Assembly: GCF_058153355.1 (NCBI RefSeq)
Contig: NZ_CM177019.1
DNA length: 64,000 nucleotides
Direction: 5' to 3' (one strand)
In this document: piece by piece, positions 1 to 64,000 of the stretch
How positions within the stretch are numbered: position 1 is the stretch's first letter
How the letters are laid out: each line of letters opens with the position of its first letter
Program-made: the position numbers and the translations under genes
Notes under the pieces: generated by a model
Database searches by the model: none
Told to the model about the DNA's origin: nothing
Seen by the model: the letters and a program-made list of their open reading frames with translations, nothing else

Positions 1-1651
1 AGAAGGTGGTAAAGAGTACAACACCGTCGATATGAGTCCGCAGCGCCTGTTTAATGATTATATGCCGCCGTACAAAGCGGGGCTGGACGCAGGCAGCGGC
101 GCGGTGATGGTGGCGCTGAACTCGCTGAACGGCACGCCAGCCACCTCCGACTCCTGGCTGCTGAAAGATGTTCTGCGCGACCAGTGGGGCTTTAAAGGCA
201 TCACCGTTTCCGATCACGGCGCAATCAAAGAGCTGATTAAACATGGCACGGCGGCAGACCCGGAAGATGCGGTGCGCGTGGCACTGAAATCGGGCATCAA
301 CATGAGTATGAGCGACGAGTATTACTCGAAGTATCTGCCTGGGTTGATCAAATCCGGCAAAGTGACGATGGAAGAGCTGGATGACGCTGCCCGTCATGTA
401 CTGAACGTGAAATATGATATGGGGTTGTTTAACGACCCGTACAGCCATCTCGGTCCGAAAGAGTCTGACCCGGTGGATACCAATGCCGAAAGCCGCCTGC
501 ACCGCAAAGAAGCGCGTGAAGTGGCACGCGAAAGCCTGGTGTTGCTGAAAAACCGTCTCGAAACGTTACCGCTGAAAAAATCAGCCACCATTGCGGTGGT
601 TGGGCCACTGGCGGACAGCAAACGTGACGTGATGGGCAGCTGGTCCGCAGCCGGTGTTGCCGATCAATCCGTGACCGTACTGACCGGGATTAAAAATGCC
701 GTCGGTGAAAACGGTAAAGTGCTGTACGCCAAAGGGGCGAACGTTACCAGTGACAAAGGCATTATCGATTTCCTGAATCAGTATGAAGAGGCGGTCAAAG
801 TCGATCCGCGTTCGCCCCAAGAGATGATTGATGAAGCGGTGCAAACCGCGAAACAATCTGATGTGGTGGTGGTTGTGGTCGGTGAAGCTCAGGGGATGGC
901 GCACGAGGCTTCCAGCCGTACCGATATTACTATTCCGCAAAGCCAACGTGACTTGATTGCGGCGCTGAAAGCCACCGGTAAACCGCTGGTGCTGGTGCTG
1001 ATGAACGGACGTCCACTGGCGCTGGTGAAAGAAGATCAGCAGGCTGATGCGATTCTGGAAACCTGGTTTGCGGGGACTGAAGGCGGTAATGCGATTGCCG
1101 ATGTGTTGTTTGGCGATTACAACCCGTCGGGCAAGCTGCCGATGTCCTTCCCGCGTTCTGTCGGGCAGATCCCGGTGTACTACAGCCATCTGAATACCGG
1201 TCGGCCGTATAATGCCGACAAGCCGAACAAATACACTTCGCGTTATTTTGATGAAGCTAACGGGGCGCTGTATCCGTTCGGCTATGGTCTGAGCTATACC
1301 ACCTTCACCGTCTCTGATGTGAAACTTTCTGCGCCGACCATGAAGCGTGACGGCAAAGTGACCGCCAGTGTGCAGGTGACGAACACCGGTAAGCGCGAAG
1401 GGGCGACGGTAGTGCAGATGTACTTGCAGGATGTGACGGCTTCCATGAGTCGCCCGGTGAAGCAGCTGAAAGGCTTTGAGAAAATCACCCTGAAACCGGG
1501 CGAAACTCAGACCGTCAGCTTCCCGATTGATATCGAGGCGCTGAAGTTCTGGAATCAACAGATGAAATATGACGTCGAGCCTGGCAAGTTCAATGTCTTT
1601 ATCGGCACTGATTCCGCACGCGTTAAGAAAGGCGAGTTTGAGTTGCTGTAA
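1..1651 (+). CDS. bglX: Periplasmic beta-glucosidase BglX (GH3), 3' portion; 5' end lies outside the window
   Basis: ORF 32..1651 stays open in-frame to the window start; translation matches BglX as I recall it. Confidence 0.9.
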   Translation, partial: EGGKEYNTVDMSPQRLFNDYMPPYKAGLDAGSGAVMVALNSLNGTPATSDSWLLKDVLRDQWGFKGITVSDHGAIKELIKHGTAADPEDAVRVALKSGINMSMSDEYYSKYLPGLIKSGKVTMEELDDAARHVLNVKYDMGLFNDPYSHLGPKESDPVDTNAESRLHRKEAREVARESLVLLKNRLETLPLKKSATIAVVGPLADSKRDVMGSWSAAGVADQSVTVLTGIKNAVGENGKVLYAKGANVTSDKGIIDFLNQYEEAVKVDPRSPQEMIDEAVQTAKQSDVVVVVVGEAQGMAHEASSRTDITIPQSQRDLIAALKATGKPLVLVLMNGRPLALVKEDQQADAILETWFAGTEGGNAIADVLFGDYNPSGKLPMSFPRSVGQIPVYYSHLNTGRPYNADKPNKYTSRYFDEANGALYPFGYGLSYTTFTVSDVKLSAPTMKRDGKVTASVQVTNTGKREGATVVQMYLQDVTASMSRPVKQLKGFEKITLKPGETQTVSFPIDIEALKFWNQQMKYDVEPGKFNVFIGTDSARVKKGEFELL

Positions 1652-1684
1652 TGCTTTAGTAAGGGCGCGACGTCTGCGCCCTTT

Positions 1685-1784
<100 letters not shown>

Positions 1785-1923
1785 AACGCCGGGCAAAATA
1801 TGCCCTTTAAGTATTTATCTGATTCTGCAACTGAATCCTTCCGCTCAGGCTAACCCCGCCATTATCAACTATGCTTTTCTCTTAATTCGCTGAAAACAAC
1901 AGTAAAAGAATGAGGAAAGCATC

Positions 1924-2841
1924 ATGCCACTCTCAAAGCTCTGGGCAGGTTCACTGGTTTTGTTGGCAGCCGTGAGCCTGCCGCTACAGGCGGCTTCCCC
2001 CGTTAAAGTCGGTTCGAAAATCGATACCGAAGGCGCGCTACTCGGCAACATTATTTTGCAAGTGCTGGAAAGCCACGGCGTACCGACGGTGAATAAAGTC
2101 CAGTTGGGAACCACGCCGGTGGTGCGCGGGGCGATTACTTCCGGTGAACTGGATATCTATCCGGAATATACCGGCAATGGCGCGTTTTTCTTTAAAGATG
2201 AAAACGATGCGGCGTGGAAAAATGCCGGGCAAGGCTACGAGAAAGTCAAAAAGCTCGATGCAGAACAAAACAAGTTAATCTGGCTGACGCCTGCGCCTGC
2301 AAATAACACCTGGACCATCGCCGTGCGTCAGGATGTTGCAGAGAAAAACAAACTCACTTCGCTTGCCGACCTGAGTCGTTATCTGAAAGACGGTGGCACC
2401 TTCAAACTGGCGGCCTCAGCAGAGTTTATCGAACGCGCCGATGCCTTACCCGCTTTTGAAAAAGCCTATGGCTTTAAGCTCAGTCAGGATCAGTTGCTGT
2501 CACTGGCCGGTGGCGACACTGCGGTGACAATCAAAGCTGCTGCCCAGCAAACATCCGGCGTTAATGCGGCGATGGCTTACGGCACCGACGGCCCGGTCGC
2601 GGCGCTGGGGCTGCAAACCTTAAGCGATCCGCAAGGCGTGCAACCTATCTACGCGCCTGCACCAGTGGTGCGTGAATCGGTGTTGAAGGAGTATCCGCAA
2701 ATGGCACAGTGGCTACAGCCAGTCTTCGCCAGCCTCGATGCAAAAACATTGCAGCAACTGAATGCCAGCATTGCTGTGGAAGGACTGGATGCCAAAAAAG
2801 TGGCTGCCGACTACCTGAAACAAAAAGGGTGGACGAAGTAA
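1924..2841 (+). CDS. osmF: Glycine betaine ABC transporter periplasmic binding protein OsmF (YehZ)
   Basis: 305 aa ORF with signal peptide; first gene of the osmF-yehYXW block. Confidence 0.9.
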   Translation: MPLSKLWAGSLVLLAAVSLPLQAASPVKVGSKIDTEGALLGNIILQVLESHGVPTVNKVQLGTTPVVRGAITSGELDIYPEYTGNGAFFFKDENDAAWKNAGQGYEKVKKLDAEQNKLIWLTPAPANNTWTIAVRQDVAEKNKLTSLADLSRYLKDGGTFKLAASAEFIERADALPAFEKAYGFKLSQDQLLSLAGGDTAVTIKAAAQQTSGVNAAMAYGTDGPVAALGLQTLSDPQGVQPIYAPAPVVRESVLKEYPQMAQWLQPVFASLDAKTLQQLNASIAVEGLDAKKVAADYLKQKGWTK

Positions 2842-2847
2842 TTTCCC

Positions 2848-4005
2848 GTGACTTATTTCCGTATTAATCCTGTTCTGGCGCTGCTGCTGTTGCTGACGGC
2901 AATCGCAGCGGCGCTGCCGTTTATCAGTTACGCGCCTAATCGTTTAGTCTCGGGTGAGGGGCGTCATCTCTGGCAGCTGTGGCCGCAAACGATCTGGATG
3001 CTGGTGGGCGTTGGTTGCGCCTGGCTGACCGCCTGTTTTATTCCCGGTAAAAAAGGCAGCATTTTTGCACTCATTCTGGCGCAATTCGTCTTCATATTGC
3101 TGGTGTGGGGCGCGGGAAAGGCGGCGACACAACTGGCGCAAAATGGCAGTGCGCTGGCGCGTACCAGCCTCGGCAGTGGTTTCTGGCTGGCTGCGGCGCT
3201 GGCATTGCTGGCCTGTAGCGATGCCATCCGCCGAATCTCCACGCATCCGCTGTGGCGCTGGTTGTTGCATATGCAGATTGCCATTATTCCGCTGTGGTTG
3301 CTGTACTCCGGTACGCTTAACGATCTTTCGCTAATGAAAGAATACGCCAACCGTCAGGATGTGTTTAATGACGCGCTGGCGCAACATCTGACGTTGCTGT
3401 TTGGTGCGGTGCTGCCTGCGTTAGTGATTGGTGTGCCGCTGGGCGTCTGGTGCTACTTTTCCACTGCGCGGCAGGGGGCGATTTTTTCTCTGCTGAATGT
3501 CATTCAGACCGTGCCTTCGGTGGCGCTCTTTGGCCTGTTGATTGCGCCGCTTGCCGCGCTGGTTACGGCCTTTCCGTGGCTGGGTAAGCTCGGCATAGCA
3601 GGAACCGGAATGACACCCGCACTGATTGCGCTGGTGCTCTATGCCTTGCTGCCGCTGGTGCGCGGTGTGGTAGTCGGCTTGAACCAGATCCCGCACGATG
3701 TGCTGGAGAGCGCCACAGCGATGGGCTTGAACGGAGCACAGCGATTCCTGCATGTGCAGCTACCGCTGGCGTTACCGGTATTTCTGCGCAGCCTGCGGGT
3801 GGTGATGGTGCAAACCGTCGGCATGGCGGTGATTGCGGCATTAATCGGCGCAGGTGGTTTTGGTGCGCTGGTTTTCCAGGGGCTGCTAAGCAGTGCCATT
3901 GATTTAGTGTTGCTGGGGGTGATCCCGGTAATCGTACTGGCGGTGCTGATCGACGCACTGTTCGATCTGGTTATCGCACTGCTGAAGGTGAAACGTAATG
4001 ATTGA
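2848..4005 (+). CDS. yehY: ABC transporter permease YehY
   Basis: 385 aa hydrophobic multi-TM ORF, GTG start 7 bp after osmF. Confidence 0.85.
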
Positions 4006-4924
4006 ATTTAGCCATGTCAGCAAACTGTTCGGCACACAAAAAGCCGTTAACGATCTCAATCTCAATTTTCAGGAAGGGAGTTTTTCGGTGCTGATTGGTA
4101 CATCAGGCTCCGGTAAATCCACCACATTGAAAATGATCAACCGTCTGGTAGAGCATGACAGCGGAGTGATCCGCTTTGCCGGAGAAGAAATTCGCTCGCT
4201 GCCAGTGCTGGAGTTACGCCGCCGGATGGGCTATGCCATTCAATCTATTGGCCTGTTTCCCCACTGGAGCGTGGCGCAAAACATTGCTACTGTGCCGCAA
4301 TTACAAAAATGGTCGCGGGCGCGGATCGACGACCGTATCGACGAATTAATGGCGCTACTGGGGCTGGAGCCGAATTTGCGTGAGCGTTATCCGCATCAGC
4401 TTTCCGGCGGTCAGCAGCAACGTGTGGGAGTGGCCCGCGCACTGGCTGCCGATCCGCAAGTCTTACTGATGGATGAACCCTTTGGCGCACTGGACCCGGT
4501 AACGCGCGGCGCGTTGCAACAAGAGATGACGCGTATTCACCGTTTGTTAGGGCGCACCATTGTGCTGGTCACTCATGATATTGATGAGGCGCTACGGCTG
4601 GCAGAACATCTGGTATTGATGGATCACGGTGAAGTGGTGCAGCAGGGCAATCCGCTGACGATGCTGACTCGTCCGGCGAATGAATTTGTCCGCCAGTTTT
4701 TTGGCCGTAGTGAACTGGGTGTGCGCCTGCTTTCGTTACGTAGCGTGGCGGATTATGTGCGCCGCGAAGAGCGGGCTGAAGGTGAGGCGCTGGCAGAAGA
4801 AATGACGCTACGCGATGCGCTCTCCCTGTTTGTCGCGCGGGGATGCGAAGTGCTGCCGGTGGTGAACACGCAGGGCCAGCCTTGCGGTACGCTGCATTTT
4901 CAGGATCTGCTGGTGGAGGCGTAA
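3998..4924 (+). CDS. yehX: ABC transporter ATP-binding protein YehX
   Basis: Walker [13 protein letters not shown] signature LSGGQQQR, Walker B LLMDEP; 8-bp overlap with yehY. Confidence 0.9.
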
Positions 4925-4928
4925 GCGT

Positions 4929-5660
4929 ATGAAGATGTTGCGCGATCCGCTGTTCTGGCTCATTGCTCTGTTTGTGGCGCTGATTTTCTGGCTGCCTTAC
5001 AGCCAGCCGCTGTTTTCTGCCTTGTTCCCACAACTGCCACGACCCGTTTATCAGCAAGAAAGTTTTGCCGTCCTGGCGCTGGCCCATTTCTGGCTGGTGG
5101 GAATTTCGAGTTTGTTTGCTGTGATCATTGGCGTTGGTGCCGGAATTGCCGTCACTCGACCGTGGGGTGCGGAATTTCGCCCACTGGTAGAAACTATCGC
5201 TGCCGTTGGGCAGACTTTTCCGCCCGTCGCGGTGCTGGCGATTGCTGTTCCGGTGATGGGGTTTGGTCTGCAACCGGCGATTATCGCCTTGATCCTGTAC
5301 GGTGTGCTGCCCGTCCTGCAGGCGACACTTGCCGGGCTGGGATCGATTGATGCCAGCGTGACAGAAGTTGCTAAAGGTATGGGAATGAGCCGTGGTCAGC
5401 AACTGCGTAAGGTCGAGCTACCGCTGGCGGCTCCGGTGATTCTGGCGGGCGTGCGAACTTCGGTGATTATCAACATTGGTACGGCGACGATCGCCTCAAC
5501 GGTAGGGGCCAGCACGCTGGGTACGCCCATCATCATCGGGCTTAGCGGATTTAATACCGCGTATGTGATCCAGGGGGCGTTACTGGTGGCACTGGCGGCG
5601 ATCATCGCAGACCGCCTGTTTGAAAGGCTGGTGCAGGCGCTTAGCCAGCACGCAAAATAA
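4929..5660 (+). CDS. yehW: ABC transporter permease YehW
   Basis: 243 aa hydrophobic ORF 4 bp after yehX. Confidence 0.85.
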
Positions 5661-5748
5661 AGGTATAACCTGCGAGCATGACGCCACCAATTCCGCCTAA
5701 CGCCATAAACAGGAACAGGGCGATGACCCCAATTTTAGCTATGCGCAT
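5641..5748 (-). CDS. yohO: Small membrane protein YohO (35 aa, [35 protein letters not shown])
   Basis: Below the 60-aa ORF-track cutoff; AGGAG Shine-Dalgarno upstream; single hydrophobic helix; overlaps the 3' end of yehW on the opposite strand. Confidence 0.65.
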
Positions 5749-5807
5749 AATGCACTCCTTATGTTAACGAAAGGATTGTACAGTAAAGCGCATTTGTTAA
5801 CGAATCA

Positions 5808-6539
5808 TTAAATGCCGAGTGGGAAAATATCATGGCCTTGTTCCTGCCAACTGGTAAGTTGCTGCTGTTGGGCAGAGGTTCGATTTTCACCGCACCACAC
5901 CAGCAATGTACGGCCTTCGAACAGTTCAGGGCGTAGTTGATTGAGCGAGTGGGCGAGGACATCAATGCGCCAGCCCTGTTGACTGGCAATCCAGCCCTCT
6001 AGCCACAGACGGGTGGTATCCTGAATATTCCAGCCAACCACCAGCGCATCTTTACCCTGTTTTTTACGTGCCGAAGCCAGACAAATGGCGATGTAGTTGA
6101 TCAGTACGCCGTCGAGGATCGCCAGCAGCGCCTGGAGAGTCGGTTGTTGGCACTGAAGTCGTCGGCGCAGAGGAATAAACAGGTGCGTGGTGAGTGTCTG
6201 GGCGGGGTAATCCTGACCGCGCTCTTTGATCCACGTTCGCAGGCTATGCAGATTGCCGCTTTGCAGGTAAGTCAGTAATGTTTCTTGCTGATCGCGCCAG
6301 CCGTTCTGCACATCAACATTTTCATTACTGAGCAGCATTTTAACTTTGCTGACCTGCACGCCGTTGTCGATCCAGCGTTTGATCTCGCGGATCCGGTCAA
6401 TATCGGCATCATTGAACAGCCGATGACCGCCGTCTGTCCGTTGCGGTTTCAGCAATCCGTAACGCCTCTGCCACGCGCGTAACGTGACAGGGTTAATATC
6501 ACAAAGCAACGCCACTTCACCAATTGTGTAAAGCGCCAT
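5808..6539 (-). CDS. mlrA: MerR-family transcriptional regulator MlrA (curli/csgD regulator)
   Basis: 243 aa, N-terminal MerR-type HTH (YTIGEVALLCDINPVTLRAWQRRYGLL). Confidence 0.9.
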   Translation of the reverse strand: MALYTIGEVALLCDINPVTLRAWQRRYGLLKPQRTDGGHRLFNDADIDRIREIKRWIDNGVQVSKVKMLLSNENVDVQNGWRDQQETLLTYLQSGNLHSLRTWIKERGQDYPAQTLTTHLFIPLRRRLQCQQPTLQALLAILDGVLINYIAICLASARKKQGKDALVVGWNIQDTTRLWLEGWIASQQGWRIDVLAHSLNQLRPELFEGRTLLVWCGENRTSAQQQQLTSWQEQGHDIFPLGI

Positions 6540-6760
6540 CGTCTCACCCTTGCTCGCGAGGTCCCAGTTTAACTTTAGACGCAGTTTTGCGAACCAGGTA
6601 GTTTTGCCCGTTTTTTGTTCATCTATAGGGTGATTTTATTTTTGCCAGGCGATTTTGAGTGATCGTACTCACGAATTCTCATTTTTTTGCAAGAGTTCAA
6701 AGAAAGTTAAACGCAGGCAATGTATGTTACGCGTTTTAAAGGGAAGTGTGGTTTGCGGGT

Positions 6761-8446
6761 ATGTACGATTTTAATCTGGTGTTGCTGCTGCTTCAGCAGA
6801 TGTGCGTTTTTTTAGTCATTGCGTGGTTAATGAGTAAAACGCCATTATTCATACCGTTAATGCAGGTCACGGTTCGTCTGCCGCATAAATTTCTCTGCTA
6901 CATCGTCTTTTCCATCTTCTGCATCATGGGCACTTGGTTTGGGCTGCACATTGACGATTCTATTGCCAATACCCGTGCGATTGGTGCGGTAATGGGCGGC
7001 TTACTCGGCGGTCCGGTCGTCGGTGGGCTGGTTGGTCTGACCGGCGGGTTACATCGATATTCGATGGGGGGCATGACCGCGCTAAGTTGCATGATCTCGA
7101 CCATCGTTGAAGGATTGCTCGGCGGCCTGGTACACAGCATCCTGATCCGTCGCGGGCGCACTGATAAAGTCTTTAACCCCATTACCGCCGGTGCCGTCAC
7201 GTTCGTCGCTGAAATGGTGCAAATGTTGATCATCCTGGCGATCGCCCGACCTTATGAAGATGCGGTGCGTCTGGTGAGTAATATTGCTGCGCCAATGATG
7301 GTCACCAATACCGTCGGCGCGGCGCTGTTTATGCGTATATTGCTCGATAAACGCGCGATGTTTGAAAAATACACTTCGGCTTTTTCTGCTACTGCGCTGA
7401 AAGTGGCTGCCTCGACGGAAGGCATTTTGCGCCAGGGGTTTAACGAAGTGAACAGCATGAAAGTGGCACAGGTGCTGTATCAGGAGCTGGATATTGGTGC
7501 AGTCGCGATTACCGATCGAGAGAAATTGCTGGCCTTTACCGGAATTGGTGACGACCACCATTTACCTGGTAAACCGATTTCTTCGACTTACACCTTAAAA
7601 GCGATTGAAACCGGTGAAGTGGTCTACGCCGATGGCAACGAAGTGCCTTACCGTTGCTCGTTGCATCCGCAATGCAAACTGGGTTCGACGCTGGTGATTC
7701 CGTTGCGTGGTGAAAATCAGCGGGTGATGGGCACCATCAAATTGTATGAAGCCAAAAACCGTTTGTTCAGTTCAATCAATCGCACGCTGGGCGAGGGGAT
7801 TGCGCAACTGCTTTCGGCGCAGATCCTCGCCGGGCAATATGAGCGGCAAAAAGCGATGCTCACCCAGTCAGAGATCAAACTGCTTCACGCTCAGGTGAAC
7901 CCCCATTTTTTGTTTAATGCGCTTAACACCATTAAAGCGGTGATCCGCCGCGACAGCGAACAGGCCAGCCAGCTGGTGCAGTATCTTTCCACTTTTTTCC
8001 GCAAAAACTTAAAGCGGCCTTCGGAGTTTGTTACTCTCGCCGACGAAATTGAACATGTGAACGCTTATCTGCAAATTGAAAAGGCGCGCTTCCAGTCGCG
8101 GTTGCAGGTCAGCATTGCTATTCCGCAAGAATTATCCCAGCAGCAATTGCCCGCGTTTACCCTGCAACCGATTGTGGAAAACGCCATTAAACATGGGACA
8201 TCACAACTGCTGGATACAGGGCGAGTAGCAATCAGCGCCCGACGTGAGGGGCAACATTTGATGCTGGAGATCGAAGACAATGCTGGCTTGTATCAACCGG
8301 TAACCAATGCCAGCGGGCTGGGGATGAATCTGGTGGATAAGCGTTTACGTGAACGGTTTGGCGATGACTATGGGATAAGCGTCGCCTGTGAACCTGATAA
8401 TTACACCCGAATAACGTTACGACTGCCATGGAGGGACGAGGCATGA
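6761..8446 (+). CDS. btsS: LytS-type sensor histidine kinase BtsS (YehU)
   Basis: 561 aa from ATG 6761 (ORF track starts 15 bp upstream at GTG); multi-TM N-terminus and histidine kinase C-terminus. Confidence 0.9.
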
Positions 8447-9162
8447 TTAAAGTCTTAATTGTCGATGACGAACCGTTAGCACGGGAGAACCTGCGCGTAT
8501 TTTTGCAGGAGCAGAGTGATATTGAAATTGTCGGCGAGTGTTCAAACGCTGTAGAAGGGATCGGCGCGGTGCATAAACTGCGCCCGGACGTGCTGTTCCT
8601 CGATATCCAGATGCCGCGCATCAGTGGTCTGGAAATGGTGGGAATGCTCGACCCGGAACATCGTCCGTATATCGTTTTTCTCACCGCGTTTGACGAATAC
8701 GCCATTAAAGCCTTTGAAGAACATGCATTTGATTATCTCCTGAAGCCAATTGATGAAGCGCGGCTGGAGAAAACGCTGGCGCGTTTGCGTCAGGAGCGCA
8801 GCAAGCAGGATGTTTCGCTGTTACCGGAAAATCAACAGGCGCTGAAATTTATCCCTTGTACGGGGCATAGTCGGATTTATTTGCTGCAAATGAGAGATGT
8901 AGCATTTGTCAGCAGTCGGATGAGCGGTGTCTACGTTACCAGCCACGAAGGGAAAGAAGGTTTTACCGAACTGACTTTGCGCACCCTGGAGAGCCGTACA
9001 CCACTACTGCGCTGCCATCGTCAGTACCTGGTTAACCTCGCGCATTTACAGGAGATTCGTCTGGAAGATAACGGCCAGGCCGAGTTGATTTTACGTAATG
9101 GCTTAACTGTTCCGGTCAGCCGCCGCTATCTGAAAAGTTTAAAAGAGGCGATTGGCCTGTAA
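8443..9162 (+). CDS. btsR: LytTR-family response regulator BtsR (YehT)
   Basis: 239 aa from [17 protein letters not shown]; ATGA overlap with the btsS stop. Confidence 0.9.
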
Positions 9163-9208
9163 AAGACTGCTAAAATGGTTTTTTGCCTCATCAACACCTG
9201 AAGGCCTC

Positions 9209-9679
9209 ATGCTAAGTAACGATATTCTGCGCAGCGTGCGCTACATTTTGAAAGCCAATAATAACGACTTGGTGCGCATTCTGGCGCTGGGTAATGTCGA
9301 AGCCACTGCGGAACAGATCGCCGTCTGGCTACGCAAAGAAGACGAAGAAGGGTTTCAGCGTTGTCCGGACATTGTTCTGTCTTCATTCCTGAATGGCCTG
9401 ATTTATGAAAAACGTGGCAAGGATGAGTCAGCTCCGGCACTGGAGCCGGAACGTCGCATTAATAACAACATCGTGCTGAAAAAATTACGTATCGCGTTTT
9501 CGCTGAAAACTGATGATATTCTGGCGATCCTTACCGAACAGCAGTTCCGCGTTTCGATGCCGGAAATTACGGCGATGATGCGTGCACCGGATCATAAAAA
9601 CTTTCGTGAATGCGGCGATCAATTCATGCGTTATTTTCTGCGTGGGCTGGCAGCGCGCCAGCATGTGAAGAAAAGCTAA
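9209..9679 (+). CDS. yehS: DUF1456 protein YehS
   Basis: 156 aa from MLSNDILRSV; ORF track starts further upstream. Confidence 0.8.
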   Translation: MLSNDILRSVRYILKANNNDLVRILALGNVEATAEQIAVWLRKEDEEGFQRCPDIVLSSFLNGLIYEKRGKDESAPALEPERRINNNIVLKKLRIAFSLKTDDILAILTEQQFRVSMPEITAMMRAPDHKNFRECGDQFMRYFLRGLAARQHVKKS

Positions 9680-9686
9680 GACGGGT

Positions 9687-9718
9687 ATGGCGGCCATGCG
9701 AAGAACATGGCCGCCGAC
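9687..9718. terminator. Bidirectional hairpin between convergent yehS and yehR
   Basis: Stem atggcggccatg / catggccgccga with loop cgaagaa. Confidence 0.5.
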
Positions 9719-9721
9719 AGA

Positions 9722-10183
9722 TTATTTCACTTCTTTAAAACCAGCGGCTTTCATCACCAGTTCCATTTGCGCCATAGTGATACCTTTTTTGGCATCTTCA
9801 GCAGAAACGTTGATACCTGAAATACCCTGCAGGGCTTTAAAATCAACTTTTTCCATATCGATAGTCACGTTTTCCTGAGCATAAGTATCGGTAAAGGTTA
9901 ATTTTTCTTCAACGCCAGGGATGTTTTTATATTTGGCACTTAACGGCTCAAGTGTCTTGGCAGCATCTTCTTTGGTGGTTGCACCAATGGAAGCAAATTG
10001 AATTTTGGTTTCAGAAGATTGCTTAAGAACCTTGTCACCTTTGTAGACATAGGTAATAGCAATTTCAGTACCGTTCAGATTAGCGCTAAATTTCTTCGAT
10101 TCTTCTTTGTCACCGCAGCCAGCAAGAGAGAAAACCAGAACAGATGCAACAACAAGGGAAAACAGCTTATTGAAAGCCTTCAT
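9722..10183 (-). CDS. yehR: Lipoprotein YehR (DUF1307)
   Basis: 153 aa from MKAFNKLFSLVVASVLVFSLAGC; lipobox LAGC. Confidence 0.85.
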   Translation of the reverse strand: MKAFNKLFSLVVASVLVFSLAGCGDKEESKKFSANLNGTEIAITYVYKGDKVLKQSSETKIQFASIGATTKEDAAKTLEPLSAKYKNIPGVEEKLTFTDTYAQENVTIDMEKVDFKALQGISGINVSAEDAKKGITMAQMELVMKAAGFKEVK

Positions 10184-10314
10184 GTAAAACTCCATTTTAT
10201 TTAATCAAGGAACTGGTGACCACACCAGGGGCCATATAGGATATGCCTAATACCTTGGCGTGAGCAGTCCGGAACTGGAGTAGAACTCTTTGTAAAAAGC
10301 ACTATTTGTCCTTG

Positions 10315-12306
10315 TTACTCAAGCAAGGTTAATAATTGTTCGCAAAGCAAAACGCAGTTATTCATTGCTTCTCCCCGTGCCTCGCCTTCTGTATTACGAA
10401 ATTGTCCCAACACATGTGCCAGCCGATAAAAACCCATCGCGGTGAGTTCATTGACCAGCAACTCTGACTGACTAATGGCACTCTGTTCCTGATAGCGCCA
10501 GCCATTATGGAGCAGTTGAATAAGCAACGCCTGACAGCGCATCAGTAACTGATGAGTGGTAGACGGTACAGGCAGAACGCTGGCAGAAGGTAGCGGTGCC
10601 ACAGGCGCAGTTTCTGCGTCCAGCGCCCAGGCGCGGGTTTTTGTCATCATCACCCGTGGTTCCAGTGTCAATTGCCCCTCTACAAAACTGACAAAGCCAG
10701 AAACCAGACTCACGGGGTCGTCTGTTTGTTGTAACAGAGCTGCCATGCGTTCAACGGCAAAAGGAGAACAGGCAGATGCCGGAAGGGATAACGTCAGCAC
10801 ATTATCGTCACCTTCGCCACTGATTACCTGCGCATCCAGTGTCTGCCGACTGCTGTCCCAACCGAGTGAAATGCACTCTTCTACTGGCAGAATAAATAAG
10901 TTATCGACCTGGTTAAGCTGTCGTATGGCGGCTGGCGGACGTTGGCGTAAATATTCCCGCAAAGCCACAATGCCCGGCTGGCGCAGTGGTGCGCTCAACA
11001 TTTGCCAGGCATCAGGCGACAGCGGAACAACACTGCTTAAGCGGTTGCGGGTAGCTAATAGCAACTCGCCATCAGCACTGCGTTTTGCTGCTTGTGAAAC
11101 AATTTGCCCACCCGCCAGCGCGCCAGCCTGAAAACTAAACAGCCGCCGTTTTGCCGCTGGAGAGTTATCCTGTTCACTTCTCGGCCAACTGCGCGAAAGA
11201 TGCAAAATACTGCCGGTGTCGGGATCGGTGAACCAGATGCGTAAACCATACCGCTCATTATCCTGCCAGCAACGCATACCTAGTGACACCAGCCGCAAAT
11301 GATCAAGCTTTGCTTCGCCAGCAATGCCTGCGCCAATGACCGTGCGCCACGGTATGGGCGGTACTTCACCGACACTGTCACGTCGCGCCATCTCTTGTGC
11401 ACTGTTCAAGCGACTGGTTAACGCCGCAAGCTGGCACAAGCATTTTCCGGCATGATAGTAGCTGGCGCGGGCGTGGAAGGCATCAACGCTTGCCCGTAGC
11501 TGTCGTAGTGATTCACTTACCCAACGCCAGTTGCAGCGTTCCGCCGCTTGCTGCGCGCGGCTGAAAGCGGCCTCGTAGTGGATTGACGGTTGGCTGATGC
11601 CTCCCAGCCATAATGCCTGACTTAATTGCTGAACATATTGACGACATGCTTTACCTTCGTCGCTGGAAAACGGATCGTCAGATGATGTGACGTGTTCACT
11701 GTGCATCTGCCAGATCAAATGAGTAAATTCTGCTTGTTGATTTTTGGCCTCGACGAAGGCCTGCACAGCCAGTGCTACGTGTTCACACAGCGTTCCTTCA
11801 ATACAATCACAACGGGCGAAACGAATGCTGCTGCGGGAATAAAAACGCACATCGCTCATCGGTAAGCGGGCAGAGGGAATTTCGCCCGGCGTGCAGAACA
11901 ACTCAATGGTGATGCCTTTAGCGACCAGCGCCTGCGCGCGTTTGCGCGTGGTATTGGGCAGGGTAGCCAGTTCTTCCTGCCAGATTGCCGGATCCCACTC
12001 TTCTTCTTTTTCCGTAGGCTGGGCGGTGGCACAAAGTCGTTGATAACTTAACACCAGCATCACGCGATGACGGCACATGCCGCTGGCCCCGCAGCTGCAT
12101 TGAGCCTCTTTCAGTGCCTGACTGTTCGCCAGCCGGGTACGGACACCGTCACTGAACGTGGCGATTAAAGCGCCGTTCTCATGGCAGATTTCCGGGACAT
12201 TGCCATTTTCCAGTTCCTTAAGGCTGCGCTTCACAAAACCAGCATTGCTTAACGCCGTCAGGGCCTGCGGTGTCAGTTCTAATAATTCCGGACGTAGTGA
12301 ATTCAT
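10315..12306 (-). CDS. yehQ: SWIM zinc-finger protein YehQ
   Basis: Start taken at MNSLRPELL (ATGA overlap with yehP stop); two CxC-x(n)-CxH signatures (CSCGASGMCRH and CDCIEGTLCEH). Confidence 0.75.
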   Translation of the reverse strand: MNSLRPELLELTPQALTALSNAGFVKRSLKELENGNVPEICHENGALIATFSDGVRTRLANSQALKEAQCSCGASGMCRHRVMLVLSYQRLCATAQPTEKEEEWDPAIWQEELATLPNTTRKRAQALVAKGITIELFCTPGEIPSARLPMSDVRFYSRSSIRFARCDCIEGTLCEHVALAVQAFVEAKNQQAEFTHLIWQMHSEHVTSSDDPFSSDEGKACRQYVQQLSQALWLGGISQPSIHYEAAFSRAQQAAERCNWRWVSESLRQLRASVDAFHARASYYHAGKCLCQLAALTSRLNSAQEMARRDSVGEVPPIPWRTVIGAGIAGEAKLDHLRLVSLGMRCWQDNERYGLRIWFTDPDTGSILHLSRSWPRSEQDNSPAAKRRLFSFQAGALAGGQIVSQAAKRSADGELLLATRNRLSSVVPLSPDAWQMLSAPLRQPGIVALREYLRQRPPAAIRQLNQVDNLFILPVEECISLGWDSSRQTLDAQVISGEGDDNVLTLSLPASACSPFAVERMAALLQQTDDPVSLVSGFVSFVEGQLTLEPRVMMTKTRAWALDAETAPVAPLPSASVLPVPSTTHQLLMRCQALLIQLLHNGWRYQEQSAISQSELLVNELTAMGFYRLAHVLGQFRNTEGEARGEAMNNCVLLCEQLLTLLE

Positions 12307-13439
12307 GACTGAAGATTCTCCGCAAGCCAGGTAGCCAGTTCGCCCGGCGTCATTGCGGCTATTTGTGCGCCGACATTTACCAGCGCCTGGGCTGTATCGC
12401 GGTCGTAGCAAGGTGTTGCGGTGCTATCGAGCGCTGCCAGTCCCAGCACTTTGATGCCGCTCTGGACACACTTTTTCACCTGATGCGTCAGCAATGATGA
12501 TGAACCCCCTTCATAAAAATCGCTCACGAGGATGATGACGCTTTTCGCTGGTTGTTCAATAAGTTGCCGACCATATTCCACGGCGCTGGCGATATTGGTC
12601 CCGCCATCCAGCTGTACTTTCATTAATAACTCTACCGGATCGGCAACGTCTGCCGTGAGATCGACGACGCTTGTGTCAAAAGCGACCAGATGGGTGCGGA
12701 TACCGGGTAACTGCCATAAACAGGCCGCCATCACCGCTGAGTGGATCACCGAATCGACCATTGAGCCGCTTTGATCAACCAGTAACACCAGCTGCCATTG
12801 TTCGCTATGGCGTTTAATTCGGCTGTTAAAGCGGGGGGATTCGATATACAACTTGCCGTGTTGCGGGTGCCAGTGTTGCAGGTTGGCGCGCAGAGTACTT
12901 TTGAAATCGAAATTACGTGCCAGTGGAATAAATGAGCGGCGACGGCGATCGCGGACACCTGAAAAAGCCTGACGAACTTCCTTTGCCAGTCGCGCCATAA
13001 TTTCTTCAACAACCTGGCGCACTATCCGGCGGGCGGCAGCCAGCACTTCGGGATTCATCAGATGTTTGGTGTGCAAAACGGCGCGTAGCAGGCTTTCAGA
13101 AGGCTGCATACGCTCCAGCACGTCGAGATTCGTCACCACATCTTCAATGCCGTAGCGCAGTACGGCATCGCTTTCCAGCCGCTCAATCACCCGTTGCGGA
13201 AATAGTGTGTGAATACTGTTGATCCACTCAGGGGTGGTGAGATTTGAGTCACCTAATCCACCGGAGCGTTCACCACGCTGGAGCCGTTCAGGATCGCGCC
13301 CATACAGCCACTCCAGCGCGTGGTCTATCTGCCGGGCATTGTCATCCAGCCCACAAAGCGTCGTTTCTGCCGCTTCGCCAAGAATTAATCGCCAGCGTTG
13401 TAGCTCACGAGTGGTCAGAAGATCGTTCAGTTCAGACAT
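12303..13439 (-). CDS. yehP: von Willebrand factor A (VWA) domain protein YehP
   Basis: 378 aa from MSELNDLL; MIDAS-like motif DQSGSM. Confidence 0.8.
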   Translation of the reverse strand: MSELNDLLTTRELQRWRLILGEAAETTLCGLDDNARQIDHALEWLYGRDPERLQRGERSGGLGDSNLTTPEWINSIHTLFPQRVIERLESDAVLRYGIEDVVTNLDVLERMQPSESLLRAVLHTKHLMNPEVLAAARRIVRQVVEEIMARLAKEVRQAFSGVRDRRRRSFIPLARNFDFKSTLRANLQHWHPQHGKLYIESPRFNSRIKRHSEQWQLVLLVDQSGSMVDSVIHSAVMAACLWQLPGIRTHLVAFDTSVVDLTADVADPVELLMKVQLDGGTNIASAVEYGRQLIEQPAKSVIILVSDFYEGGSSSLLTHQVKKCVQSGIKVLGLAALDSTATPCYDRDTAQALVNVGAQIAAMTPGELATWLAENLQS

Positions 13440-15711
13440 GGAAAACTCCCCAGTGTTGCAGTGATGCCAGTGCCTGCTGTTCGAGTTGTTGATGATGTGC
13501 AATGGCTTGCGGTGGACAATGCAACGGCATTTGCAGCGCTGAAACGGGAAGCTGTGCGAGCTGGTAATGCTCAAGCACCTGATGCGCCAGCGTCCCGCGT
13601 TCTCGTGGTGGTAGCCAGGCCATCGCCGCGCGTAAATCGGGCAGGGCGTTAATAAAATCGTCGTCACTCAGTTGATTTAAATGACTACTGAAACCGGCGA
13701 TAAATGCCGGCTGACAGGCCAGTTGATGGCGGGCCAGCGCCAGCAAACCGTGCAGCGCCTCGCCAGATTGTGCCGGGGATAATTGTGCCAGCATCGTCAG
13801 CGCCGCTTCGGCACTGGCGTTGGGATGTTCCAGACGCATCAGCGCGCCAAGGGCCGCACCGCGATCCAGCGCTGGGGCATGAATCGCCTGACTGCGACGT
13901 TCCAGTAAGGCTACCGCCGCAGAAAGCGAAACGCCGGGTAAATTAACGCCGCTATTTAGATCGCGCAGGATATGGCAAAGCGCCTGCCAGCTATGCAGGT
14001 GAGCGTGAAACTCCTTCTCATCCGGCCTGCCGTTGGATTCACATAGCCACAGTGTGCGATCGATAGCCGCGTATAACGTCGTCTGTAATATCTGCGCGCC
14101 TTGCATACCGCTGATTTCATCGAGCTGCCACAAGGCGTAAAGCACTTCCAGCGCCTGGCCCATTTCGGCAAACTGATTTTCCTTGGCGATTAATAATGTG
14201 AGTTGTTCCAGTAATTGCTGACTGAAGGACGCCAGACCCGCTAACGCGGCCTGGCTAAGACATGTGGTGATGCCGCTGATTCCACCCGCGTCCAGCATAT
14301 CGGCTTCTAATTTATTGCGTGCGGCCTCCTGGAGTGTGGCACCAAAGCAGGCGGCTTCAATCAATGCCGCATGTTGGCTAAGTGGCTGGGTTAATGTCCA
14401 GCGTTCTTCACCGTTGCCCGCCAGCGTCAGTGTACTTCCTTGCTCGCGCACAATGCCGGGAATCTCCAGTATTACCAACTGATGTAGCACCTGACTTTGC
14501 GCCAGTCCATCGGGGGTAAAGCGATTTAAGGTAAGCTCCGCCGGAAGAGAGATTCCGGTACGTTCCAGTTCGTAGGTGACATCTTTTGGCAGAGGTGGCT
14601 GTGGCGTCGAGGGGGCAAGTTTACCGAATCCGTCACCTGCTAATGTGTCTATCAACGTTACCAGTATCGGATCGGTATCGGGATGAATAACGTCGCGATA
14701 GCTCCACGGCAACGGCGCATTCAAGGCTTCTTTAATCAGCGAGCCTGCTATGGCATCCAGCCAGTCAGTGCGTAACGGTAGTGTATGACCGCGCAACTGT
14801 GCCAGCGCCATCGCATGTAAATGAGCGGCAGCCATATCCGCGGTTGAAGCAGGCAATTTGTGCTGGCGCAAACGGGTAAGAACCGTTTTTAGTAGTTGTT
14901 CACCTGCCTGCTGCAAGCCCCACCGCCAGCACCAGTTTTGCCAGACCGGGGCAGGCATTCCTGAAAGGTATCCTGCCAGCACATCAAGGCGCTTTTCACT
15001 GTATGGCGTGAGATAGCAACCTGTAACGGCATCATCCTGTGAGAGCAATTCTGGCTTGTTAATTTCTTGCGGGCATTCGCGCCACATTTTTGCCAGTGCC
15101 GGAGCGTGCCAGCCTCCGCAGACGACTAATACGTCGCCATTATTTTGCTGCATCGCCCATGCAATCCAGCGGGCCATAAAGGCTTCGCGCTGACGATTGA
15201 GTGCATCGCCGGAGGCGTCGCCCCGCAGTTGTGCAAAATAGTGCGCCAGTGCAGAGGGTAATATAGTTTGCTGGCTTTCATCTTCGAACAAGTGATCCCA
15301 CAAGGTGTCGCTGTTATCCATGCGGGTGGCACGCAGCAGAAAGGCCTGGCTTTCCTCTTGCATATCAGGCGAATCATCCTCTTCTTCACTTTGTGCCCAG
15401 CAAGGCAAATCGATGAAGTAAGTTTGTGCCTGAATACGACGTGCGGCTTGTAGCGCCTGCCACTCCGGCGAAAATTCAGCAAATGGCGTCCAGGCACCAC
15501 GCCCGGGGGCCGCACCGTCCTGATACTGGCAATAACTGTAAATAGCTACCGGAAGCTGGTGGGCTAACAACAGTTCGTCTACCCGGTCATTAAAATCAGC
15601 CGGGCCTTCAATCAACACGTATCGTGGCCGCTGGCTTTCGATTAACGATTTCACCAGCCGGGCGCAGGCCGGACTATGATGCCGGATGCCGACAATTAAC
15701 GGCTCGCTCAT
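13432..15711 (-). CDS. yehM: Large uncharacterized protein YehM
   Basis: 759 aa from MSEPLIVGIRHH; 8-bp overlap with yehP start; no motif I recognise. Confidence 0.8.
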   Translation of the reverse strand: MSEPLIVGIRHHSPACARLVKSLIESQRPRYVLIEGPADFNDRVDELLLAHQLPVAIYSYCQYQDGAAPGRGAWTPFAEFSPEWQALQAARRIQAQTYFIDLPCWAQSEEEDDSPDMQEESQAFLLRATRMDNSDTLWDHLFEDESQQTILPSALAHYFAQLRGDASGDALNRQREAFMARWIAWAMQQNNGDVLVVCGGWHAPALAKMWRECPQEINKPELLSQDDAVTGCYLTPYSEKRLDVLAGYLSGMPAPVWQNWCWRWGLQQAGEQLLKTVLTRLRQHKLPASTADMAAAHLHAMALAQLRGHTLPLRTDWLDAIAGSLIKEALNAPLPWSYRDVIHPDTDPILVTLIDTLAGDGFGKLAPSTPQPPLPKDVTYELERTGISLPAELTLNRFTPDGLAQSQVLHQLVILEIPGIVREQGSTLTLAGNGEERWTLTQPLSQHAALIEAACFGATLQEAARNKLEADMLDAGGISGITTCLSQAALAGLASFSQQLLEQLTLLIAKENQFAEMGQALEVLYALWQLDEISGMQGAQILQTTLYAAIDRTLWLCESNGRPDEKEFHAHLHSWQALCHILRDLNSGVNLPGVSLSAAVALLERRSQAIHAPALDRGAALGALMRLEHPNASAEAALTMLAQLSPAQSGEALHGLLALARHQLACQPAFIAGFSSHLNQLSDDDFINALPDLRAAMAWLPPRERGTLAHQVLEHYQLAQLPVSALQMPLHCPPQAIAHHQQLEQQALASLQHWGVFHV

Positions 15712-15721
15712 GCATCTTTCC

Positions 15722-16810
15722 TCACGGCAGGCGGTGGCGAGCTTGATAATAAGCCTGCCAGTGAGCTTCTTTATGTGTAGCGACACGTTGTTCGAAGTAA
15801 CGGCGCAGACGTGCGCGATCTTCTTCGTTATCTTTGACGATGGTTCCGGCAATACAGTCCACCAGGTCGGCTGGCTCCCCCGCGCGATTCGCTAAAAACC
15901 AGGCGCGGACGCCCACGGCGTGGGCCACGTTAACGGCTTCAGCGGTGGACATAATCGCTGTAAGGGTATCCATTGACGTTTTCTTTTCGCCGTTGGCACG
16001 CAGATCGCGGAAGGTGCGTACCAGTAACTCAAGTACCGCGTCAGGCACTTTATGCGGAATACCGCTATGGGCCAACAAACGCGCCGAAGCACTGGCGACC
16101 AGTTCCAGCTCCTGGGCGAAATCCATAATCGGAAAAACCGTTTCAAAATCGAATCGGCGTTTTAGTGCCGCGCTCATTTCATTAACGCCGCGATCGCGGG
16201 TATTGGCGGTGACAATAATATTAAAGCCTTCCCGCGCATAGAGCTGACTGGCTTCACCAGTGAGTTCCGGCACCGTCATAACCCTGTCAGAAAGCATACC
16301 TAACAGACAGTCTTGTACTTCCAGTGGTGTACGCGTTATCTCTTCAAAACGGACAATTTTGCCGTCGCGCATTCCCTGGTAGAGCGGGGCAGGGACCAGC
16401 GCTTCCGTTGACGGACCATGATTAATAAGCAGGGCGTAGTTCCAGCCGTACTTGATTTGATCTTCGGTGGTAGATGCGCCGCCCTGGATAGTTAACCCAG
16501 CATCGCCGCTAATAGCGGTTGCCAGTAATTCAGACAGGAGAGATTTTGCGGTGCCAGGTTCCCCCACCAACATCAAACCGCGCCCGGTAGCAAGAGTGAC
16601 TAACATGCGTTCGACAGCGGAGGGACTAATCACGACTTTACGGCTGATATTTTGCGCGCTATCGCCAAGAATAAAAGAACGGGCCGCAGGCAAACTTAAC
16701 TGCCAACCGGGCGGGCAAGGTGCGTTATCATTTTGCTTTAATTTTGCCAGTTCATCGGCGTATAACACAGCGGCAGGCGGACGCTGCAGATGATTATTCT
16801 GCGGTGACAT
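15722..16810 (-). CDS. yehL: MoxR-type AAA+ ATPase YehL
   Basis: 362 aa; Walker A GEPGTAKS; first gene of the yehLMPQ array. Confidence 0.85.
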   Translation of the reverse strand: MSPQNNHLQRPPAAVLYADELAKLKQNDNAPCPPGWQLSLPAARSFILGDSAQNISRKVVISPSAVERMLVTLATGRGLMLVGEPGTAKSLLSELLATAISGDAGLTIQGGASTTEDQIKYGWNYALLINHGPSTEALVPAPLYQGMRDGKIVRFEEITRTPLEVQDCLLGMLSDRVMTVPELTGEASQLYAREGFNIIVTANTRDRGVNEMSAALKRRFDFETVFPIMDFAQELELVASASARLLAHSGIPHKVPDAVLELLVRTFRDLRANGEKKTSMDTLTAIMSTAEAVNVAHAVGVRAWFLANRAGEPADLVDCIAGTIVKDNEEDRARLRRYFEQRVATHKEAHWQAYYQARHRLP

Positions 16811-16921
16811 ATATTCATCCCTGAAATGTATTAATCAAATAAACGATATTTTACGCGCAATAAATGTTTGGCGCATTAGTTGTTTGAGCGGAAAATATCT
16901 GGAAAGCAGATCACAGTAAAT

Positions 16922-17002
16922 AAAAAAACCTGCTGGTGAGGCAGGTTCTTTTATTTACTACTTTGACGATAACTTGCTGATTGTGCAACATTTCGTACCA
17001 AC
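16922..17002 (-). ncRNA. orzO: Candidate antisense sRNA antitoxin (OrzO-like), about 80 nt
   Basis: Minus-strand TTGCAA-N17-TATAAT promoter (-10 at 17009..17014), 5' 18 nt complementary to the zorO leader, intrinsic terminator hairpin ~16929..16947 plus T-run. Confidence 0.55.
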
Positions 17003-17008
17003 GAATGA

Positions 17009-17059
17009 ATTATAACCATATCCACATCCCGTTGCAATTCACTAAGCGAGATTTATAAT
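17009..17059. promoter_or_regulatory. Back-to-back divergent sigma70 promoters sharing one palindromic -35 hexamer
   Basis: TTGCAA at 17032..17037 serves as -35 for TATAAT at 17054..17059 (plus strand) and for TATAAT on the minus strand at 17009..17014. Confidence 0.5.
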
Positions 17060-17240
17060 CGTGCCCGTTGGGAGGTTGTGCCGGATTGAACCAATTTCAA
17101 GTCCTGGCTGCCGGACGGGGGGTGCCGCAGGTGGTGCCCTGATCCGGAGAGCAACGTTTCGTACCAACATACGTAAACCAGTATCGACAGGCAGTGTAAG
17201 GGTAAGGTGCTGGTGTTGCGCTCCTTAATAAGGAGAGCGG

Positions 17241-17330
17241 ATGGACACGCTGACACAAAAGTCAACCGTGCTCATTGCCGTACTGGAGTTATTAGTGGCT
17301 CTGTTGCGGTTGATTGATTTGTTGAAGTAA
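17241..17330 (+). CDS. zorO: Small hydrophobic type I toxin (29 aa, MDTLTQKSTVLIAVLELLVALLRLIDLLK), ZorO-like
   Basis: Below the ORF-track cutoff; AAGGAGA Shine-Dalgarno held inside palindrome gcgctccttaataaggagagcg; ~175-nt leader; terminator follows. Confidence 0.6.
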   Translation: MDTLTQKSTVLIAVLELLVALLRLIDLLK

Positions 17331-17353
17331 CGGGCAAATTGAAACGCATCTAA

Positions 17354-17380
17354 GGGGGAATACCGTTTCCCCCTTTAATA
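17354..17380 (+). terminator. Intrinsic terminator of the zorO transcript
   Basis: Hairpin gggggaa-taccg-tttccccc followed by a T-rich tract on the plus strand. Confidence 0.6.
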
Positions 17381-17383
17381 AAG

Positions 17384-17704
17384 CTATTTTTCTATTTGTT
17401 GGATGAATATATTTTGTAGTTCACGATTAAAAATTGCTATTACAGTTTTAGGTGATTCACCTCGTAATTTACGCTCATCAATAAATTCATCTCTTATATA
17501 AATCAACGCATCATTTATTAGCGGGTCGACATCTTCTCGATCACGTTGATGAAATGTTGGATGTAGCCGGAATCGCTCCAACCGGTAGACGGAACCAGTA
17601 AATAATTCAGAGCATTTATGGATCTCAAGTCTGAAGGAAAACGGATCTTCAGGTACAGGGACTTCATAATCATAAGTAGCGACCAGCTCTTTTTGCACGA
17701 TCAT
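17384..17704 (-). CDS. yehK: Uncharacterized protein YehK
   Basis: 106 aa ORF about 60 bp downstream of yehI on the same strand. Confidence 0.75.
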   Translation of the reverse strand: MIVQKELVATYDYEVPVPEDPFSFRLEIHKCSELFTGSVYRLERFRLHPTFHQRDREDVDPLINDALIYIRDEFIDERKLRGESPKTVIAIFNRELQNIFIQQIEK

Positions 17705-17764
17705 CGCTTTTCCCGGTGGTAAGTCGTGTTGATAACGGGCAGTCGCATCACTGCCCGCTGTGTT

Positions 17765-20700
17765 TTAATGGAAAATGACGTCAGGTGCGCTTAACGCTTC
17801 ACTCAAATCAAACGTATCGAGTTCGGCAAAAGTGACAGATTTATTGTCACGGTACACTCGAAGAGAACGGAAGCTCATTAGCGCTTTGCTATCAGCACTG
17901 TAGTGGTTAAAACCGGGTGAAAACTTAAGGACCAGCCGATACTCGCCCAGGTCATAGACACATGCGTCCTCAAAACCTGACTCCCAGCCTTTGTATCGCA
18001 TTCCCATAAGTTGCCCAACGGTTGCGGATTTACCTTCCCAGCGAGTCAGGCTGTTACTGGCTGACTCGTCAGGTGTGAGCAGCACTGTGCGCCGCATCAA
18101 CTGGCGAAAAGGCGGCATAATTTCGTAATCGGCAAAAACCTGTGCAAATTCACTGCGCATTTCTGCTGTCATTTCTAACGGGTGGGCAATGCCAATCAGA
18201 GCATCCGCAGGCAGGTCAATTGGCTCATCTTGTGCGTTGCAGAACTCCCCCTCAGCGGCCACGCGAAAGGCGTTGAGTAAACGACGCGGTTCATTTGCCG
18301 GATAAACCGCCCATATTAATCGCTGAGTAACCAGGCGAGTAAAGGGATGATTAACAAACAGAGAATGAAAATCTGCCAGCGACCAGCGTCGGGTGGTGCG
18401 TAGGGCAGTTTCAAGACGCGGGAGCAGGTTTTTGCTCACCTGAGTGGCATCTTTTTTTAGCCCTTTTAGTCGGGCCAGTGCCTCGGGTGCTTTCAGCTGA
18501 TCGTCATCGGCGCGCAACCGGGGAACACTTTTCTGGCGAACGTTTTGCTGATCAAAGATAACCGGGTTGAGGTTTTCATCGAAGCGAACGGTAAACTGCC
18601 GGGGTCCAAAATCAAATATCAACGCCTGCGGATCATCCAGGCCCAGTGTTGGGACTAATCTGTCCGCTAACTCTTCCTGGCTTAGTCCACGATTTTCTGC
18701 GACCACCTGAAGAAATTCCGCCGCGTTATCACGTAAGGGACGGGATTTCGCCCGTTGCGATATATGATGCAGCTGTATCAGCGCCATATCATTATTCATC
18801 AGGGTAAGTATGTTCAGGCCACTGACGGCGCGGGCAGATTTGCCTTCCTGTGGCCAGGCGAGGATCTGTGTTGTCAGATCCCGAGCCGTGCTTTCGTCAC
18901 CAAAGAGACTTAACGCCAAAAAAGCCCAGTTGTCTTTTGCGGGGGCGCCAGCCTGTTGCCAGGCGGTGAAGAGATCCCAGGCAAAAGCGGCCAGCGTTTG
19001 TGGCTGGCAGAACGTTTTCAGTTGTTCCAGCCCACAATAAAAACGTCCGCCCTGGGTAAAGCGCAGCATTTCGCCGATAATTTCCAGAGCATCATCAGTA
19101 ACATGTTGATTATTCGTGATAATTCTCGGTCTGGACCACATTGTCGGATGCCAGAAATCAGGGGCTTTGGGAATGCGTGCCGGGTAAATGTCCATTGGAC
19201 CCTGTTTAAGTAATTGCTCCAGGGCAGGCCATACATCTGTATGCTGCCAGCGGTTTGCCACGGTTTGCAGTAATTCGCCATGCCCTTGTTCATACAGTAA
19301 ACGCAGAGCGCTGAGTGCCGCTTCGCTGTTATCGCCAGACCTGGCAAAGATTAATGGGATCAGCGCCGTAGCCGTATGCTCCGGCCATTGTAAAATCCAC
19401 TGGCGAGCCAGATTACGCTGGCCCGCAAAACGATGCCAGACGCGGGCAACGGGCAGCGCCAGTTCTGTTGCGCCAAAATGAATCAGCAGCGGAAATATCT
19501 CTTTGGGATGTCGGGCAAAGGCGGTGATTAATCCGGGCAAAGCATCGGTACCCAGGACACTTAACAGATATTCTACCCCGGTGTAATGAAAATCAGCCGC
19601 GACAATTTGTTGCCAGCACGATACCGCCATTTCGCGCGGCATTTGCGCGATAAGATACAGGTTCCATACTCCCCAACGCTTTTCATCAGTGTAATTAAAT
19701 TTGCGTTGGAAAGTTCGCCACCCCTCCATCAACGCAACACTATCTTGTGCCAGTAATGCGCTGGCGGCCTCTTCCCGGTAGTGTTTATTTTCATTCTGTT
19801 TTGCCTGATAATTGAGCAATCTTCCTACTGAAGTATGTGTCTCTAGTTGATCGGTATCCAGAGCATCCAATTGTCCTTTGAGAATAAACTCATTAAACTT
19901 CCACCTGTGATCTTCAAAACCTAATTCCCGCAAGAAGGTATCCGCCCCTCTGTTAGCAAGACGTTCGTCAAAAGACATGGCGCTAAAATGGTCAATTGCA
20001 GTTTGCTGTTCCGGCGTCCAGTGTTTATTCGGCGACCTGTACGCTTGCGGTACAAGCGTAAGTTCAGGTAGCGAAAAGTGAGTTATGGAAGCCTTTTTCC
20101 TGCCACGCCACGGTGGTGAAACGAGGATTTCAGGCAGACTACTGTTATCGGTGCTATCAATAACCGGTTTTGGCGAAGCCGATAAATAACTATTCACCAC
20201 TGCCCGGGCTTGAGTACTTAACGACGGGATCACCTCTTCTGCCAGTTGTGGCTGCGATGCCATCAGCGTTTGTAACAGCGTACGCCAGTATTCATCACGT
20301 GCTTTTTGCTGTGCAGGCAGCTTTTTGTCTTCGATGATAGGATAACCAGGGCGCGTAGGGGGGGCTTTTAACGCCAGTAGTTCTGCCAGTGCGGCGAGCG
20401 TCGCATGGGGAAAGTTTTTACTGTATTTAGCCACACGCTGCAGGCTGGGTTTGTTTTTATCGGCAACTAACAGCAAGATGCGAATAACTTGCGGATGGTT
20501 AATTTGTACCAGCAGGCTACCGCAATCTTCTTTATGGGCATACATCGCGAGGCGTGGAACGGCTGCAATTCCTTGTTCGCGCAAAAGGGCGGCGCAGGCC
20601 GCGTAGCCGAAGTGGTTTTCATGCGACATGTAGCTGGCTTCGCGATCGCTAAATATATCCTGGCTCCAGTAGCGTTCGAGTTTTCTCACCGCTCTGGGGT

Positions 20701-21421
20701 CATTAGCAACAACTTTTAACCACTCCTTAGAATGAAAATGAGTCCGCGGGCATTCAAGGCCTACCAACTCATTGGCGATTTCTGGTTTCTCCGGGAGGAT
20801 GAGTGCAATAAAAGGACGGCGAACTTGGGGTAGTCCTGGCAGTGCGGCAATGAGTTTGTCGGCGCAACGCTGCCAGCAGCTTTCCTCTGCCAGAGAGAGA
20901 GGCTTACGCAGTCGGAGATCGAATTCGTTATAGGTTTCTGAGCGATAACCATAACCATAGCCATAGTCCTCCTTCTGATACTGCAATGTTACTACCAGAG
21001 GATCGTTCTCATAACACCGCGCAATAAACTGGCGTGCAATCACCACCTCAGTCGCATATTCCAGCCCCTCTTGTTGGACGATTTCGTCGAGCAACTGTTG
21101 GCTGTCATTTTGCGCGATACAGGCTAGCGCCGCCATTGTCCGGGCCGGAATTGAGGGTTTGTGCTCGCCGATCAAGTTGATGGCTTGCGTAATGGCCGAC
21201 TGCCACTCCAGTGAAAAATTTTCATAACGCCAGACAATGTTTTTTTTCTTCTCAGCAATGTGTAGCAATTTATCACCCAGTGTCTGGATGAGGCTTTCAG
21301 TGATAACAGGCACCGGTTCGCCCGGCCAATTGCGATGGCTGAGTGGTGTTTTGCCTTTTTTATATTTCAGTTCCAGTTGGGCGTTATCCGCCAGCCACGG
21401 TAATTCCTTGTCCATGCTCAT
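17765..21421 (-). CDS. yehI: Large DUF4132 protein YehI (no WGR domain)
   Basis: 1218 aa; C-terminal ~500 aa homologous to the two upstream paralogs. Confidence 0.85.
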   Translation of the reverse strand: MSMDKELPWLADNAQLELKYKKGKTPLSHRNWPGEPVPVITESLIQTLGDKLLHIAEKKKNIVWRYENFSLEWQSAITQAINLIGEHKPSIPARTMAALACIAQNDSQQLLDEIVQQEGLEYATEVVIARQFIARCYENDPLVVTLQYQKEDYGYGYGYRSETYNEFDLRLRKPLSLAEESCWQRCADKLIAALPGLPQVRRPFIALILPEKPEIANELVGLECPRTHFHSKEWLKVVANDPRAVRKLERYWSQDIFSDREASYMSHENHFGYAACAALLREQGIAAVPRLAMYAHKEDCGSLLVQINHPQVIRILLLVADKNKPSLQRVAKYSKNFPHATLAALAELLALKAPPTRPGYPIIEDKKLPAQQKARDEYWRTLLQTLMASQPQLAEEVIPSLSTQARAVVNSYLSASPKPVIDSTDNSSLPEILVSPPWRGRKKASITHFSLPELTLVPQAYRSPNKHWTPEQQTAIDHFSAMSFDERLANRGADTFLRELGFEDHRWKFNEFILKGQLDALDTDQLETHTSVGRLLNYQAKQNENKHYREEAASALLAQDSVALMEGWRTFQRKFNYTDEKRWGVWNLYLIAQMPREMAVSCWQQIVAADFHYTGVEYLLSVLGTDALPGLITAFARHPKEIFPLLIHFGATELALPVARVWHRFAGQRNLARQWILQWPEHTATALIPLIFARSGDNSEAALSALRLLYEQGHGELLQTVANRWQHTDVWPALEQLLKQGPMDIYPARIPKAPDFWHPTMWSRPRIITNNQHVTDDALEIIGEMLRFTQGGRFYCGLEQLKTFCQPQTLAAFAWDLFTAWQQAGAPAKDNWAFLALSLFGDESTARDLTTQILAWPQEGKSARAVSGLNILTLMNNDMALIQLHHISQRAKSRPLRDNAAEFLQVVAENRGLSQEELADRLVPTLGLDDPQALIFDFGPRQFTVRFDENLNPVIFDQQNVRQKSVPRLRADDDQLKAPEALARLKGLKKDATQVSKNLLPRLETALRTTRRWSLADFHSLFVNHPFTRLVTQRLIWAVYPANEPRRLLNAFRVAAEGEFCNAQDEPIDLPADALIGIAHPLEMTAEMRSEFAQVFADYEIMPPFRQLMRRTVLLTPDESASNSLTRWEGKSATVGQLMGMRYKGWESGFEDACVYDLGEYRLVLKFSPGFNHYSADSKALMSFRSLRVYRDNKSVTFAELDTFDLSEALSAPDVIFH

Positions 21422-21424
21422 TCC

Positions 21425-24400
21425 TTATTCAAACAGGGCTTCGATGTCGTTAATTAACTCGCTAGCGGTGATGTCATCGAGTGCGGAGAACTGCGCTTCC
21501 TGTGTTGAATTAATCCCCCAGCCATAGCTTTCTGCTTTGCCTTCCCATAGCCACAGCTTGCTTAAGAGTTGCTCGGCACTGAGTTCGGCTGGCGACATAC
21601 CAACTGCAAATCCTTCATCGATTTCCATGATTAATGACCAGCGGCCCAGAGGTTTGATCATCCAGCCGATCCAGCCACCGTCCTGCGGTTCACCACGCAT
21701 CCAGCCTTTATTCGCCAGCCCCATTACCCGACCGCTCGGGCATTTTCTGCCTGCCCAGCGGGTCAATTCGCTGGCATTGCGCTCGGTTTCTGTCAGGGCG
21801 TAACTGTTACGGTCGAGCTGGCGGAACGGCGGTAGCAGTTCGTAGTCGGCAAAAAGCTGACCAAAGGCGGCAGCATCCGTGGGTGATATTTCCAGAACGT
21901 GAGGAATGCCAACAGAGATATCGCCTTCCGGCAGGGTGAAAAGATCATCGTCAGCGGTGCTGTAGCTGTTATCTTCCGCCACACGGAAGCACGCCAGTAA
22001 CTGGTTGTCTGCGCTATAAATGCCCCAAATCAGACGGCGGGTTAAGTGGCAGACCAGCGGATGCTCAACCAGAAAGAGCTGAAAGTTTTCTGGCGACCAG
22101 CGGCGGCGCAGGCACATGGCGGATTCCAGCCTTGCCACCTGCTGGGCGGCAACGGTACGCGCATCTTTTTTCAGCAGTTTGTAGCGGTTAACTGCATCGT
22201 TCGCTTGAGTTTCATCATCGCTTTTGTTCGGTTTAGGCAAGTCTTTCAGGCGGCTGCCGGAAGCATCACGCACAAACGGTTTTAAGGTTTCATCAAAGCT
22301 GACGGTGAACTGCCGTGGCCCGAAATCCAGCAGCAGCGAACCGTTATCATCCAGACCGAGATCCGGTGCTAACCGGTCTTCAAGCTCCGCCACCGTGAGT
22401 TCGCGGCTCTCGGCAATGTCGGCAATTTTTTCTTTTGCCCGCTCCTGTAATGCTTTGAATTTCAGTTTCTGGGCGATGCCGTTAAGCTGCATCAGGGCGA
22501 TATCACTACCGATAGCAGCGAGAATATCCAGCCCGACGGTGGCGCGTTTATGCTGGGATTCACCAGGCCAGGCGCGAATCAAAGGCGTCAGTTTGCGGGC
22601 GGTATCATCGTTGCCGAGAACACCTAACGCAGTGAACGCCCAGCTTTCTTTCGACGGTGCGCCAGCGGTCTGCCAGGCGGTAAACAGATCCCAGGCAAAT
22701 TCAGCCAGTGAGTCGGCGGTACAGGCATCTTTCACCTGCAATAACCCCGCATACAGAGCCTCTTCCTGAGGGAAGCGGAGCATTTCACCGAGGTGGAGGA
22801 GGGCGTTATCTGGCAGTGATTGGGCGTTTGCTTTTAATACCGGGCGTGTCCAGAGCGATGGCTGATAAAAGGCCGGAAGTGTCGGGATTTTAGTCGGGTG
22901 ATTATCTAAGGGATCGAGCGCAAGTAGAGCGTTCACCGCATCGGTTACTTCCGGCTGGTTATAACGCTGGGCGATTTCTTGCAGTAATGACGGATAACCA
23001 CTTTCAATCAACATACGTAAGGCGGCGCGGGCGTTATCCTGGGCTTCACCAGCTTTGCCGAGTGCCGCAGGCAACAGGCCGATAATGGCATGTTCCGGAT
23101 ATTTCAGCAGCCAGGTGCGGGCGTCTTGTCGTAGAGTTTTGAGTTTGTTAAAGGCGCGGGCGACGGCAGGAGCCAGTTCCGTTGCGGCAAAATAATTAGC
23201 AACCGCAAAACCTTCTTGAGGGTAGCGTGAAAACGAGTGTAGAAAACCACTCATACCTGCCAGTCGCAAATAAAGCATGACAGGTTTTACCGCGGTATGC
23301 GGCTCTTTGCTGAGAAACTCCCATAGTTTAATCGCTGTTTGCATAGGTAAAAAGGGAAGTGAGTTGAGATGCCACTCCCCCTGATACGGTGCATGGTGGG
23401 CTTTAAACATTTGGATGAGTGTAGCGAAGTCCTCACGTTCCCATGCGTCAATTGCCGAGTCAGAAGCGCCGATATATTTATATGTGTCAAAATCCCAGCG
23501 GCGATACCCCAGCGAGTAAAGGAAATCTTTAGCACCTTCACCTGGCTTATGCGATTCCCAGTCCCAATGAGTTTGAAACTCTTTTGCTTCTGTGTCGGTT
23601 ATTGTGCATATGGATTTGAGTTTGAGCGGTGCTAAATCCAACACCGGAATCGTCGATTTTTTCTTTTTCGAAAGCCAGGGAGGTAAGACTAATACGGCTG
23701 GCAGTAGAGCGGCGCAGGCATGGTTTGACGGTTGTATCAGTTGTTGCTGGCATGATTTCAGCACTTCAACTGCGGCTGTCGAGAGCCAGGGAGTGACCTG
23801 TTCTGCCAGTGCCGGTTGCGAGATAAGCATCGTCATTAGCATAATGCGCCAAGTATTCTCTTCTTTTTGCGCAAGAAGTTCCGCCAGTGCCGCCAGTGCT
23901 GCGTGTGGGAACGCAGCGCAAGCTTTCGTCATCCGATCGTGACAGCGTTTAGTTTGCCCGGCTACACGTATGAGCAGTGTTAATGCGAACGGATGATTGA
24001 TATGACGCAATACATCTGCGCAGTAGTCACTTGCGGCATAGGGAGCAAATCTGGGCAGGGCTGCAACACCTTGCTCCTGTAATACGGTGGCTGACAATAT
24101 CGCACCACAATAGTAATCATCAAAAATGGCATATGGCTCGTGATATTTTTCTAATGAGGCAAGAATGTGCTCATCAGTCGCCACTATTTTTAGCCACTCA
24201 AGCGAGGGTAATTTTTTTTTCCCCAGTAGACGCTGGGCAATTTCATGTGCAATTTCTGGTTTTTCGGGTAATAACAAAGCAATTAATGGTTGCCGCCATT
24301 CTGGAATATGTGGAATTGCGGCAATAAGTTTTTGTGCACATTTTTGCCAGAGAGACTCTTCCGCCAGTGATAAATGTTTCCGTAGGCGTAATTCAAAACT

Positions 24401-25213
24401 GGAATATTGCTGCAGGTTATCAGGTGCAATACCAGACGGCAGAATAATAATGGTATTATTCGCATAATCCCATTCAATATCAATCTGTTGAAGATGTATT
24501 ACTACATCAGTAGCATATTCCAGGCCACCTTCCTGAACGAGCTGATCCATAACATCCTCACGCTCTTTATATCTCGTGCACTTCAGTTCAAGTGCCGTGA
24601 GTACAGCCATTACTGGTGATGGTAACTGTGTTGTTTTCAGGCAGTCGATCTGACTGAGCGCCTGGGAGATGGCGTTTTGCCATTCTAAAGAACAGGCGCT
24701 GAAGTCAAATGTGGCTGTTTTATTATCCCGTTGCAACACGCTACAGGCTAAGCGGCGTAACTGGGTCAATTCGTCTGCTTGCTGAACAGGAACTCCGGGA
24801 AAGCGGCGATGGCTTAACGTGGTGTGTACAACTTCGGGCGGAAAAACGACAGCAATATCTTTCGCCAGCCACGGTAAAACATCATCTGTATTTTTGTCAG
24901 CCACACGGGCTTCTGCTACGCAAAAGGGTTGTTCCTGAATAATGGTGGATAAGGCCGCTACCTTGAGAGAATCCGTTACCGTTTGGGAAGGTTGCAAAGA
25001 ATTATCCTTCGCTTGCCCCACATACCCCTTCTTCACCTTCTCCGCAATCAGCCTCAGTTCCGCTTTTTCCGCCGCCGCAGCATCAGCAAAGCTTTTTACC
25101 TGGCTTTGCCCGTTGGTACTGACTTTGCCCCAACTAATATGCAGCTCGTTTCCCTGTTGCTCCACTGCCCAGAATTTATGTGATTTTTCGTCCTGATAAA
25201 TATAGGTTTTCAT
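21425..25213 (-). CDS. WGR domain + DUF4132 protein, MolR-family paralog (middle copy)
   Basis: 1262 aa; N-terminal WGR signature KFWAVEQQGNELHISWGKVSTNGQ; stop 3 bp from the yehI start. Confidence 0.8.
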   Translation of the reverse strand: MKTYIYQDEKSHKFWAVEQQGNELHISWGKVSTNGQSQVKSFADAAAAEKAELRLIAEKVKKGYVGQAKDNSLQPSQTVTDSLKVAALSTIIQEQPFCVAEARVADKNTDDVLPWLAKDIAVVFPPEVVHTTLSHRRFPGVPVQQADELTQLRRLACSVLQRDNKTATFDFSACSLEWQNAISQALSQIDCLKTTQLPSPVMAVLTALELKCTRYKEREDVMDQLVQEGGLEYATDVVIHLQQIDIEWDYANNTIIILPSGIAPDNLQQYSSFELRLRKHLSLAEESLWQKCAQKLIAAIPHIPEWRQPLIALLLPEKPEIAHEIAQRLLGKKKLPSLEWLKIVATDEHILASLEKYHEPYAIFDDYYCGAILSATVLQEQGVAALPRFAPYAASDYCADVLRHINHPFALTLLIRVAGQTKRCHDRMTKACAAFPHAALAALAELLAQKEENTWRIMLMTMLISQPALAEQVTPWLSTAAVEVLKSCQQQLIQPSNHACAALLPAVLVLPPWLSKKKKSTIPVLDLAPLKLKSICTITDTEAKEFQTHWDWESHKPGEGAKDFLYSLGYRRWDFDTYKYIGASDSAIDAWEREDFATLIQMFKAHHAPYQGEWHLNSLPFLPMQTAIKLWEFLSKEPHTAVKPVMLYLRLAGMSGFLHSFSRYPQEGFAVANYFAATELAPAVARAFNKLKTLRQDARTWLLKYPEHAIIGLLPAALGKAGEAQDNARAALRMLIESGYPSLLQEIAQRYNQPEVTDAVNALLALDPLDNHPTKIPTLPAFYQPSLWTRPVLKANAQSLPDNALLHLGEMLRFPQEEALYAGLLQVKDACTADSLAEFAWDLFTAWQTAGAPSKESWAFTALGVLGNDDTARKLTPLIRAWPGESQHKRATVGLDILAAIGSDIALMQLNGIAQKLKFKALQERAKEKIADIAESRELTVAELEDRLAPDLGLDDNGSLLLDFGPRQFTVSFDETLKPFVRDASGSRLKDLPKPNKSDDETQANDAVNRYKLLKKDARTVAAQQVARLESAMCLRRRWSPENFQLFLVEHPLVCHLTRRLIWGIYSADNQLLACFRVAEDNSYSTADDDLFTLPEGDISVGIPHVLEISPTDAAAFGQLFADYELLPPFRQLDRNSYALTETERNASELTRWAGRKCPSGRVMGLANKGWMRGEPQDGGWIGWMIKPLGRWSLIMEIDEGFAVGMSPAELSAEQLLSKLWLWEGKAESYGWGINSTQEAQFSALDDITASELINDIEALFE

Positions 25214-25225
25214 TGCTAATTCCTT

Positions 25226-28200
25226 TTAATTAAACAGTGATTCAATGTCGTTAATCAGCTCGCTGGCGGTGATGTCGTCGAGTACGGAGAAAGTGGGTGA
25301 GGATTGCTTACCATAGCGATCATAAGGGGCGATGATTTTTACGCTTTCGACAGGCAGCAGGTCGCTATACCCCGTTTCGCCATAAATTAATGAAAAAGGT
25401 TCTGTTTCAAGTTCGAGAGCGCCATAAGGGGTAGATTTGCGCATCGCATAGACGCTGCCGCTTTCTTCCAGACGTTGCCAGCCTCTGCGTTCCAGCCCGA
25501 CAATGCGTCCGGCCTGGCAGAGACGTCCGTTCCAGCGTGACAATTCATGGACATTACGTTCGTTATCAGCAAGGTGGTAACTACCACGTTCGAGCTGTTG
25601 GAAGGGGGGAAGCAGTTCGTAATCAGCGTAAATTTGCCTGAATGCAGCGACAGATTCAGGGGGGATTTCCAGCATATGCGGAATACCGATGTTTCCTGCT
25701 GGTAGCGTGAATAGCTCATCCTGCATATCGCTGTAAGTGCTGTCTTCTGCGACCCGGAAGCAGGCAATCAGCGTGTTTTCCTCAGTATATACTCCCCATA
25801 ACAGCCGTCGGGTTAAGTGACGTACCAGCGGATGCTCCACCAGAAACAGGCGGAACTGTTCTGCCGTCCAGCGTCTGCGCTGGCACATAGCCTGCTCCAG
25901 ACGATCAATCTGCTGACTGGCAATGGCGCGCACATCTTTCTTCAATTGTTTGAAGAGGTTAACGGCGTCAGTTGCCAGTGTTTTATCATCGCTCTGATTT
26001 GGTTTGGGTAAATCTTTCAGGACTTTGCCGTTTGCATCGCGCACTACAGGTTTTAAGGTTTCGTCAAAACCAACGGTGAATTGACGTGGGCCGAAATCCA
26101 GTATCAGCGAGCCACTGCTATCAAGCCCTAAATCTGGAGCCAGGCGGTCTTCCAGTTCAGCCATTGTCAGTCCGCGATTTTCGGCGACCATATTGATTTT
26201 GTCGCGGGCGTGTTCCTGCAATGCTTTGAATTTAATTTTTTGTGCAATGCCATTAAGCAGCATCAGCGCAATATCGCTACCGATACTGGCTAACACATCC
26301 AGCCCAGAAACCGCACGTTTATGCTGGGATTCACCCGGCCAGACCCGGATAAGCGGGGTTAGTTTACGCGCGGTGTCGTCATTGCCTAAAATCCCCAGCG
26401 AGGTAAATGCCCAGTTTTCTTTTGCGGGCGCGCCAGATTCCATCCATGCCGTGTAGAGATCCCAGCCAAAGTCAGCCAGTGATTCCCGGGTGAAGGTCTC
26501 TTTGATGATCGCCAGCCCAGCGTAGGAGGTAATGTCGCGTGGAAAGCTCAATATTGTGCCCAGGTGGCGCATAGCGTCATCGGGCAGAGGCAGGTTGTTA
26601 CTTTTAAGCCGTGGTCTGCGCCATAAGGTGAACTGATAAAAGCCGGGCAGTGGGGCGATTTTTGCAGGATATTCTTCCAGTGGATCGCTATCGAACAATG
26701 TTGCCAGCGCAGCTAAAACATCAGGTTGATTATATCCCCGGGCGATTTCCTCAATCGTTTCTCGCTGGTTTAAATTCACCAGCAGGCGAAGCGCCTGGCG
26801 GGCACAATCACGATCTTTTCCTTTTTTGCCCAGGGCCACAGGAAGTAGCCCGGCGGCGGCATGGTGTGGGAAGTTAGCCAGCCATTTTCGGGCATCTTCA
26901 TAAGACATTTTTTTCTGTAATCGCTGCGCCATCGGTAATGCTAATTCGCTGACGCCCAGGAAAAGGGTGAATATCCACAACTGTTGTGGCTTACGTTGCA
27001 GACATTTCATAAACGCAGGAATGGCCGCATCACCAAAAATCGCCAGAATTTCTCTCTCGCCGGAGAATTGCTCTTCATTAATTATTTGATTGAGAAAAGA
27101 AATAGCATGCTGAGTGGGTAGGAAGCAGAGCGCGTACAACTGCCAGTGTCTGCTTCCTTTATTATGGTATTGCGCAAACTCTGCTTTCAGCGCGGGGAAA
27201 TCGAAACGTAACAGGGCCTCAACTGCGCTTTGTGGCATTATTTTTTTTTCGTATTGTTCTTCTCCGGTTCTGCTCCATTCCTTAAACCCCAGTCGCCAAA
27301 GGATTTGCTGTTCTGGCGTTAAAGGGATGAAAGACGTTTCCCAGCTTTCCTTTTCAATTAGTGGCAGATCGGTAAATAAGGTTTGCTGTGATGCCTGATA
27401 TTTCGCGATTTCACTGAATCTGGATATGTCAGTGTGACTGATTAACTCTGTAATTCCAGGTGTGATGTCAGTGACGGAAGGGATGGGAAGTACCGGTAAA
27501 TCAAATACGGGTATTACATTCTTTTTCTTATTTATTGCCCACGGTGGAGCGACAAGCAGTTCTGGCAACATATTCGCAGTGGCATACTCACATTCTTTAG
27601 CTACTGACTGAGGACGACATTCAGATAAGATGCCTGCCGCTTTAGCATTAACCCAGGGAATGACGTCGCGTACTAACTCTGGCGTGACGGTAACCAGTTT
27701 GACAAGCGCGTTGCGCCACTGTGCATCTTCATGTATTGCCAGCAAAGTAGCATAAGCGGCAATAGCCGCAGCGGGATGTTTTTGGCAGGCTTTGCTTAAG
27801 TATTCCAGGTGCTTTTTCTTGCCATTTACACCGAGGATCAGAATTTGAATCGCATCCGGGTGATTCGTTTTCCATAGCCATTTGACAAGATCTTCAGTCT
27901 CGCTGATGCGCTCGAAGAGATAAGTGGGATTGTCAGAATGCTCTTCCGTAAACTCAGTAAGTATCCGGCTTACACCGCGCCCCCCATTATTTGCCAGCAA
28001 CATTGCCAGATAAGCGCGAAAATCACGATACAACGGTGGGAAGTCGTATTTTTCTGCTGTAGTCAGAGCTATATCATCGGTTACTACCACTCTTAACCAG
28101 GTTATCGCCGGAACGTTTTGGTCTGCATAGCGTAGAGCCATAGCATTGGCAATATCCGGGCGTTCAGGGAGCAGTAACGCGGCAAAAGGTTGCCGTGCTG

Positions 28201-29023
28201 GGGATAGCGTCGGAATAGCAGTAAGCACTTTATCCACACAGCGTTGCCACTCATCTTCTGAAGCGAGTGAAAGATGATGACATAGACGTTGATGCCAACT
28301 CGGTAGCGATTCTGCTTCGTGATTAGGTGGAATGATGGTGGTTACTGCGCCTTTTACTGGTTTATATTTGAGTTGAAGAGCGAGAAGGGCGATTTCAACG
28401 GCACTTTCCAGACCACAGCGAATGACTAAGTCATCGACCAGTTCATCTTGAGAGTAAGAGTTCCAAAAGCCCCAGAGCAATGCCGCATCAGATTGCGCAC
28501 TCCCTGTCTGTTTATTACCCAGAATTCGCATTTGTACCTCAGCAAAAGCCTGCTGCCAGTTTTCTGGATAAGAACGGTAATTGTTGTCGGGGTCATATGC
28601 CCTGGTGTTATTCGCGATGCGCTTCCATATTTGACCATCTTTGTGCAGATAATTGATATCTCTGGGGCGAGAGCGATGTGGAAAAGCAAATCGGTTAATA
28701 TCGTCGGTTAGCGGAATGACTGCATCATCAGCCAGCCATGGGCGTTTGTTTTTACTCTCGGGTGAAGTTTTAACGTCAGGAGTGACTTTGGTGACGGGGG
28801 ATATATGCACGTTTGCCGAAGCGTCTTCCACATAGCCTTTTTTCGTTTTCTCTGCGATAAGCTTCAGTTCCGCTTTTTCCGCTGCTGCAGCATCAGCAAA
28901 ATTTTTTACCTGGCTTTGCCCTTGGGTACCAACTTTTCCCCAACTGATATGCAAATCGTTACCTTGCTGCTCCACCGCCCAGAATTTATGCGATTTTTCG
29001 TCCTGAAAGATAAAGTGTCTCAT
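25226..29023 (-). CDS. molR: WGR domain + DUF4132 protein, MolR-family paralog (metG-proximal copy)
   Basis: 1265 aa; near-identical N-terminal WGR module; 12-bp gap to the middle paralog; sits where K-12 has molR. Confidence 0.75.
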   Translation of the reverse strand: MRHFIFQDEKSHKFWAVEQQGNDLHISWGKVGTQGQSQVKNFADAAAAEKAELKLIAEKTKKGYVEDASANVHISPVTKVTPDVKTSPESKNKRPWLADDAVIPLTDDINRFAFPHRSRPRDINYLHKDGQIWKRIANNTRAYDPDNNYRSYPENWQQAFAEVQMRILGNKQTGSAQSDAALLWGFWNSYSQDELVDDLVIRCGLESAVEIALLALQLKYKPVKGAVTTIIPPNHEAESLPSWHQRLCHHLSLASEDEWQRCVDKVLTAIPTLSPARQPFAALLLPERPDIANAMALRYADQNVPAITWLRVVVTDDIALTTAEKYDFPPLYRDFRAYLAMLLANNGGRGVSRILTEFTEEHSDNPTYLFERISETEDLVKWLWKTNHPDAIQILILGVNGKKKHLEYLSKACQKHPAAAIAAYATLLAIHEDAQWRNALVKLVTVTPELVRDVIPWVNAKAAGILSECRPQSVAKECEYATANMLPELLVAPPWAINKKKNVIPVFDLPVLPIPSVTDITPGITELISHTDISRFSEIAKYQASQQTLFTDLPLIEKESWETSFIPLTPEQQILWRLGFKEWSRTGEEQYEKKIMPQSAVEALLRFDFPALKAEFAQYHNKGSRHWQLYALCFLPTQHAISFLNQIINEEQFSGEREILAIFGDAAIPAFMKCLQRKPQQLWIFTLFLGVSELALPMAQRLQKKMSYEDARKWLANFPHHAAAGLLPVALGKKGKDRDCARQALRLLVNLNQRETIEEIARGYNQPDVLAALATLFDSDPLEEYPAKIAPLPGFYQFTLWRRPRLKSNNLPLPDDAMRHLGTILSFPRDITSYAGLAIIKETFTRESLADFGWDLYTAWMESGAPAKENWAFTSLGILGNDDTARKLTPLIRVWPGESQHKRAVSGLDVLASIGSDIALMLLNGIAQKIKFKALQEHARDKINMVAENRGLTMAELEDRLAPDLGLDSSGSLILDFGPRQFTVGFDETLKPVVRDANGKVLKDLPKPNQSDDKTLATDAVNLFKQLKKDVRAIASQQIDRLEQAMCQRRRWTAEQFRLFLVEHPLVRHLTRRLLWGVYTEENTLIACFRVAEDSTYSDMQDELFTLPAGNIGIPHMLEIPPESVAAFRQIYADYELLPPFQQLERGSYHLADNERNVHELSRWNGRLCQAGRIVGLERRGWQRLEESGSVYAMRKSTPYGALELETEPFSLIYGETGYSDLLPVESVKIIAPYDRYGKQSSPTFSVLDDITASELINDIESLFN

Positions 29024-29122
29024 TCTGCATCCCTGTAATTTTATCCAGTTGAATGCAGATGCTACCAGTATTTATGCGGGTTAGAGAGAGACAAAATCGC
29101 AAGAAAACAACTTTAGGAATTT

Positions 29123-29156
29123 ATAAAGAAAAGGCGCTGTCGATACAGCGCCTTGA
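29123..29156 (-). terminator. metG intrinsic terminator
   Basis: Minus-strand hairpin aaggcgctgt-atcg-acagcgcctt followed by a T-rich run. Confidence 0.6.
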
Positions 29157-29163
29157 AAGGAGA

Positions 29164-31197
29164 TTATTTCACCTGATGACCCGGTTTAGCACCGGCATCC
29201 GGGCTTAGCAGGAAAATATCTTTCCCGCCAGGACCGGCAGCCATCACCATGCCTTCAGAGATACCGAAGCGCATTTTACGTGGTGCCAGGTTAGCCACCA
29301 TAATGGTGTGACGACCAATCAGTGCCTGCGGATCCGGGTAGGCAGAACGAATGCCGGAGAAGACATTGCGTTTTTCACCGCCGAGATCCAGCGTCAGGCG
29401 CAGCAGTTTGTCAGAACCTTCAACAAACTCTGCGTTTTCGATCAACGCCACGCGCAGGTCAACTTTGGCGAAGTCGTCAAAGGTGATGGTTTCCTGAATC
29501 GGATCATCTGCCAGCGGGCCAGTAACTGGTGCGGCAGTGGCTTTCACTTCTTCTTTAGATGCTTCCACCAGTGCTTCAACCTGCTTCATGTCAATACGGT
29601 TATACAGTGCTTTGAACGGATTCACTTTATGGCCCAGCAGCGGTTGCTGGATACCATCCCAGGTCAGTTCCGTATTCAGGAATGCTTCCGCTCGTTCAGT
29701 CAGTTTCGGCAGTACCGGTTTCAGGTAGGTCATCAGCACGCGGAACAGGTTAATGCCCATCGAGCAAATCGCCTGCAGATCGGCATCGCGACCTTCCTGC
29801 TTCGCCACCACCCACGGAGCCTGTTCATCGACATAGCGGTTAGCCAGATCAGCCAGCGCCATAATTTCGCGCACTGCTTTACCAAATTCGCGGCTTTCCC
29901 ATGCTTCACCAATCACTTCAGCGGCATCCGTGAAGGTTTTGTACAACTGCGGGTCAGCCAGTTCGCTTGCCAACACGCCGTCAAAACGCTTGTTGATAAA
30001 GCCCGCGTTACGGGATGCCAGGTTTACAACCTTATTAACGATATCGGCATTCACGCGCTGGACGAAATCCTCGAGATTGAGATCGATATCATCAATGCGC
30101 GAAGAGAGTTTCGCAGTGTAGTAGTAACGCAGGCTGTCAGCGTCAAAATGATTCAGCCAGGTGCTGGCTTTAATAAAGGTGCCGCGAGACTTGGACATCT
30201 TCGCGCCGTTCACCGTTACATAGCCGTGAACAAACAGGTTGGTCGGCTTGCGGAAGTTGCTACCTTCCAACATGGCAGGCCAGAACAGGCTGTGGAAGTA
30301 AACAATATCTTTACCGATGAAGTGGTACAGCTCGGCGGTGGAGTCTTTCTTCCAGTATTCATCGAAGCTTACGCTGTCGCCGCGCTTGTCACACAGATTC
30401 TTGAAAGAACCCATGTAGCCAATCGGTGCGTCCAGCCAGACGTAGAAATATTTGCCCGGCGCGTTCGGAATTTCAAAACCGAAGTACGGTGCATCGCGGG
30501 AGATATCCCATTGTTGCAGGCCAGATTCAAACCACTCCTGCATTTTGTTTGCCACCTGCTCCTGCAACGCACCGCTGCGGGTCCATGCCTGCAGCATTTC
30601 GCTGAAAGAGGGCAGATCAAAGAAGAAGTGTTCAGAATCACGCATTACCGGGGTAGCGCCAGAAACCACCGATTTCGGCTCGATCAATTCAGTCGGGCTA
30701 TATGTTGCGCCGCAGACTTCACAGTTATCGCCGTATTGATCCGGTGATTTACATTTCGGGCAGGTGCCTTTCACAAAACGGTCCGGCAGGAACATGCCTT
30801 TTTCCGGATCGTACAGTTGAGAGATGGTGCGGTTTTTAATAAAACCGTTTTCCTTCAGGCGAGTATAGATAAGTTCTGACAACTGGCGGTTCTCTTCGCT
30901 GTGCGTCGAGTGATAGTTGTCATAGCTGATGTTAAAGCCTGCAAAATCAGTCTGATGTTCCTGACTCATTTCGCCAATCATCTGCTCCGGAGTGATACCA
31001 AGCTGCTGAGCTTTCAGCATGATCGGTGTACCGTGGGCATCGTCGGCGCAGATGAAGTTGACCTCGTGGCCGCGCATTCGCTGGTAACGGACCCAGACAT
31101 CAGCCTGGATGTGCTCCAGCATATGGCCGAGGTGGATTGAGCCGTTAGCGTACGGCAGTGCGCACGTCACCAGAATTTTCTTCGCGACTTGAGTCAT
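29164..31197 (-). CDS. metG: Methionyl-tRNA synthetase
   Basis: 677 aa from [25 protein letters not shown]; HIGH-type and KMSKS motifs present. Confidence 0.95.
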
Positions 31198-31328
31198 AGT
31201 AGGCATTACTTCTTAATAGTGAAAAGGGGTTAGATAGTACCAAATGGGAAAATGTTAAGTAAGTACTTCTCTATATTCTTCAGGTAAACTATCAGCTGAT
31301 GGTTTATCTATACAAAAAAGGAGTCGGG

Positions 31329-32438
31329 ATGAACGAACAATCCCAGGCCAAATCACCAGAAGCCTTGCGCGCAATGGTCGCCGGGACACTGGCCAATTTT
31401 CAGCACCCAACCCTGAAGCATAACCTCACCACGCTGAAAGCGTTGCACCATGTCGCCTGGATGGACGACACGTTGCATGTGGAACTGGTTATGCCGTTTG
31501 TCTGGCATAGCGCGTTCGAAGAGTTAAAAGAGCAATGTAGCGCCGAACTGCTGCGCATCACCGGGGCGAAAGCTATCGACTGGAAACTGTCGCACAATAT
31601 CGCCACCTTAAAACGCGTGAAGAATCAGCCGGGAATTAACGGCGTGAAGAACATCATTGCGGTCAGCTCCGGTAAAGGCGGCGTGGGTAAATCCTCCACG
31701 GCGGTAAATCTGGCGCTGGCACTGGCGGCGGAAGGGGCGAAAGTCGGCATTCTGGACGCCGATATCTACGGCCCATCAATACCCACCATGCTGGGCGCAG
31801 AAAATCAGCGTCCAACTTCGCCGGACGGTACCCATATGGCACCGATTATGTCTCATGGACTGGCAACCAATTCAATTGGTTATCTGGTCACTGACGACAA
31901 TGCGATGGTGTGGCGTGGTCCGATGGCGAGCAAGGCGTTAATGCAGATGTTGCAGGAAACCTTGTGGCCGGATCTCGACTATCTGGTGCTTGATATGCCG
32001 CCAGGCACCGGTGACATTCAATTGACACTGGCACAAAATATTCCAGTAACTGGCGCGGTAGTGGTCACCACCCCGCAGGACATTGCGTTGATCGATGCGA
32101 AAAAAGGCATTGTGATGTTCGAGAAAGTCGAGGTTCCGGTGCTCGGTATTGTCGAGAACATGAGTGTGCATATTTGCAGTAACTGTGGTCACCATGAACC
32201 GATTTTCGGTACCGGTGGTGCAGAGAAACTGGCCGAGAAATACCACACGCAGTTGCTGGGGCAGATGCCGTTACACATTTCCTTACGTGAAGATCTCGAT
32301 AAAGGCACGCCAACAGTTATCAGCCGTCCGGAGAGCGAATTTACTGCTATCTACCGCCAGCTGGCTGACCGCGTTGCAGCCCAGCTTTATTGGCAGGGAG
32401 AAGTCATTCCTGGCGAGATTTCCTTCCGCGCGGTCTGA
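31329..32438 (+). CDS. apbC: Fe-S cluster carrier ATPase ApbC (Mrp)
   Basis: 369 aa from MNEQSQAK; P-loop SGKGGVGKS; AAGGAG Shine-Dalgarno. Confidence 0.9.
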   Translation: MNEQSQAKSPEALRAMVAGTLANFQHPTLKHNLTTLKALHHVAWMDDTLHVELVMPFVWHSAFEELKEQCSAELLRITGAKAIDWKLSHNIATLKRVKNQPGINGVKNIIAVSSGKGGVGKSSTAVNLALALAAEGAKVGILDADIYGPSIPTMLGAENQRPTSPDGTHMAPIMSHGLATNSIGYLVTDDNAMVWRGPMASKALMQMLQETLWPDLDYLVLDMPPGTGDIQLTLAQNIPVTGAVVVTTPQDIALIDAKKGIVMFEKVEVPVLGIVENMSVHICSNCGHHEPIFGTGGAEKLAEKYHTQLLGQMPLHISLREDLDKGTPTVISRPESEFTAIYRQLADRVAAQLYWQGEVIPGEISFRAV

Positions 32439-32467
32439 CGCGCATTAACCTTTTTGGTTGTTTTTCA

Positions 32468-32509
32468 TACACCGCAGAGATGTTACATTGATGCGGTGTA
32501 TTTGTTTTT
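32468..32509 (+). terminator. apbC intrinsic terminator
   Basis: Hairpin tacaccgca ... tgcggtgta followed by tttgttttt. Confidence 0.55.
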
Positions 32510-32700
32510 GCCGCATTAATGAACACTTATTTAATGCTGCGAATATTCTGCGGACCTTCGTCCGAAACTCTATAAAGTCGATTGATCGTACAGGCAATGC
32601 TTCATTATCATCCTTCGTGGCTGTGTAGTGGATGTACAGCTATAGTTTGTTATGCACTCATTCTATCCAGGCATAACCTTTACTACAGGGATAACGTTCA

Positions 32701-32982
32701 ATGAATAAGTACTGGCTGTCAGGAATTATTTTTCTTGCCTATGGAATGGCTTCTCCCGCGTTCTCTTCACAGACTGCCACATTAACGATTAATGGCAGGA
32801 TCAGTCCCCCAACATGCAGTATGGCTATGGTTAATGGTCAACCTCAACAGCATTGTGGTCAGTTAACGTATGATGTTGATACCCGTCATCAGGTTTCTTC
32901 GCCAGTCAAAGGTGTGACGACAGAAGTGGTTGTTGCAGGTAGTGATAGCAAACGTCGAATCGTGTTAAATCGCTACGATTAA
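32701..32982 (+). CDS. yehE: Small secreted protein YehE
   Basis: 93 aa ORF with signal peptide, immediately upstream of the yeh fimbrial genes. Confidence 0.75.
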   Translation: MNKYWLSGIIFLAYGMASPAFSSQTATLTINGRISPPTCSMAMVNGQPQQHCGQLTYDVDTRHQVSSPVKGVTTEVVVAGSDSKRRIVLNRYD

Positions 32983-33013
32983 TTTGCCACCCTGGTTTTT
33001 TAAGCGGATTTAG

Positions 33014-33054
33014 AAAGCTGAAATCATTCGTGTGAATGATTTCAGCTTTTTTAT
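33014..33054 (+). terminator. Intrinsic terminator after yehE
   Basis: Hairpin agctgaaatcattc-gtgt-gaatgatttcagct followed by a T-run. Confidence 0.65.
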
Positions 33055-33277
33055 TGATATTAATAATACCATTTAAAAAAATCTGCATTAATTAATAGAT
33101 GTGATAAATATTTAATATGCTTAAGTATTTGTTGTATTTATATTGCAATAGTTAATTTGTTTTAAATCAATAAAACAATATGTTTACATTGCGGCAACTT
33201 TTTTGATGTGAGAAATTTGTTTCCAAGAGATACAGACTCTTAACAACCAAAAAATAAATTTTATTAAGGAACATATT

Positions 33278-33820
33278 ATGAAACGTTCAATTATTGCTGC
33301 CGCTGTCTTTTCTTCTTTTTTTATGAGCGCTGGGGTATTTGCCGCAGACGTTGATACCGGAACATTAACCATTAAAGGGAATATTGCAGAATCTCCGTGT
33401 AAATTCGAAGCGGGTGGCGATTCAGTAAGTATTAATATGCCAACTGTACCAACCACTGTCTTTGAAGGTAAAGCTAAATACTCGACCTATGATGATGCAG
33501 TCGGTGTAACCAGCAGCATGTTAAAAATTAGCTGTCCGAAAGAAGTTGCTGGTGTAAAACTCTCGTTGATTACCAACGATAAAATAACCGGAAACGATAA
33601 GGCGATAGCCAGTAGCAACGATACCGTGGGGTACTATCTCTATTTAGGTGATAACAGCGATGTCCTGGATGTTTCTGCGCCTTTTAACATTGAAAGTTAT
33701 AAAACAGCGGAAGGTCAATATGCCATTCCGTTTAAAGCGAAATATCTGAAACTGACAGATAACTCAGTGCAATCAGGTGATGTGTTATCTTCTCTGGTTA
33801 TGCGTGTGGCGCAGGATTAA
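33278..33820 (+). CDS. yehD: Fimbrial major subunit YehD
   Basis: 180 aa with signal peptide; AT-rich upstream region. Confidence 0.85.
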   Translation: MKRSIIAAAVFSSFFMSAGVFAADVDTGTLTIKGNIAESPCKFEAGGDSVSINMPTVPTTVFEGKAKYSTYDDAVGVTSSMLKISCPKEVAGVKLSLITNDKITGNDKAIASSNDTVGYYLYLGDNSDVLDVSAPFNIESYKTAEGQYAIPFKAKYLKLTDNSVQSGDVLSSLVMRVAQD

Positions 33821-33856
33821 TAAATAAAATTTCAAATTTCTCCAGGTAATAAACAT

Positions 33857-33884
33857 GGCCGCTATCCCCATGGCGGCCTTTTAA
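33857..33884 (+). terminator. Stem-loop between fimbrial subunit and chaperone genes (partial terminator)
   Basis: GC stem ggccgc/gcggcc followed by ttttaattt. Confidence 0.4.
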
Positions 33885-33900
33885 TTTAAGAGGCATTAAG

Positions 33901-34575
33901 ATGAAAGGATTATTAGCTTTACTTATTTCTTCTATGGTCCTTCCTGCGCATGCCGGAATTGTTATCTACGGGACGCGCATTATTTACCCGGCAGAAAATA
34001 AAGAAGTGATGGTGCAGTTGATGAACCAGGGAAACCGTTCTTCGCTGCTGCAGGCGTGGATTGATGATGGCGATACGTCGTTACCACCAGAAAAAATTCA
34101 GGTTCCTTTCATGTTAACGCCACCAGTGGCAAAAATAGGGGCAAATTCCGGGCAGCAAGTAAAAATCAAAATTATGTCGAATAAACTGCCCACTAATAAA
34201 GAGAGCATTTTTTATCTGAATGTTCTGGATATTCCACCAAATAGTCCAGAGCAAGAGGGCAAGAATGCACTGAAATTTGCAATGCAAAACAGAATCAAAT
34301 TGTTTTACCGGCCTGCGGGTATTGCACCGGTAAATAAAGCGACATTTAAAAAGTTACTGGTAAATCGCAGTGGCAATGGATTGGTGATAAAAAATGACTC
34401 AGCAAATTGGGTAACGATTTCGGATGTCAAAGCTAATAATGTTAAAGTCAATTATGAAATTATCATGATTGCACCATTGGAAAGTCAGAGTGTTAATGTC
34501 AAAACTAATAATGCGAATAGCTGGCATCTGACCATTATCGATGACCATGGCAACTATATTAGTGACAAAATTTAA
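33901..34575 (+). CDS. yehC: Periplasmic pilus chaperone YehC
   Basis: 224 aa with signal peptide; position between major subunit and usher. Confidence 0.85.
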   Translation: MKGLLALLISSMVLPAHAGIVIYGTRIIYPAENKEVMVQLMNQGNRSSLLQAWIDDGDTSLPPEKIQVPFMLTPPVAKIGANSGQQVKIKIMSNKLPTNKESIFYLNVLDIPPNSPEQEGKNALKFAMQNRIKLFYRPAGIAPVNKATFKKLLVNRSGNGLVIKNDSANWVTISDVKANNVKVNYEIIMIAPLESQSVNVKTNNANSWHLTIIDDHGNYISDKI

Positions 34576-34590
34576 TTGCAGGAGCTACCT

Positions 34591-37071
34591 ATGTTGAGAA
34601 TGACCCCACTTGCATCAGCAATCGTAGCGTTATTGCTTGGCATTGAAGCTTATGCGGCTGAAGAAACTTTTGATACTCATTTTATGATAGGTGGAATGAA
34701 AGACCAGCAGGTTGCAAATATTCGTCTTGATGATAATCAACCCTTGCCAGGGCAGTATGAAATCGATATTTATGTCAATAAGCAATGGCGAGGGAAATAC
34801 GAGGTTATCGTTAAAGATAATCACGAAGAAACATGCCTGGAAAGGGAAATTATAAAGCGATTGGGTTTTAATACCGATAACTTTGCCAGCGGTAAGCAAT
34901 GTTTAACATTTGAGCAACTTGTTCACGGTGGGAGCTATACCTGGGATATCGGAGTTTTTCGTCTCGATTTCAGTGTACCGCAGGCGTGGGTGGAAGAACT
35001 GGAAAGTGGCTATGTTCCACCGGAAAACTGGGAGCGGGGTATTAATGCGTTTTATACCTCTTATTATGTGAGTCAGTATTACAGCGACTATAAAGCGTCG
35101 GGTAATAGCAAGAGTACATATGTACGTTTTAACAGCGGGTTAAACTTACTGGGGTGGCAACTGCATTCTGATGCCAGTTTAAGTAAAACAAATAGCAATC
35201 CAGGGGTGTGGAAAAGCAATACCCTGTATCTGGAACGTGGATTTGCCCAACTTCTCGGCACGCTTCGCGTGGGTGATATGTACACATCAAGCGATATTTT
35301 TGATTCTGTTCGCTTCAGCGGTGTGCGGTTGTTTCGTGATATGCAGATGTTGCCTAACTCGAAACAAAATTTTACTCCACGGGTGCAGGGGATTGCTCAG
35401 AGTAACGCGCTGGTAACTATTGAACAGAACGGTTTTGTGGTTTATCAGAAAGAGGTTCCTCCTGGCCCGTTTGCGATTACAGATTTGCAGTTGGCCGGTG
35501 GTGGAGCAGATCTTGATGTCAGCGTGAAAGAGGCGGACGGTTCGGTAACCACCTATCTGGTGCCTTATGCAGCAGTGCCGAATATGCTGCAACCCGGCGT
35601 GTCGAAATATGATTTTGCGGCAGGTCGTAGCCATATTGAAGGGGCGAGCAAACAAAGTGATTTTGTTCAGGCGGGTTATCAGTATGGTTTTAATAACTTA
35701 TTGACGCTGTATGGCGGATCGATGGTCGCGAATAATTATTACGCGTTCACTTTGGGGACTGGCTGGAATACACGCATTGGTGCCATTTCCGTCGATGCCA
35801 CGAAGTCGCATAGTAAACAAGACAACGGCGATGTGTTTGACGGGCAAAGTTATCAAATTGCCTACAACAAATTTGTGAGCCAAACGTCGACGCGTTTTGG
35901 TCTGGCGGCCTGGCGTTATTCGTCGCGTGATTACCGGACATTTAACGATCACGTTTGGGCAAACAATAAAGATAATTATCGCCGTGATGAAAACGATATC
36001 TATGACATTGCCGATTATTACCAGAACGATTTTGGCCGTAAAAATAGCTTTTCTGCCAATATGAGCCAGTCATTGCCAGAAGGCTGGGGTTCTGTGTCTT
36101 TAAGTACGTTATGGCGAGATTACTGGGGGCGTAGCGGCAGCAGTAAGGATTATCAGTTGAGTTATTCCAACAACCTGCGACGGATAAGCTATACCCTCGC
36201 GGCAAGCCAGGCTTATGACGAGAATCATCATGAAGAGAAACGTTTTAATATTTTTATATCGATTCCCTTTGATTGGGGTGATGACGTTACGACGCCTCGT
36301 CGGCAAATATATATGTCTAACTCAACGACGTTTGATGATCAGGGTTTTGCCTCAAATAATACGGGATTATCGGGAACCTTTGGAAGCCGGGATCAATTTA
36401 ACTATGGGGTCAACCTGAGTCATCAGCATCAGGGAAATGAAACGACAGCTGGAGCGAATTTAACCTGGAACGCGCCGGTTGCGACAGTGAATGGCAGTTA
36501 TAGTCAGTCGAGTGCTTATCGACAAGCTGGAGCCAGTATTTCAGGGGGCATTGTCGCCTGGTCGGGTGGCGTTAATCTGGCGAACCGTCTTTCCGAAACG
36601 TTTGCTGTAATGAACGCACCTGGAATTAAAGATGCTTATGTCAATGGGCAAAAATATCGTACAACAAATCGTAATGGAGTGGTGGTATACGACGGAATGA
36701 CACCTTATCGGGAAAATCACCTGATGCTGGATGTGTCGCAAAGCGATAGTGAAACAGAATTACGTGGTAACCGGAAAATTGCCGCACCTTATCGCGGCGC
36801 GGTCGTACTGGTTAATTTTGATACCGATCAGCGCAAGCCCTGGTTTATAAAAGCGTTAAGAGCGGATGGGCAACCATTAACGTTTGGTTATGAAGTCAAT
36901 GATATCCACGGTCACAATATTGGTGTTGTCGGTCAGGGAAGCCAGTTATTTATTCGCACTAATGATGTACCGCCATCGGTTAATGTGGCAATTGATAAAC
37001 AACAAGGGCTCTCATGCACAATCACCTTCGGTAAAGAGATTGATGAAAATAGGAACTATATTTGCCAGTAA
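34591..37071 (+). CDS. yehB: Outer membrane fimbrial usher YehB
   Basis: 826 aa from MLRMTPLASAIV; ORF track starts 15 bp upstream. Confidence 0.85.
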   Translation: MLRMTPLASAIVALLLGIEAYAAEETFDTHFMIGGMKDQQVANIRLDDNQPLPGQYEIDIYVNKQWRGKYEVIVKDNHEETCLEREIIKRLGFNTDNFASGKQCLTFEQLVHGGSYTWDIGVFRLDFSVPQAWVEELESGYVPPENWERGINAFYTSYYVSQYYSDYKASGNSKSTYVRFNSGLNLLGWQLHSDASLSKTNSNPGVWKSNTLYLERGFAQLLGTLRVGDMYTSSDIFDSVRFSGVRLFRDMQMLPNSKQNFTPRVQGIAQSNALVTIEQNGFVVYQKEVPPGPFAITDLQLAGGGADLDVSVKEADGSVTTYLVPYAAVPNMLQPGVSKYDFAAGRSHIEGASKQSDFVQAGYQYGFNNLLTLYGGSMVANNYYAFTLGTGWNTRIGAISVDATKSHSKQDNGDVFDGQSYQIAYNKFVSQTSTRFGLAAWRYSSRDYRTFNDHVWANNKDNYRRDENDIYDIADYYQNDFGRKNSFSANMSQSLPEGWGSVSLSTLWRDYWGRSGSSKDYQLSYSNNLRRISYTLAASQAYDENHHEEKRFNIFISIPFDWGDDVTTPRRQIYMSNSTTFDDQGFASNNTGLSGTFGSRDQFNYGVNLSHQHQGNETTAGANLTWNAPVATVNGSYSQSSAYRQAGASISGGIVAWSGGVNLANRLSETFAVMNAPGIKDAYVNGQKYRTTNRNGVVVYDGMTPYRENHLMLDVSQSDSETELRGNRKIAAPYRGAVVLVNFDTDQRKPWFIKALRADGQPLTFGYEVNDIHGHNIGVVGQGSQLFIRTNDVPPSVNVAIDKQQGLSCTITFGKEIDENRNYICQ

Positions 37072-37086
37072 TAATCGGGTGGCTCT

Positions 37087-38121
37087 ATGAAAATTCGCAT
37101 AATGTTATTTATATTAATTATGATGGTAATGCCTGTGAGTTATGCAGCATGTTATGGAGAGTTATCTGCCCAGCATAATTTTGCTGTTCAGGGGGATTTT
37201 GCACTTACTCAAACACAAATGGCAACATATGAGCATAATTTTAATGATTCGTCATGCGTGAGTACAAATACTATCACCCCTATGAGCCCGTCGGATATTA
37301 TTGTTGGACTTTATAACGATACCATTAAATTAAATTTACATTTTGAATGGATCAATAAAAACAACATCACGTTGTCAAATAATCAGACCAGTTTCACCAA
37401 TGGTTATTCGGTAACGGTGACACCTGCGGCCAGTAATGCAAAAGTGAATGTTTCTGCGGGGGGCGGCGGTTCAGTGATGATTAATGGTGTTGCGACATTA
37501 TCCAGTGCTTCATCATCGACACGCGGGAGTGCTGCAGTACAATTTTTACTGTGTTTATTCGGTGGCAAGTCATGGGATGCATGTGTAAATAGCTACAGAA
37601 ATGCATTGGCACAAAATGCAGGTGTCTATTCCTTTAATCTGACATTGTCATACAACCCGATAACCACAACCTGCAAACCGGACGATTTATTAATTACTTT
37701 AGAGAGTATTCCCGTTTCACAATTACCAGCTACAGGTAACAAAGCAACAATAAATAGTAACAAAGGGGATATTGTTCTGCGTTGTAAAAACTTATTAGGT
37801 CAACAAAATCAAACATCACGGAAAATGCAGGTGTATTTATCAAGTTCTGACTTGTTAACCAACAGCAACACAATACTGAAAGGTGCGGAAGATAATGGCG
37901 TAGGATTTATTCTTGAAAGTAATGGTTCTCCAGTCACACTTTTAAATATCACTAACAGCAGTAAAGAATACACAAATTTAAAAGAAATTGCGGCAAAGTC
38001 AAAACTTACAGATACAACGGTTTCAATTCCGATAACTGCCAGTTACTACGTCTACGATACAAATAAAATTAAATCTGGCGCACTGGAGGCAACCGCATTA
38101 ATCAACGTGAAATACGACTAA
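37087..38121 (+). CDS. yehA: Fimbrial adhesin-like protein YehA
   Basis: 344 aa with signal peptide; last gene of the yehDCBA array. Confidence 0.8.
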   Translation: MKIRIMLFILIMMVMPVSYAACYGELSAQHNFAVQGDFALTQTQMATYEHNFNDSSCVSTNTITPMSPSDIIVGLYNDTIKLNLHFEWINKNNITLSNNQTSFTNGYSVTVTPAASNAKVNVSAGGGGSVMINGVATLSSASSSTRGSAAVQFLLCLFGGKSWDACVNSYRNALAQNAGVYSFNLTLSYNPITTTCKPDDLLITLESIPVSQLPATGNKATINSNKGDIVLRCKNLLGQQNQTSRKMQVYLSSSDLLTNSNTILKGAEDNGVGFILESNGSPVTLLNITNSSKEYTNLKEIAAKSKLTDTTVSIPITASYYVYDTNKIKSGALEATALINVKYD

Positions 38122-38176
38122 TAACAAGCAAGACGAGCAAGTGGCTAATAATAAAAAATAACAAGGTGTCTGCATT

Positions 38177-38204
38177 TCCCCCTCATGATGAGGGGGCTTT
38201 TTTT
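38177..38204. terminator. Bidirectional terminator between yehA and rcnB
   Basis: Hairpin ccccctca-tga-tgaggggg with T-run on the plus side and A-run on the other. Confidence 0.65.
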
Positions 38205-38541
38205 AGCGATGATAAAAAATCTCACCATCGTAGGCTTTAATGATTTTACCGTCGGTGTCGCTGATCAACACGTACGCGCCACCCATATAGGTCCAGTGCG
38301 TCCCGGCATCAGGCGCGGGCAGGTTACGTAACTGCCACTGCTTAATGTTGTACTCATCGGTGCGGTACATCTCTGGGACGGTATCGCCTGGTTTGAAATG
38401 CTTAAAGTCAGCAATGAAACTGCTTAACTCATACTTAGAAATTCCCGAGGTATTGGTCGAACCCGCGGTGGCTGGTGCGGCCCAGGCGGCACTGGTAACC
38501 AGCAAAAGCACACCCAGCAACATCTTATTTTTAATGGTCAT
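38203..38541 (-). CDS. rcnB: Periplasmic Ni/Co homeostasis protein RcnB (YohN)
   Basis: 112 aa from MTIKNKMLLGVLLLVTSAAWA; ORF track extends a further 60 codons upstream. Confidence 0.85.
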   Translation of the reverse strand: MTIKNKMLLGVLLLVTSAAWAAPATAGSTNTSGISKYELSSFIADFKHFKPGDTVPEMYRTDEYNIKQWQLRNLPAPDAGTHWTYMGGAYVLISDTDGKIIKAYDGEIFYHR

Positions 38542-38654
38542 AAACTCTCCACTTTGGGGATCTGTAATATCAGTCGCATATCTTTCCTGCCATACAATAT
38601 AACTGACAAGCGATATTTTGTTAGTGATCCCATGATTTCGTAAAAAGTGTAAAT

Positions 38655-38682
38655 GAAAGGATGCCCTAAAAGCATCCTTAGC
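38655..38682 (-). terminator. Probable rcnA terminator hairpin
   Basis: aaggatgc-cctaaaa-gcatcctt; downstream T-run on the minus strand is weak. Confidence 0.35.
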
Positions 38683-38759
38683 GAGCAGAGAGCCAGCGGA
38701 AATAGCTGATTTAAGAATCATCCTGGGCTGAAGATAACATGCAAGCCTAAAGGATTGAG

Positions 38760-39581
38760 TTATCGCATTATGCCCATAAAGCCATGTACGCCCATATACA
38801 CACCAACTAAGCCAATCAACAGACTGGAAAAATAGGGGGCGCGTTTAGCGAGAGTGTTAAATCCGCTCCAGCGTTTTGCGACCTGCTGAACGCTGATTGC
38901 TGCGCCAATGCCTACGGTGACCAGCGTTAACGCAAGGCCAATGCTGAAACTGACGACCAGTGTTGCGCCCAGTGTCAGGGCTTTCAACTGAATGCAAATC
39001 AACAGCACGGTAATTGCTGCCGGGCAGGGGATAAGGCCACCGGTTAAGCCAAATAACAAAATTTGCCAGTTGGTGACCTCTCTACCATCGAAGCGTCGTT
39101 TAATGTCATTGGCATGGGCTCGTGCATGAGCATCCTGATACTCCCCATGTTCGTGATGGTGATGATGTCCATGGTCGTGGTGATCTTCGTGATCGTGATG
39201 ATACTCATGATCATGCCCGTGCATATTCTCCAGCCAGTTGCGTTCGCCGCGCCAGGTACGCCAGAACATCCAGAACGCGGTGCCAATAATGATCACCGCG
39301 GAAATCAACTGGAGCCACGGTTCTGCAGATTGAGCAGTAAAACGTTTGCTGATCACCATCCCGCCAAAGGCAATCAACCAGACCACCGCGGTATGCGAAA
39401 TGGTTGCTGCCAGTCCGAGCATCACCGCCTGTTTAATGGTGCCTTTGATGGCGATGATAAACGCCGCCATCATCGTTTTTGAGTGCCCTGGTTCCAGGCC
39501 ATGAAGCGCACCAAGTAAGATGGCGCTGGGGATGAAGAACCAGGCATTTCCTTGCTGAAGAAGAGTGGTAAATTCGGTCAT
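38760..39581 (-). CDS. rcnA: Nickel/cobalt efflux protein RcnA (YohM)
   Basis: 273 aa membrane protein with His-rich loop HGHDHEYHHDHEDHHDHGHHHHHEHGE. Confidence 0.9.
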   Translation of the reverse strand: MTEFTTLLQQGNAWFFIPSAILLGALHGLEPGHSKTMMAAFIIAIKGTIKQAVMLGLAATISHTAVVWLIAFGGMVISKRFTAQSAEPWLQLISAVIIIGTAFWMFWRTWRGERNWLENMHGHDHEYHHDHEDHHDHGHHHHHEHGEYQDAHARAHANDIKRRFDGREVTNWQILLFGLTGGLIPCPAAITVLLICIQLKALTLGATLVVSFSIGLALTLVTVGIGAAISVQQVAKRWSGFNTLAKRAPYFSSLLIGLVGVYMGVHGFMGIMR

Positions 39582-39618
39582 GATAATAATTCTTAGTATT
39601 AATTCGGCAATCCGATTC

Positions 39619-39652
39619 TACTCCCCCCCAGTACCTGATACTACCCCCAGTA
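39619..39652. promoter_or_regulatory. Two RcnR operator sites in the rcnA-rcnR divergent region
   Basis: TACT-C7-AGTA at ~39619..39633 and TACT-ACCCCC-AGTA at ~39639..39652. Confidence 0.7.
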
Positions 39653-39700
39653 GAATAATAGTGCTATGATTTTTCATGTTCTTGTTAACCAGGTGTTGCC

Positions 39701-39973
39701 ATGTCTCATACAATCCGTGATAAACAGAAACTGAAAGCGCGTGCCAGTAAGATTCAGGGCCAGGTCGTGGCGCTCAAGAAAATGCTCGACGAGCCGCACG
39801 AATGCGCAGCTGTTCTACAACAGATTGCTGCTATCCGTGGCGCGGTAAACGGCCTGATGCGCGAAGTGATTAAGGGGCATCTGACGGAACACATCGTTCA
39901 CCAGGGGGATGAGCTAAAACGTGAAGAAGATCTGGATGTCGTTCTGAAGGTGCTGGATTCTTATATCAAATGA
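39701..39973 (+). CDS. rcnR: Ni/Co-responsive repressor RcnR (YohL)
   Basis: 90 aa, [22 protein letters not shown]... Confidence 0.9.
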
Positions 39974-40082
39974 AAGTGCCTAATATGGCCGTAGTTGAGG
40001 CAATAAATAGAGGGACAAGTGACGTTAAGCTGAATTAGAGTAAATGGCGTGAGGACACACGCCATTCGAGGATATAGTTTGA

Positions 40083-40397
40083 TTAATTTTCGAAAAATTG
40101 CTTCACAGCCCAGCCACCATGACCACCTGGAGTTATGAATGAAACAAAACCTTTGTCATCGACGCTCTGGATTTCTACTGTCATTGATTCATCTAACACG
40201 CGACATTTATTGGATGTAATGAGACTCAGCATAGCCTGTTGGTCATTGTCCTGGATGTAACTGATCATCTCGTAAAAGTCAGTTAACTTTTTACAGTTAA
40301 ATGTACCTTCTTTAAGTGTTGCGCTGTCTCCGTGACTTAGTGCGAATGCATTTGGCATCATTGCCACAAAGATGACGGTAACGAGTAGTTTTTTCAT
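40083..40397 (-). CDS. Hypothetical small secreted protein (104 aa, two Cys in mature part)
   Basis: Signal peptide MKKLLVTVIFVAMMPNAFA; low-GC island; no family recognised. Confidence 0.55.
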   Translation of the reverse strand: MKKLLVTVIFVAMMPNAFALSHGDSATLKEGTFNCKKLTDFYEMISYIQDNDQQAMLSLITSNKCRVLDESMTVEIQSVDDKGFVSFITPGGHGGWAVKQFFEN

Positions 40398-40406
40398 TGT
40401 AGCCTC

Positions 40407-40754
40407 TTATAATTCAGAACATTCACTGATGTTGTAAGTGCCTTTTCTACCATCATCGTTTACGAGATGTAGCACGAAGATGATGGGATTGGCATCAATG
40501 AAAGATACAGAGACGTTCCCGCTTTCGGTGCTATACATCTTTGCAATCTGTTTTTCACCAATATATGAAAGATCCCAACTCACTCCGTTCAAGCTAAAAT
40601 GCATCTGTTTGCCGTCAATATCGATGGAGGATTGTGCCGTAACGGTTTTCCCATTGCTGCCAATTTGACCCTGCTGAAGAGCATCACATTTATAGGAGCT
40701 TGCATAAGTAAATAGAGGTAGTAGCAGAAGTGCAGCAAAAATTTTACTCTTCAT
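40407..40754 (-). CDS. Hypothetical small secreted protein (115 aa, Cys near both ends of mature part)
   Basis: Signal peptide MKSKIFAALLLLPLFTYA; 9 bp upstream of the 104-aa ORF on the same strand. Confidence 0.55.
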   Translation of the reverse strand: MKSKIFAALLLLPLFTYASSYKCDALQQGQIGSNGKTVTAQSSIDIDGKQMHFSLNGVSWDLSYIGEKQIAKMYSTESGNVSVSFIDANPIIFVLHLVNDDGRKGTYNISECSEL

Positions 40755-41807
40755 ATTTTCCCTTTGCTTGGATTTGAGTTACCTATTTTGGGGTAGTCAT
40801 TATAAAACTATTAATTAGTAAAATGAACAAGTTTTCATTTGTTTAGTAATGGTATTGTTTAGGTTTGAAATTATTACGTACTTTCATAGCAATAGGTTGG
40901 ATAAACAGCAGTTCAGAGAACAAGTTGCACTATCTACATACTTTCCCGCTTTCCATTGTATGTTAGGTAATAGATAGCCTTTGCCCGTAAGACTAAAAAT
41001 ATTAGAAATGACTCATTCGAATACCTTCTATTCACCTTAATATAGGTTTGATTATTGTAATCGTTTAATGTGTCTTATGGATTTTTTCCTACTTTTCATT
41101 TGCATAATATAGGGGGCACAGCATGCTCTTGAAATTAATTATTAAGATATTTAAATTTTACAGCACACAACTACTTTTCGTTGTCTTATGTGTTGAACGT
41201 ACTTCGAGTATAGGTAGGGTTGTATATATATTGCGTGGGTAGAGTTAGAATAGAGGAGGCATCATTTATAGAATATTCAAGAACGTTAACCTGTGATCAA
41301 TAAATAAAAATATCAAATGGTGTTCAAACATATTTTTCTATGAAAAATCCAGCCATCTATGATGAATTTTTAGATCCATTTTAATTAAAGTATGATTATG
41401 AACCAATATTTAGCCAAGAATGGTGGTATAGCGCGTATCCAATGACACCGGAAAACGCATCTATGAAGTCCTTGTTTATCTCTATAAGAGGAAATCAACA
41501 CTAATAAAATATAGTGATGTAACACATCGAGCAGGTTGCTCTGATGCTGGTCTTCAACTGTGGCTTAAACAGCTATCAAACTTCGGTGTTATTGAGATGA
41601 AAGAATTATCTTTCTCAACTTTCAATCTCAAAAAGCTAGAGGAAATAGACCTTAATTATTCCACTCTCTAAACTTATCTCTTTATTTAAAGTAAAAATGA
41701 AAATATTATGGTATCAGCTACGTGGTGGTAACTGGTGTTTATGATCATAGGTACACATATACAGGGAACCCTGGAAAACAAAAGTAATATATTGATGATT
41801 TCGTTTG

Positions 41808-42047
41808 TTATAACTTCGTGGTATCAAGTCCGGCGGCTTTGAGTCGCTCGGTAAGATTTCTCATTTTGCTGAACTCTGTACCAAAGCTGGCTTTAAGTCC
41901 TACACCTTCGCAAAACTCTTTTGCCGTGACGTTTTTAAGATGGTCAGCGTATTTGATCATCTGGAGGTGCATTTCCATCGTTTGGCTATTTCGTGGTGCG
42001 CTGCTAATGGCTTGCTTAATGTTCTCGTAGATCTGGGTTTCTGTCAT
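41808..42047 (-). CDS. Hypothetical 79-aa protein, possible helix-turn-helix
   Basis: AGGTGAG Shine-Dalgarno ~8 nt upstream; HTH call is by eye only. Confidence 0.4.
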   Translation of the reverse strand: MTETQIYENIKQAISSAPRNSQTMEMHLQMIKYADHLKNVTAKEFCEGVGLKASFGTEFSKMRNLTERLKAAGLDTTKL

Positions 42048-42271
42048 TTTTTATCTCACCTATCAAATTTAGATAAATAATATAAATTAGATAAATAAGA
42101 TAATCAATAGTTTTTACCATATGAATAATGGATGTGGATTGTTTCTTTTTCATTTCTGATATGGAGTACAAAATGGGGTCACAATGAAGAAGCGATGAAT
42201 GGAGGCGAGCTTGCATCTGCAAGCCTCTTCCCCTAATCTGGCACAAAATATAGAGATTCAACCAAACGACT

Positions 42272-42392
42272 CGGGGTGCCCTTCTGCGTGAAGGCTGAGA
42301 AATACCCGTATCACCTGATCTGGATAATGCCAGCGTAGGGAAGTCACGGACCACCAGGTCATTGCTTCTTCACGTTATGGCAGGAGCAAACT
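42272..42392 (+). ncRNA. TPP (thiamine pyrophosphate) riboswitch in the thiM leader
   Basis: THI-box core ...ggggtgcccttctgcgtgaaggctgagaaatacccgtatcacctgatctggataatgccagcgtagggaa... directly upstream of thiM ATG. Confidence 0.9.
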
Positions 42393-43181
42393 ATGCAAGT
42401 CGACCTGCTGAGTTCCGCGCAATCTGCGCACGCGTTACACCTTTTTCACCAACATTCCCCTCTTGTGCATTGCATGACCAATGATGTGGTGCAAACCTTT
42501 ACTGCCAATACCTTGCTGGCGCTCGGTGCATCGCCAGCGATGGTTATCGAAACCGAAGAAGCCAGTCAGTTTGCGGCTATCGCCAGTGCCTTGCTAATTA
42601 ACGTCGGCACGCAGACGCAGCCACGCGCACAGGCGATGCGTGCTGCCGTTGAACAGGCAACACACTCTCAAACCCCCTGGACGCTTGATCCGGTCGCGGT
42701 TGGCGCACTCGATTATCGTCGCCGTTTTTGTCATGAACTTTTATCTTTTAAACCGGCAGCGATACGTGGTAATGCTTCGGAAATCATGGCATTAGCTGGC
42801 GTTGCTAATGGTGGACGGGGAGTGGACACCACTGACGCCGCAGCTAATGCGATACCCGCTGCACAAACACTGGCACGGGAAACTGGCGCAATCGTCGTGG
42901 TCACAGGCGAGGTGGATTATGTTACCGATGGTCGTCGCACCGTTGGCATTCACGGCGGCAATCCGTTAATGACCAAAGTGGTAGGAACTGGCTGTGCATT
43001 ATCGGCAGTTGTCACTGCCTGTTGCGCATTACCAGGCGATATGCTGGAAAATATCGCATCTGCCTGTCACTGGATGAAACAAGCCGGAGAACGCGCCGTC
43101 GCCAGAAGTGAAGGGCCTGGCAGTTTTGTTCCCCATTTTCTTGATGCGCTCTGGCAATTGACGAAGGAGGTGCAGGCATGA
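42393..43181 (+). CDS. thiM: Hydroxyethylthiazole kinase
   Basis: 262 aa ORF following the TPP riboswitch. Confidence 0.9.
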
Positions 43182-43978
43182 AACGGATTAACGCTCTGAC
43201 AATTGCAGGCACTGATCCCAGTGGTGGTGCGGGGATTCAGGCAGATCTCAAAACGTTCTCGGCACTTGGTGCTTATGGTTGCTCAGTGATTACTGCACTG
43301 GTGGCGCAAAATACCCGTGGCGTACAGTCGGTGTATCGCATTGAGCCTGATTTTGTCGCCGCCCAGCTCGATTCGGTGTTCAGCGATGTGCGAATCGACA
43401 CCACTAAAATCGGTATGTTGGCGGAAACCGATATTGTTGAAGCGGTGGCAGAACGGTTGCAACATTATCAGATCCAAAACGTGGTACTCGACACCGTTAT
43501 GCTGGCAAAAAGCGGCGACCCTCTGCTTTCACCTTCGGCGGTTGCCACGCTGCGCAGTCGATTATTGCCACAGGTTTCATTAATAACGCCAAACTTGCCC
43601 GAAGCAGCTGCCTTGCTCGACGTGCCACACGCGCGCAACGAACAGGAAATGCTGGAACAAGGACGAGCGCTGTTAGCGATGGGCTGTGGCGCAGTGCTGA
43701 TGAAAGGCGGTCATCTGGATGATGAGCAAAGCCCGGACTGGCTGTTTACCCGAGAGGGGGAACAACGGTTTACTGCACCGCGCATTATGACCAAAAACAC
43801 CCACGGCACTGGTTGTACGATCTCTGCGGCGTTGGCTGTACTACGCCCGCGCCATACAAACTGGGCTGACACCGTTCAGGAGGCAAAAAGCTGGCTTTCA
43901 TCGGCGTTAGCCCAGGCCGACACGCTGGAAGTTGGTCACGGTATTGGTCCGGTTCACCACTTCCACGCGTGGTGGTGA
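43178..43978 (+). CDS. thiD: Hydroxymethylpyrimidine / phosphomethylpyrimidine kinase
   Basis: 266 aa; ATGA overlap with thiM. Confidence 0.9.
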
Positions 43979-44042
43979 GCACCTTACTATAGCTGCTTTG
44001 GTTATTGTCAGTATTTGGCGCTGACATTCAGGGATGAAACCA

Positions 44043-44861
44043 ATGCAGCTGAGAATCACCAGTCGAAAAAAATTCACCGCTTTATTATGCGCTCTTGGGC
44101 TAATTTCCATCGTTGCAATTTATCCGCGTCAGACGGTGAATTTTTTCTATTCGACAGCTATTCAGATTAAAGACTACATCCACTTCTACGGTTATCGCCC
44201 GGTTAAATCTTTCGCTATTCGCATTCCTGCCAGTTACACCATTCACGGAATAGATGTTTCGCGCTGGCAGGAGCGGATCGACTGGCAGCGGGTGGCTAAA
44301 ATGCGCGATAACGGTATTCGCTTGCAATTTGCCTTTATCAAGGCGACGGAAGGCGAAAAGCTGGTGGACCCGTATTTTTCGCGTAACTGGCAACTAAGCC
44401 GCGAAAATGGCCTGTTGCGTGGGGCGTATCATTATTTTTCCCCGTCGGTATCCGCCTCAGTTCAGGCGCGATTATTTCTGCAAACGGTGGATTTCTCACA
44501 AGGCGATCTCCCTGCCGTGCTGGACGTAGAAGAACGGGGAAAATTATCGGCAAAAGAATTACGCAAGCGGGTAAGTCAGTGGCTAAAAATGGTCGAAAAA
44601 CGCACGGGAAAAAAGCCGATTATTTACTCAGGAGCCGTTTTTTATCACACCAATCTGGCGGGCTATTTCAATGAATATCCGTGGTGGGTGGCTCACTATT
44701 ATCAACGTCGTCCGGACAATGACGGCATGGCCTGGCGCTTCTGGCAGCATTCCGACCGTGGACAGGTAGATGGCATTAATGGTCCGGTGGATTTTAATGT
44801 GTTTAATGGCACGGTGGAGGAGTTGCAGGCATTCGTTGGTGGGATTAAAGAAACGCCTTAA
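44043..44861 (+). CDS. yegX: GH25 lysozyme-like (muramidase) family protein YegX
   Basis: 272 aa from MQLRITSRKKF; N-terminal signal/TM segment. Confidence 0.8.
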   Translation: MQLRITSRKKFTALLCALGLISIVAIYPRQTVNFFYSTAIQIKDYIHFYGYRPVKSFAIRIPASYTIHGIDVSRWQERIDWQRVAKMRDNGIRLQFAFIKATEGEKLVDPYFSRNWQLSRENGLLRGAYHYFSPSVSASVQARLFLQTVDFSQGDLPAVLDVEERGKLSAKELRKRVSQWLKMVEKRTGKKPIIYSGAVFYHTNLAGYFNEYPWWVAHYYQRRPDNDGMAWRFWQHSDRGQVDGINGPVDFNVFNGTVEELQAFVGGIKETP

Positions 44862-44912
44862 ATAAGAAGCAGTGATATACTCCCACCAGACTCCCTGGCA
44901 GGAAAAAGACAA

Positions 44913-45659
44913 ATGGAACAAGCGCATACCCAGCTGATTGCCCAACTGAACGAACGTATTTTAGCGGCGGATAACACGCCGCTTTATATTAAGTTTGCCG
45001 AAACGGTGAAAAATGCCGTGCGCAGCGGGGTGCTGGAACATGGCAATATTTTACCCGGCGAGCGCGATTTAAGTCAGTTAACCGGCGTTTCGCGTATTAC
45101 GGTGCGCAAGGCGATGCAGGCGCTGGAAGAAGAGGGCGTGGTGACACGTTCGCGCGGCTACGGCACGCAGATTAATAACATCTTTGAATACTCGTTAAAA
45201 GAAGCGCGAGGATTTTCTCAGCAGGTGGTGTTGCGCGGGAAAAAGCCCGATACGCTATGGGTTAACAAGCGAATGGTTAAATGCCCTGAAGAGGTGGCGC
45301 AGCAATTGGCGGTCGAAGCGGGTAGTGATGTCTTTTTGCTTAAGCGTATTCGCTATGTTGATGAAGAAGCGGTCTCTATTGAGGAGTCGTGGGTTCCGGC
45401 GCATTTAATTCATGATGTTGATGCCATCGGAATCTCTCTTTATGACTACTTCCGCAGTCAGCATATTTTTCCAAAGCGTACCCGTTCCCGCGTTAGCGCC
45501 CGGATGCCGGATGCCGAGTTTCAGTCACATATTCAATTAGATAGTAAAATACCGGTGCTGGTGATCAAGCAAGTGGCGCTTGACCAACAGCAACGGCCTA
45601 TTGAGTACAGCATCAGCCACTGTCGCAGTGATCTATACGTTTTTGTGTGTGAGGAGTAG
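44913..45659 (+). CDS. yegW: GntR/HutC-family transcriptional regulator YegW
   Basis: 248 aa; N-terminal winged HTH (ERDLSQLTGVSRITVRKAMQALEEEG). Confidence 0.85.
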   Translation: MEQAHTQLIAQLNERILAADNTPLYIKFAETVKNAVRSGVLEHGNILPGERDLSQLTGVSRITVRKAMQALEEEGVVTRSRGYGTQINNIFEYSLKEARGFSQQVVLRGKKPDTLWVNKRMVKCPEEVAQQLAVEAGSDVFLLKRIRYVDEEAVSIEESWVPAHLIHDVDAIGISLYDYFRSQHIFPKRTRSRVSARMPDAEFQSHIQLDSKIPVLVIKQVALDQQQRPIEYSISHCRSDLYVFVCEE

Positions 45660-46598
45660 TTCCTCGCGGGTTGGCGCGCAATCACCGCCGCGATGCCCGA
45701 CAACCCACGACGCCACTGCATTGCCCAGCAATACGGCATCCGCCAGTGGCAAACCAGAGGCCAGTCCAGCTAATACGCCACCTGCATGACTGTCGCCCGC
45801 CCCAATGGTGTCTACAACTTGCGTTGGAAATGCCGGGATGCAGCCAGAAGCGTTATTGCTGAAATACCATGCGCCTTCTTTATCCAGACGGACGATCAAC
45901 GACGCGGCAAATTTCTCCTGCCATTGTTTGCCAAGTGTTGTTATCTCTGCGGATAAAGCAAAACGTTCGGCGGCAATCTCAGCCTCTTGACGATTGAGTG
46001 ACACTAAAGGTCGACAGGCCATGATCCGCGCCAGTAATGCATCCGGGATATCGCCAATACGTGGGCCAAAATCGATGAACGGCGTCACGTCTTGCAGACT
46101 CTCCAGCCATTCCACTAATAATTCACCGCAGGGCGAGGCCAGTTGATAACCGGAAAAATAGAGCAGGCTGCCAGGCGCAACGGTTAATCGCGCCAACCAT
46201 TCGCGATTCCACTGATTTTCCACACCACTGAACGACATAAACGTGCGTTCACCATCAGGCTCAACCAGCGCCAGACACCAGCCGTTATCGCCTTCGGCGT
46301 TATCGATGAGGCTGATTAATCCTTCTTTCGCCATCCGGTTACGAATAATTTCCGCCCACACACCCTGGCCGAGCGGCAGGGCATTACCCGCTTCGATACC
46401 GAGGCGATTTAACGCCACGGCAATATTCAGTGCACAGCCGCCAACGTTAACGCTCTGCTGTTTCAGTTCGATATCGCACCCACGCCAGGGTAGGGCATAA
46501 GCGTCGGCGATCACATCAATGACCGCCGCGCCGACGACCATCACCGGCTGACGCGTGGTTAATTCAGGCAGCAGCGTGTGTAATCGAGCGCCGCTCAT
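45633..46598 (-). CDS. yegV: PfkB-family carbohydrate/nucleoside kinase YegV
   Basis: 321 aa; GAGDSHAGG-type motif; converges on yegW with 27-bp overlap. Confidence 0.85.
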   Translation of the reverse strand: MSGARLHTLLPELTTRQPVMVVGAAVIDVIADAYALPWRGCDIELKQQSVNVGGCALNIAVALNRLGIEAGNALPLGQGVWAEIIRNRMAKEGLISLIDNAEGDNGWCLALVEPDGERTFMSFSGVENQWNREWLARLTVAPGSLLYFSGYQLASPCGELLVEWLESLQDVTPFIDFGPRIGDIPDALLARIMACRPLVSLNRQEAEIAAERFALSAEITTLGKQWQEKFAASLIVRLDKEGAWYFSNNASGCIPAFPTQVVDTIGAGDSHAGGVLAGLASGLPLADAVLLGNAVASWVVGHRGGDCAPTREELLLTHKNV

Positions 46599-47599
46599 AC
46601 CGCCTCCCGTTGTTGGCGATACTTCGCCAGCGCCGTGGCGTAATGATTAAAATCAAGCTGATTTACCGCATCCAGCTCCGTCTTAAACGCAGGATCGATA
46701 GCGTTAACGCCATGCAATGCGCCGCAAATCGCCGTCGCCATAGCGCCGATGGTGTCTGTGTCGCCGCCAAGATTGGCGCACAGAATGGCGCAGCGATTCG
46801 GGTCGGTTTGTGCCAGTTCAACCAGCGCAATGGCGCACGGAACGGACTCAATAGTGCTGGTACCTGCGCCAATGACCTGGTAAAGCTGTTCGCTGGCGGA
46901 TTCGGTGCCGTCGGCATTGCGCACAATTTTCAGCGCAATCTCCAGACGTGCTGCCAGTGAGGCGCTGAAGGTAGTGATGCGTTTTTGCTGTGCATGTCGC
47001 GCAATTGAAGGCAGTGAATCAACAATCGCTGACCAGCTTTCTCCGTCAATGGCACGAGAAACCGCCCATGCGATGACTACCGCGCCTGCCACCGCCAGAT
47101 CGGATTTATGAGTCGGGCTGGACGCCAGCGCTACATCATCAATAAAGGAATCAACATCACGCGCCGGAAGCAAACAACCTAATGGCGAGACGCGCATCGC
47201 TGCGCCGTTAGTCACGCCATTGTTTTCCAGTTCAGCAACGGGTTTACCGTCGCGAATGGCGTTAAGCGCAATCTTCGAAGTTGGGCCAAGCACGTTTTTG
47301 TTAAAGGCGTTGAAACGCAGCGCCCAGTCGAGAATATTACGCCCAATCAGATCCGGATCGATCTCGCCTTCACGTTCCAGTAACGCATCCGCCAGACACA
47401 GCGCCATTGAGGTATCGTCGGTGAATTCGGCGCGGTTAAAATAACAGGCCGCGTTATTCTCCTTTGGTCCAGGCAGAAAACGGTCAATCCAGCCAAAGTG
47501 TGCTTTAACGCGGCTGCGTGGCCAAAGCTCGGAGGGCATCCCCATCGCATCCCCTAACGCCTGCCCATAAAGAGCACCGAGAATACGTTCTGTTTTCAT
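46595..47599 (-). CDS. yegU: ADP-ribosylglycohydrolase-family protein YegU
   Basis: 334 aa; 4-bp overlap with yegV. Confidence 0.8.
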   Translation of the reverse strand: MKTERILGALYGQALGDAMGMPSELWPRSRVKAHFGWIDRFLPGPKENNAACYFNRAEFTDDTSMALCLADALLEREGEIDPDLIGRNILDWALRFNAFNKNVLGPTSKIALNAIRDGKPVAELENNGVTNGAAMRVSPLGCLLPARDVDSFIDDVALASSPTHKSDLAVAGAVVIAWAVSRAIDGESWSAIVDSLPSIARHAQQKRITTFSASLAARLEIALKIVRNADGTESASEQLYQVIGAGTSTIESVPCAIALVELAQTDPNRCAILCANLGGDTDTIGAMATAICGALHGVNAIDPAFKTELDAVNQLDFNHYATALAKYRQQREAV

Positions 47600-48873
47600 T
47601 TAACTTCCCCTTGTGTCAACGCAATATCGCGATCATCGACCTTGATAGCCGTAATTTCGTTGTCGGATTCGCGGAAAAAAATCATGAACAGCACGGCGAT
47701 AATGGCAATCATCACCGCGCCGAAAGTCCACATCCCGGACCAGTTGAAAGTCAGTCCGTTTACCGGTTCCGGATAAGCGAACATTTTCTCCATCATCACA
47801 CCGCCAAGACGATAGCCGAGCAAACTGCCGAATCCCTGGCAGCAGAGCGTGATCAGCCCCTGCGCAGCGGTACGCATATGCACGGGGGCTTTTTTATCGA
47901 CATAGATGTAAGCGGTAACGTAGTAAAAATCGTAACTTACTCCATGCAGCAAAATGCCAAGGAACAGTAACGCGTAGGTGAAATATTCATCCGCACTACC
48001 GTAAATAAAGAAGCCATAGCGGATCGCAGCGGTGACCAGACCAAGTAATAATACCTTTTTGATACCAAAGCGTTTGGTAAAAAACGGCAATGCCAGCATA
48101 AAGAAGATTTCAGAGAACTGGCCGAGCGTCATCCAGCCGGTGGCGTTTTTCATGCCGACTTCTGTCAGATAACCGTTGGCAAAGATGTAATAGAACGCCA
48201 GTGGCATCGCAAACAGGAATGAACAGAAGAAAAAGACGAGGAAGTTTTTATCGCGCAGCAGGATCAGCGCATCCAGGCCTAGCATGACTTTAATGTCCAT
48301 TTTGCCGGTGCTTTTTGGCGGCGTGTCGGGCAGGAAAAACGCAAACACACCGAGTAATGCGGAGCTTCCGGCGGTAATTAATAGTGGAATATTGGTCGGT
48401 GAGATATCGTCATATCCCAGCATCTGAGGCAGGAATCCGCAGACCAGGCCAGAGGCAATCCAGCCTATAGTCCCCAGTACGCGAATGCGCGGAAAATCGC
48501 GCTCCACATCCGGGACGTTAGCAAACGCGATGCTGTTAGTCAGCGCAATGGTCGGCATATAGGTCAATGAGTAGGCCAGCAGTAACGGGAAGAACCCGGC
48601 AAAAGTAGTCTGTTGCGCAGCGAAATACATCAGCACCGCACCAGCGAACATCAATACCGCCAGCACTTTCTGCGCCGAGAAAAAGCGGTCAGTGATGGAG
48701 CCAACCAGAATTGGCGACAGGATCGCCGCAATGGCGGTACAGGCATACGACCAGCCAATTTCCCCGGCACTAAAACCGCTTTTACTTAACCACAACCACA
48801 ATGGCACAAACCACGCGCCCCAGATAAACCATTCAACAAACATCATGAACGACAGCTTTGCTGTTGTTTTCAT
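47596..48873 (-). CDS. yegT: Nucleoside:H+ symporter family MFS transporter YegT
   Basis: 425 aa multi-TM; 4-bp overlap with yegU. Confidence 0.85.
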   Translation of the reverse strand: MKTTAKLSFMMFVEWFIWGAWFVPLWLWLSKSGFSAGEIGWSYACTAIAAILSPILVGSITDRFFSAQKVLAVLMFAGAVLMYFAAQQTTFAGFFPLLLAYSLTYMPTIALTNSIAFANVPDVERDFPRIRVLGTIGWIASGLVCGFLPQMLGYDDISPTNIPLLITAGSSALLGVFAFFLPDTPPKSTGKMDIKVMLGLDALILLRDKNFLVFFFCSFLFAMPLAFYYIFANGYLTEVGMKNATGWMTLGQFSEIFFMLALPFFTKRFGIKKVLLLGLVTAAIRYGFFIYGSADEYFTYALLFLGILLHGVSYDFYYVTAYIYVDKKAPVHMRTAAQGLITLCCQGFGSLLGYRLGGVMMEKMFAYPEPVNGLTFNWSGMWTFGAVMIAIIAVLFMIFFRESDNEITAIKVDDRDIALTQGEVK

Positions 48874-49129
48874 CTTTTAATTCCTTCATGACAGGTAATG
48901 TAAGGTACGCGATGACAATACCATTTAATAATACCTTTTAAATACCTTTGCGGTGAAAACTTGACCGCGGTAACATTTTTTCTGATGAATCGAGCCAACA
49001 GAAAACGCTGAAAAAACATCCAAAAGATGGAAAAACTCGCCTGTAACGACCAGGATTATGATTGCCCGCAAAAGGCGGGCCAGGACAATCCATAGCCGAT
49101 ATCCAATCGGAATTTACGGGAGCATAGTA

Positions 49130-50182
49130 ATGACAGATATTGCGCAGTTGCTTGGCAAAGACGCCGACAACCTTTTACAGCACCGTTGTATGACTATTCC
49201 TTCTGACCAGCTTTATCTCCCCGGACATGACTACGTAGACCGCGTGATGATTGACAATAATCGCCCGCCAGCGGTGTTACGTAATATGCAGACGTTGTAC
49301 AACACCGGGCGCCTGGCTGGCACAGGATATCTTTCTATTCTGCCGGTTGACCAGGGCGTTGAGCACTCTGCCGGAGCTTCATTTGCCGCTAACCCGCTCT
49401 ACTTTGACCCGAAAAACATTGTTGAACTGGCGATCGAAGCGGGCTGTAACTGTGTGGCGTCAACCTACGGCGTGCTGGCATCGGTATCGCGGCGTTACGC
49501 GCATCGCATTCCATTCCTCGTCAAACTTAATCACAACGAGACGCTAAGTTACCCGAATACCTACGATCAAACGCTGTATGCCAGCGTGGAGCAGGCGTTC
49601 AACATGGGCGCGGTGGCGGTTGGCGCGACCATCTATTTTGGCTCGGAAGAGTCACGTCGCCAGATTGAAGAAATTTCTGCGGCCTTTGAACGTGCGCACG
49701 AACTGGGCATGGTGACCGTGCTGTGGGCCTATTTGCGTAACTCCGCCTTTAAGAAAGATGGCGTTGATTACCATGTTTCCGCCGACCTGACAGGTCAGGC
49801 GAACCATCTGGCGGCAACCATAGGTGCAGATATCGTCAAACAAAAAATGGCGGAAAATAACGGCGGTTATAAAGCGATTAATTACGGTTATACCGACGAT
49901 CGCGTGTACAGCAAGTTGACCAGCGAAAACCCGATTGATCTGGTGCGTTATCAGTTAGCTAACTGCTATATGGGCCGGGCAGGGTTGATAAACTCCGGCG
50001 GTGCTGCAGGCGGTGAAACTGACCTCAGCGATGCAGTGCGTACTGCGGTCATCAACAAACGCGCTGGCGGAATGGGGCTGATTCTTGGACGTAAGGCGTT
50101 CAAGAAATCGATGGCTGACGGCGTGAAACTGATTAACGCCGTGCAGGACGTTTATCTCGATAGCAAAATTACTATCGCCTGA
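49130..50182 (+). CDS. fbaB: Class I fructose-bisphosphate aldolase
   Basis: 350 aa from [16 protein letters not shown]; ORF track extends 24 codons upstream. Confidence 0.9.
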
Positions 50183-50204
50183 TACGCCTCATACGAACAG
50201 CACT

Positions 50205-50336
50205 ACCCCGTAGGGCGGATAAGGCGTTCACACCGCATCCGGCAACCTATGCCTGATGCGACGCTGAAGCGTCTTATCATGCCTACACAGCGCTGCCACG
50301 TATGCCGGATAAGGCGTTTACGTTGCATCTGGCATA
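50205..50336. repeat. Cluster of REP/BIME extragenic palindromes
   Basis: Three REP-like units (gtagggcggataaggcgttcacaccgcatccggcaa and relatives). Confidence 0.6.
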
Positions 50337-50357
50337 AAAACACGCGCACTTCGTTAC

Positions 50358-50384
50358 GGCTTCCCCCGGGAGGCCGTTTTTTTT
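50358..50384 (+). terminator. Intrinsic terminator downstream of fbaB
   Basis: Hairpin ggcttcccccgggaggcc followed by an 8-T run. Confidence 0.65.
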
Positions 50385-50439
50385 ACCTGTCATTCTGATT
50401 AATTTTCATATTGTCGTTTTTGTGATCGTTATCTCGACA

Positions 50440-51366
<927 letters not shown>

Positions 51367-51367
51367 A

Positions 51368-52644
<1,277 letters not shown>

Positions 52645-52653
52645 GGACGGTAT

Positions 52654-53103
52654 ATGACTAACCTGTTTGTTCGTAGCGGAATTTCTTTTGTCGATCGTAG
52701 CGAAGTTTTAACCCATATCGGTAATGAGATGATCGCGAAAGGTGTGGTTCATGAAACCTGGCCACAGGCATTAATTGCCAGAGAAGCAGAATTCCCCACC
52801 GGGATAATGCTTGAACAGCACGCCATTGCAATACCGCATTGTGAGGCGATTCATGCTAAGTCGTCAGCTATTTATCTGTTAAGACCGGCGAATAAAATAA
52901 AGTTTCAGCAAGCTGATGATGATAACGACGTGGCGGTGTCGTTGATTATCGCGCTGATTGTCGAAAATCCGCAGCAGCAACTGAAGCTTTTGCGGTGCTT
53001 ATTTGGCAAGTTGCAGCAACCAGATATCGTTGAAACGCTAATCACCATTTCTGAATCGCAATTAAAGGAATATTTCACACAGCATATTTTAGATTCCGAA
53101 TAA
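52654..53103 (+). CDS. gatA: Galactitol PTS enzyme IIA
   Basis: 149 aa. Confidence 0.85.
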   Translation: MTNLFVRSGISFVDRSEVLTHIGNEMIAKGVVHETWPQALIAREAEFPTGIMLEQHAIAIPHCEAIHAKSSAIYLLRPANKIKFQQADDDNDVAVSLIIALIVENPQQQLKLLRCLFGKLQQPDIVETLITISESQLKEYFTQHILDSE

Positions 53104-53143
53104 CCAAAAACCTCTGTACCAATAAAAAGGATTGATTATGAAA

Positions 53144-53428
53144 CGCAAGATAATTGTCGCTTGCGGAGGCGCGGTTGCGACCTCTACGATGGCGGCGGAA
53201 GAAATTAAAGAGTTGTGCCATAGCCATAATATCCCCGTTGAAGTAATCCAGTGTCGGGTTAATGATAATGAAATAGAAACCTATATGGATGGCGTACATC
53301 TTATTTGTACTACCGCCAGAGTTGACCGCAGTTTTGGCGATATTCCGTTAGTTCACGGCATGCCTTTTGTTTCTGGTGTCGGTATCGAAGCATTACAAAA
53401 TAAAATTCTGACTATCTTACAGGGGTGA
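53144..53428 (+). CDS. gatB: Galactitol PTS enzyme IIB
   Basis: 94 aa from [16 protein letters not shown]. Confidence 0.85.
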
Positions 53429-53431
53429 CCT

Positions 53432-54787
53432 ATGTTTTCAGAAGTCATGCGTTATATTCTCGACCTCGGCCCTACGGTCATGTTGCCGATTGTCATCATT
53501 ATTTTTTCTAAGATATTAGGCATGAAGGCAGGCGATTGCTTTAAAGCGGGTCTGCATATCGGGATTGGCTTTGTTGGTATCGGCCTGGTGATTGGCTTAA
53601 TGCTGGATTCCATTGGCCCGGCGGCGAAAGCAATGGCGGAAAATTTCGACCTGAATCTGCATGTGGTCGATGTCGGCTGGCCGGGCTCTTCACCAATGAC
53701 CTAGGCGTCGCAAATTGCGCTGGTGGCGATTCCGATTGCGATTCTGGTTAACGTGGCGATGCTACTGACCCGTATGACGCGGGTGGTAAATGTTGATATA
53801 TGGAATATCTGGCATATGACCTTCACCGGCGCATTGCTGCATCTGGCAACCGGTTCATGGATGATAGGGATGGCGGGTGTGGTAATTCACGCGGCGTTTG
53901 TTTATAAGCTCGGCGACTGGTTTGCCCGCGATACCCGAAATTTCTTTGAGCTGGAAGGCATTGCTATTCCGCACGGTACGTCGGCGTATCTGGGGCCAAT
54001 TGCGGTGCTGGTCGATGTTATCATCGAGAAAATCCCAGGGGTTAACCGTATTAAATTTAGCGCCGACGATATTCAGCGCAAATTTGGCCCATTTGGCGAA
54101 CCTGTCACCGTGGGCTTTGTGATGGGGCTGATTATCGGCATCCTCGCGGGTTACGATGTCAAAGGTGTATTACAGCTGGCGGTAAAAACGGCGGCAGTTA
54201 TGCTGCTGATGCCACGGGTGATTAAACCCATCATGGATGGTTTAACGCCCATCGCTAAGCAGGCCCGTAGTCGTTTACAGGCGAAGTTCGGCGGTCAGGA
54301 GTTCCTGATTGGCCTTGATCCGGCGTTGCTGCTGGGGCATACGGCGGTGGTATCGGCAAGCCTGATTTTTATCCCGCTCACCATTTTAATTGCTGTTTGT
54401 GTTCCGGGTAATCAGGTACTGCCGTTTGGCGACCTTGCCACCATCGGCTTCTTTGTTGCGATGGCAGTTGCCGTGCATCGTGGAAATCTGTTCCGCACCT
54501 TAATCTCGGGTGTCATCATTATGAGCATCACCCTGTGGATCGCGACGCAAACTATTGGTTTGCACACCCAACTGGCGGCTAATGCTGGGGCGTTAAAAGC
54601 CGGGGGCATGGTGGCTTCAATGGATCAGGGCGGTTCTCCCATTACCTGGTTACTGATTCAGGTTTTCTCCCCGCAAAATATTCCCGGTTTCATTATTATC
54701 GGTGCCATTTATCTTACCGGTATTTTCATGACCTGGCGTAGAGCGCGCGGCTTTATTAAACAAGAGAAAGCCGTTCTCGCAGAATAA
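53432..54787 (+). pseudogene. gatC: Galactitol PTS enzyme IIC interrupted by an in-frame amber (TAG) codon at 53702..53704
   Basis: ORFs 53432..53704 and 53723..54787 are in the same frame separated by a single TAG; the codon encodes Trp (TGG) in intact GatC as I recall it. Confidence 0.7.
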
Positions 54788-55326
54788 TTTTTACCTGAGG
54801 GGGAGTTTATCCCCCTTAATAATCAGGAGTTTTTATGAAATCAGTGGTGAATGATACTGATGGTATCGTACGCGTTGCCCAACGAGTCATTCCTGAAATT
54901 AAACATCAGGATGAGGTGCGGGTAAAAATTGCCAGCTCGGGATTATGTGGTTCCGATTTACCCAGAATTTTTAAAAATGGTGCACATTATTATCCAATAA
55001 CGTTAGGCCATGAATTTAGCGGCTATATTGATGCTGTGGGATCCGGTGTTGATGATTTACATCCTGGCGATGCGGTTGCCTGTGTGCCGTTATTACCCTG
55101 TTTTACTTGTCCAGAGTGTCTGAAAGGGTTTTATTCCCAGTGCGCAAAATATGATTTTATTGGCTCACGGCGTGATGGTGGGTTTGCCGAATATATTGTC
55201 GTTAAGCGGAAAAATGTCTTTGCTCTACCTGCGCATATGCCTATTGAGGATGGGGCTTTTATTGAACCGATTACCGTTGGCCTGCATGCTTTCCATTTAG
55301 CGCAAGGTTGTGAGAATAAAAACGTT

Positions 55327-55339
55327 ATTATTATTGGTG
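55327..55339. repeat. Left copy of 13-bp target site duplication attattattggtg
   Basis: Identical 13-mer at 56766..56778. Confidence 0.8.
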
Positions 55340-56765
55340 TAATGCCAGTCAGTTAAGCAACTGACTGGCTCTTTTTCGGGGCTGTGGGGTATTTCCAGGG
55401 CCTCTCCTTTACCACTCTCGGGAAGGCCCTTTCCCTTCTTGTCGGTAATTTCACAAGTTGTCCCATACTTGCAAGATCGCGCATCAGCTCCGGTATACGT
55501 CCCGGTGAAGCGCCCTGCAATGTCATCAGCATTCTCATCACCATTCCGCATGATTCTGAGAAACTCAGTTGATTCGGCCAGTAACCTTTCAGATGTTCCG
55601 CCATTTTAATCATCTGATATCTCACCAGATTATAAGCCAGTAAGACACCCCACAGCTCTTGCTCCACAAGCTCCGGCTTTTTACTTCTCAGCGTCAGCCT
55701 GCTCAGTTGCATCGTCTGTTTTATCTCCCTGTATCCCAGTTCGATTTCCCAGCGATGACTGTACAGATCCGCCATTTCTCCTCCGGGGAAGCGCATGGCG
55801 TCCGTCATCGACGTCAGCAGATGGCAGACTTTTCCTTTGCGCGTCACGGTCAGCAGGCGGGCTGTCACTTCATTTCCCAGTCCCGGCCACTTTTTTCGTG
55901 CCTGCGGGCTGGTTTTCAGCTTCACCAGATGATCGCCTTTACCCAGTTTTCTGATCTCTTCATATTGCGCTCCCTTTCTGAGAGGTATCATCCAGTGGCG
56001 GTGTTCTCCCGCCAGGCTCCAGGCATTTAACAGTCCCAGTGAGTAATAACCTTTATCCATTAACGTCAGAGTGTTATCGCCGGTTTGTTCTATAAGTTGC
56101 TCAGCAAGCTCATTTTCGCTGTTCTTCATCGTGCCGAAGGCTGCAGCCGTCAGCAGATGGCTGGTCAGTTCCATCTGGCAGACCATTTTGACCTGCGGGT
56201 AGAGCGCCGGGTTCCCGGCATGTGTCTGGCGGGGGAAGGCTGCATCGTTCTCTGGTGTATCCGGTGTGCGCCAGAACACACCATCGATGGCCAGCAGGGT
56301 CAGGCCGCACCAGTGCGGATGCGGCGTGGCGTTATGCCAGAGCTGCGCTGTTTTCGTGAACACGCGGCGGACAGCCTCACTTCCCAGGCGCTGGCGGGCC
56401 TGAATAACGGCACTGGGGGCAACGAAGGGGCGATTGCCCGGCAGCATGATGTCCAGGCGATTCACAATCTGGTGAAGAGGTTCTTTACGCTCAAGCGCCA
56501 TGCCAACAATACACCAGACCATCATTTCGAGGGGAAGACGGCGCTTGCGTAGCGTTACAGTACCTGATTCGGCAAGGCAACGAGAGATGAGTTCGGGGTC
56601 GAGGTAATCCCCCAGAGAAGTCAGTGGGTTACGCAGAGAATCGTAACGGGATACCAGATCAAGAGCCTGTCCAATGTGCATAAAAAAATCCGGAAACAAG
56701 TGAGCGTTTCCGGATTCTTACACAGCCACTGGATCGGTCAACTGATCCTTAACTGATCGGCATTA
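55340..56765 (-). mobile_element. IS4 insertion sequence (1426 bp)
   Basis: Terminal inverted repeats taatgccagtcagttaag / taatgccgatcagttaag; single transposase ORF; flanked by 13-bp direct duplication. Confidence 0.85.
55353..56681 (-). CDS. IS4 transposase (DDE family)
   Basis: 442 aa from [20 protein letters not shown]; ORF track starts at an upstream TTG. Confidence 0.85.
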
Positions 56766-56778
56766 ATTATTATTGGTG
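56766..56778. repeat. Right copy of 13-bp target site duplication attattattggtg
   Basis: Identical to 55327..55339. Confidence 0.8.
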
Positions 56779-57413
56779 CCGGAACCATTGGCCTGCTGGC
56801 CATTCAGTGCGCTGTCGCGCTGGGAGCAAAGAGTGTGACGGCTATCGACATTAGCTCAGAAAAACTGGCACTGGCAAAATCTTTCGGTGCGATGCAAACA
56901 TTTAACAGCCTTGAAATGAGCGCGCCGCAAATGCAGCCCGTTTTACGCGAGCTGCGCTTTAATCAGCTTATCCTCGAGACGGCTGGCGTCCCGCAAACCG
57001 TCGAACTGGCGGTAGAGATTGCCGGGCCTCATGCCCAGCTGGCGCTGGTGGGCACGTTGCATCAGGATCTGCATTTAACATCGACAACGTTTGGCAAAAT
57101 ATTACGTAAAGAGCTGACGGTTATCGGCAGTTGGATGAACTACTCCAGCCCTTGGCCGGGGCAGGAGTGGGAAACGGCGAGCCGGTTGCTGACAGAACGT
57201 AAGTTAAGCCTGGAGCCATTAATCGCTCACCGTGGAAGCTTTGAAAGCTTCGCCCAGGCGGTGCGTGACATCGCTCGTAATGCTATGCCGGGCAAAGTGT
57301 TGCTTATTCCCTGAAACCGCGGGCCAGCGTGATGCTGGCCCGGTATTGTGCAAAACAGATCATTCACCAATGGTCCCCCTTCGTTTACACTAGCCACAAT
57401 TGAATATGGGTAA

Positions 57414-58193
57414 ATGACGATGAATTCATTCGAGCGAAGGAATAAGATCATCCAATTAGTGAATGAACAGGGAACCGTGCTTGTTCAGGATCTGGCGGGA
57501 GTATTTGCTGCCTCGGAAGCGACAATCCGTGCCGATTTGCGCTTTCTCGAACAAAAAGGCGTGGTTACGCGCTTTCATGGCGGTGCGGCGAAAATAATGT
57601 CCGGTAATAATGAAACCGAGACCCAGGAAGTCGGGTTTAAAGAGCGATTTCAGCTCGCCAGCGCGCCGAAAAACAGAATAGCGCAGGCGGCAGTCAAAAT
57701 GATCCACGAAGGGATGACCGTTATTCTCGACAGCGGAAGTACGACAATGCTTATCGCCGAAGGTTTAATGACCGCCAAAAATATCACGGTGATTACCAAC
57801 AGTCTCCCGGCGGCGTTTGCCCTTTCCGAAAATAAAGACATTACTCTGGTCGTCTGTGGTGGCACGGTCCGCCATAAAACGCGCTCGATGCATGGCTCCA
57901 TTGCCGAGCGTTCATTGCAGGATATTAATGCCGATTTAATGTTTGTCGGTGCTGATGGTATTGATGCGGTTAATGGTATTACGACCTTTAATGAAGGTTA
58001 TTCGATTAGCGGTGCGATGGTCACAGCCGCTAATAAAGTGATTGCCGTTCTCGATTCATCGAAATTTAACCGTCGCGGTTTTAATCAGGTACTGCCAATC
58101 GAAAAAATTGACATTATTATTACTGATGATGCCGTGTCAGAGGTGGATAAACTGGCATTGCAGAAAACACGGGTGAAATTAATTACGGTGTAG
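57414..58193 (+). CDS. gatR: DeoR-family galactitol operon repressor (intact)
   Basis: 259 aa uninterrupted; N-terminal HTH. Confidence 0.85.
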   Translation: MTMNSFERRNKIIQLVNEQGTVLVQDLAGVFAASEATIRADLRFLEQKGVVTRFHGGAAKIMSGNNETETQEVGFKERFQLASAPKNRIAQAAVKMIHEGMTVILDSGSTTMLIAEGLMTAKNITVITNSLPAAFALSENKDITLVVCGGTVRHKTRSMHGSIAERSLQDINADLMFVGADGIDAVNGITTFNEGYSISGAMVTAANKVIAVLDSSKFNRRGFNQVLPIEKIDIIITDDAVSEVDKLALQKTRVKLITV

Positions 58194-58204
58194 CATTGTT
58201 CTTT

Positions 58205-58237
58205 ATGCCGGATAAGGTGTGTACACCGAATCCGGCA
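58205..58237. repeat. REP element
   Basis: atgccggataaggtgtgtacaccgaatccggca. Confidence 0.55.
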
Positions 58238-58274
58238 ACACTGATACTCCCTGAATTAAGAAAGGGAAATTTGA

Positions 58275-59174
58275 TTAACGCAATAATGGACAATCCGGTG
58301 GTAATCGACAGCGCAATGCTGCCGGAAGTATTTCAATATGGAAGTTTTGTCCACTCAACGGTTCGCCATCAAGATTAAAGGTAATTTCGTGTGGCGCTTG
58401 TATATCGAACCACGCCGAAGCACCTTCGATAATATTCGGGTTATCTTCGTCAGATTTTAAGGTTGATACGAGAGCCGGAAGAATTTCATCGCCGGTGAAA
58501 ATGCGTAGTTGCAGCAAGCCGTCGTTAATTAATGCGTTCGGGCACAATTGCTGACCGCCACCTGCCTGACGGCCGTTACCAATACCAATGACTAGTGCGT
58601 CACCTTGCCAGTGAAAGTTTTCACCGCGGATTTCACAACGGTCCGGTTGCAGTGTATCCATGCGCATTAAGCCGTGAATGATGTAAGAGACGCCACCCAG
58701 CGCGGCTTTTAATTTTTCCGGCGTTTCTGTGGTAATACGTGTCCCAAACCCACCCGTTGCCATATTAATAAAACAGGTTTTTTTGTTGACCTGCGCCATA
58801 TCAATCGCAATAGCATCACCAGCAATTGCTAGTTTCAGCGCCTTATCCAGTGCCTCAGGTATACCCACGCTGGTCGCGAAATCGTTCGCTGTACCTAGTG
58901 GCAAAATCCCCAGCGCGGGTATGTCATCGCCCTCACACTGAATCAGCGCCGAGGAAACTTCATTAATAGTGCCATCGCCGCCACCGGCAATTACCGTTGC
59001 GACGCCCAGCTTCCGGGCCTCTTCTACAAATCGGGCGGCATCGCCTTTCTCCCAGGTGACCCGCACATGGATCGTCATTCCTTCCTCGCGCAACAGCATA
59101 ATTGCTTCGCGCAAGGGTTGATTGTCAGTACTTTTGCCGTTAAGAATCAGTAAGCTGGCGGGAAATTCTGCCAT
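58275..59174 (-). CDS. yegS: Lipid kinase YegS (diacylglycerol kinase catalytic domain family)
   Basis: 299 aa; GGDGT motif. Confidence 0.85.
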
Positions 59175-59257
59175 AATCGTATGCCTTTATGATTGGTCTG
59201 TAGATAGTGTAGAGCAGAAAAGAAAAGGCGGAGTCAGAACAGGATGAAAATCGGAGG

Positions 59258-59390
59258 ATAAAAAATCAGTTCAAGGATGGGGAATTCAGTGGTTACCAGT
59301 AAGGGGGGCAACGGTACACTCGGTTTTTATCGGCATAAATGATCACTGAAAGCACTTAAGCATTATTTTACTGTGGATTCAGCGTGGCAG
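59258..59390. repeat. Degenerate copy of the P2-type attachment core plus int-proximal arm
   Basis: By-eye alignment to 60321..60455, estimated 70-75% identity: ataaaaaat, accagta.ggggg, caacggtaca, cggcataaat, cactgaaagc, tactgtgga. Confidence 0.5.
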
Positions 59391-59530
59391 CGAACATTAA
59401 CGGTAGTCAGGGACAAACTTCAAAAGAGCATATGCATCATATTCAACAAAGCAATGGCATCCTCAATGTACGATTCCAATTATATTAAATAATTCCTATG
59501 AGGTTATCTGTGATAGGCCTCCATGTCTGT

Positions 59531-59552
59531 ATTTCCTACTTATGTAGGAAAT
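59531..59552. promoter_or_regulatory. Perfect 22-bp palindrome (candidate operator) upstream of yegR
   Basis: atttcctac-ttat-gtaggaaat, ~19 bp upstream of a TATAAT hexamer at ~59571..59576. Confidence 0.4.
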
Positions 59553-59656
59553 TCTGCACAAAACATTTATTATAATCCTATTCAATAATGACAATGATGT
59601 CATTATTATATTTCAACACTAGAGAGTGTCGTTGGTGTTTAATGGGGGAAGGTGAG

Positions 59657-59974
59657 ATGAAAAAGACAGTTGCTATATCATTAATTAGTGTTTTTCTTAT
59701 GTCTGGTTGTGCTGTGCATAATGATGAGACAAGTATCGGTAAATTCGGTCTTGCCTATAAAAGTAATATCCAGCGTAAACTCGATAACCAATACTACACT
59801 GAAGCCGAAGCATCTTTAGCCAGGGGCAGAATATCTGGTGCGGAAAATATAGTGAAAAATGATGCAGCTAATTTCTGTGTTACTCAGGGCAAAAAAATGC
59901 AGATAGTTAACCTGAAGACTGAAGGGGCAGGATTACATGGCGTCGCGCGTCTGACATTCAAATGTGGAGAGTGA
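59657..59974 (+). CDS. yegR: Small lipoprotein YegR
   Basis: 105 aa from MKKTVAISLISVFLMSGC; lipobox LMSGC. Confidence 0.8.
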   Translation: MKKTVAISLISVFLMSGCAVHNDETSIGKFGLAYKSNIQRKLDNQYYTEAEASLARGRISGAENIVKNDAANFCVTQGKKMQIVNLKTEGAGLHGVARLTFKCGE

Positions 59975-60322
59975 GAATAGATTCAAGACTACCATGGACA
60001 CATCCATTTTTATCTCTGATAAGGTATTCTTCAACACCATTATTGAATGTGAGTAATAATGACAAGCAGATAGATGAAACTACAGCAGAATTTTTATTTT
60101 ATGCGGCTATCAGAAAATGATGGCATAAATATTCCTATGCTTTAGCTTCATTTTTTGTAAGCGTCAAACATGCGCGTTCTGGCTGTGCGTAGCCGGACCC
60201 TGTGCGAGCACGATGCCGTTAAGTGAAAGGCATCGTGCTATGAAGGGGAATTCTATCGATATGGTCAATGGAAGGAGGTAACCAGGTATGAATCCTTCCT
60301 TCTGTTTCATTGAATTACGCAT

Positions 60323-60349
60323 AAAAAATAAGCCCGTGTAAGGGAGATT
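60323..60349. other. P2-type attachment core at the host/prophage junction (attL)
   Basis: aaaaaataagcccgtgtaagggagatt, the 27-bp P2 core as I recall it, ~80 bp from the int stop. Confidence 0.7.
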
Positions 60350-60428
60350 TAGGGTGTCACCAGTAGGGGCTTTCAACGGTACAATGCGGGTTTGAGCGGC
60401 ATAAATTACCACTGAAAGCCCTTAAACG

Positions 60429-61442
60429 TTACTCTACTGTGGACACTGTGTGGACACTCTCGGCCTCAGTACCACCTCTTAGCGGATTAAGAGAAATGGC
60501 GTCCTGAAGGTACTCTGGCGCAAAGTGAGCGTAAACCATAGTTTGCTCAATCCGCGTGTGACCTAGTATCCGTTGTAGCGTGATAATACTTCCTCCATTA
60601 ATCATGAAATGAGTGGCAAAGCTGTGCCTTAGTGCATGTGTGGCTTGCCCCATTGGCAAATCCGGTTTTATTGCTTTCATTGTTCGTCTGAAGCGAGGGT
60701 AATCAGCATCAGGGAATAAAAAACCTCGTTTGTTATCCGCGATCATTTTGGCAACAGCCTCTGAGATCGGGACGGTGCGTGGTTTGTTTGTTTTCGTTTT
60801 AACAAACGTGACGCGGTTATGGATGATATTTTCTGCTTTCAAACGAGCTGCTTCTCCCCAACGTGCTCCAGTACTCAGGCAAAGAATCGCAATCTTTTTA
60901 TTGTCGCCGTCAAGAGCAGCAAGCAGTAAGGCAATTTCTTCCTGCGTGAGATAGCCTGTGTCTGGTTTTTCCTCCTTAAGCCTTTTTGTCCCTCTGATAG
61001 GGTGCTCACCAAAGAATAACTCCGCTTCAATCAGGGCTGTAAACATGCCGCTAATACATGTTAAATCACGATTGATACTCGAAGGTTTAATACCCTGACT
61101 TCTTCGGGTGGCGCAGTACTGGCTGATAAGCGATTTCGTAATTTGAAATGCGCATGGGTCATTCGTTATTTTTGTGAAGATTTCAATTTTTCCAAGATTA
61201 GATTTCCCATGCTCTTCGTGTTTACCCTTTAAATCCCACCAGATCTGTGTCAGCTCCGACAGACGTCGCTTGTCTGTTGGTTTTGATAGCCATTCTTTAT
61301 TGTGGTGGTTGTACAACGTGTATTTCTCGAAAGCGACAGCTTCGCTTTTCTTATCAAACTTCCTACGGATGCGTTTTCCATTACGTCCAGTAGGGCGGAT
61401 GTCCACTTCATATCGACCATCATCGAGTTTTTTGATTGCCAT
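60429..61442 (-). CDS. int: P2-type tyrosine integrase
   Basis: 337 aa; catalytic RxxR...HxxRH...Y signature in the C-terminus. Confidence 0.9.
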   Translation of the reverse strand: MAIKKLDDGRYEVDIRPTGRNGKRIRRKFDKKSEAVAFEKYTLYNHHNKEWLSKPTDKRRLSELTQIWWDLKGKHEEHGKSNLGKIEIFTKITNDPCAFQITKSLISQYCATRRSQGIKPSSINRDLTCISGMFTALIEAELFFGEHPIRGTKRLKEEKPDTGYLTQEEIALLLAALDGDNKKIAILCLSTGARWGEAARLKAENIIHNRVTFVKTKTNKPRTVPISEAVAKMIADNKRGFLFPDADYPRFRRTMKAIKPDLPMGQATHALRHSFATHFMINGGSIITLQRILGHTRIEQTMVYAHFAPEYLQDAISLNPLRGGTEAESVHTVSTVE

Positions 61443-61557
61443 CAGAAAACCCTCCGAGTGGTGTGTTTTTTGGCGACTACTAATCGCTTTTTTCGTGGTG
61501 GCTGAAATTTAGCCACCAATAGTAGGCACTTGTGATGAATATATTCACGATGAATTG

Positions 61558-61857
61558 TTAACCAGTCTTTTGACCGGAGTGGGGCGACGTTGTTTCGTTT
61601 TGCCCAAAGTGTGCGAGAGCGGGCGCAATTTGCCCGGACTCAGGAGCGATCTGATTGGTCATGAACCATAAAGTGTATTTGGTGAATTGTGGGGTCTGCA
61701 GGATGTTCATCATGACATCTGTTGGAGGTGTTGAACGACCACTTTCATAGTAACTCAGCGTGCCATACGGAACCCCTGTTAAATCAGCAAGTTGTTGTCT
61801 GCTCAAATACTCTGATTTTCGCATTAAGACTATCTTCTCGCTTATCGTGTTTGACAT
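61558..61857 (-). CDS. C: P2-type immunity repressor C
   Basis: 99 aa with HTH (LSRQQLADLTGVPYGTLSYYESGRSTP). Confidence 0.85.
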   Translation of the reverse strand: MSNTISEKIVLMRKSEYLSRQQLADLTGVPYGTLSYYESGRSTPPTDVMMNILQTPQFTKYTLWFMTNQIAPESGQIAPALAHFGQNETTSPHSGQKTG

Positions 61858-61971
61858 GGTGTTTAGATCTCAATAGTATTTAGTTTAGATGTAGATTGTT
61901 TAGTGCTTGGATGTGGGCACTAAAAGGCATTATAAGGCATTAAACGCAATTCATGAGGGCTGGAGGACGAC
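61858..61971. promoter_or_regulatory. P2 Pc/Pe divergent promoter-operator switch region
   Basis: Divergent C and cox starts; tttagat-type direct repeats (tttagatctc, tttagtttagatgtagattgtttag). Confidence 0.6.
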
Positions 61972-62247
61972 ATGAGCAAGCAAGTAACACTCATGACTGA
62001 TGCGATTCCTTATCAGGAGTTCGCAAAACTAATAGGAAAATCGACAGGAGCGGTTCGTCGGATGATCGATAAAGGAAAGCTGCCTGTAATTGATATGACC
62101 GATCCACAATCAGCTTCAGGTCGTGCAGGTGAATATTGGGTATACCTTCCGGCATGGAATAACGGACTAAAACTGGCTTATGAAAGCCGCCCTAAAGAGA
62201 TTCGTGACGGCTGGTTGATGTGGTTAGGTCTCGGTGAACCACGTTAA
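61972..62247 (+). CDS. cox: P2 Cox (excisionase / repressor of Pc)
   Basis: 91 aa, first gene of the early rightward operon. Confidence 0.85.
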   Translation: MSKQVTLMTDAIPYQEFAKLIGKSTGAVRRMIDKGKLPVIDMTDPQSASGRAGEYWVYLPAWNNGLKLAYESRPKEIRDGWLMWLGLGEPR

Positions 62248-62428
62248 GGAGAACCGTATGAATGAGCCTCGTTGTATTGCTCAGTTACTGCGTAACGAAA
62301 GCCCCAGGGCGATTGACTTCAACATCACCCACGGTAAGGGGCGTAAGGGAATCATTATCCGCACCAAAAAACAGAGTCCGTTAAAAAAGGCTCTGACCTT
62401 TCTGAAAAGCCGGAGGGTATGGAAATGA
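62234..62428 (+). CDS. P2 orf78-like small protein
   Basis: 64 aa ORF overlapping the cox end, in P2 gene order. Confidence 0.6.
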   Translation: MNHVKENRMNEPRCIAQLLRNESPRAIDFNITHGKGRKGIIIRTKKQSPLKKALTFLKSRRVWK

Positions 62429-62925
62429 CAGTGATGACGCTCAATCTCGTTGAAAAACAGCCAGCAACTATGCGCCGGATAATTGGTAAGCATCTGGCCG
62501 TCCCTCGCTGGCAGGAGACATGCGATTATTATAATCAGATGATGGAACGTGAACGGCTAACGGTTTGCTTCCATGCGCAGTTAAAACAGCGTCACGCAAC
62601 GATGCGTTTTGAAGAAATGAACGACGTCGAACGTGAACGACTGGTATGTGCAATTGATGAATTGCGTGGGGCATTCTCAAAACGCCGTCAGGTTGGCGCA
62701 AGTGAGTATGCATATATTAGTTTTTTAACAGTCAGTCAGCGTCGCACTTTATTTATGCACGCACGACTGACAGAAAAAGAATTTAACCAGCCATACTGGC
62801 GAATTAATGAAGAATCATGTTACTGGCGTGATGCTTTATTCCGTGCATTACGTGAATTATTCAGTCTGTTTGAGTATGCACCGACAATTCTGACGTCGGT
62901 AAAACCAGAGCAATATCTGCATTAA
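62425..62925 (+). CDS. B: P2 replication protein B
   Basis: ~166 aa; position after cox/orf78. Confidence 0.75.
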   Translation: MTVMTLNLVEKQPATMRRIIGKHLAVPRWQETCDYYNQMMERERLTVCFHAQLKQRHATMRFEEMNDVERERLVCAIDELRGAFSKRRQVGASEYAYISFLTVSQRRTLFMHARLTEKEFNQPYWRINEESCYWRDALFRALRELFSLFEYAPTILTSVKPEQYLH

Positions 62926-62955
62926 GTAATTAACCAGAGTTTTTAACGCACTTAA

Positions 62956-63213
62956 TTGTGCGGGGCTTCTTTTTGCCTGGAGAAAGTCATGCATACAGTT
63001 TCTGAAAATCAGTGCGGTATATACGCATTACTGCTGCAACAGGCCAGAACCGAAGCACAGGCTGACGCTGCGACGCGCTTTTCTTCTCATCTTGACGCCA
63101 TGATTCGCCACATCACAAAGGCGGAGTTATCCCGCGTGGAGATAGTCGAGCTGCTCAGTCAGGAGTCGGAAAAATTTCACAATATCGGATTGTCTCGTGG
63201 GGAGGTGCTTTGA
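62956..63213 (+). CDS. P2 orf80-like protein
   Basis: 85 aa ORF in the early operon. Confidence 0.6.
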
Positions 63214-63515
63214 TGTCCTGTTCTCATTCAGTTGTATTACTGAATAACGCCTTAAAAATCGCCGTTATGGAAAATGGCGATTTGTCTCTTATTCAACTTG
63301 GTCTTGATAAAGAAAAGCGCGACATAACTGAATCTGTTATCGCGATTTATCAGAGCGAATTAAACCTCCTGTCTGATGTGATCAATTTACTTGTGAAACG
63401 CGCTGTATTTCACAAGCAAATTTCCTCAGTGGATGAACTGACAAAATTAACGACAGAACTCGCCAGCTATTGCGCTGATGAATTTAAGAAACTGAACGAC
63501 AAAAGGAACTGGTAA
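63210..63515 (+). CDS. P2 orf81-like protein
   Basis: 101 aa; 4-bp overlap with previous ORF. Confidence 0.6.
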
Positions 63516-63739
63516 TGCCGGACAACGTAGATTTCATTCAGGAACAACAGGCTGAATTACTGGAGCGCCAGATTAACGCGGCAAGGGTAAAACATTGCGG
63601 TGCTTCTGCGCTGGTTTGCGAAGAGTGTGACGCGCCAATACCTGCTGCCCGTCGTGCGGCTTATCCGTCAGCCACGCGTTGTGTTTCCTGTCAGTCAGTC
63701 TTTGAAGCAAAAAACAAACATTACCGGAGAACGGCATGA
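63515..63739 (+). CDS. P2 orf82-like TraR/DksA-family zinc-finger protein
   Basis: 74 aa with C-x2-C ... C-x2-C motif. Confidence 0.65.
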   Translation: MPDNVDFIQEQQAELLERQINAARVKHCGASALVCEECDAPIPAARRAAYPSATRCVSCQSVFEAKNKHYRRTA

Positions 63740-64000
63740 GTATTCGTATTGAAATTGGCGAACGTTATGTCGTTACCAGTGACAGCTTCCAGTTTATTCT
63801 CCACGAGAAAAAGAGAGCGGAAAGCGGTAAAAACGCCGGTCAGGAATGGCTGGCGGTGGTTGGTTATTACCCGAAATTAAGCCAGCTCGTTTCCGGCCTG
63901 ATGCATCACGATATTCTGACCGGAAGCGCAAAGTCTTTTGCTGATTTAAACGCGCAGGTTGAGCAACTCAGCAAGCGTTGTTCAGAGGCTTTTGGCTCAT
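63736..64000 (+). CDS. P2 orf83-like protein, truncated by the window end
   Basis: ATG at 63736 overlapping the orf82 stop; frame open to position 64000. Confidence 0.5.
   Translation, partial: MSIRIEIGERYVVTSDSFQFILHEKKRAESGKNAGQEWLAVVGYYPKLSQLVSGLMHHDILTGSAKSFADLNAQVEQLSKRCSEAFGS

Follow-up and report, generated by a model that had tools for sequence, protein, structure and literature searches.

The islet at 39974-42261, which lies between rcnR and thiM in the 64-kb window (the whole stretch of 64,000 nucleotides that was analysed), is most probably (probability about 0.85) a mosaic relic, no longer mobile, of an island or, more likely, of two islands in tandem, belonging to a type that inserts in the aptamer of the thiM thiamine pyrophosphate (TPP) riboswitch. 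This assignment is based on homology with intact relatives of the islet and on a short integrase remnant within it. There was no intact integrase in the window, and only one copy of the aptamer was present, so that there were no flanking direct repeats.

Anatomy and distribution of the islet

The computed GC content of the islet was 0.362. The values for rcnR, thiM and the window as a whole were 0.502, 0.544 and 0.492, respectively, and the islet had the lowest GC content among 618 sliding 2288-bp windows. This result was consistent with a preliminary description of the sequence, in which the region had been judged AT-rich by eye. The minus-strand open reading frames (ORFs) of 115, 104 and 79 aa were located as had been described; the first two encode secreted proteins and the third a helix-turn-helix (HTH) protein. 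The remainder includes approximately 1 kb that is devoid of ORFs, with no ORF of at least 60 aa found in 40755-41807. Comparison with the K-12 derivative ET12567 revealed a spacer of 91 bp between the rcnR stop codon and the riboswitch, with no gene inside it, in agreement with the statement in the preliminary description that K-12 has no annotated gene there. Of 5426 complete E. coli genomes, 339 (~6%) carried the islet; they belonged to O157:H7/O55:H7 and to a small number of further lineages. The earlier proposal that it was acquired horizontally was supported by this distribution and by its absence from K-12. Two islet lineages, the window type and the O157:H7/O55:H7 type, were identical in structure and shared ~97-99% identity.

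The left junction of the islet was not precise. Alignment of the window with the K-12 empty site diverged at the rcnR stop codon, which is TGA in the window and TAA in K-12; a deletion in the window reaches the rcnR stop. The 65 bp immediately behind this stop codon (39974..40038, no strand assigned) were not traced to a source, and likeness to the Klebsiella and Citrobacter islands began only at 40039-40042. Both the K-12 spacer and the native thiM promoter were absent from the window.

Intact relatives and the proposed riboswitch attachment site

Intact relatives of the islet were found as 8-12 kb islands in E. coli, in Klebsiella and on a metagenome contig, and had at either end a copy of 74-83 bp from the aptamer of the thiM TPP riboswitch. 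In E. coli N25 and NRZ14408 the order was rcnR, K-12 spacer, aptamer, integrase, 8-12 kb island, aptamer and thiM; the repeats were 83 and 80 bp in length and the sequence outside them was that of K-12. The precise empty site was represented by K-12-type genomes, in which rcnR is followed by the 91-bp spacer, the aptamer and thiM. The K. pneumoniae island had the same layout, with a Usp gene instead of rcnR as the host flank, and the metagenome contig had the same island architecture.

The integrases of the intact relatives are tyrosine-type proteins of 433-436 aa, encoded by genes that start ~67-85 nt downstream of the outer aptamer copy and on the same strand. Close relatives of this integrase were detected in approximately a dozen genera of Enterobacterales. 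Among 15 species-representative loci with such relatives, an aptamer was located ~67-85 nt upstream of every near-full-length integrase copy and on the same strand; nine of these integrase-linked aptamers exceeded the gathering score of Rfam, and blastn of the core identified another three. There was no close relative among 50,697 phage records (best match 27% identity), only weak Xer-type matches were obtained in NCBIfam, and the precomputed Pfam listings for the integrase were without Arm-DNA-bind_3, a domain that is present in another integrase, in L033. Since the distance between aptamer and integrase was fixed across genera that had different host flanks, the arrangement was attributed to site-specific recombination, and plain homologous duplication as the source of the rcnR-side aptamer was rejected. 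In these genera, a riboswitch aptamer apparently serves the integrase clade as attachment site, with the promoter-plus-aptamer unit being rebuilt upon insertion. A search of IMG/VR and JGI metagenome contigs for the excised attP junction (P-arm end, aptamer, integrase side) returned no match, a weak negative because an exact pattern was used.

The cargo of the intact relatives is predicted to be anti-phage or otherwise defence-related. It included a DUF1837 protein with a DEAD helicase, which reads as Hachiman-like from its annotation, a TIR-STAND protein that matched PDC-S60 (E=1e-97), and Beta_protein together with Peptidase_M78.

On the thiM side, pairwise alignment showed that the window was identical to K-12 from 42259 through the thiM start codon. 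The thiM TPP riboswitch aptamer (42262..42358, plus strand) was intact, with a score of 71.2 bits against the gathering score of 54.3 for Rfam RF00059 (model positions 1-105), and was the only TPP aptamer copy in window positions 38000-44000. When the island ends were aligned with the K-12 empty site, the attachment-site core CAACCAAACGACTC…GCCAGCGTAGGG was placed at 42259..42340 (plus strand). The core takes in the TPP aptamer from its 5' end as far as P4 and stops immediately ahead of the P1 3' strand, and one copy was found at each end of the intact islands.

Adjoining the attachment site is an element-borne P arm (42150..42258, plus strand), which was recognised by its homology to other islands. 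It contains the arm-type repeat GTACAAAATGGGGTC (42166-42180) and the inverted repeat GCTTGCA-TC-TGCAAGC (42209-42224); the invariant TATAGAGATTCAA at 42249-42261 is a putative, and probable, replacement thiM promoter region. Over 42166-42261 the window shared ~80% identity with the end of the Klebsiella and Citrobacter islands that faces thiM, and the arm could be aligned across five islands, including that of N25. Between E. coli and Klebsiella, the native spacers showed no relationship. The possibility that the P arm represents the ancestral thiM upstream region was rejected, as in intact-island genomes the P arm is present in addition to the K-12-type spacer. No plus-strand promoter in the P arm passed a consensus scan; the K-12 spacer, which is missing from the window, holds the promoter-like sequence TTTACA-17-TACCAT. 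In strains that carry the islet, thiMD would have to be transcribed from foreign DNA.

Gene remnants and surviving genes

The ORF-free 1 kb reads as largely gene debris, composed of an integrase remnant and the remnants of two further pseudogenes. The last ~31 codons of the integrase, with an in-frame stop, were located by tblastn at 40892..40984 on the plus strand (thiM orientation), where the translation reads …HYLHTFPLSIVC-stop-VIDSLC. The match is short (19-31 aa); all three island integrases matched 40928-40984 (tblastn, E=1.6e-5 against the islet and 5e-4 against the whole window), and at the same place in O55:H7 there was a match to integrase residues 402-432. At 41244..41381 (plus strand) lay the 3' remnant, with an internal stop, of an HTH/replication-like gene that encodes ~230 aa in related elements; it was 39% identical to residues 185-230 of the 230-aa protein of L032 (tblastn, E=1.7e-7), and 265 other E. 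coli genomes had the 230-aa-gene junction at ~72% nucleotide identity to the window. A frameshifted pseudogene of an 81-92-aa winged-helix-like protein was identified by tblastn at 41398..41671 (plus strand). Its N-terminal 15 codons (MNQYLAKNGGIARIQ, then a stop) are in one frame and the remainder, from 41441, is in another, with 79% identity to residues 16-81 of the N25 protein and 77% identity to residues 16-92 of the L032 protein; the O55:H7 copy aligned to this stretch of the window without gaps. The three remnants follow one another, and are oriented, as they would be if a Klebsiella-type island and an N25-type island had lain in tandem.

Two parts of the ORF-free stretch, ~137 bp (40755-40891) and ~259 bp (40985-41243), were not covered by these remnants. 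No relatives of seven N25 island proteins, including the integrase, were found elsewhere in the 64-kb window. Neither the gene debris in the apparently empty 1 kb nor the proposed origin of the islet, as what is left of an integrase-borne element that has the neighbouring riboswitch as its attachment site, was part of the preliminary description.

The 79-aa gene next to the P arm (41808..42047, minus strand), in which an HTH had previously been suspected, is apparently intact and rptR-like, encoding a repressor of the RptR family. Its product matched Pfam HTH_73 (PF24718) over residues 2-71 (E=7e-31) and the crystallised RptR protein of EPEC (PDB 9r2z) over residues 1-77 (E=2e-32), with ~70% identity to the latter as read from the printed alignment. 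The conserved DNA-binding and dimerisation residues of EPEC RptR, namely E25, E58, S60, K61, L69, A72 and L74 (PMC12255303), were all present at the same positions in the window translation.

A promoter/operator region for the rptR-like gene was predicted at 42068..42107 (minus strand) by a hexamer search and a promoter scan. The direct repeats TTTAGATAA (42068-42076) and ATTAGATAA (42086-42094) each contain the hexamer TAGATA (at 42070 and 42088), 23-46 bp upstream of the rptR-like ATG, and the repeats overlap a promoter-like TTGATT-17-TATATT (42107-42079). The RptR-type 6-bp sites that were counted were TAGCTA, TAGATA, TATCTA and TATATA, with at least two sites as the family criterion, and the background frequency in the window was 0.45 per kb. 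TAGATA is a predicted allowed RptR site; the repeat that was bound experimentally is TTTAGCTAA (PMC12255303). As judged from the sequence, the rptR-like gene has two predicted RptR-type operators in its own promoter. The RptR-regulated defence island of EPEC, RRDM, consists of RptR, a Type I restriction-modification (RM) system and DarTG2 (PMC12255303). The window has in common with RRDM the RptR homologue, its DNA-binding and dimerisation residues and two RptR-type sites (TAGATA in the window) less than 50 bp ahead of its start codon. There were no RM or DarTG genes downstream of the rptR-like gene, only a convergent pseudogene, and no RM genes within the islet. The RptR homologue of the window is probably an orphan autoregulator that was left over from an island.

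The 115-aa secreted-protein gene (40407..40754, minus strand) is located 9 bp upstream of the 104-aa secreted-protein gene (40083..40397, minus strand) and, because of this spacing, the two probably form one operon. Downstream of the 104-aa gene a terminator scan identified a GC-rich, terminator-like hairpin, GGCGTG-AGGACA-CACGCC (40046..40063, minus strand). Signal peptides were predicted for both products, and the N-terminal segments, MKKLLVTVIFVAMMPNAFA before LS and MKSKIFAALLLLPLFTYA before SS with cleavage sites judged by eye, are signal-peptide-like. As had been noted previously, each mature part has exactly two cysteines: C35 and C65 in the 104-aa protein, where they are invariant, and C23 and C112 in the 115-aa protein, where they lie near both ends of the mature chain. 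Both genes are under strong purifying selection. For the 104-aa protein, 20 homologues with 74-85% identity were found in which the mature part was conserved, and dN/dS between genera was 0.06-0.10.

Structure prediction, which the preliminary description had suggested, gave an AlphaFold model of the 104-aa protein (pLDDT 83) with an SH3-like beta-barrel and a two-helix insert; its only fold matches were uncharacterised secreted proteins or lipoproteins of ~105 aa and weak SH3 domains. The model of the 115-aa protein was of low confidence (pLDDT 62) and predicted an eight-stranded beta-barrel, with matches to generic eight-strand barrels. Transfer of function from the barrel and SH3 matches was rejected, as the hits were generic or weak. 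There was no significant match to the pair in Pfam, where single sequences and every alignment member were run, or in NCBIfam, PADLOC or PDB sequences, and the PHROGs matches were only to unannotated families made up of essentially the same proteins. An exhaustive HMMER search of 1.84 billion representatives with the 115-aa profile found no distant relatives, and on these comparisons the 115-aa protein is an orphan family. The two proteins were also considered as paralogues, which was rejected because they show no mutual similarity.

Small soluble eight-stranded beta-barrels include the PliC/MliC lysozyme inhibitors, lipocalin/YceI-like binders and the C-domains of NHBA and fHbp. By sequence the pair belongs neither to these families nor to bacterial SH3-like secreted proteins, and neither a PliC/MliC family profile match nor the inhibitory loop motifs were found in it. 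Our best guess, made with low confidence, is that the secreted proteins have an envelope-level accessory or protective role for the element. Both are orphans with strong conservation that accompany such islands, and they are candidates for envelope-level phage exclusion.

Proposed origin and comparison with known systems

For the formation of the islet we infer a recombination mechanism, a replacement of the thiM promoter and a tandem-array history. A tyrosine integrase of ~434 aa would recombine the element with the host aptamer, leaving a 74-83 bp aptamer repeat at either end. The outer copy would retain the host thiM promoter and be followed by the integrase gene, while the inner copy, before thiM, would take its upstream sequence from the P arm of the element, presumably including a replacement promoter; thiMD would therefore stay expressed and TPP-regulated. 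Enclosed by the ends would be a variable cargo of anti-phage systems. In the window, the outer repeat, the spacer and promoter of the host, the cargo and nearly the whole integrase would have been lost by deletion. The survivors would be the P arm and aptamer, the autoregulated RptR-family repressor, three gene fragments and the 115-aa/104-aa operon for two presumed periplasmic proteins, and the islet would no longer be able to move. Its present roles are probably the supply of the thiMD promoter and the expression of the RptR homologue and the secreted pair. The tandem-array history takes three deletions, and other routes to the mosaic are possible.

The preliminary description had favoured an autonomous acquired islet, silenced by H-NS, that serves a secreted effector/immunity or enzyme/inhibitor pair, a reading that we now regard as improbable. 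Each gene was found without the other, the 104-aa gene without any 115-aa homologue in the other island type (L033, L035) and a 115-aa homologue without the 104-aa gene in the E. coli N25 island. Neither protein falls in a toxin, immunity, inhibitor or defence family; the two are dissimilar, and the barrel model is a low-confidence one with generic matches. Such a pair would also leave the integrase remnant, the pseudogenes and the conserved arm unexplained. The AT-richness of the segment is the one observation that bears on H-NS silencing. Still less credible is a history in which the segment was part of the ancestral E. coli genome and was lost by most lineages, K-12 included, rather than arriving on a mobile element. 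The identical structure of the two islet lineages at ~97-99% identity, which indicates that the islet is old within E. coli, would fit such a history; however, the segment is present in 6% of genomes, has a GC content 13 points under the window mean and contains integrase and other pseudogene remnants. Moreover, the intact-island genomes hold the P arm beside a K-12-type spacer, which identifies the arm as island DNA.

A refinement of the preferred reading, that of an island remnant at the thiM aptamer, is that the parent elements were helper-mobilised phage satellites (P4-like or PICI-like), which would make the islet a satellite remnant. The 230-aa/92-aa module also occurs in a tRNA-Thr element with a truncated major capsid protein gene (L032), and a complete thiM island (L036) encodes a Phage_P4_cII-domain protein. 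In addition, all three window proteins matched PHROG families over their full length, which implies that such proteins were sampled from predicted (pro)viral regions. On balance the refinement is nevertheless unlikely: capsid, terminase, primase and Sid/Psu-like genes were not seen in the five thiM islands inspected, the integrase had no close relative among the phage records, and the exact attP pattern was not found in IMG/VR contigs.

A further, tentative suggestion, which we think is probably incorrect, is that the element family uses the riboswitch as a regulator, such that integrase expression, and hence excision and integration, would be coupled to TPP. Such coupling is conceivable because the integrated integrase trails the host thiM promoter and aptamer by ~67-85 nt; in the excised state it would sit behind the arm and aptamer of the element itself. 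The integrase leader is highly conserved, and a predicted long hairpin within it sequesters the Shine-Dalgarno sequence and AUG. In the integrase-side aptamer GGCCG stands in place of the P1 3' strand; it can form base pairs either with the 5' strand of P1 or within a local GGCCGAAAUUCGGCC hairpin. Mutually exclusive pairing of this kind is used by expression platforms. The system would lend itself to testing whether control of a mobile element can be coupled to a metabolite and, irrespective of this, would offer a natural integrase/att pair with a highly conserved 80-bp target that most enterobacteria possess.

In the open-access literature, no paper was found that linked riboswitches, thiM or rcnR to integrases or attachment sites, and the sole trace was one row of a supplement (PMC10121019). 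There, Hochhauser et al. 2023 list an 'rcnR-thiM' locus with a type IV restriction system, which fits the defence cargo of the thiM islands; the entry falls outside their numbered hotspots, with 'None' under mobile-element type (PMC10121019). The main text of that study says nothing of an integrase or of a duplicated riboswitch (PMC10121019). The integrase clade described here would account for this defence locus, and the islet of hypothetical proteins in O157:H7/O55:H7 and a few other lineages would be a fossil mobile defence island.

Islands and satellites with tyrosine integrases target tRNA and tmRNA genes, for example P4 at leuX and CP4-57 at ssrA. The thiM islands resemble them in having an integrase beside a single attachment site within a conserved structured RNA sequence, in bringing the displaced part with them so that the target stays functional, and in their flanking direct repeats, tandem arrays and decayed remnants at the site. 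In contrast, the target of the thiM family is a cis-regulatory aptamer in an mRNA leader and not a stand-alone RNA gene. The element supplies the 5' part (the upstream arm, presumably with a promoter, and the aptamer) instead of the 3' end, as it must because the functional unit stays linked to the downstream genes. The displaced aptamer copy and the host promoter read into the integrase, and the repeat is long (74-83 bp). If our reading is correct, riboswitch aptamers would form a new class of attachment site beside tRNA and tmRNA genes. Phage phiEf11, which integrates into ffs, the 4.5S RNA gene (PMC12540744), likewise has its attachment site in a structured non-coding RNA other than a tRNA, but its target is a trans-acting RNA gene in a host of another phylum, and it is a complete temperate phage whereas the thiM elements are small defence islands. 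The thiM islands would thus extend the targeting of structured RNA by mobile elements from RNA genes to cis-regulatory RNAs.

Composition and distribution of the rcnR-thiM islet

The segment between rcnR and the thiM TPP riboswitch (42262-42358, plus strand; Rfam, 71.2 bits) was AT-rich, as originally noted: the GC content of 39974-42261 was 36.2%, the minimum among 618 sliding windows of equal size; the 64-kb window as a whole had 49.2%, rcnR 50.2% and thiM 54.4%. An ORF scan recovered the three ORFs of the preliminary description, all on the minus strand, encoding proteins of 104 aa (40083-40397), 115 aa (40407-40754, ending 9 bp ahead of the 104-aa start) and 79 aa (41808-42047), and found none reaching 60 codons within 40755-41807, the approximately 1 kb described as ORF-free. 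As also stated there, K-12 has no gene between rcnR and thiM; in the K-12 derivative compared, a gene-free 91 bp separated the rcnR stop from the riboswitch. The islet was carried by 339 of 5426 complete E. coli genomes, approximately 10 of which had the window-type islet, the remainder being mainly O157:H7 and O55:H7.

RefSeq labelled the islet genes 'outer membrane protein', 'hypothetical protein' and 'HTH-like domain-containing protein'. The 104-aa, 115-aa and 79-aa proteins had full-length PHROG matches (phrog_33226, phrog_35183 and phrog_30666; E 1e-57 to 1e-79), all to function-unknown families; evidently the islet or its relatives were gathered there as '(pro)phage' sequence. Outside the islet, the sole region of the window below 0.40 GC was approximately 32300-35400 (0.385-0.398 in 2288-bp windows), probably corresponding, on synteny with K-12-type genomes, to the yehD-yehE fimbrial region. 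A match to the Hrs1 sRNA at 38159-38204 (minus strand), adjoining the ORF containing rcnB, fell below the Rfam gathering score (23.6 vs 56.4 bits, E=0.29) and is most likely chance or a terminator hairpin.

Intact islands in the thiM riboswitch

In Citrobacter and Klebsiella the 115-aa and 104-aa genes also adjoin thiM-thiD, within a larger island that contains a serine recombinase, defence genes and a tyrosine integrase. E. coli N25 carries an 8.5-kb island between rcnR and thiM, with an annotated TPP riboswitch at each end and a 'site-specific integrase' gene that starts 66 nt downstream of the rcnR-side riboswitch, on the same strand as thiM. Both island ends were aligned to the K-12 empty site. 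On the rcnR side, the K-12 spacer, promoter region and aptamer continued through …GCCAGCGTAGGG, with island DNA beyond; on the thiM side, island DNA ran through CAACCAAACGACTC… and was followed by aptamer, expression platform and thiM, identical to K-12 from aptamer to thiM except for two P3-loop bases. Direct-repeat lengths were 83 bp (N25), 80 bp (E. coli NRZ14408) and 74 bp (K. pneumoniae), and the repeat always ended in GTAGG(G), immediately ahead of the 3' strand of helix P1. Since N25 has the host-type GC in the P3 loop on the integrase side and TT on the thiM side, we infer a crossover 3' of this loop. An uncultured enterobacterial contig (L036) had the same arrangement, spanning 12 kb; in Klebsiella the far-side host gene was a Usp gene, not rcnR.

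The island cargo is variable and defence-related: DUF1837 and DEAD helicase genes in NRZ14408 (Hachiman-like, as read from annotation), a TIR-STAND protein in Klebsiella (PADLOC PDC-S60, E=1e-97) and Beta_protein with Peptidase_M78 in L036. A published supplement also lists a type IV restriction system at 'rcnR-thiM', with mobile-element type 'None' (Hochhauser et al. 2023, PMC10121019).

The integrase alignment was scanned against one genome per species (GTDB), which gave 15 loci, a lower bound because back-translated peptide patterns reach close relatives only. The genera included Lelliottia, Enterobacter, Citrobacter, Erwinia, Silvania, Atlantibacter, Pantoea, Pseudenterobacter, Franconibacter and Kosakonia. 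All near-full-length integrases had a same-strand aptamer ending approximately 67-85 nt ahead of the start codon; nine loci exceeded the Rfam gathering score (57-63.5 bits), and the aptamers of three others (L017, L028 and L029) were found by blastn of the core. Between genera, the sequence upstream of the aptamer differed and the integrase leader was conserved. The association of integrase and aptamer is general. Two loci, L030 (Candidatus Pantoea haifensis) and L031 (Kosakonia pseudosacchari), had integrase fragments with a thiM-side aptamer copy farther downstream and are therefore further decayed remnants; in L030, thiM directly followed the aptamer copy. The L030 fragment is internal and lies approximately 470 bp upstream of the thiM riboswitch (3001-3429 and 3899-3995), and L031 has three aptamer copies and an N-terminal integrase fragment (2843-2909, 5212-5263, 6267-6339); tandem arrays and erosion seem common at the thiM site. 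Within E. coli, the N25-type integrase was present in 167 genomes, and an aptamer query matched approximately 300 more places than genomes, an excess that fits a second copy in about 5% of genomes.

The integrase leader (L012 8290-8375 in K. pneumoniae; L011 9350-9450, minus strand) was strongly conserved in 12 islands, and the GGTACAAAAAGGG repeat lies within the same DNA. From these 12 integrase-side sequences (alignment A8), RNAalifold predicted a long conserved hairpin in which the Shine-Dalgarno region CAAAAAGGG is paired to CUCUUUUUG and the AUG region to UCAUGAG; such a structure probably keeps integrase translation in check. A few pairs had compensatory changes. The integrase-side aptamer scored approximately 10 bits below the thiM-side aptamer in Rfam because the P1 3' strand was replaced by GGCCG, which could form an alternative local hairpin. 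Integrase expression might thereby respond to TPP, although the sequences are too alike for a decision from covariation, and the leader DNA may be conserved as integrase-binding sites.

Remnants, secreted proteins and repressor in the window

The left boundary of the islet is exactly at the rcnR stop codon. At its right end, the P arm (42166-42261) aligned with N25 and was approximately 80% identical to its counterpart, the thiM-proximal arm, in the Klebsiella and Citrobacter islands. Its repeat GTACAAAATGGGGTC resembles GGTACAAAAAGGG, located immediately ahead of the integrase start codon, and both are candidate arm-type integrase sites. The arm also contains the inverted repeat GCTTGCA-TC-TGCAAGC, preserved in Citrobacter by an A..T to T..A change, and ends in an invariant TATAGAGATTCAA that abuts the aptamer.

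Between the arm and the 115-aa gene, an integrase remnant on the plus strand (40928-40984) matched three island integrases (window HYLHTFPLSIVC*VIDSLC vs RYLHTFPLNSVCYVIDGLC); in O55:H7 this match was longer, residues 402-432 corresponding to window 40892-40984. The 3' remnant of an approximately 230-aa HTH/replication-like gene (41244-41381, plus strand, with an internal stop) and a frameshifted 81-92-aa gene (41398-41671, plus strand) follow. The ORF-free 1 kb is therefore largely gene debris, 40755-40891 and 40985-41243 excepted. The Rfam scan found no second aptamer copy in 38000-44000, and alignment to K-12 showed that the K-12 spacer and its promoter-like site TTTACA-17-TACCAT were absent; the remainder of the integrase and the cargo were also missing. 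The islet is an ordinary decayed remnant.

It also appears to be mosaic in origin. The 115/104 pair is of the Klebsiella/Citrobacter/L036 island type, where rptR is absent, and rptR, the 81-aa gene and the arm are of the N25 type, where the 104-aa gene is absent. Intact islands begin with the integrase (+), have serine recombinase (-), 104 (-) and 115 (-) further in, and end with the arm; the window has its integrase remnant (+) on the right-hand side of the 115-aa gene. A tandem array of a Klebsiella-type island followed by an N25-type island would give this arrangement after three deletions. The window-type and O157:H7/O55:H7-type islets have a common structure, which argues for a single origin; the structure is either old or was spread by homologous recombination.

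The 230-aa and 92-aa gene module, left as remnants in the window, was also found beside tRNA-Thr/proA in E. coli 2013C-3513 (L032 8447-9429), in an element with a truncated major capsid protein gene, which hints at a link between thiM islands and capsid-encoding phage satellites. The 230/92-aa junction region occurred at approximately 72% nucleotide identity in 265 E. coli genomes.

The N-terminal segment of each secreted protein is first basic and then hydrophobic and closes with AFA|L or TYA|S, the cleavage sites being judged by eye; each protein has exactly two cysteines in the mature part (C35/C65 in the 104-aa and C23/C112 in the 115-aa protein), in agreement with the preliminary description. 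Homologues with 67-87% identity were found in Klebsiella, Citrobacter, Buttiauxella and metagenomes; among them the signal peptides were variable and the mature parts and cysteines conserved. Between genera dN/dS ranged from 0.04 to 0.16 (for the E. coli comparisons, synonymous sites were close to saturation), which indicates strong purifying selection on both genes. As in the preliminary description, the two proteins could not be placed in a family: searches of Pfam, NCBIfam, PADLOC and PDB sequences gave no significant match, and no mutual similarity was found. An exhaustive search of 1.84 billion cluster representatives with a 115-aa HMMER profile matched just two or so full-length clusters; this protein is an orphan.

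The earlier suggestion of an effector/immunity pair did not hold. The 104-aa gene occurred without a 115-aa homologue in a different island type (L033-L035), together with an XRE-type HTH gene, a serine recombinase and an Eco29kI restriction-modification system; these islands have a different integrase and lack the aptamer. Conversely, N25 has no 104-aa gene, and its 115-aa homologue (44% identity) adjoins a serine recombinase and an XRE-type HTH gene 70% identical to that of L033-L035. The two proteins are not an obligate pair. This finding, together with the small secreted proteins of other islands, makes their genes part of the backbone or accessory set of small integrative defence islands. 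A periplasmic action benefiting the element, for example phage/DNA exclusion or envelope protection, is a doubtful guess drawn solely from context, export signals and conservation.

The L033-L035 module (9041-13267) comprised XRE-type HTH (153 aa), 104-aa, serine recombinase (207 aa) and Eco29kI restriction-modification genes; the integrative island around it carries a DUF6538-type integrase and lacks a TPP aptamer. Small secreted genes beside a serine recombinase and variable defence cargo may mark a recurrent cassette-exchange region. The thiM-riboswitch islands encode further small proteins that have a signal peptide and two cysteines but no sequence relation to the 104-aa or 115-aa protein: a 119-aa protein in NRZ14408 (L016 22616-22975, minus strand) and 68-74-aa proteins in Citrobacter (L005 5248-5472, minus strand) and L036 (9252-9458, minus strand).

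The proposed helix-turn-helix of the 79-aa protein was confirmed (Pfam HTH_73, E=7e-31). By printed alignment it had approximately 70% identity to PDB 9r2z, RptR of enteropathogenic E. coli, which represses a defence island; RptR binds direct repeats TTTAGCTAA with the palindrome TAGCTA inside, TAGATA being a predicted permitted variant (PMC12255303). E25, E58, S60, K61, L69, A72 and L74, reported as conserved in RptR, were all kept, and candidate repeats TTTAGATAA (42068-42076) and ATTAGATAA (42086-42094) upstream of the gene overlap a minus-strand promoter-like site. By sequence, the 79-aa protein is an RptR-family repressor. Whereas a typical RptR gene precedes a defence operon, the window gene has only a convergent pseudogene downstream. 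Upstream of its rptR-like gene, the O157:H7/O55:H7-type islet (L002, alignment A6) has TAGCTA where the window has TAGATA, and its arm-type repeat is without the CAAAATGGGGT part that the window retains (42166-42180); these differences fit relaxed constraint on the att arm after immobilisation.

thiMD expression and comparison with known systems

Since the native promoter region is lost and the genes in between are either convergent or on the other strand, we infer that in carriers thiMD transcription must start in the element-derived arm. A consensus scan found no strong promoter there; the best candidate element is the invariant TATAGA at 42249-42254, placed relative to the aptamer similarly to the K-12 -10-like element. 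The window retains an intact aptamer and expression platform, both with the K-12 sequence, so TPP control of thiMD should be preserved in carriers.

No excised form was detected in public contigs; the case for mobility of the thiM islands therefore comes from comparative evidence, which suggests that they are mobile. The open-access full-text literature yielded no account of a riboswitch, or of thiM, serving as attachment site, and TIGER/Islander may well hold these islands without comment; the claim to novelty is therefore moderate. As in islands at tRNA and tmRNA genes, to which the 4.5S RNA gene is a recent addition as an integration target (PMC12540744), a tyrosine integrase targets a structured-RNA sequence and rebuilds it. 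The thiM islands differ in that a riboswitch aptamer is targeted, the upstream half (arm or promoter plus aptamer) has to come from the element, and the displaced host promoter and aptamer face the integrase. A riboswitch aptamer as attachment site would be new within the familiar logic of tyrosine-integrase islands.

Follow-up and report, generated by a model that had tools for sequence, protein, structure and literature searches.

The DNA analysed here is a 64,000-nucleotide stretch of Escherichia coli sequence, hereafter called the window, in which the genes rcnB, rcnA and rcnR finish at position 39973 and thiM and thiD begin at 42393. In most E. coli genomes rcnR and the riboswitch that precedes thiM are separated by a spacer of 90 bp, an arrangement referred to below as the empty site. 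In the window this native spacer has been replaced by an islet of 2,287 bp (39972-42258, 36% GC, with edges taken from alignment with an empty-site genome), whose left edge falls at the stop codon of rcnR itself. A megablast search of 5,426 complete E. coli genomes recovered the islet from 339 of them, with O157:H7 and O55:H7 among the carriers, and the empty site from nearly all of the non-carrier genomes; a plasmid search found the same islet in one 438-kb plasmid record.

Three genes are called in the islet by PGAP, all of them on the minus strand. An intact gene at 40083-40397 encodes a protein of 104 residues with a signal-peptide-like N terminus, labelled 'outer membrane protein' by PGAP, and is followed by an equally intact gene at 40407-40754 for a secreted-type hypothetical protein of 115 residues, which belongs to the accessory cargo of the element family described below. 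The third gene (41808-42047) specifies a 79-residue HTH_73 protein (PF24718, Pfam E = 6.5e-31) and is the conserved right-end gene of that family. The 104-residue protein is 82% identical to its homolog in the element of PEC389, the 115-residue protein is 83% identical to the PEC389 homolog and 42% identical to a 115-residue protein of the HB42 element, and the HTH_73 protein is 99% identical to the HB42 copy and 95% identical to the PEC389 copy. Searches with the 104- and 115-residue proteins returned nothing from Pfam and NCBIfam and only self-like families of unknown function from PHROGs, and a profile search of IMG/VR with the latter protein returned no relative. To the right of the HTH_73 gene lies the element right end (42048-42258), the last ~75 nt of which are conserved: this block, directly 5' of the riboswitch, is kept in all occupied sites that were compared and reads ...GAGCTTGCATCTGCAAGCC.CTTCCCCTAA.CTGGCACAAAATATAGAGATTCAA. 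It is followed on the plus strand by the thiM TPP riboswitch at 42259-42358 (Rfam RF00059, 71.2 bits for a match over 42262-42358).

The kilobase between the 115-residue gene and the HTH_73 gene (40755-41807) is the subject of this work. The original prediction, made from the sequence alone, described it as an AT-rich non-coding stretch, and so it is: its GC content is 31.8%, compared with 49.2% across the window, and PGAP places no gene there in a 99.9%-identical genome or in five of six other islet-bearing genomes (the sixth, outside that count, is TB06051). The stretch is not uniform. It consists of the region upstream of the 115-residue gene, the tail of an integrase gene, a 259-bp orphan segment, the tail of a replication-initiator gene and a pseudogene.

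The pseudogene occupies 41398-41671 on the plus strand, where tblastn, alignments, translations and a fold model identify a full-length but frameshifted copy of a gene for a winged-helix protein of 81-92 residues. Intact homologs are present in two other E. coli, as an 81-residue gene at the same locus in HB42 and as a 92-residue gene in E32. Frame 1 (41398-41445) translates as MNQYLAKNGGIARIQ followed by a stop, and codons 1-15 of the intact homolog are recognisable in it; frame 2 is open without interruption over 41441-41671, 76 codons to the ancestral stop, and ends ...KYSDVTHRAGCSDAGLQLWLKQLSNFGVIEMKELSFSTFNLKKLEEIDLNYSTL-stop. In tblastn searches of the window with the intact proteins, frame 2 was matched by the HB42 protein with E = 2e-35 and by the E32 protein, over residues 16-92 of 92, with E = 1e-37, a similarity to real genes well outside what chance would produce. 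DNA alignment places a single frame-breaking lesion, a net change of -2 nt, within about 41421-41443, near codons 9-16; a scrambled stretch surrounds it, and the N-terminal 15 codons are themselves scrambled. The same lesion is present in O157:H7 and in all eight of the islets compared. Since frame 1 stops at 41445 and frame 2 has no ATG, GTG or TTG before 41597, the winged-helix product cannot be made.

The open reading frames on which the prediction was built (41398-41445, 41442-41504 and a frame ending at 41671) lie where it had put them, and the search for an intact homolog that it had proposed both found such homologs and located the frameshift. It had read these frames as pieces, in three frames, of one gene broken by frameshifts. 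The fragments are real and belong to a single gene, intact homologs spanning both of the frames used, but only two frames are involved and there is one lesion, not several. The third frame is a matter of chance: the plus-strand, frame-3 ORF at 41442-41504 (MTPENAS..., in full MTPENASMKSLFISIRGNQH) overlaps the homologous frame 2, found no match in database searches and is absent as an exact sequence from a collection of 15 billion proteins, and it was rejected as a gene piece.

Database relatives of the intact winged-helix protein are E. coli 'hypothetical proteins' only, the O157-type frame-2 piece has itself been deposited as a 'partial' protein, and a search of Pfam, PHROGs and NCBIfam with the 92-residue protein returned no family. 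An AlphaFold2 model of the intact protein, of moderate confidence and based on a shallow alignment (mean pLDDT 67, about 77 in the core), has the topology H1-S1-H2-H3-S2-S3, with helices at residues 3-30, 39-46 and 50-62 and strands at 36-38, 66-70 and 75-80, and its top Foldseek matches in the PDB are the DNA-binding domains of CodY (C-terminal), ArsR, HlyU and MarR, the best with E = 1e-3. The ancestral protein is thus predicted to have been a small winged-helix DNA-binding protein, which would make 'regulator', one of the two labels originally offered, a reasonable one; the other, 'mobile-element protein', is right because the gene adjoins a replication initiator in phage-like elements. The copy in the window combines whole-length homology to an intact gene with a broken frame and, within the small sample of eight islets considered below, relaxed constraint, as expected of a pseudogene. 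Between it and the convergent HTH_73 gene lies a spacer (41672-41807), to which related elements are homologous as far as about 41740 and HB42 throughout.

To the left of the pseudogene, 41244-41384 on the plus strand represent the dead C-terminal tail, the last ~46 codons with an in-frame stop, of an O/DnaD-like replication initiator. Residues 199-244 of the E32 Rep protein align here with 37% identity (tblastn, E = 1e-8), and the translation, ...CDQ-stop-IKISNGVQTYFSMKNPAIYDEFLDPF-stop, has kept the ancestral ...D.PF-stop end. The parent is a protein of 240-245 residues that neighbours the winged-helix gene in intact elements and matches Pfam HTH_36 as well as the replication-initiator, O-like and DnaD-like families of PHROGs, weakly in each case (E = 1e-5 to 1e-8). 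In 10 of the 16 IMG/VR loci fetched, DNA homology to the window begins at 41247-41305, an onset that marks a deletion junction. The second dead tail (40892-40993, plus strand) comprises the last ~20-30 codons, again with an in-frame stop, of a tyrosine integrase, of which no intact gene remains. Residues 414-432 of the HB42 integrase match at 40928-40984 (79% identity, tblastn E = 4e-6), residues 413-431 of the PEC389 integrase match at the same place, and tblastx against the 3' end of the integrase gene of the XJ6-3 element extends the match to 40892; the tail translates as ...YLHTFPLSIVC-stop-VIDSLCP-stop. The rest of the whole window gave no other integrase match. At the left edge of the stretch, nucleotide homology with the PEC389 element runs 86 bp past the start codon of the 115-residue gene, to 40840, and this segment (40755-40840, minus strand), in which a TATAAT hexamer can be read on the minus strand, is probably the promoter and 5' UTR or leader of the operon formed by the 115- and 104-residue genes.

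The 259-bp orphan segment (40985-41243) has homologs only within islet-bearing genomes, and searches of E. coli genomes, of phages, of plasmids and of the fetched elements found no relative outside the islet carriers. When 40755-41245 was used as the query, a distant-mode search of E. coli genomes returned islet carriers and, from 41246 on, matches to the Rep tail, but nothing else; a phage collection gave no match; and blastn and tblastx against HB42, PEC389, XJ6-3, E32 and the 16 IMG/VR loci gave the integrase tail only. We assume that the segment is DNA that lay downstream of the lost integrase. It includes a plus-strand ORF for 39 residues at 41123-41242, named 'Z3270' in the original EDL933 annotation, which has no homologs and is left uncalled by PGAP. 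A type I toxin was considered for this ORF and rejected, given the lack of homologs and a composition typical of AT-rich DNA; a literature search for Z3270-Z3272 found nothing relevant.

The exact rcnR-thiM site is occupied in other E. coli by relatives of 7.7-11 kb that carry a tyrosine integrase at the left and HTH_73 at the right. The HB42 element, a form present in 81 genomes, measures 7,732 bp and is flanked by a perfect 82-bp direct repeat corresponding to the first 82 nt of the riboswitch. Its order is tyrosine integrase, HNH endonuclease, 115-residue protein, cI-like HTH protein, serine invertase, a 1.8-kb ORF-free stretch, a 61-residue gene, replication initiator, the 81-residue winged-helix gene and HTH_73, followed by the riboswitch and thiM. 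A variant of ~11 kb in PEC389 encodes a TIR-domain protein, a recombinase, homologs of the 104- and 115-residue proteins in the same order and orientation as in the window, IS1 and DUF6998. In XJ6-3 the remnant islet is followed by a second, integrase-bearing element in tandem and then by thiM, so that tandem occupancy of the site does occur. The supplement of Hochhauser et al. 2023 (PMC10121019) includes an island named 'rcnR-thiM', for which it gives a size of 7,956 bp, 8 genes and a type IV restriction system; this is likely to be the counterpart of the HB42-type element. In the window, 42259-42340, the first 82 nt of the riboswitch, match the second copy of HB42 and of PEC389 with 100% identity and constitute the attachment-site repeat of the family, and the right junction of the islet is identical to those of HB42, PEC389 and XJ6-3; the interval 38000-44000 contains one riboswitch copy only, and the islet is not bounded by an attL/attR direct repeat. 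It is the 5' portion of the thiM TPP riboswitch that elements of this family use as their target. Literature searches for integration at a TPP riboswitch, and for thiM or rcnR together with an integrase, found nothing relevant.

The replication module occurs elsewhere too. In E32 the 92-residue gene is part of a phage-like element beside the tRNA-Thr gene downstream of proA; a phage-like element of 12 kb at this tRNA-Thr gene carries the module along with head, tape-measure and tail genes, and further examples come from IMG/VR contigs. Intact relatives have element-specific iterons and an AT-rich tract upstream of the replication initiator. A search of IMG/VR with the integrase returned one locus, which lacks a TPP riboswitch.

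The pattern of polymorphism agrees with the division into intact and decayed parts, although the sample, eight islets representing seven haplotypes, is small. Variable columns make up 5.1% of the pseudogene versus 0.9-1.7% of the three intact genes (Fisher p = 0.0004), a 4.4-fold higher density of variable sites than in the intact neighbours, and they account for 5.8% of 40755-40927 and 7.0% of the integrase tail. The ratio of synonymous to non-synonymous variable sites is 3:11 in the pseudogene and 8:2 in the intact genes (p = 0.011), with four synonymous and no non-synonymous sites in the 104-residue gene and two and one, respectively, in the 115-residue gene. The three intact genes thus appear to be still under purifying selection. 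The orphan segment and the Rep tail taken together (40985-41381) are intermediate at 2.3%, with 9 of 397 columns variable versus 34 of 640 in the other decayed parts (p = 0.016), a lower level that could hint at some constraint.

We conclude that the 1-kb stretch is, with high probability, non-functional debris inside the immobilised remnant of an integrative, phage-like element. That the islet might be the remnant of a mobile element had been suspected at the outset, and it is now borne out by intact relatives at the exact site, by their 82-bp repeat and by the dead integrase and Rep tails. The islet is read as an immobilised remnant because integrase-bearing elements of 7.7-11 kb with the 82-bp riboswitch repeat occupy the same site elsewhere. 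All that survives in the window is two accessory genes, the right end and three dead pieces, namely the tails of the integrase and replication-initiator genes and the frameshifted copy of the winged-helix gene; nothing is left of the body of the integrase, the left attachment copy or the native rcnR-thiM spacer. Having neither an integrase nor a left attachment site, the islet presumably can no longer excise, and drift of its unselected parts would have produced the frameshift, the in-frame stops and the surplus of non-synonymous changes.

The order of the pieces in the window (accessory genes, integrase tail, replication tail) appears best explained by integration of two elements in tandem, followed by deletions. 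Two elements would have integrated in tandem at the riboswitch; deletions would then have created two fusions, one between the left element's accessory genes and the right element's integrase tail, the other between the sequence following that integrase and the Rep tail; and a further deletion, from the rcnR stop codon to just past the 104-residue gene, would have removed the left attachment copy together with the spacer. A genome in the intermediate tandem-deletion state was sought and none was found. The same dead debris could instead go back to one element alone, either rearranged internally or altered when recombination with another variant replaced a cassette, and we regard this as a possible but clearly less probable history. 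The family is strongly mosaic, Rep proteins being 42-96% identical while the adjoining DNA is 84-94% identical; the window itself combines a Rep tail of the E32 type with a right end of the HB42 type; and HB42 and PEC389 carry unlike accessory cargo, all of which would suit such an exchange. Yet the window has its integrase tail on the right of the 115-residue gene and oriented away from it, whereas the single elements seen have theirs at the far left, and XJ6-3 provides a direct observation of tandem occupancy.

Two further explanations would give the stretch, or a part of it, a function of its own. The original prediction allowed that the region might hold an unannotated RNA instead, the ORF fragments being incidental, and a long, unannotated, AT-rich stretch with one sigma-70-like site on the plus strand (41129-41157) and with somewhat lower polymorphism in 40985-41381 than in the decayed DNA around it might be taken in that sense. 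An Rfam scan of 38000-44000 at E <= 1, however, returned only the thiM riboswitch and one sub-threshold chance match outside the region, and the folding energy of the orphan segment is no better than that of shuffled sequences on either strand (z = -0.17 and -0.84). Moreover, 40755-41800 contains no terminator-like site, promoter-like sites number 3 where shuffles have 9.0, remnants of protein genes make up most of the stretch, and the orphan part, being without homologs outside the islet, is without comparative support as well. Only short two-copy chance repeats were found when repeats were sought in the islet. A small or regulatory RNA in 40755-41807 is accordingly very improbable. Equally little credit is due to the idea that something here is still translated, be it the winged-helix gene, through an unconventional start or a programmed +1 shift of frame at CAA-UGA-C (41440-41446), or Z3270 as a real small-protein gene. 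It is true that the UGA closing frame 1 has a C after it and that frame 2 then runs open to the ancestral stop; but the sequence offers no slippery codon, a tRNA on CAA being unable to re-pair on AAU, and, unlike in prfB, there is no Shine-Dalgarno-like stimulator 3 nt upstream. With these absent and a substitution pattern that looks neutral, programmed +1 frameshifting was rejected, and the scrambled N-terminal codons and the excess of variable, mostly non-synonymous sites over the intact neighbours argue against expression of the gene. In favour of Z3270 are a frame that stays intact throughout the eight islets, an AGGGGG motif 6 nt ahead of it and variation that is synonymous only, although at just two sites; against it stand the absence of any homolog, a composition expected by chance in AT-rich DNA and the lack of a PGAP call.

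Debris of an integrative element is not an unusual thing for an E. coli genome to carry. The degraded prophages and genomic-island remnants of the species, such as cryptic prophages and the small islands of the O157:H7 type, resemble the islet in being AT-rich and in occupying a site at which most strains have no insertion, in having lost the integrase and one attachment site, in combining frameshifted or truncated genes with a few intact accessory ones, and in persisting vertically within a lineage. The islet differs from them in its very small size (2.3 kb), in an attachment site that is a riboswitch leader and not a tRNA or tmRNA gene, and in now standing where the downstream operon had its native promoter region. 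The island listed by Hochhauser et al. (PMC10121019) has the same position, and its listed size and type IV restriction resemble those of the HB42 element with its HNH endonuclease; as listed there, with the mobile-element type given as 'None', it is larger than the islet and bears an integrase, whereas the window has neither integrase nor HNH genes. The intact relatives also recall PICIs and other phage satellites, as small integrase-bearing islands with a replication module, a fixed attachment site and variable defence cargo (HNH/type IV restriction or a TIR protein). However, they have an integrase without AlpA or primase (Pri-Rep) domains, their initiator is of the HTH_36/O-like kind, the same replication module occurs beside head, tape-measure and tail genes, unlike in PICIs, and in the window the PICI core genes are all dead or absent. 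A likeness to the lambdoid O-type and DnaD-like modules of temperate phages is seen in the neighbour of the dead winged-helix gene, which in intact relatives matches PHROG initiators and HTH_36, and in the iterons and AT-rich tract upstream of it; it is tempered by the weakness of those matches and by the fact that the window keeps only the end of the gene.

There remains the question of whether the islet is more than debris. Since the native spacer has been deleted, the start of thiMD transcription presumably lies within the islet's conserved right end, and a role as the thiMD start region would also explain why that end has been retained; a strong sigma-70 consensus for thiM was sought there and none was found. 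Integration of a live element, for its part, would bring the integrase gene to ~75 nt downstream of a complete TPP aptamer and the native promoter of thiM, and with such a promoter and aptamer ahead of it, expression of the integrase, and hence excision, could respond to thiamine. The reading that unites these points, in which the right end is the sole thiMD promoter and the riboswitch attachment site makes the integrase and excision of the live family thiamine-responsive, is a speculative one to which we give a small chance, and the same holds for its lesser variant, in which the 259-bp orphan segment has a genuine product, either the small protein Z3270 or an sRNA.

Returning to the reading of the stretch as debris, the earlier inference was correct in substance, and what it had detected is ordinary decay of an island in a genome. 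A 1-kb unannotated gap in O157:H7 and in ~6% of E. coli is thereby explained as three dead gene pieces, which merit pseudogene or remnant labels, and the old 'Z3270' call is placed within orphan DNA; the value of the result lies mainly in annotation. The rcnR-thiM spacer emerges as an attachment site whose core is a TPP riboswitch and whose occupants are live elements with defence cargo, tandem arrays and a fixed remnant. In the strains that bear this remnant the native thiMD promoter region has been lost, and, if the promoter does lie in the right end of the islet, the thiamine-salvage operon thiMD of O157:H7 and the other E. coli carriers would rely on a promoter that belongs to the islet.

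The attachment site of this family of integrative elements is the thiM TPP riboswitch, with a perfect direct repeat of 82 bp. One attachment copy lies at 42259-42340 in the window, and riboswitch copies are found at 563-659 and 8296-8391 in the HB42 locus (L004) and at 5756-5851 and 16645-16742 in the PEC389 locus (L007). In the integrated state, the integrase start codon is situated about 75 nt downstream of thiM's native promoter and of an entire TPP aptamer, the upstream aptamer scoring 61–63 bits against Rfam, while the DNA upstream of thiM's own riboswitch becomes element-derived. We found no description in the literature of the thiM TPP riboswitch as an attachment site or of this integrase arrangement. 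XJ6-3 (L014, 2696-11216) carries a different, integrase-bearing second element of about 8.4 kb in tandem, with the remnant islet on one side and thiM on the other; besides a capsid fragment and a tape-measure gene, it has an additional tyrosine recombinase. This shows that strains with the remnant still have an active attachment site at the riboswitch.

Between the window and O157:H7, the islet's intact genes (40083-40754 and 41808-42047) differ by 0.6–0.8%, whereas the core flanks differ by 3.7% in rcnR (39701-39973) and 5.3% in thiM (42393-43181). Because of this disparity in sequence divergence, the integrase-less islet seems to have passed from one lineage to another after its flanks had already diverged, with homologous recombination as the presumed route. 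Within it, a plus-strand ORF of 39 residues at 41123-41242 (MLLKLIIKIFKFYSTQLLFVVLCVERTSSIGRVVYILRG), the hypothetical protein 'Z3270' of the original EDL933 annotation, is preceded by AGGGGG 6 nt to its 5' side. It is unbroken in all eight islets, and both of its variable sites are synonymous; it is absent from the PGAP annotation, and no homologs were found elsewhere.

Missing from the window is a stretch of 1.2–1.8 kb that lacks long ORFs in the intact relatives, bounded by a serine invertase on one side and a 61-aa gene on the other (HB42, 2586-4349; E32 locus L003, 1972-4073; also the 16 IMG/VR loci L015-L030; compared in alignment A4). Its left end contains element-specific iterons and an AT-rich tract, which together look like an origin. 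The roughly 1.1 kb that follows this left end shows about 92–100% identity even where the Rep proteins of the compared elements share only 42–63%. It closes with the promoter TTGACA-17-TAATAAT, a hairpin resembling a terminator, and the 61-aa gene. Rfam gave no match for this stretch in the intact relatives.

The replication module of this element family is also found in a 12-kb element of E32 (L008, 21328-33700) that adjoins the tRNA-Thr gene downstream of proA, together with genes for a major head protein, a tape-measure protein, tail/baseplate proteins and a tyrosine integrase; its neighbours are a reverse transcriptase and another integrase. The element's size falls short of that of a complete tailed phage, and a satellite or a degraded prophage are the candidate identities.

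The live elements at rcnR-thiM also carry cargo, which includes a TIR-domain protein of 871 aa and its 191-aa partner in PEC389 (7558-10756), and an HNH endonuclease in HB42 (6068-6793). The supplement of PMC10121019 lists an 'rcnR-thiM' island with a type IV restriction system, to which the HB42 endonuclease may correspond. The rcnR-thiM site therefore serves as a small defence-island locus.

Follow-up and report, generated by a model that had tools for sequence, protein, structure and literature searches.

A 9-bp-phased repeat pair upstream of an orphan rptR homologue beside thiM: a probable operator of an RptR-family repressor

The window considered here is the whole stretch of DNA analysed, 64,000 nucleotides long (RefSeq assembly GCF_058153355.1, contig NZ_CM177019.1). 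Its gene order, an Escherichia coli one, is rcnA, rcnR, an islet, the TPP riboswitch, thiM, thiD, yegX, and yegW. The islet (Table 1), which in O157:H7 Sakai is ECs_2908-2910, is present over at least 80% of its length in 339 of 5426 complete E. coli genomes. At its thiM-proximal end, on the minus strand, lies a gene for a 79-aa protein, referred to below as rptR. Farther along the same strand are genes for two small signal-peptide proteins (115 and 104 aa) without a significant family match, and NCBIfam and PADLOC gave no match for the three islet proteins. The sole terminator-like site on the minus strand lies past both signal-peptide genes, and no promoter-like site was found on that strand between these genes and rptR. 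On the plus strand, the islet holds truncated remnants of two genes of SCU-102 (45% and 85% amino acid identity), where both are intact and convergent with rptR. No restriction or defence gene was found downstream of rptR in the window. A second rptR was sought on the chromosome of the near-identical genome NZ_CP098223.1 and not found; the gene occupies one place in that record.

The 79-aa protein matches Pfam HTH_73 (PF24718) with an E value of 6.5e-31 (cutoff 27 bits). Searched as a profile of 18 homologues, it matches a single structure in the PDB, 9R2Z (E 5.3e-43), to which it is 71% identical (54 of 76 residues, BLASTP). Aligned with 9R2Z, it has all of the DNA-contact residues T57-E58-F59-S60-K61 and the dimer residues E25, L65, R68, L69, A72, and L74; V24 is replaced by M24. 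The AF2 model (pLDDT 94.1) consists of four helices (residues 3-16, 19-32, 42-49, and 53-71) and superimposes on 9r2z_B with a TM score of 0.94 and an rmsd of 1.0 A; the next Foldseek match has an E value above 1. Homology, predicted fold, and contact residues all agree with the RptR family, and on this sequence and model evidence we regard the 79-aa protein as an RptR-family member. The allele, WP_032303346.1, differs by one residue from WP_000141034.1 and likewise by one from WP_000141032.1.

RptR (RMS-proximal transcriptional regulator) is a small protein that represses phage-defence islands (Zhang et al., NAR 2025, PMC12255303; PDB 9R2Z). In EPEC, it is encoded by the first gene of a Type I RM/DarTG2 (RRDM) island, and its dimeric product represses its own promoter via cooperative binding, with a Hill coefficient of 3.4 and a KD of ~185 nM, as documented by EMSA, GFP reporters, and an S60G mutant (PMC12255303). 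The EPEC operator consists of three 9-bp direct repeats TTTAGCTAA overlapping the -10 element. The recognised core, TAGCTA, may have T in place of G5 and A in place of C6, so that four boxes are predicted: TAGCTA, TAGATA, TATCTA, and TATATA. TAGCTA and point mutants were assayed, and the tolerance of TATCTA was deduced from C6A data, AlphaFold 3 models, and symmetry (PMC12255303). Two boxes are necessary and sufficient. In the DR1/s/3 arrangement, in which one non-binding 9-bp unit separates two boxes, occupancy is full and repression is at wild-type level, a dimer being held by protein contacts; this ‘box / non-box / box’ layout occurs in 9 of 21 natural two-box promoters (PMC12255303). Among the DNA-contact residues T57-K61, E58 and K61 are invariant. 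The published table of 117 homologues includes WP_000141034.1 (the O157 allele, at the same locus as here), WP_000141032.1 (SCU-102), and WP_001318412.1 (REL606), and therefore the family, the operator, and the clade are already in the literature (PMC12255303).

Upstream of rptR, the plus strand at 42060-42109 reads ctatcaaatt tagataaata atataaatta gataaataag ataatcaata. Direct reading places aaatttagataaataa at 42065-42080 and aaattagataaataa at 42084-42098, and a repeat search returns an 18-nt unit present twice (42066-42083 and 42084-42101), with 16 of 18 positions identical (89%) and a start-to-start distance of 18. The first-pass annotation had recorded tandem direct repeats at this place, together with their distances from the start of the 79-aa ORF and from the thiM riboswitch. 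Both the repeats and the distances are confirmed: the pair spans the interval from 18 to 51 nt before the rptR start codon (ATG at 42047, minus strand), and 164 nt separate it from the riboswitch. The unit size, taken as 18 or 12, has to be corrected to 9 bp. The 18-nt unit resolves into two 9-nt units, which accounts for the 18-bp period, and the minus strand reads as an array of ATTATCTTA, TTTATCTAA, TTTATATTA, and TTTATCTAA; the recognised core would be a 6-bp palindrome-type box, here TATCTA. Each 12-mer noticed earlier is one 9-bp box unit plus three bases from the preceding unit.

An exact 12-mer, TTAGATAAATAA, is found at 42069 and again at 42087; no other 12-mer recurs within 9-40 nt across the 64-kb window. 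Dinucleotide shuffles of the whole window contain on average 0.20 12-mer repeats at such distances; when the local AT-rich stretch (211 nt, 32% GC) is shuffled, one arises in only 0.12% of cases. With the pattern TA[GT][CA]TA, which takes its definition of a box from the RptR paper (PMC12255303), the TATCTA pair, 18 bp apart, is the sole box pair with 9- or 18-bp spacing in 64 kb; 0.03 are expected per shuffled window, and 0.28% of local shuffles give any.

Table 1. Features of the islet and of the region upstream of rptR (positions in the window)
Feature	Position	Strand	Basis and remarks
Islet between rcnR and thiM TPP riboswitch	39972..42258	.	blastn vs MG1655; replaces 90 bp of E. coli K-12
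Terminator-like site	40060-40047	-	
Small signal-peptide protein, 104 aa	40083-40397	-	
Small signal-peptide protein, 115 aa	40407-40754	-	
Truncated remnants of two SCU-102 genes	41241-41381 and 41441-41638	+	
rptR homologue, 79 aa	41808..42047	-	ORF list; Pfam HTH_73; identical to RefSeq WP_032303346.1 in E. coli Z0117EC0005
Shine-Dalgarno-like GGTGAG	42055..42060	-	Direct reading; 7 nt before ATG; GTGAG or ATGAG kept in enterobacterial relatives
Proximal predicted RptR box TTTATCTAA, core TATCTA 42070-42075	42069..42077	-	Pattern search; first repeat of the first-pass annotation
Middle 9-bp unit TTTATATTA, contains -10 hexamer TATATT (42084-42079)	42078..42086	-	Promoter scan
Distal predicted RptR box TTTATCTAA, core TATCTA 42088-42093, in -35/-10 spacer	42087..42095	-	Pattern search; second repeat of the first-pass annotation
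Degenerate fourth unit ATTATCTTA, core TATCTT, overlaps -35 hexamer	42096..42104	-	Sequence comparison
-35-like hexamer TTGATT, 17 nt upstream of TATATT	42102..42107	-	Promoter scan
TGTACYCCAT-like motifs, repeated	~42150-42195	-	
thiM promoter, islet-borne	~42200-42261		
TPP riboswitch	42262-42358		Rfam, 71 bits

The promoter region reads TTGATTATCTTATTTATCTAATTTATATTATTTATCTAAATTTGATAGGTGAGATAAAAAATG on the minus strand, and the unit that follows the proximal box on that strand, ATTTGATAG, is a non-box. The TTGATT/TATATT combination is the sole sigma-70-like site on either strand of 41600-42450, a consensus match of a kind that shuffles give 2.2 times per 850 nt. As it lies on the minus strand, one repeat falls within its -35/-10 spacer and the other just past the -10, over the expected transcription start. 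The two boxes, both of the predicted set and in 9-bp phase upstream of their own gene, overlap core elements and bracket the -10 of the putative promoter, which is the layout published as DR1/s/3. The middle unit, whose core TATATT is one base away from a TATATA box, is identical across all enterobacterial relatives compared, and it corresponds to the non-binding middle unit of that arrangement (PMC12255303). The proximal box is invariant in Sakai, SCU-102, and pX14-3; the fourth unit, degenerate here, has the complete TATCTA core in REL606, pX14-3, Enterobacter, and Erwinia.

Conservation was surveyed in 80 loci drawn from one-genome-per-species GTDB contigs, in which the 130 nt upstream of each gene were aligned; 74 were usable. 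At least one box is present within this distance in all 74 and at least two in 69, the loci being phylogenetically related. Successive boxes are exactly 9 bp apart in 103 of 121 pairs and 18 bp apart in 9, and box density is 2.64 per 130 nt upstream versus a background of 0.14 elsewhere in the loci. Although synonymous sites have diverged to saturation, boxes and 9-bp phase are retained across a range from Enterobacterales to Vibrio, Shewanella, and Photorhabdus. The repeats, for which the first-pass annotation had asked whether homologous islets retain them, are therefore conserved, and the survey independently reproduces that of PMC12255303.

The perfect identity of the two repeats is confined to few genomes. 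In Sakai, REL606, pX14-3-NDM, Enterobacter, Erwinia, and Atlantibacter, the distal unit is ATTAGCTAA (core TAGCTA), from which that of the window lineage differs by A1>T and G5>T, both toward the sequence of the proximal unit. An 86-nt promoter identical to the window's occurs in 9 of 417 E. coli records. Judged by these comparisons, the perfect 12-mer repeat is a derived minority allele. The changes could have arisen from a templated event between the repeats, which, as there are two in all, is conjecture; G5>T is predicted to be tolerated by RptR (PMC12255303).

We consider it very probable (roughly 85%) that the two repeats are the operator of the RptR-family repressor, situated in the promoter of its own gene and serving negative autoregulation. 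An operator for an autoregulating small DNA-binding protein had been one of two readings suggested by the first-pass annotation, and membership in the RptR family, the published 9-bp box type, and the conserved phased boxes all speak for it. Dimers of the 79-aa protein would bind both 9-bp boxes, on either side of the predicted -10 hexamer, and a further dimer would be held over the middle unit by protein-protein contacts, by analogy with published ‘box / non-box / box’ promoters. Bound protein would then cover the promoter between the -35/-10 spacer and the transcription start and exclude RNA polymerase. In most relatives, the rptR promoter would also drive a downstream restriction or other defence operon. 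We infer that the TATCTA boxes are bound by the window allele and that the predicted promoter is real. With defence cargo gone from the window, the module would be an orphan, a repressor that regulates itself within an integrative island that has decayed.

That decay raises the alternative of a relic, in which the sites are inherited RptR boxes and the module is decaying in a cargo-less islet with no regulatory role left. The missing defence gene, in place of which only the truncated remnants are found downstream, the missing integrase end of the island, and the degenerate fourth unit (TATCTT) would all be expected of a relic, as would the SCU-102 allele, which has lost the distal box; with one canonical box left there, the operator may be drifting in the orphan clade. 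We nevertheless judge a relic unlikely. The gene is intact, its dN/dS is ~0.03 against alleles at dS 0.16-1.4, and it is matched over at least 80% in 548 E. coli genomes. Its promoter-operator (44 nt running from the -35 through the proximal box) shows 4-5 differences in 44 positions from alleles with dS of 0.8-1.4, being far better conserved than synonymous sites, and the two substitutions of the window lineage, instead of abolishing the box, leave a variant that is predicted to bind. The few promoter-operator differences and the low dN/dS argue that gene and operator are both under constraint.

It is highly improbable that the repeats are iterons, or sites for H-NS, IHF, or an island recombinase, instead of sites for the 79-aa protein. 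The boxes travel with rptR whatever lies upstream, the upstream neighbours varying by locus, and they match the experimentally defined RptR box (PMC12255303), even though AT-rich repeats in horizontally acquired DNA near an island end would suit such proteins and the tyrosine recombinase of pX14-3-NDM has its stop codon inside the array. The iteron reading, the other suggestion of the first-pass annotation, is rejected: the islet is chromosomal, with no replication initiator or origin and with no rep-like ORF or family match between rcnR and thiM. An origin by chance in low-complexity sequence, or by recent duplication within this AT-rich stretch, with no sequence-specific function, is scarcely tenable and was also rejected, because a comparable repeat or box pair arises in only 0.12-0.28% of local shuffles and the phased boxes persist as far as Vibrio, Shewanella, and Photorhabdus, notwithstanding the 32% GC of the stretch, the rarity of the perfect 12-mer, and the possibly templated origin of the two substitutions that make the distal unit equal to the proximal one.

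An operator for self-repression leaves room for the speculative, and in our view doubtful, idea that the orphan rptR, which is under strong purifying selection despite the missing cargo, acts beyond its own gene. It might be a trans-acting silencer of incoming RptR-controlled restriction islands, by analogy with an immunity repressor, or it might exert read-through control over the two co-oriented secreted-protein genes at 40754-40083, as no terminator-like site was found before 40060.

The proposed arrangement has parallels in other small regulators. Tandem short palindromic boxes bound cooperatively by adjacent small dimers are found in the met-box arrays of MetJ (8 bp, compared with 9 bp here), but MetJ is a ribbon-helix-helix protein that needs a co-repressor, and the likeness to RptR is in layout only. 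KorA of IncP plasmids binds GTTTAGCTAAAC, which includes the RptR box; no KorA structure is among the listed Foldseek matches or the PDB sequence matches to the 79-aa protein. In Foldseek, RptR has no PDB homologue other than 9R2Z. The controller (C) proteins of Type II RM systems are likewise small autoregulatory DNA-binders with repeated operator boxes over their own promoter, timing the expression of restriction genes (PMC12255303). However, they are lambda-cI-like HTH dimers that recognise longer palindromic C-boxes across two major grooves and both activate and repress, whereas RptR recognises a 6-bp core; the 79-aa protein has no Pfam HTH_3/Xre match, and no C-protein structure is among the Foldseek matches listed. 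BrxR and CapW (PMC9122601) share with RptR the position of the regulator gene as the first in diverse defence islands and the repression of the island promoter, but RptR, a single 9-kDa domain, has no sequence relationship to these wHTH-WYL proteins, which have several domains, one of them a sensor.

The closest counterpart is EPEC RptR itself. Both are 79-aa four-helix proteins, 71% identical and sharing DNA-contact and dimer residues, and both have 9-bp phased boxes in their own promoters that overlap core promoter elements. The EPEC operator has TAGCTA three times, whereas that of the window has TATCTA twice, with the -10 in the middle non-box unit. Unlike EPEC rptR, the window gene has neither hsdMSR nor darTG2 downstream and is an orphan in a decayed islet beside the thiM riboswitch. 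No Type I RM or other defence operon directly follows it in the same orientation. A Type I RMS association is reported for 54 of 117 RptR homologues (PMC12255303), and such a neighbourhood is therefore a frequent association and not a strict criterion.

Across 64 GTDB loci, the next co-oriented gene after rptR encodes HsdM in 32. Other co-oriented partners encoded directly downstream are an OLD-type ATPase with a UvrD helicase (Gabija-like; loci L023, L028, and L031), an N6_N4 methylase with ResIII (Type III RM, Mod/Res; L067, L068, and L079), SNF2-helicase sets (L073, L081, and L082), and AAA_23/AAA_21 with Schlafen AlbA_2 (L010, L015, L037, and L039). In Salmonella (L085-L089, 2670-7911), an rptR/Type I RM island preceded by three integrase-like genes and a 158-aa gene adjoins ssb and uvrA, an arrangement that may resemble the three-recombinase ‘GInt’ islands. 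Membership of rptR in an integrase module of this Salmonella type was considered and rejected, as upstream neighbours vary and the downstream defence genes are the conserved partners. The same Salmonella-like integrase trio, rptR, and Type I RM island occur in a contig labelled as an uncultured Collinsella MAG (L013), which is probably mis-binned. In E. coli B REL606 (L003:3511-3942), Enterobacter, and Erwinia (L005 and L006), rptR is followed after 46 nt by a gene for a DUF6998 protein. This protein matches PADLOC mREase_II (Type II methyl-directed restriction enzyme) with an E value of 6e-100, and the partner class is absent from the main text of PMC12255303.

On plasmid pX14-3-NDM (L004:5295-6551), the tyrosine recombinase gene that ends inside the rptR box array has a BREX system nearby. 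Homology between the window and this plasmid stops precisely at the -35 hexamer, which would fit joint movement of promoter and rptR as one unit. Just upstream of the rptR -35, the TGTACYCCAT-like motifs are kept in the E. coli, Enterobacter, Erwinia, and Atlantibacter islands (L003, L005, L006, and L007).

Judging by the remnants of SCU-102 genes, the islet is what decay has left of a larger island. Atlantibacter carries a second, 73-nt copy of window positions 42268-42340 (L007:10965-11037), 5 kb beyond rptR and beside a truncated tyrosine recombinase homologue. In Erwinia, an 80-nt riboswitch fragment (L006:5725-5804) lies 84 nt from a full-length tyrosine recombinase (L006:3956-5641; Pfam Phage_integrase, E 1.9e-8). 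The duplicated fragment comprises 73-80 nt of the 5' part of the riboswitch (window 42261-42340) and, in Atlantibacter, is at the far end of the island. From these sequences, the thiM TPP riboswitch appears to be an integration site of rptR islands. A second riboswitch or att-like copy was sought in the window and not found; the single copy is consistent with loss of the integrase end of its island. As the 90 bp that separate rcnR from the riboswitch in K-12 have given way to the islet, the thiM promoter here is islet-borne; it is divergent from the rptR promoter, at a distance of ~130 bp.

The observation is real and already explained: the repeat is best read as another case of the RptR operator published in 2025. 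What the window adds is modest. It offers a two-box promoter of natural origin (TATCTA/TATCTA, ‘box / non-box / box’ layout), which is a possible test case for the published binding model, and evidence that a copy of RptR without restriction cargo is still under purifying selection. Its context also suggests that the thiM TPP riboswitch is where such islands integrate, bringing with them a replacement thiM promoter.

Follow-up and report, generated by a model that had tools for sequence, protein, structure and literature searches.

Where an accessory islet ends a few nucleotides short of an intact riboswitch, two questions arise: does the riboswitch still work as it does in Escherichia coli K-12, and why should the foreign DNA stop exactly there? 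We addressed both for the thiM leader in a 64,000-nucleotide stretch of contig NZ_CM177019.1 (assembly GCF_058153355.1), hereafter called the window. The thiM riboswitch is itself a textbook element about which nothing new is claimed here; its E. coli K-12 counterpart is reportedly the TPP riboswitch described by Winkler et al. in 2002.

The covariance scan suggested as a check by the initial annotation placed the TPP aptamer, or THI element, at 42262..42358 on the plus strand, with 71.2 bits against Rfam model RF00059 (E = 5.1e-12; model positions 1-105 of 105). This is above the gathering score of 54.3 bits and far beyond chance. Helices P1-P5 of the aptamer occupy 42267-42346, with P1 formed between 42267/8-42271 and 42342-42345/6, and the THI-box core is unchanged in both the CUGAGA junction (42295-42300) and the pyrophosphate-sensor arm ACCUGAUCUGGAUAAUGCCAGCG (42313-42335). 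All 134 positions of the leader (42259-42392) agree with the thiM leader of K-12, and alignment to a K-12-derivative genome extends the identity over 42259-42413, i.e., through the first thiM codons and 21 nt into the gene.

Downstream of the aptamer lies the K-12-identical expression platform (42359..42392, plus strand), which ends just before the ATG at 42393 and contains the anti-SD UUGCUUCU (42362-42369) and the SD region AGGAGCAA (42382-42389, core GGAG at 42383-42386). When the aptamer pairs were enforced in ViennaRNA, UUGCUUCU paired with AGGAGCAA and the Shine-Dalgarno sequence was sequestered, whereas in the unconstrained minimum-energy fold the aptamer 3' half GCCAGCGUAGGGAAG paired with the anti-SD region and the SD was free. 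In silico, the platform is predicted to switch between these sequestered and free states. The minimum free energy z-score of the leader is an unremarkable -0.29, as expected for a bistable RNA. The K-12 element is summarised by Bastet et al. (2017; PMC5499598) as acting through SD sequestration and, secondarily, Rho-dependent termination. From the 100% leader identity to K-12 we infer that TPP binding and in vivo repression of thiM are probably the same here. The initial annotation, which had called the aptamer and the sequestered thiM Shine-Dalgarno intact and the element a classic translational TPP riboswitch, is thus borne out by the model score, the identity to K-12 and the recovery of both conformations by folding. 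Its interval for the element, 42272-42392, is right at the end, the base before the ATG, but starts too far downstream and omits the P1 5' strand (42267-42271).

The thiM gene begins 35 nt past the Rfam match and is followed by thiD, which makes the element the leader of a thiamine gene. Both are on the plus strand, thiM at 42393-43181 (TIGR00694, 330 bits) and thiD at 43178-43978, and together they form an operon (42393..43978) under riboswitch control. Identity to K-12 is 736/789 (93.3%) in thiM, 769/801 (96.0%) in thiD and 264/273 in rcnR, the gene on the other side of the islet. An invariant leader beside a divergent thiM and thiD could reflect strong purifying selection on the leader, a recombination breakpoint at the riboswitch, or both. 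Over 41000-43200, at least 99% identity is reached by just 9 of 5431 matching records. Elsewhere in the window, Rfam models matched an OrzO-P antitoxin RNA of a type I toxin-antitoxin system (16922-16995, minus strand; RF02083, 90.6 bits), of which strain E50 has a better-scoring copy near yehK-yehL (102.8 bits), and the nucleoid-associated, REP-like naRNA4 (50213-50283, plus strand; RF02564) at 60.0 bits, barely above its gathering score of 59.5.

A minus-strand open reading frame of 112 aa (42016..42354) overlaps the riboswitch and had been dismissed in the initial annotation as false. We agree, and give practically no credence to its being a real protein. Its full length is found in the window and in the nearest relative (L001), but the same frame yields only 82 residues in O157:H7, 52 in both E50 and Z1323CEC0012, 40 in L6-21 and 33 in K-12. 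It lacks any Pfam match, is left unannotated by RefSeq/PGAP in the nearest relative and in O157:H7, and crosses the junction between island and chromosome while also overlapping the start of an HTH_73 gene.

The islet occupies 39974..42258 (2285 bp, G+C 29-40%). In K-12 the order is rcnR, a 91-bp spacer and the riboswitch, and in the window the islet substitutes for the entire spacer. Its left boundary falls exactly at the stop codon of rcnR (39701..39973, plus strand); this codon (39971-39973) is TGA here versus TAA in K-12, with the RcnR C-terminus unchanged. On the right, homology to islet-free genomes begins at 42259, 3 nt ahead of the Rfam match, and most E. coli genomes align to the window only from there onwards. 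The islet had been described as directly abutting the riboswitch, with its boundary within ~200 bp upstream: the abutment stands, with the junction at 42258/42259, but the distance does not, as the islet ends 13 nt before 42272. Among 5426 complete E. coli genomes, 339 carry the full islet, O157:H7 among them, and 5025 have the K-12-type spacer, a number that includes 194 integrase-bearing genomes with the same spacer on their attL side.

At the right end of the islet is a 79-aa HTH_73 gene on the minus strand (41808..42047; PF24718, E = 6.5e-31), divergent from thiM. The intergenic region between the two holds two tandem 18-nt repeats, AATTTAGATAAATAATAT and AAATTAGATAAATAAGAT (42066..42101), which are overlapped by a promoter-like TTGATT-17-TATATT (42107..42079, minus strand) ahead of the HTH_73 gene. 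Further to the left are two minus-strand genes, one for a 115-aa secreted-looking hypothetical protein (40407..40754; PHROG 35183, function unknown) and one for a 104-aa protein (40083..40397; PHROG 33226, function unknown) that RefSeq names an outer membrane protein and for which no Pfam match was found.

What the islet is becomes clearer from E50, which carries a 7.6-kb element at the same locus. Read in the orientation of thiM, the order in E50 is rcnR, the K-12 spacer, an annotated TPP riboswitch, a tyrosine recombinase of 435 aa, cargo that includes an HNH endonuclease, the 79-aa HTH_73 gene also found in the window, a second TPP riboswitch and thiM. The recombinase matches PF00589 and has the catalytic motifs ARRGE, HSFRH, GHEK and RY. 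Junction alignment shows that the element is bounded by an exact 82-bp direct repeat, CAACCAAACGACTCGGGG...GCCAGCGTAGGG (L006, 898-979 and 8630-8711), and its outer flanks are those of the K-12 empty site. In related genomes the empty site, with the K-12 spacer and a single riboswitch, is what remains of the occupied site once the element and one repeat are taken away. The repeat runs from the P1 5' strand through the P4 3' strand, leaving the P1 3' strand outside, and an exact-match search finds it twice in E50 and once in the window, at 42259..42340 on the plus strand. The window copy corresponds to attR, on the thiM side.

The 13.4-kb island of L6-21 is organised in the same way, with int on the left and HTH_73 on the right. 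Its attL is the exact E. coli 82-bp repeat. The riboswitch at its attR differs in the 5' flank and in P3, where both strands of the helix are changed (GCCCCAUC...GAUGGGC), and scores 73.6 bits. This combination of flank and compensatory change indicates that the island brings its own, structurally maintained aptamer 5' half, and the presence of the altered P3 in attR places the crossover 3' of P3. Copies at attL, without the native P1 3' strand, score lower, at 60-61 bits. The junction of riboswitch and int is found in the 194 integrase-bearing E. coli genomes counted above. Comparison of occupied and empty loci indicates that the first 82 bp of the thiM riboswitch are the attachment site of a family of tyrosine-integrase islands. 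This role would explain, to the nucleotide, where the islet in the window ends: the 42258/42259 boundary is the point at which the attachment-site repeat, made up of the riboswitch's first 82 nt, begins.

The association extends well beyond E. coli. When the E50 integrase was searched against one genome per species, 41 loci were returned, and at 24 integrase loci in Enterobacterales an aptamer 5' half ends 60-100 nt before the int start. Among the genera represented are Citrobacter, Enterobacter, Lelliottia, Erwinia, Pantoea, Klebsiella and Rahnella, as well as Cedecea, Atlantibacter, Silvania, Mangrovibacter, Franconibacter and Kosakonia. The Rfam TPP gathering score is reached at 12 of the loci. 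An intact integrase at one end is a feature of E50, L6-21 and loci L008-L030, and four loci with short islands were verified to have attR and then thiM (66-73% amino acid identity); in Enterobacter cloacae (L016) two repeat copies of ~75 bp are present. The integrases fall into two clades with distinct junctions. In clade A the junction is ...GCGTAGGG/GGCCGAAATTCGGCC... and in clade B it is ...GCGTAG/TCCTGGCGATTATCC, the slash marking the junction; in the latter, cgtagtc is flanked by GGATAATGCCAG and CTGGCGATTATCC as an inverted repeat, which resembles core binding sites flanking a crossover and may serve as such. Some family integrases are preceded by the right end of another island, which indicates tandem arrays. 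One contig labelled as a Flavobacterium psychrophilum metagenome-assembled genome (L012, QFQM01000240.1) also carries an Enterobacterales-type junction of riboswitch and int, with an integrase 79% identical to that of E50; this contig is probably a binning contaminant.

More distant relatives of the integrase (~30% identity) lie immediately 3' of rnpB, the RNase P RNA gene, in the marine Gammaproteobacteria Methylophaga, Marinomonas, Microbulbifer, Oleiphilus and Oceanospirillaceae (L031-L038, L040-L042 and L044, at about 2450-2915 in each). Their position suggests that this integrase lineage targets structured RNA elements. At one of these loci (L032, 6140-6342) there is a second, partial rnpB copy ~3.3 kb away, which has the appearance of a small island's second attachment site. 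No match to the family integrase was found in 50,697 phage records.

Against this background, comparison of the islet with its relatives marks it as a decayed and immobilised remnant of these riboswitch-targeting islands. The rightmost 893 bp of the islet (41366-42258) share 86-87% identity with the right-hand ends of the islands in E50 and Z1323CEC0012. The HTH_73 gene, which E50, Z1323CEC0012 and L6-21 share at this position, is the conserved right-end gene of the island family, and the 18-nt tandem repeats are kept in the same three strains; these repeats are a possible operator for the HTH_73 gene, perhaps an autoregulatory one. The 115-aa protein is island-family cargo too, with homologues of 42-43% amino acid identity inside the E50, L6-21 and Z1323CEC0012 islands. 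What the islet retains is the right end, comprising the HTH_73 gene, the promoter region and attR. On the left, the islet joins the rcnR stop codon directly, with attL and the native thiM promoter deleted; the window has no second 82-bp repeat and no intact integrase. What does remain of the integrase is a C-terminal relic at 40892..40984 on the plus strand, ~30 codons long and carrying an in-frame stop, for which tblastn of five family integrases against the islet gave 55-79% identity (E = 4e-6 to 6e-5). That the left module (40083-40754) lies between rcnR and this relic may, as one possibility, be the result of decay of a tandem array.

It is this relic, together with the right-end identity to integrase-bearing islands, the integrase and the two bounding riboswitch 5' halves of the islet's intact relatives, and the recurrence of the same geometry at 24 loci in many genera, that makes a simpler account very improbable in our view. 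According to that account the riboswitch is wholly native and an unrelated islet has been inserted into, or has replaced, the rcnR-thiM spacer, so that the boundary reflects no more than selection against damage to the riboswitch. It would fit a window with one repeat copy and no integrase, and an 82-bp segment identical to K-12, whose sequence therefore cannot tell an island from a chromosomal origin; it would also fit the supplementary table of Hochhauser et al. (2023), which lists 'rcnR-thiM' as a type IV restriction locus of mobile-element type 'None'.

Another state of decay is seen in 81EVA (L003, NZ_CP138397.1, 2140-5080), where rcnA is truncated by an IS3 element, rcnR is absent, a gene for a 301-aa HTH protein is present and the last 74 bp of the island right end are kept before the riboswitch. 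A homologue of HTH_73 also occurs on plasmid pX14-3-NDM (NZ_CP084057.1; L050, 9006-10551), directly downstream of a different tyrosine recombinase and on the same strand, with a second recombinase and a BREX system adjacent. Since the plasmid homologue adjoins a tyrosine recombinase, this arrangement suggests that HTH_73 proteins work with integrases, e.g., as a directionality factor or regulator.

If the islet is the remnant of such an island, its consequence for thiM is a change of promoter. The K-12 spacer holds the native thiM promoter, TTTACA-17-TACCAT, which is absent from the window, and TTTACA-17-TAnnnT is conserved ahead of thiM riboswitches in several genera. Removal of the native promoter would leave the operon dependent on island-derived promoters. 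We place the corresponding region at 42185..42258 on the plus strand, a stretch conserved across island variants. It includes a palindrome, GCTTGCA/TGCAAGC (42209-42224), and a -35-like TTGCAT (42211-42216) separated by a 17-nt spacer from a -10-like TAATCT (42234-42239). The two hexamers are weak, with 6/12 consensus matches, and a sigma-70 consensus scan of the plus strand from 41400 to the riboswitch returned no promoter because this one is too weak for its thresholds; it was instead located through conservation and published distances to transcription starts. A sigma-54 reading of CTGGCAC-N5 was rejected, as the -12 element (TTGC) is absent.

In numberings of the thiM RNA, transcription presumably starts at the position equivalent to 42259, the left end of the repeat. 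As a start site this is only approximate, the RegulonDB and Cappable-seq starts tabulated in PMC10469882 (Table S5) being 3-16 nt further upstream. For K-12, that table gives a RegulonDB distance of 150 nt from start codon to transcription start, which puts the start 7 nt after TACCAT. For O157:H7 EDL933, Cappable-seq starts are listed 137, 148 and 201 nt upstream of the ATG; these are distances from a summary table, and the strain differs from the source of the window. EDL933 carries the islet and is identical to the window from ~42196 to the ATG except for one base, and the O157/window alignment projects the three tabulated distances onto 42256, 42245 and 42192, all in island DNA. The 148-nt start (42245) fits TTGCAT, the 17-nt spacer and TAATCT. 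The island right end is conserved up to the repeat, with clade B ends carrying a thiM-type promoter of their own, and the retention of just the last 74 bp in 81EVA is consistent with that stretch being needed. In the genome studied here, thiMD is thus probably transcribed from island-derived promoters, with starts equivalent to 42245 and 42256. The K-12 transcript starts with a small 5' hairpin, GCGAU-UUAUC-AUCGC (L002, 5987-6001), just upstream of the repeat, which the islet-type transcript (compared with window 42245-42258) does not have; its absence could affect mRNA stability.

The reading that we favour, at a probability of roughly 0.85, is that the riboswitch works as in K-12, that its first 82 bp are an attachment site, and that the islet is a dead island which supplies the promoter. 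The proposed mechanism has two layers. In the RNA, TPP binding would hold the aptamer 3' half and leave UUGCUUCU free to pair with the SD region (42382-42389), which would block translation of thiM and secondarily permit Rho-dependent termination; without TPP, GCCAGCGUAGGGAAG would pair with the anti-SD and the SD would be open. In the DNA, the integrase-distal end of the island would carry an outward-facing promoter followed by the island's own copy of the riboswitch 5' half. Recombination near ...GCCAGCGTAG(GG) would rebuild a complete riboswitch before thiM at attR and leave the native promoter and an aptamer lacking P1 before int at attL. In the genome studied here, thiMD would then be driven by island-derived promoters and gated by an unchanged riboswitch.

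In the circular form of the island, the island promoter would read through the repeat into int, so that integration would swap promoters between int and thiMD. It is tempting to add that a TPP aptamer in the 5' UTR of int, both in the circle and at attL, makes integrase expression and mobility respond to thiamine status. Clade A attL copies do exceed the gathering score of the Rfam TPP model, at 57-63 bits, the int start lies ~68 nt after the aptamer match, and at attL int is downstream of the native thiM promoter. We nevertheless think it unlikely that int is controlled in this way, given that the P1 3' strand is not conserved at attL, that most clade B copies fall below the gathering score with P4 shortened by the junction ...GCGTAG/TCC, and that a non-systematic look found no conserved alternative pairing with the int Shine-Dalgarno sequence.

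A broader proposal builds on the promoter swap itself. An integrase that targets the riboswitch would exchange promoters reciprocally, placing thiMD under the island promoter, possibly controlled by HTH_73, and int under the thiM promoter with a truncated aptamer, and decay would then have fixed this state in O157:H7-type strains. We put this forward tentatively and would not expect it to hold in full. If true, the reciprocal swap would tie island mobility, or the expression of thiamine salvage, to the state of the island. Setting that proposal aside, the favoured reading already implies that in ~6% of complete E. coli genomes, O157:H7 included, the thiM riboswitch is driven by foreign promoter DNA and sits beside a foreign HTH gene, and for this reason the regulation of thiMD upstream of the riboswitch may differ from that in K-12.

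In the open-access full-text literature we found no report in which a riboswitch serves as an integration site, and nothing relevant that connects thiM or rcnR with an integrase or island; riboswitches and thiM are likewise absent from the main text of Mageeney 2020 on integrative elements. The closest comparison is with the K-12 thiM riboswitch itself. The aptamer, the SD-sequestering platform, the downstream operon and the sequence from -134 to +21 are the same; the promoter and the initial 14-16 nt of the transcript are not, and here island DNA abuts 42259.

The islands that use tRNA and tmRNA genes, and the prophages that do so, offer a second comparison. In these, too, a tyrosine integrase lies beside an RNA element and the repeats are a partial copy of a structured RNA, and in both the tRNA/tmRNA-type and the riboswitch islands function is kept because the element carries a replacement part. 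The difference is that the riboswitch islands enter a cis-regulatory mRNA leader instead of a gene for a stable RNA, and that they replace the 5' half and promoter, as opposed to the 3' end, with the result that the functional copy is at the junction far from int. Islands at the 5' end of dusA, and e14 in icd, integrate inside functional sequence and supply a substitute for the displaced segment, and the dusA islands also supply a new promoter and 5' end. The dusA and icd targets are protein-coding, whereas here the duplicated segment is a ligand-binding aptamer, which in L6-21 has compensatory changes in P3. The attachment site of phiEf11 in ffs, the 4.5S RNA gene, as outlined in PMC12540744, is a recent example of a structured-RNA site other than tRNA, though in another RNA, another host and another type of element. 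Site-specific integration into structured RNA is already known, and what sets the present case apart is the riboswitch as the target: the comparison of genomes indicates that a cis-regulatory mRNA leader can serve an integrase in the same way as tRNA, tmRNA and, for the distant relatives, RNase P RNA genes do.

Follow-up and report, generated by a model that had tools for sequence, protein, structure and literature searches.

A conserved enterobacterial operon, yegTUV, as a candidate salvage pathway for a non-canonical riboside

What compound do the products of yegTUV act upon? In the stretch of DNA that we analysed (the window, 64,000 nucleotides), the operon encodes a transporter, a hydrolase with the ADP-ribosylglycohydrolase (ARH) fold and a PfkB-family kinase, and it lies beside a gene for a GntR-type regulator (Table 1). 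The locus is known and partly published. We lean towards the view that yegTUV is induced by its substrate and serves the catabolism or salvage of a non-canonical riboside: after import, YegV would phosphorylate the 5' position of the riboside, and YegU would then hydrolyse the phosphorylated compound.

Table 1. Genes and predicted regulatory sites of the yegTUV-yegW locus, with positions in the window.
Feature	Position	Strand	Description
yegW (ggaR)	44913-45659	+	248 aa ORF, GntR/HutC-family repressor of yegTUV
yegV	45633-46598	-	321 aa ORF, PfkB-family kinase, predicted riboside 5'-kinase
yegU	46595-47599	-	334 aa ORF, ARH-fold binuclear-metal hydrolase, predicted ribosyl C1-bond hydrolase
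yegT	47596-48873	-	425 aa ORF, NHS-family MFS transporter, first gene of the operon
yegV/yegW 3'-end overlap	45633-45659		27 bp, convergent genes
yegT promoter and predicted GgaR operator	48904-48957	-	Sequence, promoter-like site, conserved footprint
Second predicted GgaR operator, GGTATCAAAAAGGTATTATTA	48046-48066	-	Inside yegT, ORF nt 808-828

The list of open reading frames and the junction sequences confirm the coordinates, the 4-bp overlaps and the length of the yegV/yegW overlap given in a first-pass annotation of the window. The gene families that it named also hold. YegT matches Nuc_H_symport (PF03825) at 5e-182 over profile positions 1-400 of 400, YegU matches ADP_ribosyl_GH (PF03747) at 7e-67, and YegV matches PfkB (PF00294) at 5e-55. 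YegW has an N-terminal GntR wHTH domain (PF00392, 3e-16) and a C-terminal UTRA domain (PF07702, 2e-35), the combination that defines the HutC subfamily of the GntR family. Scored as a PhnF equivalog, YegW reaches 128.6 bits and falls short of the cut-off (156.8). RefSeq annotates the identical four genes under generic names.

yegT and yegU overlap by the 4 bp ATGA, as do yegU and yegV, and the Shine-Dalgarno-like sequences GGGGAAG and GGGAGG lie 5' of the two junctions. The 4-bp overlap of yegU and yegV is seen again in 28 loci, the overlap of yegV and yegW has the same length in 25 Enterobacteriaceae loci, and at least 80% of a 5-kb query was found in 5416 of 5426 complete E. coli genomes. 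The gene arrangement is no product of chance, and this is a core E. coli locus. We found no terminator-like site between yegV and yegW in the stretch that the two genes share. Without an intrinsic terminator there, the convergent transcripts probably overlap, and ExcludonFinder, which uses RNA-seq coverage, lists yegV-yegW among overlapping convergent pairs (PMC12288877). The two genes are a candidate excludon, a convergent pair in which overlapping transcripts go with mutually exclusive expression.

YegW was renamed GgaR in 2024 (PMC10819704). The first-pass annotation had proposed an operon with a convergent regulator, to be given up if the genes were not transcribed together. Northern blots show a single 3.3-kb yegTUV mRNA, so the genes are co-transcribed (PMC10819704). 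The role of the regulator is likewise borne out: the yegTUV locus is the only GgaR target in ChIP-chip, EMSA confirms the binding, and deletion of ggaR derepresses yegTUV about 30-fold (PMC10819704).

We identified three direct GGTATT repeats upstream of the yegT start (at 48946, 48935 and 48922) and an inverted GTACC (48908-48904) as parts of a predicted operator, which overlaps a sigma-70-like -35 element (TTCACC, 48957-48952) and -10 element (TATTAT, 48933-48928). The GGTAT-repeat footprint 5' of yegT is kept in more than 30 Enterobacterales and Vibrio loci. The 190-bp probe-2, which is bound by GgaR, spans the promoter repeats (PMC10819704), and GgaR probably contacts the GGTAT repeats themselves. 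The motif GGTAT-N6-GGTATTATTA occurs exactly twice in the window, at the yegT promoter and within yegT, with 0 occurrences expected from 100 shuffles. The intragenic copy falls within yegT nt 571-869, the second published GgaR-binding probe (PMC10819704), and its GGTAT-N6-GGTAT core is kept in 13 loci that carry the promoter site, including those of Salmonella, Budvicia and Vibrio. A GGTAT-repeat operator would account for both published GgaR sites.

YegT scores 651 bits against TIGR00889 (cut-off 446) and has the 12-TM MFS fold and the TM10 GxxxD protonation motif that mark the NHS family (TC 2.A.1.10). The protein in crystal structure PDB 8ZOJ, titled "Putative nucleoside transporter YegT", is near-identical to it, and NupG is matched at 2e-51. 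In the structure, published in 2025, the GxxxD motif is G311-D315 in TM10 (PMC11979927). YegT thus belongs to the Pfam and TIGR family of NupG and XapB and, like them, has the MFS fold (at an RMSD of 1.57 A to NupG) with the TM10 motif. However, identity to NupG is only about 27%, the NupG uridine contacts F143, Y318, F322 and N228 are not conserved, and ITC with uridine, adenosine, cytidine and guanosine, the four ligands tried, gave no signal (PMC11979927). Since YegT shows no binding of these four, its substrate would be non-canonical.

YegV carries the GG switch, the NXXE motif and the DTxGAGD anion hole with catalytic Asp that are characteristic of the PfkB/ribokinase superfamily. Residues D28 and N58 are invariant, as are G53, G54, D263, G266, G268 and D269 in 70 sequences, and N202, E205 and the remaining residues of DTIGAGD (263-269) are near-invariant (67-69 of 70). 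The cis-diol Asp is kept along with the catalytic motifs. The best PDB matches are ribokinases, at merely 1e-14. At the positions of N14, K43 and E143, the ribose contacts of ribokinase (1RKD), YegV has V26, C55 and A154; across the family these positions are hydrophobic, Cys (69/70) and variable, respectively. The score against the ribokinase equivalog TIGR02152 is 83 bits (cut-off 299.65). With these replacements and this score, YegV does not qualify as a canonical ribokinase (RbsK).

The best solved relatives of YegU are MJ1187 (1t5j, 5e-30) and ARH3 (1e-16). Its AlphaFold model (pLDDT 97.2) has the all-helical ARH fold, with Foldseek TM values of 0.82/0.90 to 1t5j, 0.75-0.79 to ARH3 and 0.76/0.86 to DraG. 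Among 78 orthologs, E24, T60, D61, D62, D280, D282 and T283 are invariant, T63 and T281 are near-invariant (Ser in 3 and Cys in 1 of the 78), and H164 is invariant or nearly so. E24 and the TDDT and DTDT motifs align with E41, T76-T79 and D314-T317 of ARH3, the catalytic Glu and binuclear-metal residues. Judged by this alignment, YegU has an intact ARH catalytic set, shared with ARH3, ARH1, DraG, Tri1 and MJ1187.

ARH3 F143 and Y149, which stack the adenine, align with N126 and V129 of YegU, both variable in the family, and S148 lies opposite a gap. The GNGGAMR loop and the His of ARH3, which contact the phosphate, are retained as TNGAAMR and H164. Scores against the DraG equivalog (82 bits, cut-off 337) and Tri1 (72 bits, cut-off 490) are low. 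Judged by sequence, YegU is unlikely to be an enzyme for ADP-ribosyl conjugates. ARH enzymes take alpha-linked ADP-ribose off Ser or Arg side chains, poly(ADP-ribose) or alpha-NAD+. YegU differs from them in the missing adenine-stacking residues and in being wired to a kinase and an importer. To our knowledge, the ARH-family enzymes characterised so far all use ADP-ribosyl substrates with an alpha linkage and not beta-nucleotides. Under the riboside model, YegU would therefore represent a new ARH specificity, or the substrate would be an alpha-riboside.

The kinase and the hydrolase are coupled far beyond the enterics. A YegV-like kinase adjoins YegU in 71 of 78 loci from several phyla (Enterobacterales to Lachnospiraceae, Bacilli, Sutterella, Dialister and Coriobacteriia), and nine of ten long YegU homologs are ARH-PfkB fusions, with both domain orders represented. 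Outside the enterics the operon nearly always consists of yegU, yegV and one transporter gene. Such a three-gene module is self-contained, and thus its products must enter central metabolism directly. The transporter partner varies by lineage (NHS, NCS1 (PF02133), PnuC, ECF or ABC), and the swapped families all have riboside or vitamin members. In an archaeal-type locus, ECF, yegU and yegV genes lie beside genes for IF-2B-family, Prs and IU_nuc_hydro proteins.

Expression of yegTUV is held very low by YegW (GgaR), the neighbouring repressor of the GntR/HutC type, which would bind the GGTAT repeats overlapping the -10 element of the yegT promoter and the second copy of the motif within yegT. 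In the pathway that we propose, YegT would take up the riboside from outside. YegV would phosphorylate its 5'-OH, which would also trap the riboside in the cell. YegU, using two metal ions, would then hydrolyse the bond at C1 of the ribose in the 5-phosphoribosyl compound. The products would be free aglycone and ribose-5-phosphate, the latter for use in the pentose-phosphate pathway.

The two enzymes might act in the opposite order, with YegU splitting the unphosphorylated riboside into ribose and aglycone and YegV serving as a specialised ribokinase that forms ribose-5-phosphate. The closest solved and curated relatives of YegV are indeed ribokinases, adjacency and fusion of YegU and YegV are compatible with either order, and yegU precedes yegV in about half of the loci. 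However, YegV is far below the ribokinase equivalog cut-off, and its replaced ribose contacts, above all the nearly universal Cys, point to a distinct specificity. YegU retains the loop that contacts the phosphate of ARH substrates, and we know of no ARH substrate that does not bear a 5''-phosphoryl group. E. coli also already has rbsK. On these arguments, which are indirect, we consider hydrolysis before phosphorylation unlikely.

So far, ADP-glucose is the one ligand shown to act in the yegTUV system, on YegW in vitro, and the published phenotypes have to do with glycogen rather than nucleosides (PMC10819704). The proposal built on this (Saito et al. 2024, PMC10819704) is that YegTUV import, make or spare ADP-glucose, and that YegW senses ADP-glucose and sets the storage of glucose as glycogen. 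YegW comes off its operator with ADP-glucose at 10-100 uM but not with ADP or glucose (PMC10819704). Deletion of ggaR raises glycogen 2-3-fold and impairs growth on glucose minimal medium, more glucose raises yegTUV mRNA 3-fold, and lower glycogen is reported on yegV deletion (PMC10819704). The first-pass annotation knew of no assigned substrate; this stands for YegT, YegU and YegV, but the ADP-glucose effector and glycogen proposal (PMC10819704) and the YegT structure (PMC11979927) had been missed.

Several observations make the ADP-glucose and glycogen function quite improbable. The enzymatic link to ADP-glucose is a proposal only, with a basis that the authors call "somewhat ambiguous", and the ligands tried on YegW were three, ADP-glucose, ADP and glucose (PMC10819704). 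Elsewhere, YegU and YegV are paired with PnuC-type facilitators and NCS1 carriers, for which a 589-Da dianion is an implausible cargo, and the adenine-stacking residues of ARH3 are absent from YegU. The glycogen phenotype may have an indirect cause: YegV and YegU, when unregulated, could act on nucleosides or nucleotides of the cell, among them AMP, the GlgC inhibitor.

A role like that of DraG, ARH1, ARH3 and Tri1, in which YegU would strip ADP-ribose from a protein, nucleic acid or small molecule of the cell, is a very remote prospect. YegU shares their Pfam family, fold and catalytic residues and has DraG and Tri1 as its best curated models, but it is far under both cut-offs and does not conserve the adenine-binding residues, and its obligate partners are a kinase and an importer, not an ADP-ribosyltransferase. 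No ADP-ribosyltransferase gene was seen next to the operon in gene-order maps of 80 loci, in which most neighbouring ORFs are clustered rather than annotated by family. An imported ADP-ribosylated compound, the other substrate class suggested at first pass, is disfavoured because the solutes of the transporter families are small and either uncharged or cationic, and because the ARH3 adenine-stacking residues have no YegU counterpart.

Within the riboside model, our best specific guess is a nicotinamide-riboside-like pyridinium riboside, which we hold to be doubtful even if the general model is correct. The PnuC-type partner scores 98 bits against TIGR01528 (cut-off 42), matches the N. mucosa nicotinamide riboside (NR) transporter 4QTN at 8e-40 and keeps the WxxW(x)3N ligand motif. 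Other NAD-related hints are thin: 80 loci contain one NrtR-family regulator, and one gene of the isochorismatase family lacks the nicotinamidase metal ligands. The PnuC- and NCS1-coupled operons of Firmicutes are 41-50% (YegU), 30-37% (YegV) and 20-29% (GntR regulators) identical to that of E. coli, and their substrate may differ from the E. coli one.

Pnu transporters work by facilitated diffusion with trapping by a kinase (PMC5749112). The Firmicute yegUV operons resemble PnuC/NadR uptake of NR in that they join a close PnuC homolog to a kinase, the arrangement of metabolic trapping; hydrolysis alone could likewise trap a substrate imported in this way. Unlike in the PnuC/NadR system, the kinase is of the PfkB type and not the P-loop NR kinase of NadR, and it is followed by a hydrolase. 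With a hydrolase in place of an adenylyltransferase, the route would be degradative. The E. coli operon differs further in having YegT, not PnuC, as its transporter.

The pseudouridine genes psuT, psuK and psuG (yeiM, yeiC and yeiN in E. coli) encode a nucleoside importer, a PfkB kinase that forms the 5'-monophosphate and a metal-dependent glycosidase that splits this phosphorylated riboside into ribose-5-phosphate and base. The first-pass comparison of yegTUV with this module holds as logic, and the adjacency and fusion of YegU and YegV, like the swapping of riboside-type transporters, lend it further weight. Both are small, self-contained operons of enteric bacteria with the same three-part logic. 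However, the hydrolases are unrelated: YegU is an ARH-fold protein, and PsuG, which cleaves a C-glycoside, has the indigoidine-synthase-A-like fold. The importers differ in family as well (PsuT is of the NupC type, not NHS), and with the pseudouridine-kinase model NF007355 (cut-off 540) YegV reaches 20 bits. yegTUV is thus not a true PsuK/PsuG module, and the resemblance is an analogy of logic only.

A second comparison is with the Salmonella stm4065-4067 operon, which is reportedly repressed by the GntR protein of stm4068, as described by Dougherty and Downs in 2003. Like yegTUV, stm4065-stm4066-stm4067 is a single operon for a permease, a putative ADP-ribosylglycohydrolase and a kinase of the PfkB type. 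The kinase phosphorylates aminoimidazole riboside (AIRs), which is non-canonical, and persistence in the pig gut depends in part on the ARH gene (PMC3161100). Unlike an ortholog, however, this is a paralogous module, with YegV matching the STM4066 structure 1TYY at merely E 4e-4, and Salmonella also has a true yegTUV ortholog.

On balance, we lean towards reading yegTUV as a pathway resembling that of pseudouridine (psu) catabolism, in which a non-canonical riboside meets first a kinase and then a hydrolase. The riboside would be brought in by YegT and phosphorylated at the 5' position by YegV, and YegU would then hydrolyse the resulting 5-phosphoribosyl compound at its C1 linkage, giving ribose-5-phosphate and the aglycone. 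YegW (GgaR) would hold the operon repressed until an inducer is present. The psu-like logic put forward in the first-pass annotation holds, and its interpretation is thereby partly supported, although that annotation overlooked papers of 2024 and 2025.

The four genes (see the table) were confirmed in sequence as first described, and their arrangement is real rather than a product of chance. ATGA at both intra-operon junctions provides a 4-bp stop/start overlap, with Shine-Dalgarno-like sequences upstream, and the convergent yegV and yegW have 27 bp in common. The U/V overlap was seen again in 28 loci, and the V/W overlap has the same length in 25 Enterobacteriaceae loci. The yegV-yegW pair is also on the ExcludonFinder list of convergent pairs with overlapping transcripts. 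Pfam matches were to Nuc_H_symport (5e-182), ADP_ribosyl_GH (7e-67), PfkB (5e-55), and GntR with UTRA; the RefSeq product names of all four genes are still generic.

Coordinates of genes, ORFs and candidate regulatory sites in and around yegTUV
Feature	Position	Strand	Remark
ORF	43178-43978		266 aa
ORF	44034-44861		275 aa
yegW	44913-45659	+	ORF
yegV	45633-46598	-	ORF
yegU	46595-47599	-	ORF
yegT	47596-48873	-	ORF
GGTAT-N6-GGTATTATTA, copy within yegT	48046-48066		ORF nt 808-828
Inverted GTACC	48908-48904		upstream of yegT
GGTAT-N6-GGTATTATTA, copy at yegT promoter	48926-48946		
Three direct GGTATT repeats	starts 48946, 48935, 48922	-	upstream of yegT
fbaB, mechanical ORF	49058-50182		start 49058, 374 aa
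fbaB, RefSeq start	49130		MTDIAQ methionine, 350 aa

At least 80% of the 5-kb region was found in 5416 of 5426 complete E. coli genomes, with 95-99% identity to E. coli chromosomes. For window positions 45000-50000 the top identity among the 5,426 genomes is 98.3%; most lie at 95-99% and 48 at 90-95%. The lineage of the window seems not to be closely represented among complete E. coli genomes. Given the RefSeq start of fbaB, the yegT-fbaB spacer is 256 bp, not 184 bp. On the other side, the 275-aa ORF lies between yegW and the 266-aa ORF, ThiD-like by eye. Most other loci of the Enterobacteriaceae have the regulator directly beside a pair of ORFs from groups c5 and c6 of our gene-order maps, and upstream of yegW the closest-matching E. 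coli genome instead encodes a SWIM zinc-finger protein and a DUF6493 protein; the junction beside yegW is variable. In enterics the fbaB, ThiD-like and gat genes on the flanks reflect synteny and do not belong to the operon.

The comparative genomics of the U-V pair is new in this analysis. Among the 1.84 billion representative proteins searched, 239 YegU relatives were found at E < 1e-30. Nine of the ten long homologs join ARH and PfkB domains in one protein, in either order, which strongly suggests that both enzymes serve a single pathway. Scanning one genome per species gave 80 loci, in which ORF clustering placed YegU in 78, an adjacent YegV-like kinase in 71, a GntR/UTRA regulator in 60 and a YegT-like NHS transporter in 39. 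The operon transporter varies by lineage: NHS in Enterobacterales, Vibrio, Gilliamella and Woeseiaceae; NCS1 permeases in Aeromonas, Chromobacterium, Serratia oryzae, Bacilli, Paenibacillus, Sutterella and Dialister; PnuC-family proteins in Lachnospiraceae, Clostridium, Enterococcus and Gemelliphila; and ECF or ABC importers in more distant relatives. Outside the enterics the operon is nearly always U, V and a single transporter, with no conserved accessory enzyme that points to the aglycone. Identity of the Firmicute U and V proteins to their E. coli counterparts is only 41-50% and 30-37%, respectively. In one archaeal-type locus, ECF-U-V adjoins genes for an IF-2B-family protein, PRPP synthetase and a nucleoside hydrolase.

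Several variants were also observed. A ~712-aa ARH-domain protein (L087, 2795-4933; L088, 1916-4063) shares its operon with a second YegU-like ARH, a PfkB kinase and a CUT1-type sugar ABC transporter; this variant may serve a larger ribosylated glycoside. Small membrane proteins of 199-224 aa with MASE1 Pfam matches (L082, 726-1400; L091, 1897-2496) occupy the position of an ECF S-component, before CbiQ and two ABC ATPases and beside PfkB/ARH genes, and may represent an undescribed S-component type. In Gemelliphila (L055, 6925-7911), the single case of its kind, YegU is preceded on its own strand by a GMP-reductase/IMPDH-family gene, 74 bp upstream.

YegU is a genuine enzyme of the ARH fold: the predicted model (pLDDT 97.2) superposes on MJ1187 (TM 0.82/0.90), ARH3 (0.75-0.79) and also DraG. 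E24, T60-T63 and D280-T283 align with the catalytic Glu41 and the metal ligands T76-T79 and D314-T317 of ARH3, and are invariant or nearly so across 78 orthologs. Against the DraG and Tri1 models YegU scores far under the curated thresholds. The GNGGAMR loop and His of ARH3, which contact the phosphate, are kept as TNGAAMR and H164. ARH3 F143 and Y149, the aromatic sandwich around the adenine of ADP-ribose, align with YegU N126 and V129, and both positions are variable across the family. Five loci from Edwardsiella, Serratia marcescens and S. bockelmannii (L034, L037, L039, L052, L056) pair a YegU ortholog (61-67% identity) with a GntR regulator and have neither kinase nor transporter, which suggests that YegU can use a substrate of intracellular origin. 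The gene sits between phoPQ and purB in four of them; the L052 sequence ends at that gene, short of its upstream side.

The PfkB hallmarks of YegV (GG switch, D28, N58, N202xxE205, DTIGAGD) are invariant or present in at least 67 of 70 sequences. Against the ribokinase equivalog it scores 83 bits (cut-off 299.65), and ribokinase N14, K43 and E143 are replaced by V, C and A, the Cys being kept in 69 of 70 sequences. Judged by these residues, YegV looks like a kinase for ribose bearing a C1 substituent, rather than for free ribose. The reverse order, in which the hydrolase acts first and YegV is a ribokinase, is unlikely.

Published work already presents this locus as a partly characterised operon without a biochemical function. 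Saito et al. (2024; PMC10819704) renamed YegW as GgaR and located it by ChIP-chip at a single genomic place, with sites in the fbaB/yegT spacer and, more weakly, within yegT (nt 571-869). Probes for yegT and yegV detected one 3.3-kb mRNA, which settles the co-transcription on which the operon reading depended; it was undetectable in wild type and ~30-fold up in a ggaR deletion (PMC10819704). In gel shifts GgaR left the DNA with ADP-glucose at 10-100 uM and was not released by ADP or glucose, and the deletion strain held 2-3 times more glycogen and grew poorly in glucose minimal medium (PMC10819704). The first-pass annotation knew of no substrate: a proposal for the regulator's ligand, ADP-glucose, does exist, but enzymological assignments for YegU or YegV were not found in the literature searched. 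The published role in ADP-glucose and glycogen metabolism seems to us doubtful for the operon itself, less probable even than the reversed order of enzymes; it fits poorly with carriers of the PnuC and NCS1 types and with a YegU that lacks the adenine pocket, and unregulated YegU and YegV could have produced the glycogen phenotype indirectly. Firmicute operons have GntR regulators with only 20-29% identity to YegW; they are not treated here as its orthologs, and the ADP-glucose result is not carried over to them. True de-ADP-ribosylation by YegU is very improbable.

The regulatory DNA is the second new element. The GGTATT repeats and inverted GTACC overlap the sigma-70-like -35 and -10 elements of yegT, and the GGTAT repeats stand out clearly as a phylogenetic footprint across more than 30 loci from Enterobacterales and Vibrio. 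The 64-kb window holds exactly two copies of GGTAT-N6-GGTATTATTA, where none is expected by chance, and they coincide with both mapped GgaR-binding regions (PMC10819704). Thus, we propose that the GGTAT array serves as the operator of GgaR, which is predicted to bind the motif itself. An intragenic GGTAT-N6-GGTAT site, ~875 nt into yegT, is kept as far as Vibrio (L030, L031, L046), and also in Salmonella (L008) and Budvicia (L026, L027); since it is coding sequence (FGIKKV), operator and protein conservation are inseparable there.

For the aglycone, our leading guess, on thin evidence, is a compound resembling nicotinamide riboside (NR), because of PnuC homology, NCS1 permeases, one NrtR-family regulator and an ARH fold known from PDB titles to accept alpha-NAD+. 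The PnuC-type protein is closely homologous to the crystallised NR transporter 4QTN (8e-40) and keeps its WxxW(x)3N ligand motif; Pnu transporters are facilitators, and trapping depends on a kinase (PMC5749112). The NrtR-family regulator, upstream of U-NCS1-V in Secundilactobacillus (L075), is a weak NAD-related lead, and no other was identified in 80 loci. The structure of YegT (PDB 8ZOJ; Xiao et al., 2025) shows that four uridine-contact residues of NupG are not conserved, and ITC gave no signal with uridine, adenosine, cytidine or guanosine (PMC11979927). An isochorismatase-family gene beside NCS1 and an ARH-PfkB fusion (L081) matches the P. horikoshii nicotinamidase at only 2e-6 and was rejected as a clue; its product is without the Asp/His metal ligands in the alignment, and is neither a canonical nicotinamidase nor evidence for nicotinamide. 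Among 19 loci without a GntR regulator, Rfam at gathering threshold identified no riboswitch upstream of the operons (the sole match, SRP RNA, lies elsewhere), and thus no cobalamin, TPP, FMN, NAD or purine riboswitch hints at the substrate. Firmicute B12-salvage genes are usually under riboswitch control, so this absence weighs against alpha-ribazole. Dihydrouridine, AIRs/AICAr, ribosyl-arginine and alpha-ribazole were considered as substrates, and the data single out none of them. Literature searches returned no informative link of ARH to PfkB with nucleosides and operon, to PnuC or to ribosides, and no gene assignment for an NMN glycohydrolase.

A broader proposal, which we regard as a long shot, is that YegU and YegV make up a widespread route, so far unrecognised, that employs an ARH-fold phosphoribosyl glycohydrolase in nutrient catabolism, not in de-ADP-ribosylation. 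The substrate would be an NR-type pyridinium riboside, possibly an alpha-anomeric or damaged NAD-derived form; YegV would act as a riboside kinase of the PfkB type and YegU as an NMN-type glycohydrolase. The release of YegW by ADP-glucose would stem from a pocket that evolved for an ADP-sugar or NMN-like ligand, so that the recovery of NAD breakdown products would be tied to carbon storage.

Over 99% of complete E. coli genomes carry yegTUV, which is still among the core operons of the species that have no biochemical function; its U-V core is common to many gut Firmicutes and Proteobacteria. The comparative results narrow the candidates to small non-canonical ribosides suited to PnuC-, NCS1- and NHS-type carriers and supply a concrete operator motif open to mutation; the question is clearly framed and easier to test than before, and would not surprise a specialist. 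Identifying the substrate would give a function to a large ARH branch, probably unrelated to ADP-ribosylation, and would rationalise or correct the ADP-glucose/glycogen model for GgaR. It would also explain the benefit of a paralogous module in Salmonella, an operon of permease, AIRs kinase and ARH whose ARH gene aids persistence in the pig gut (PMC3161100).
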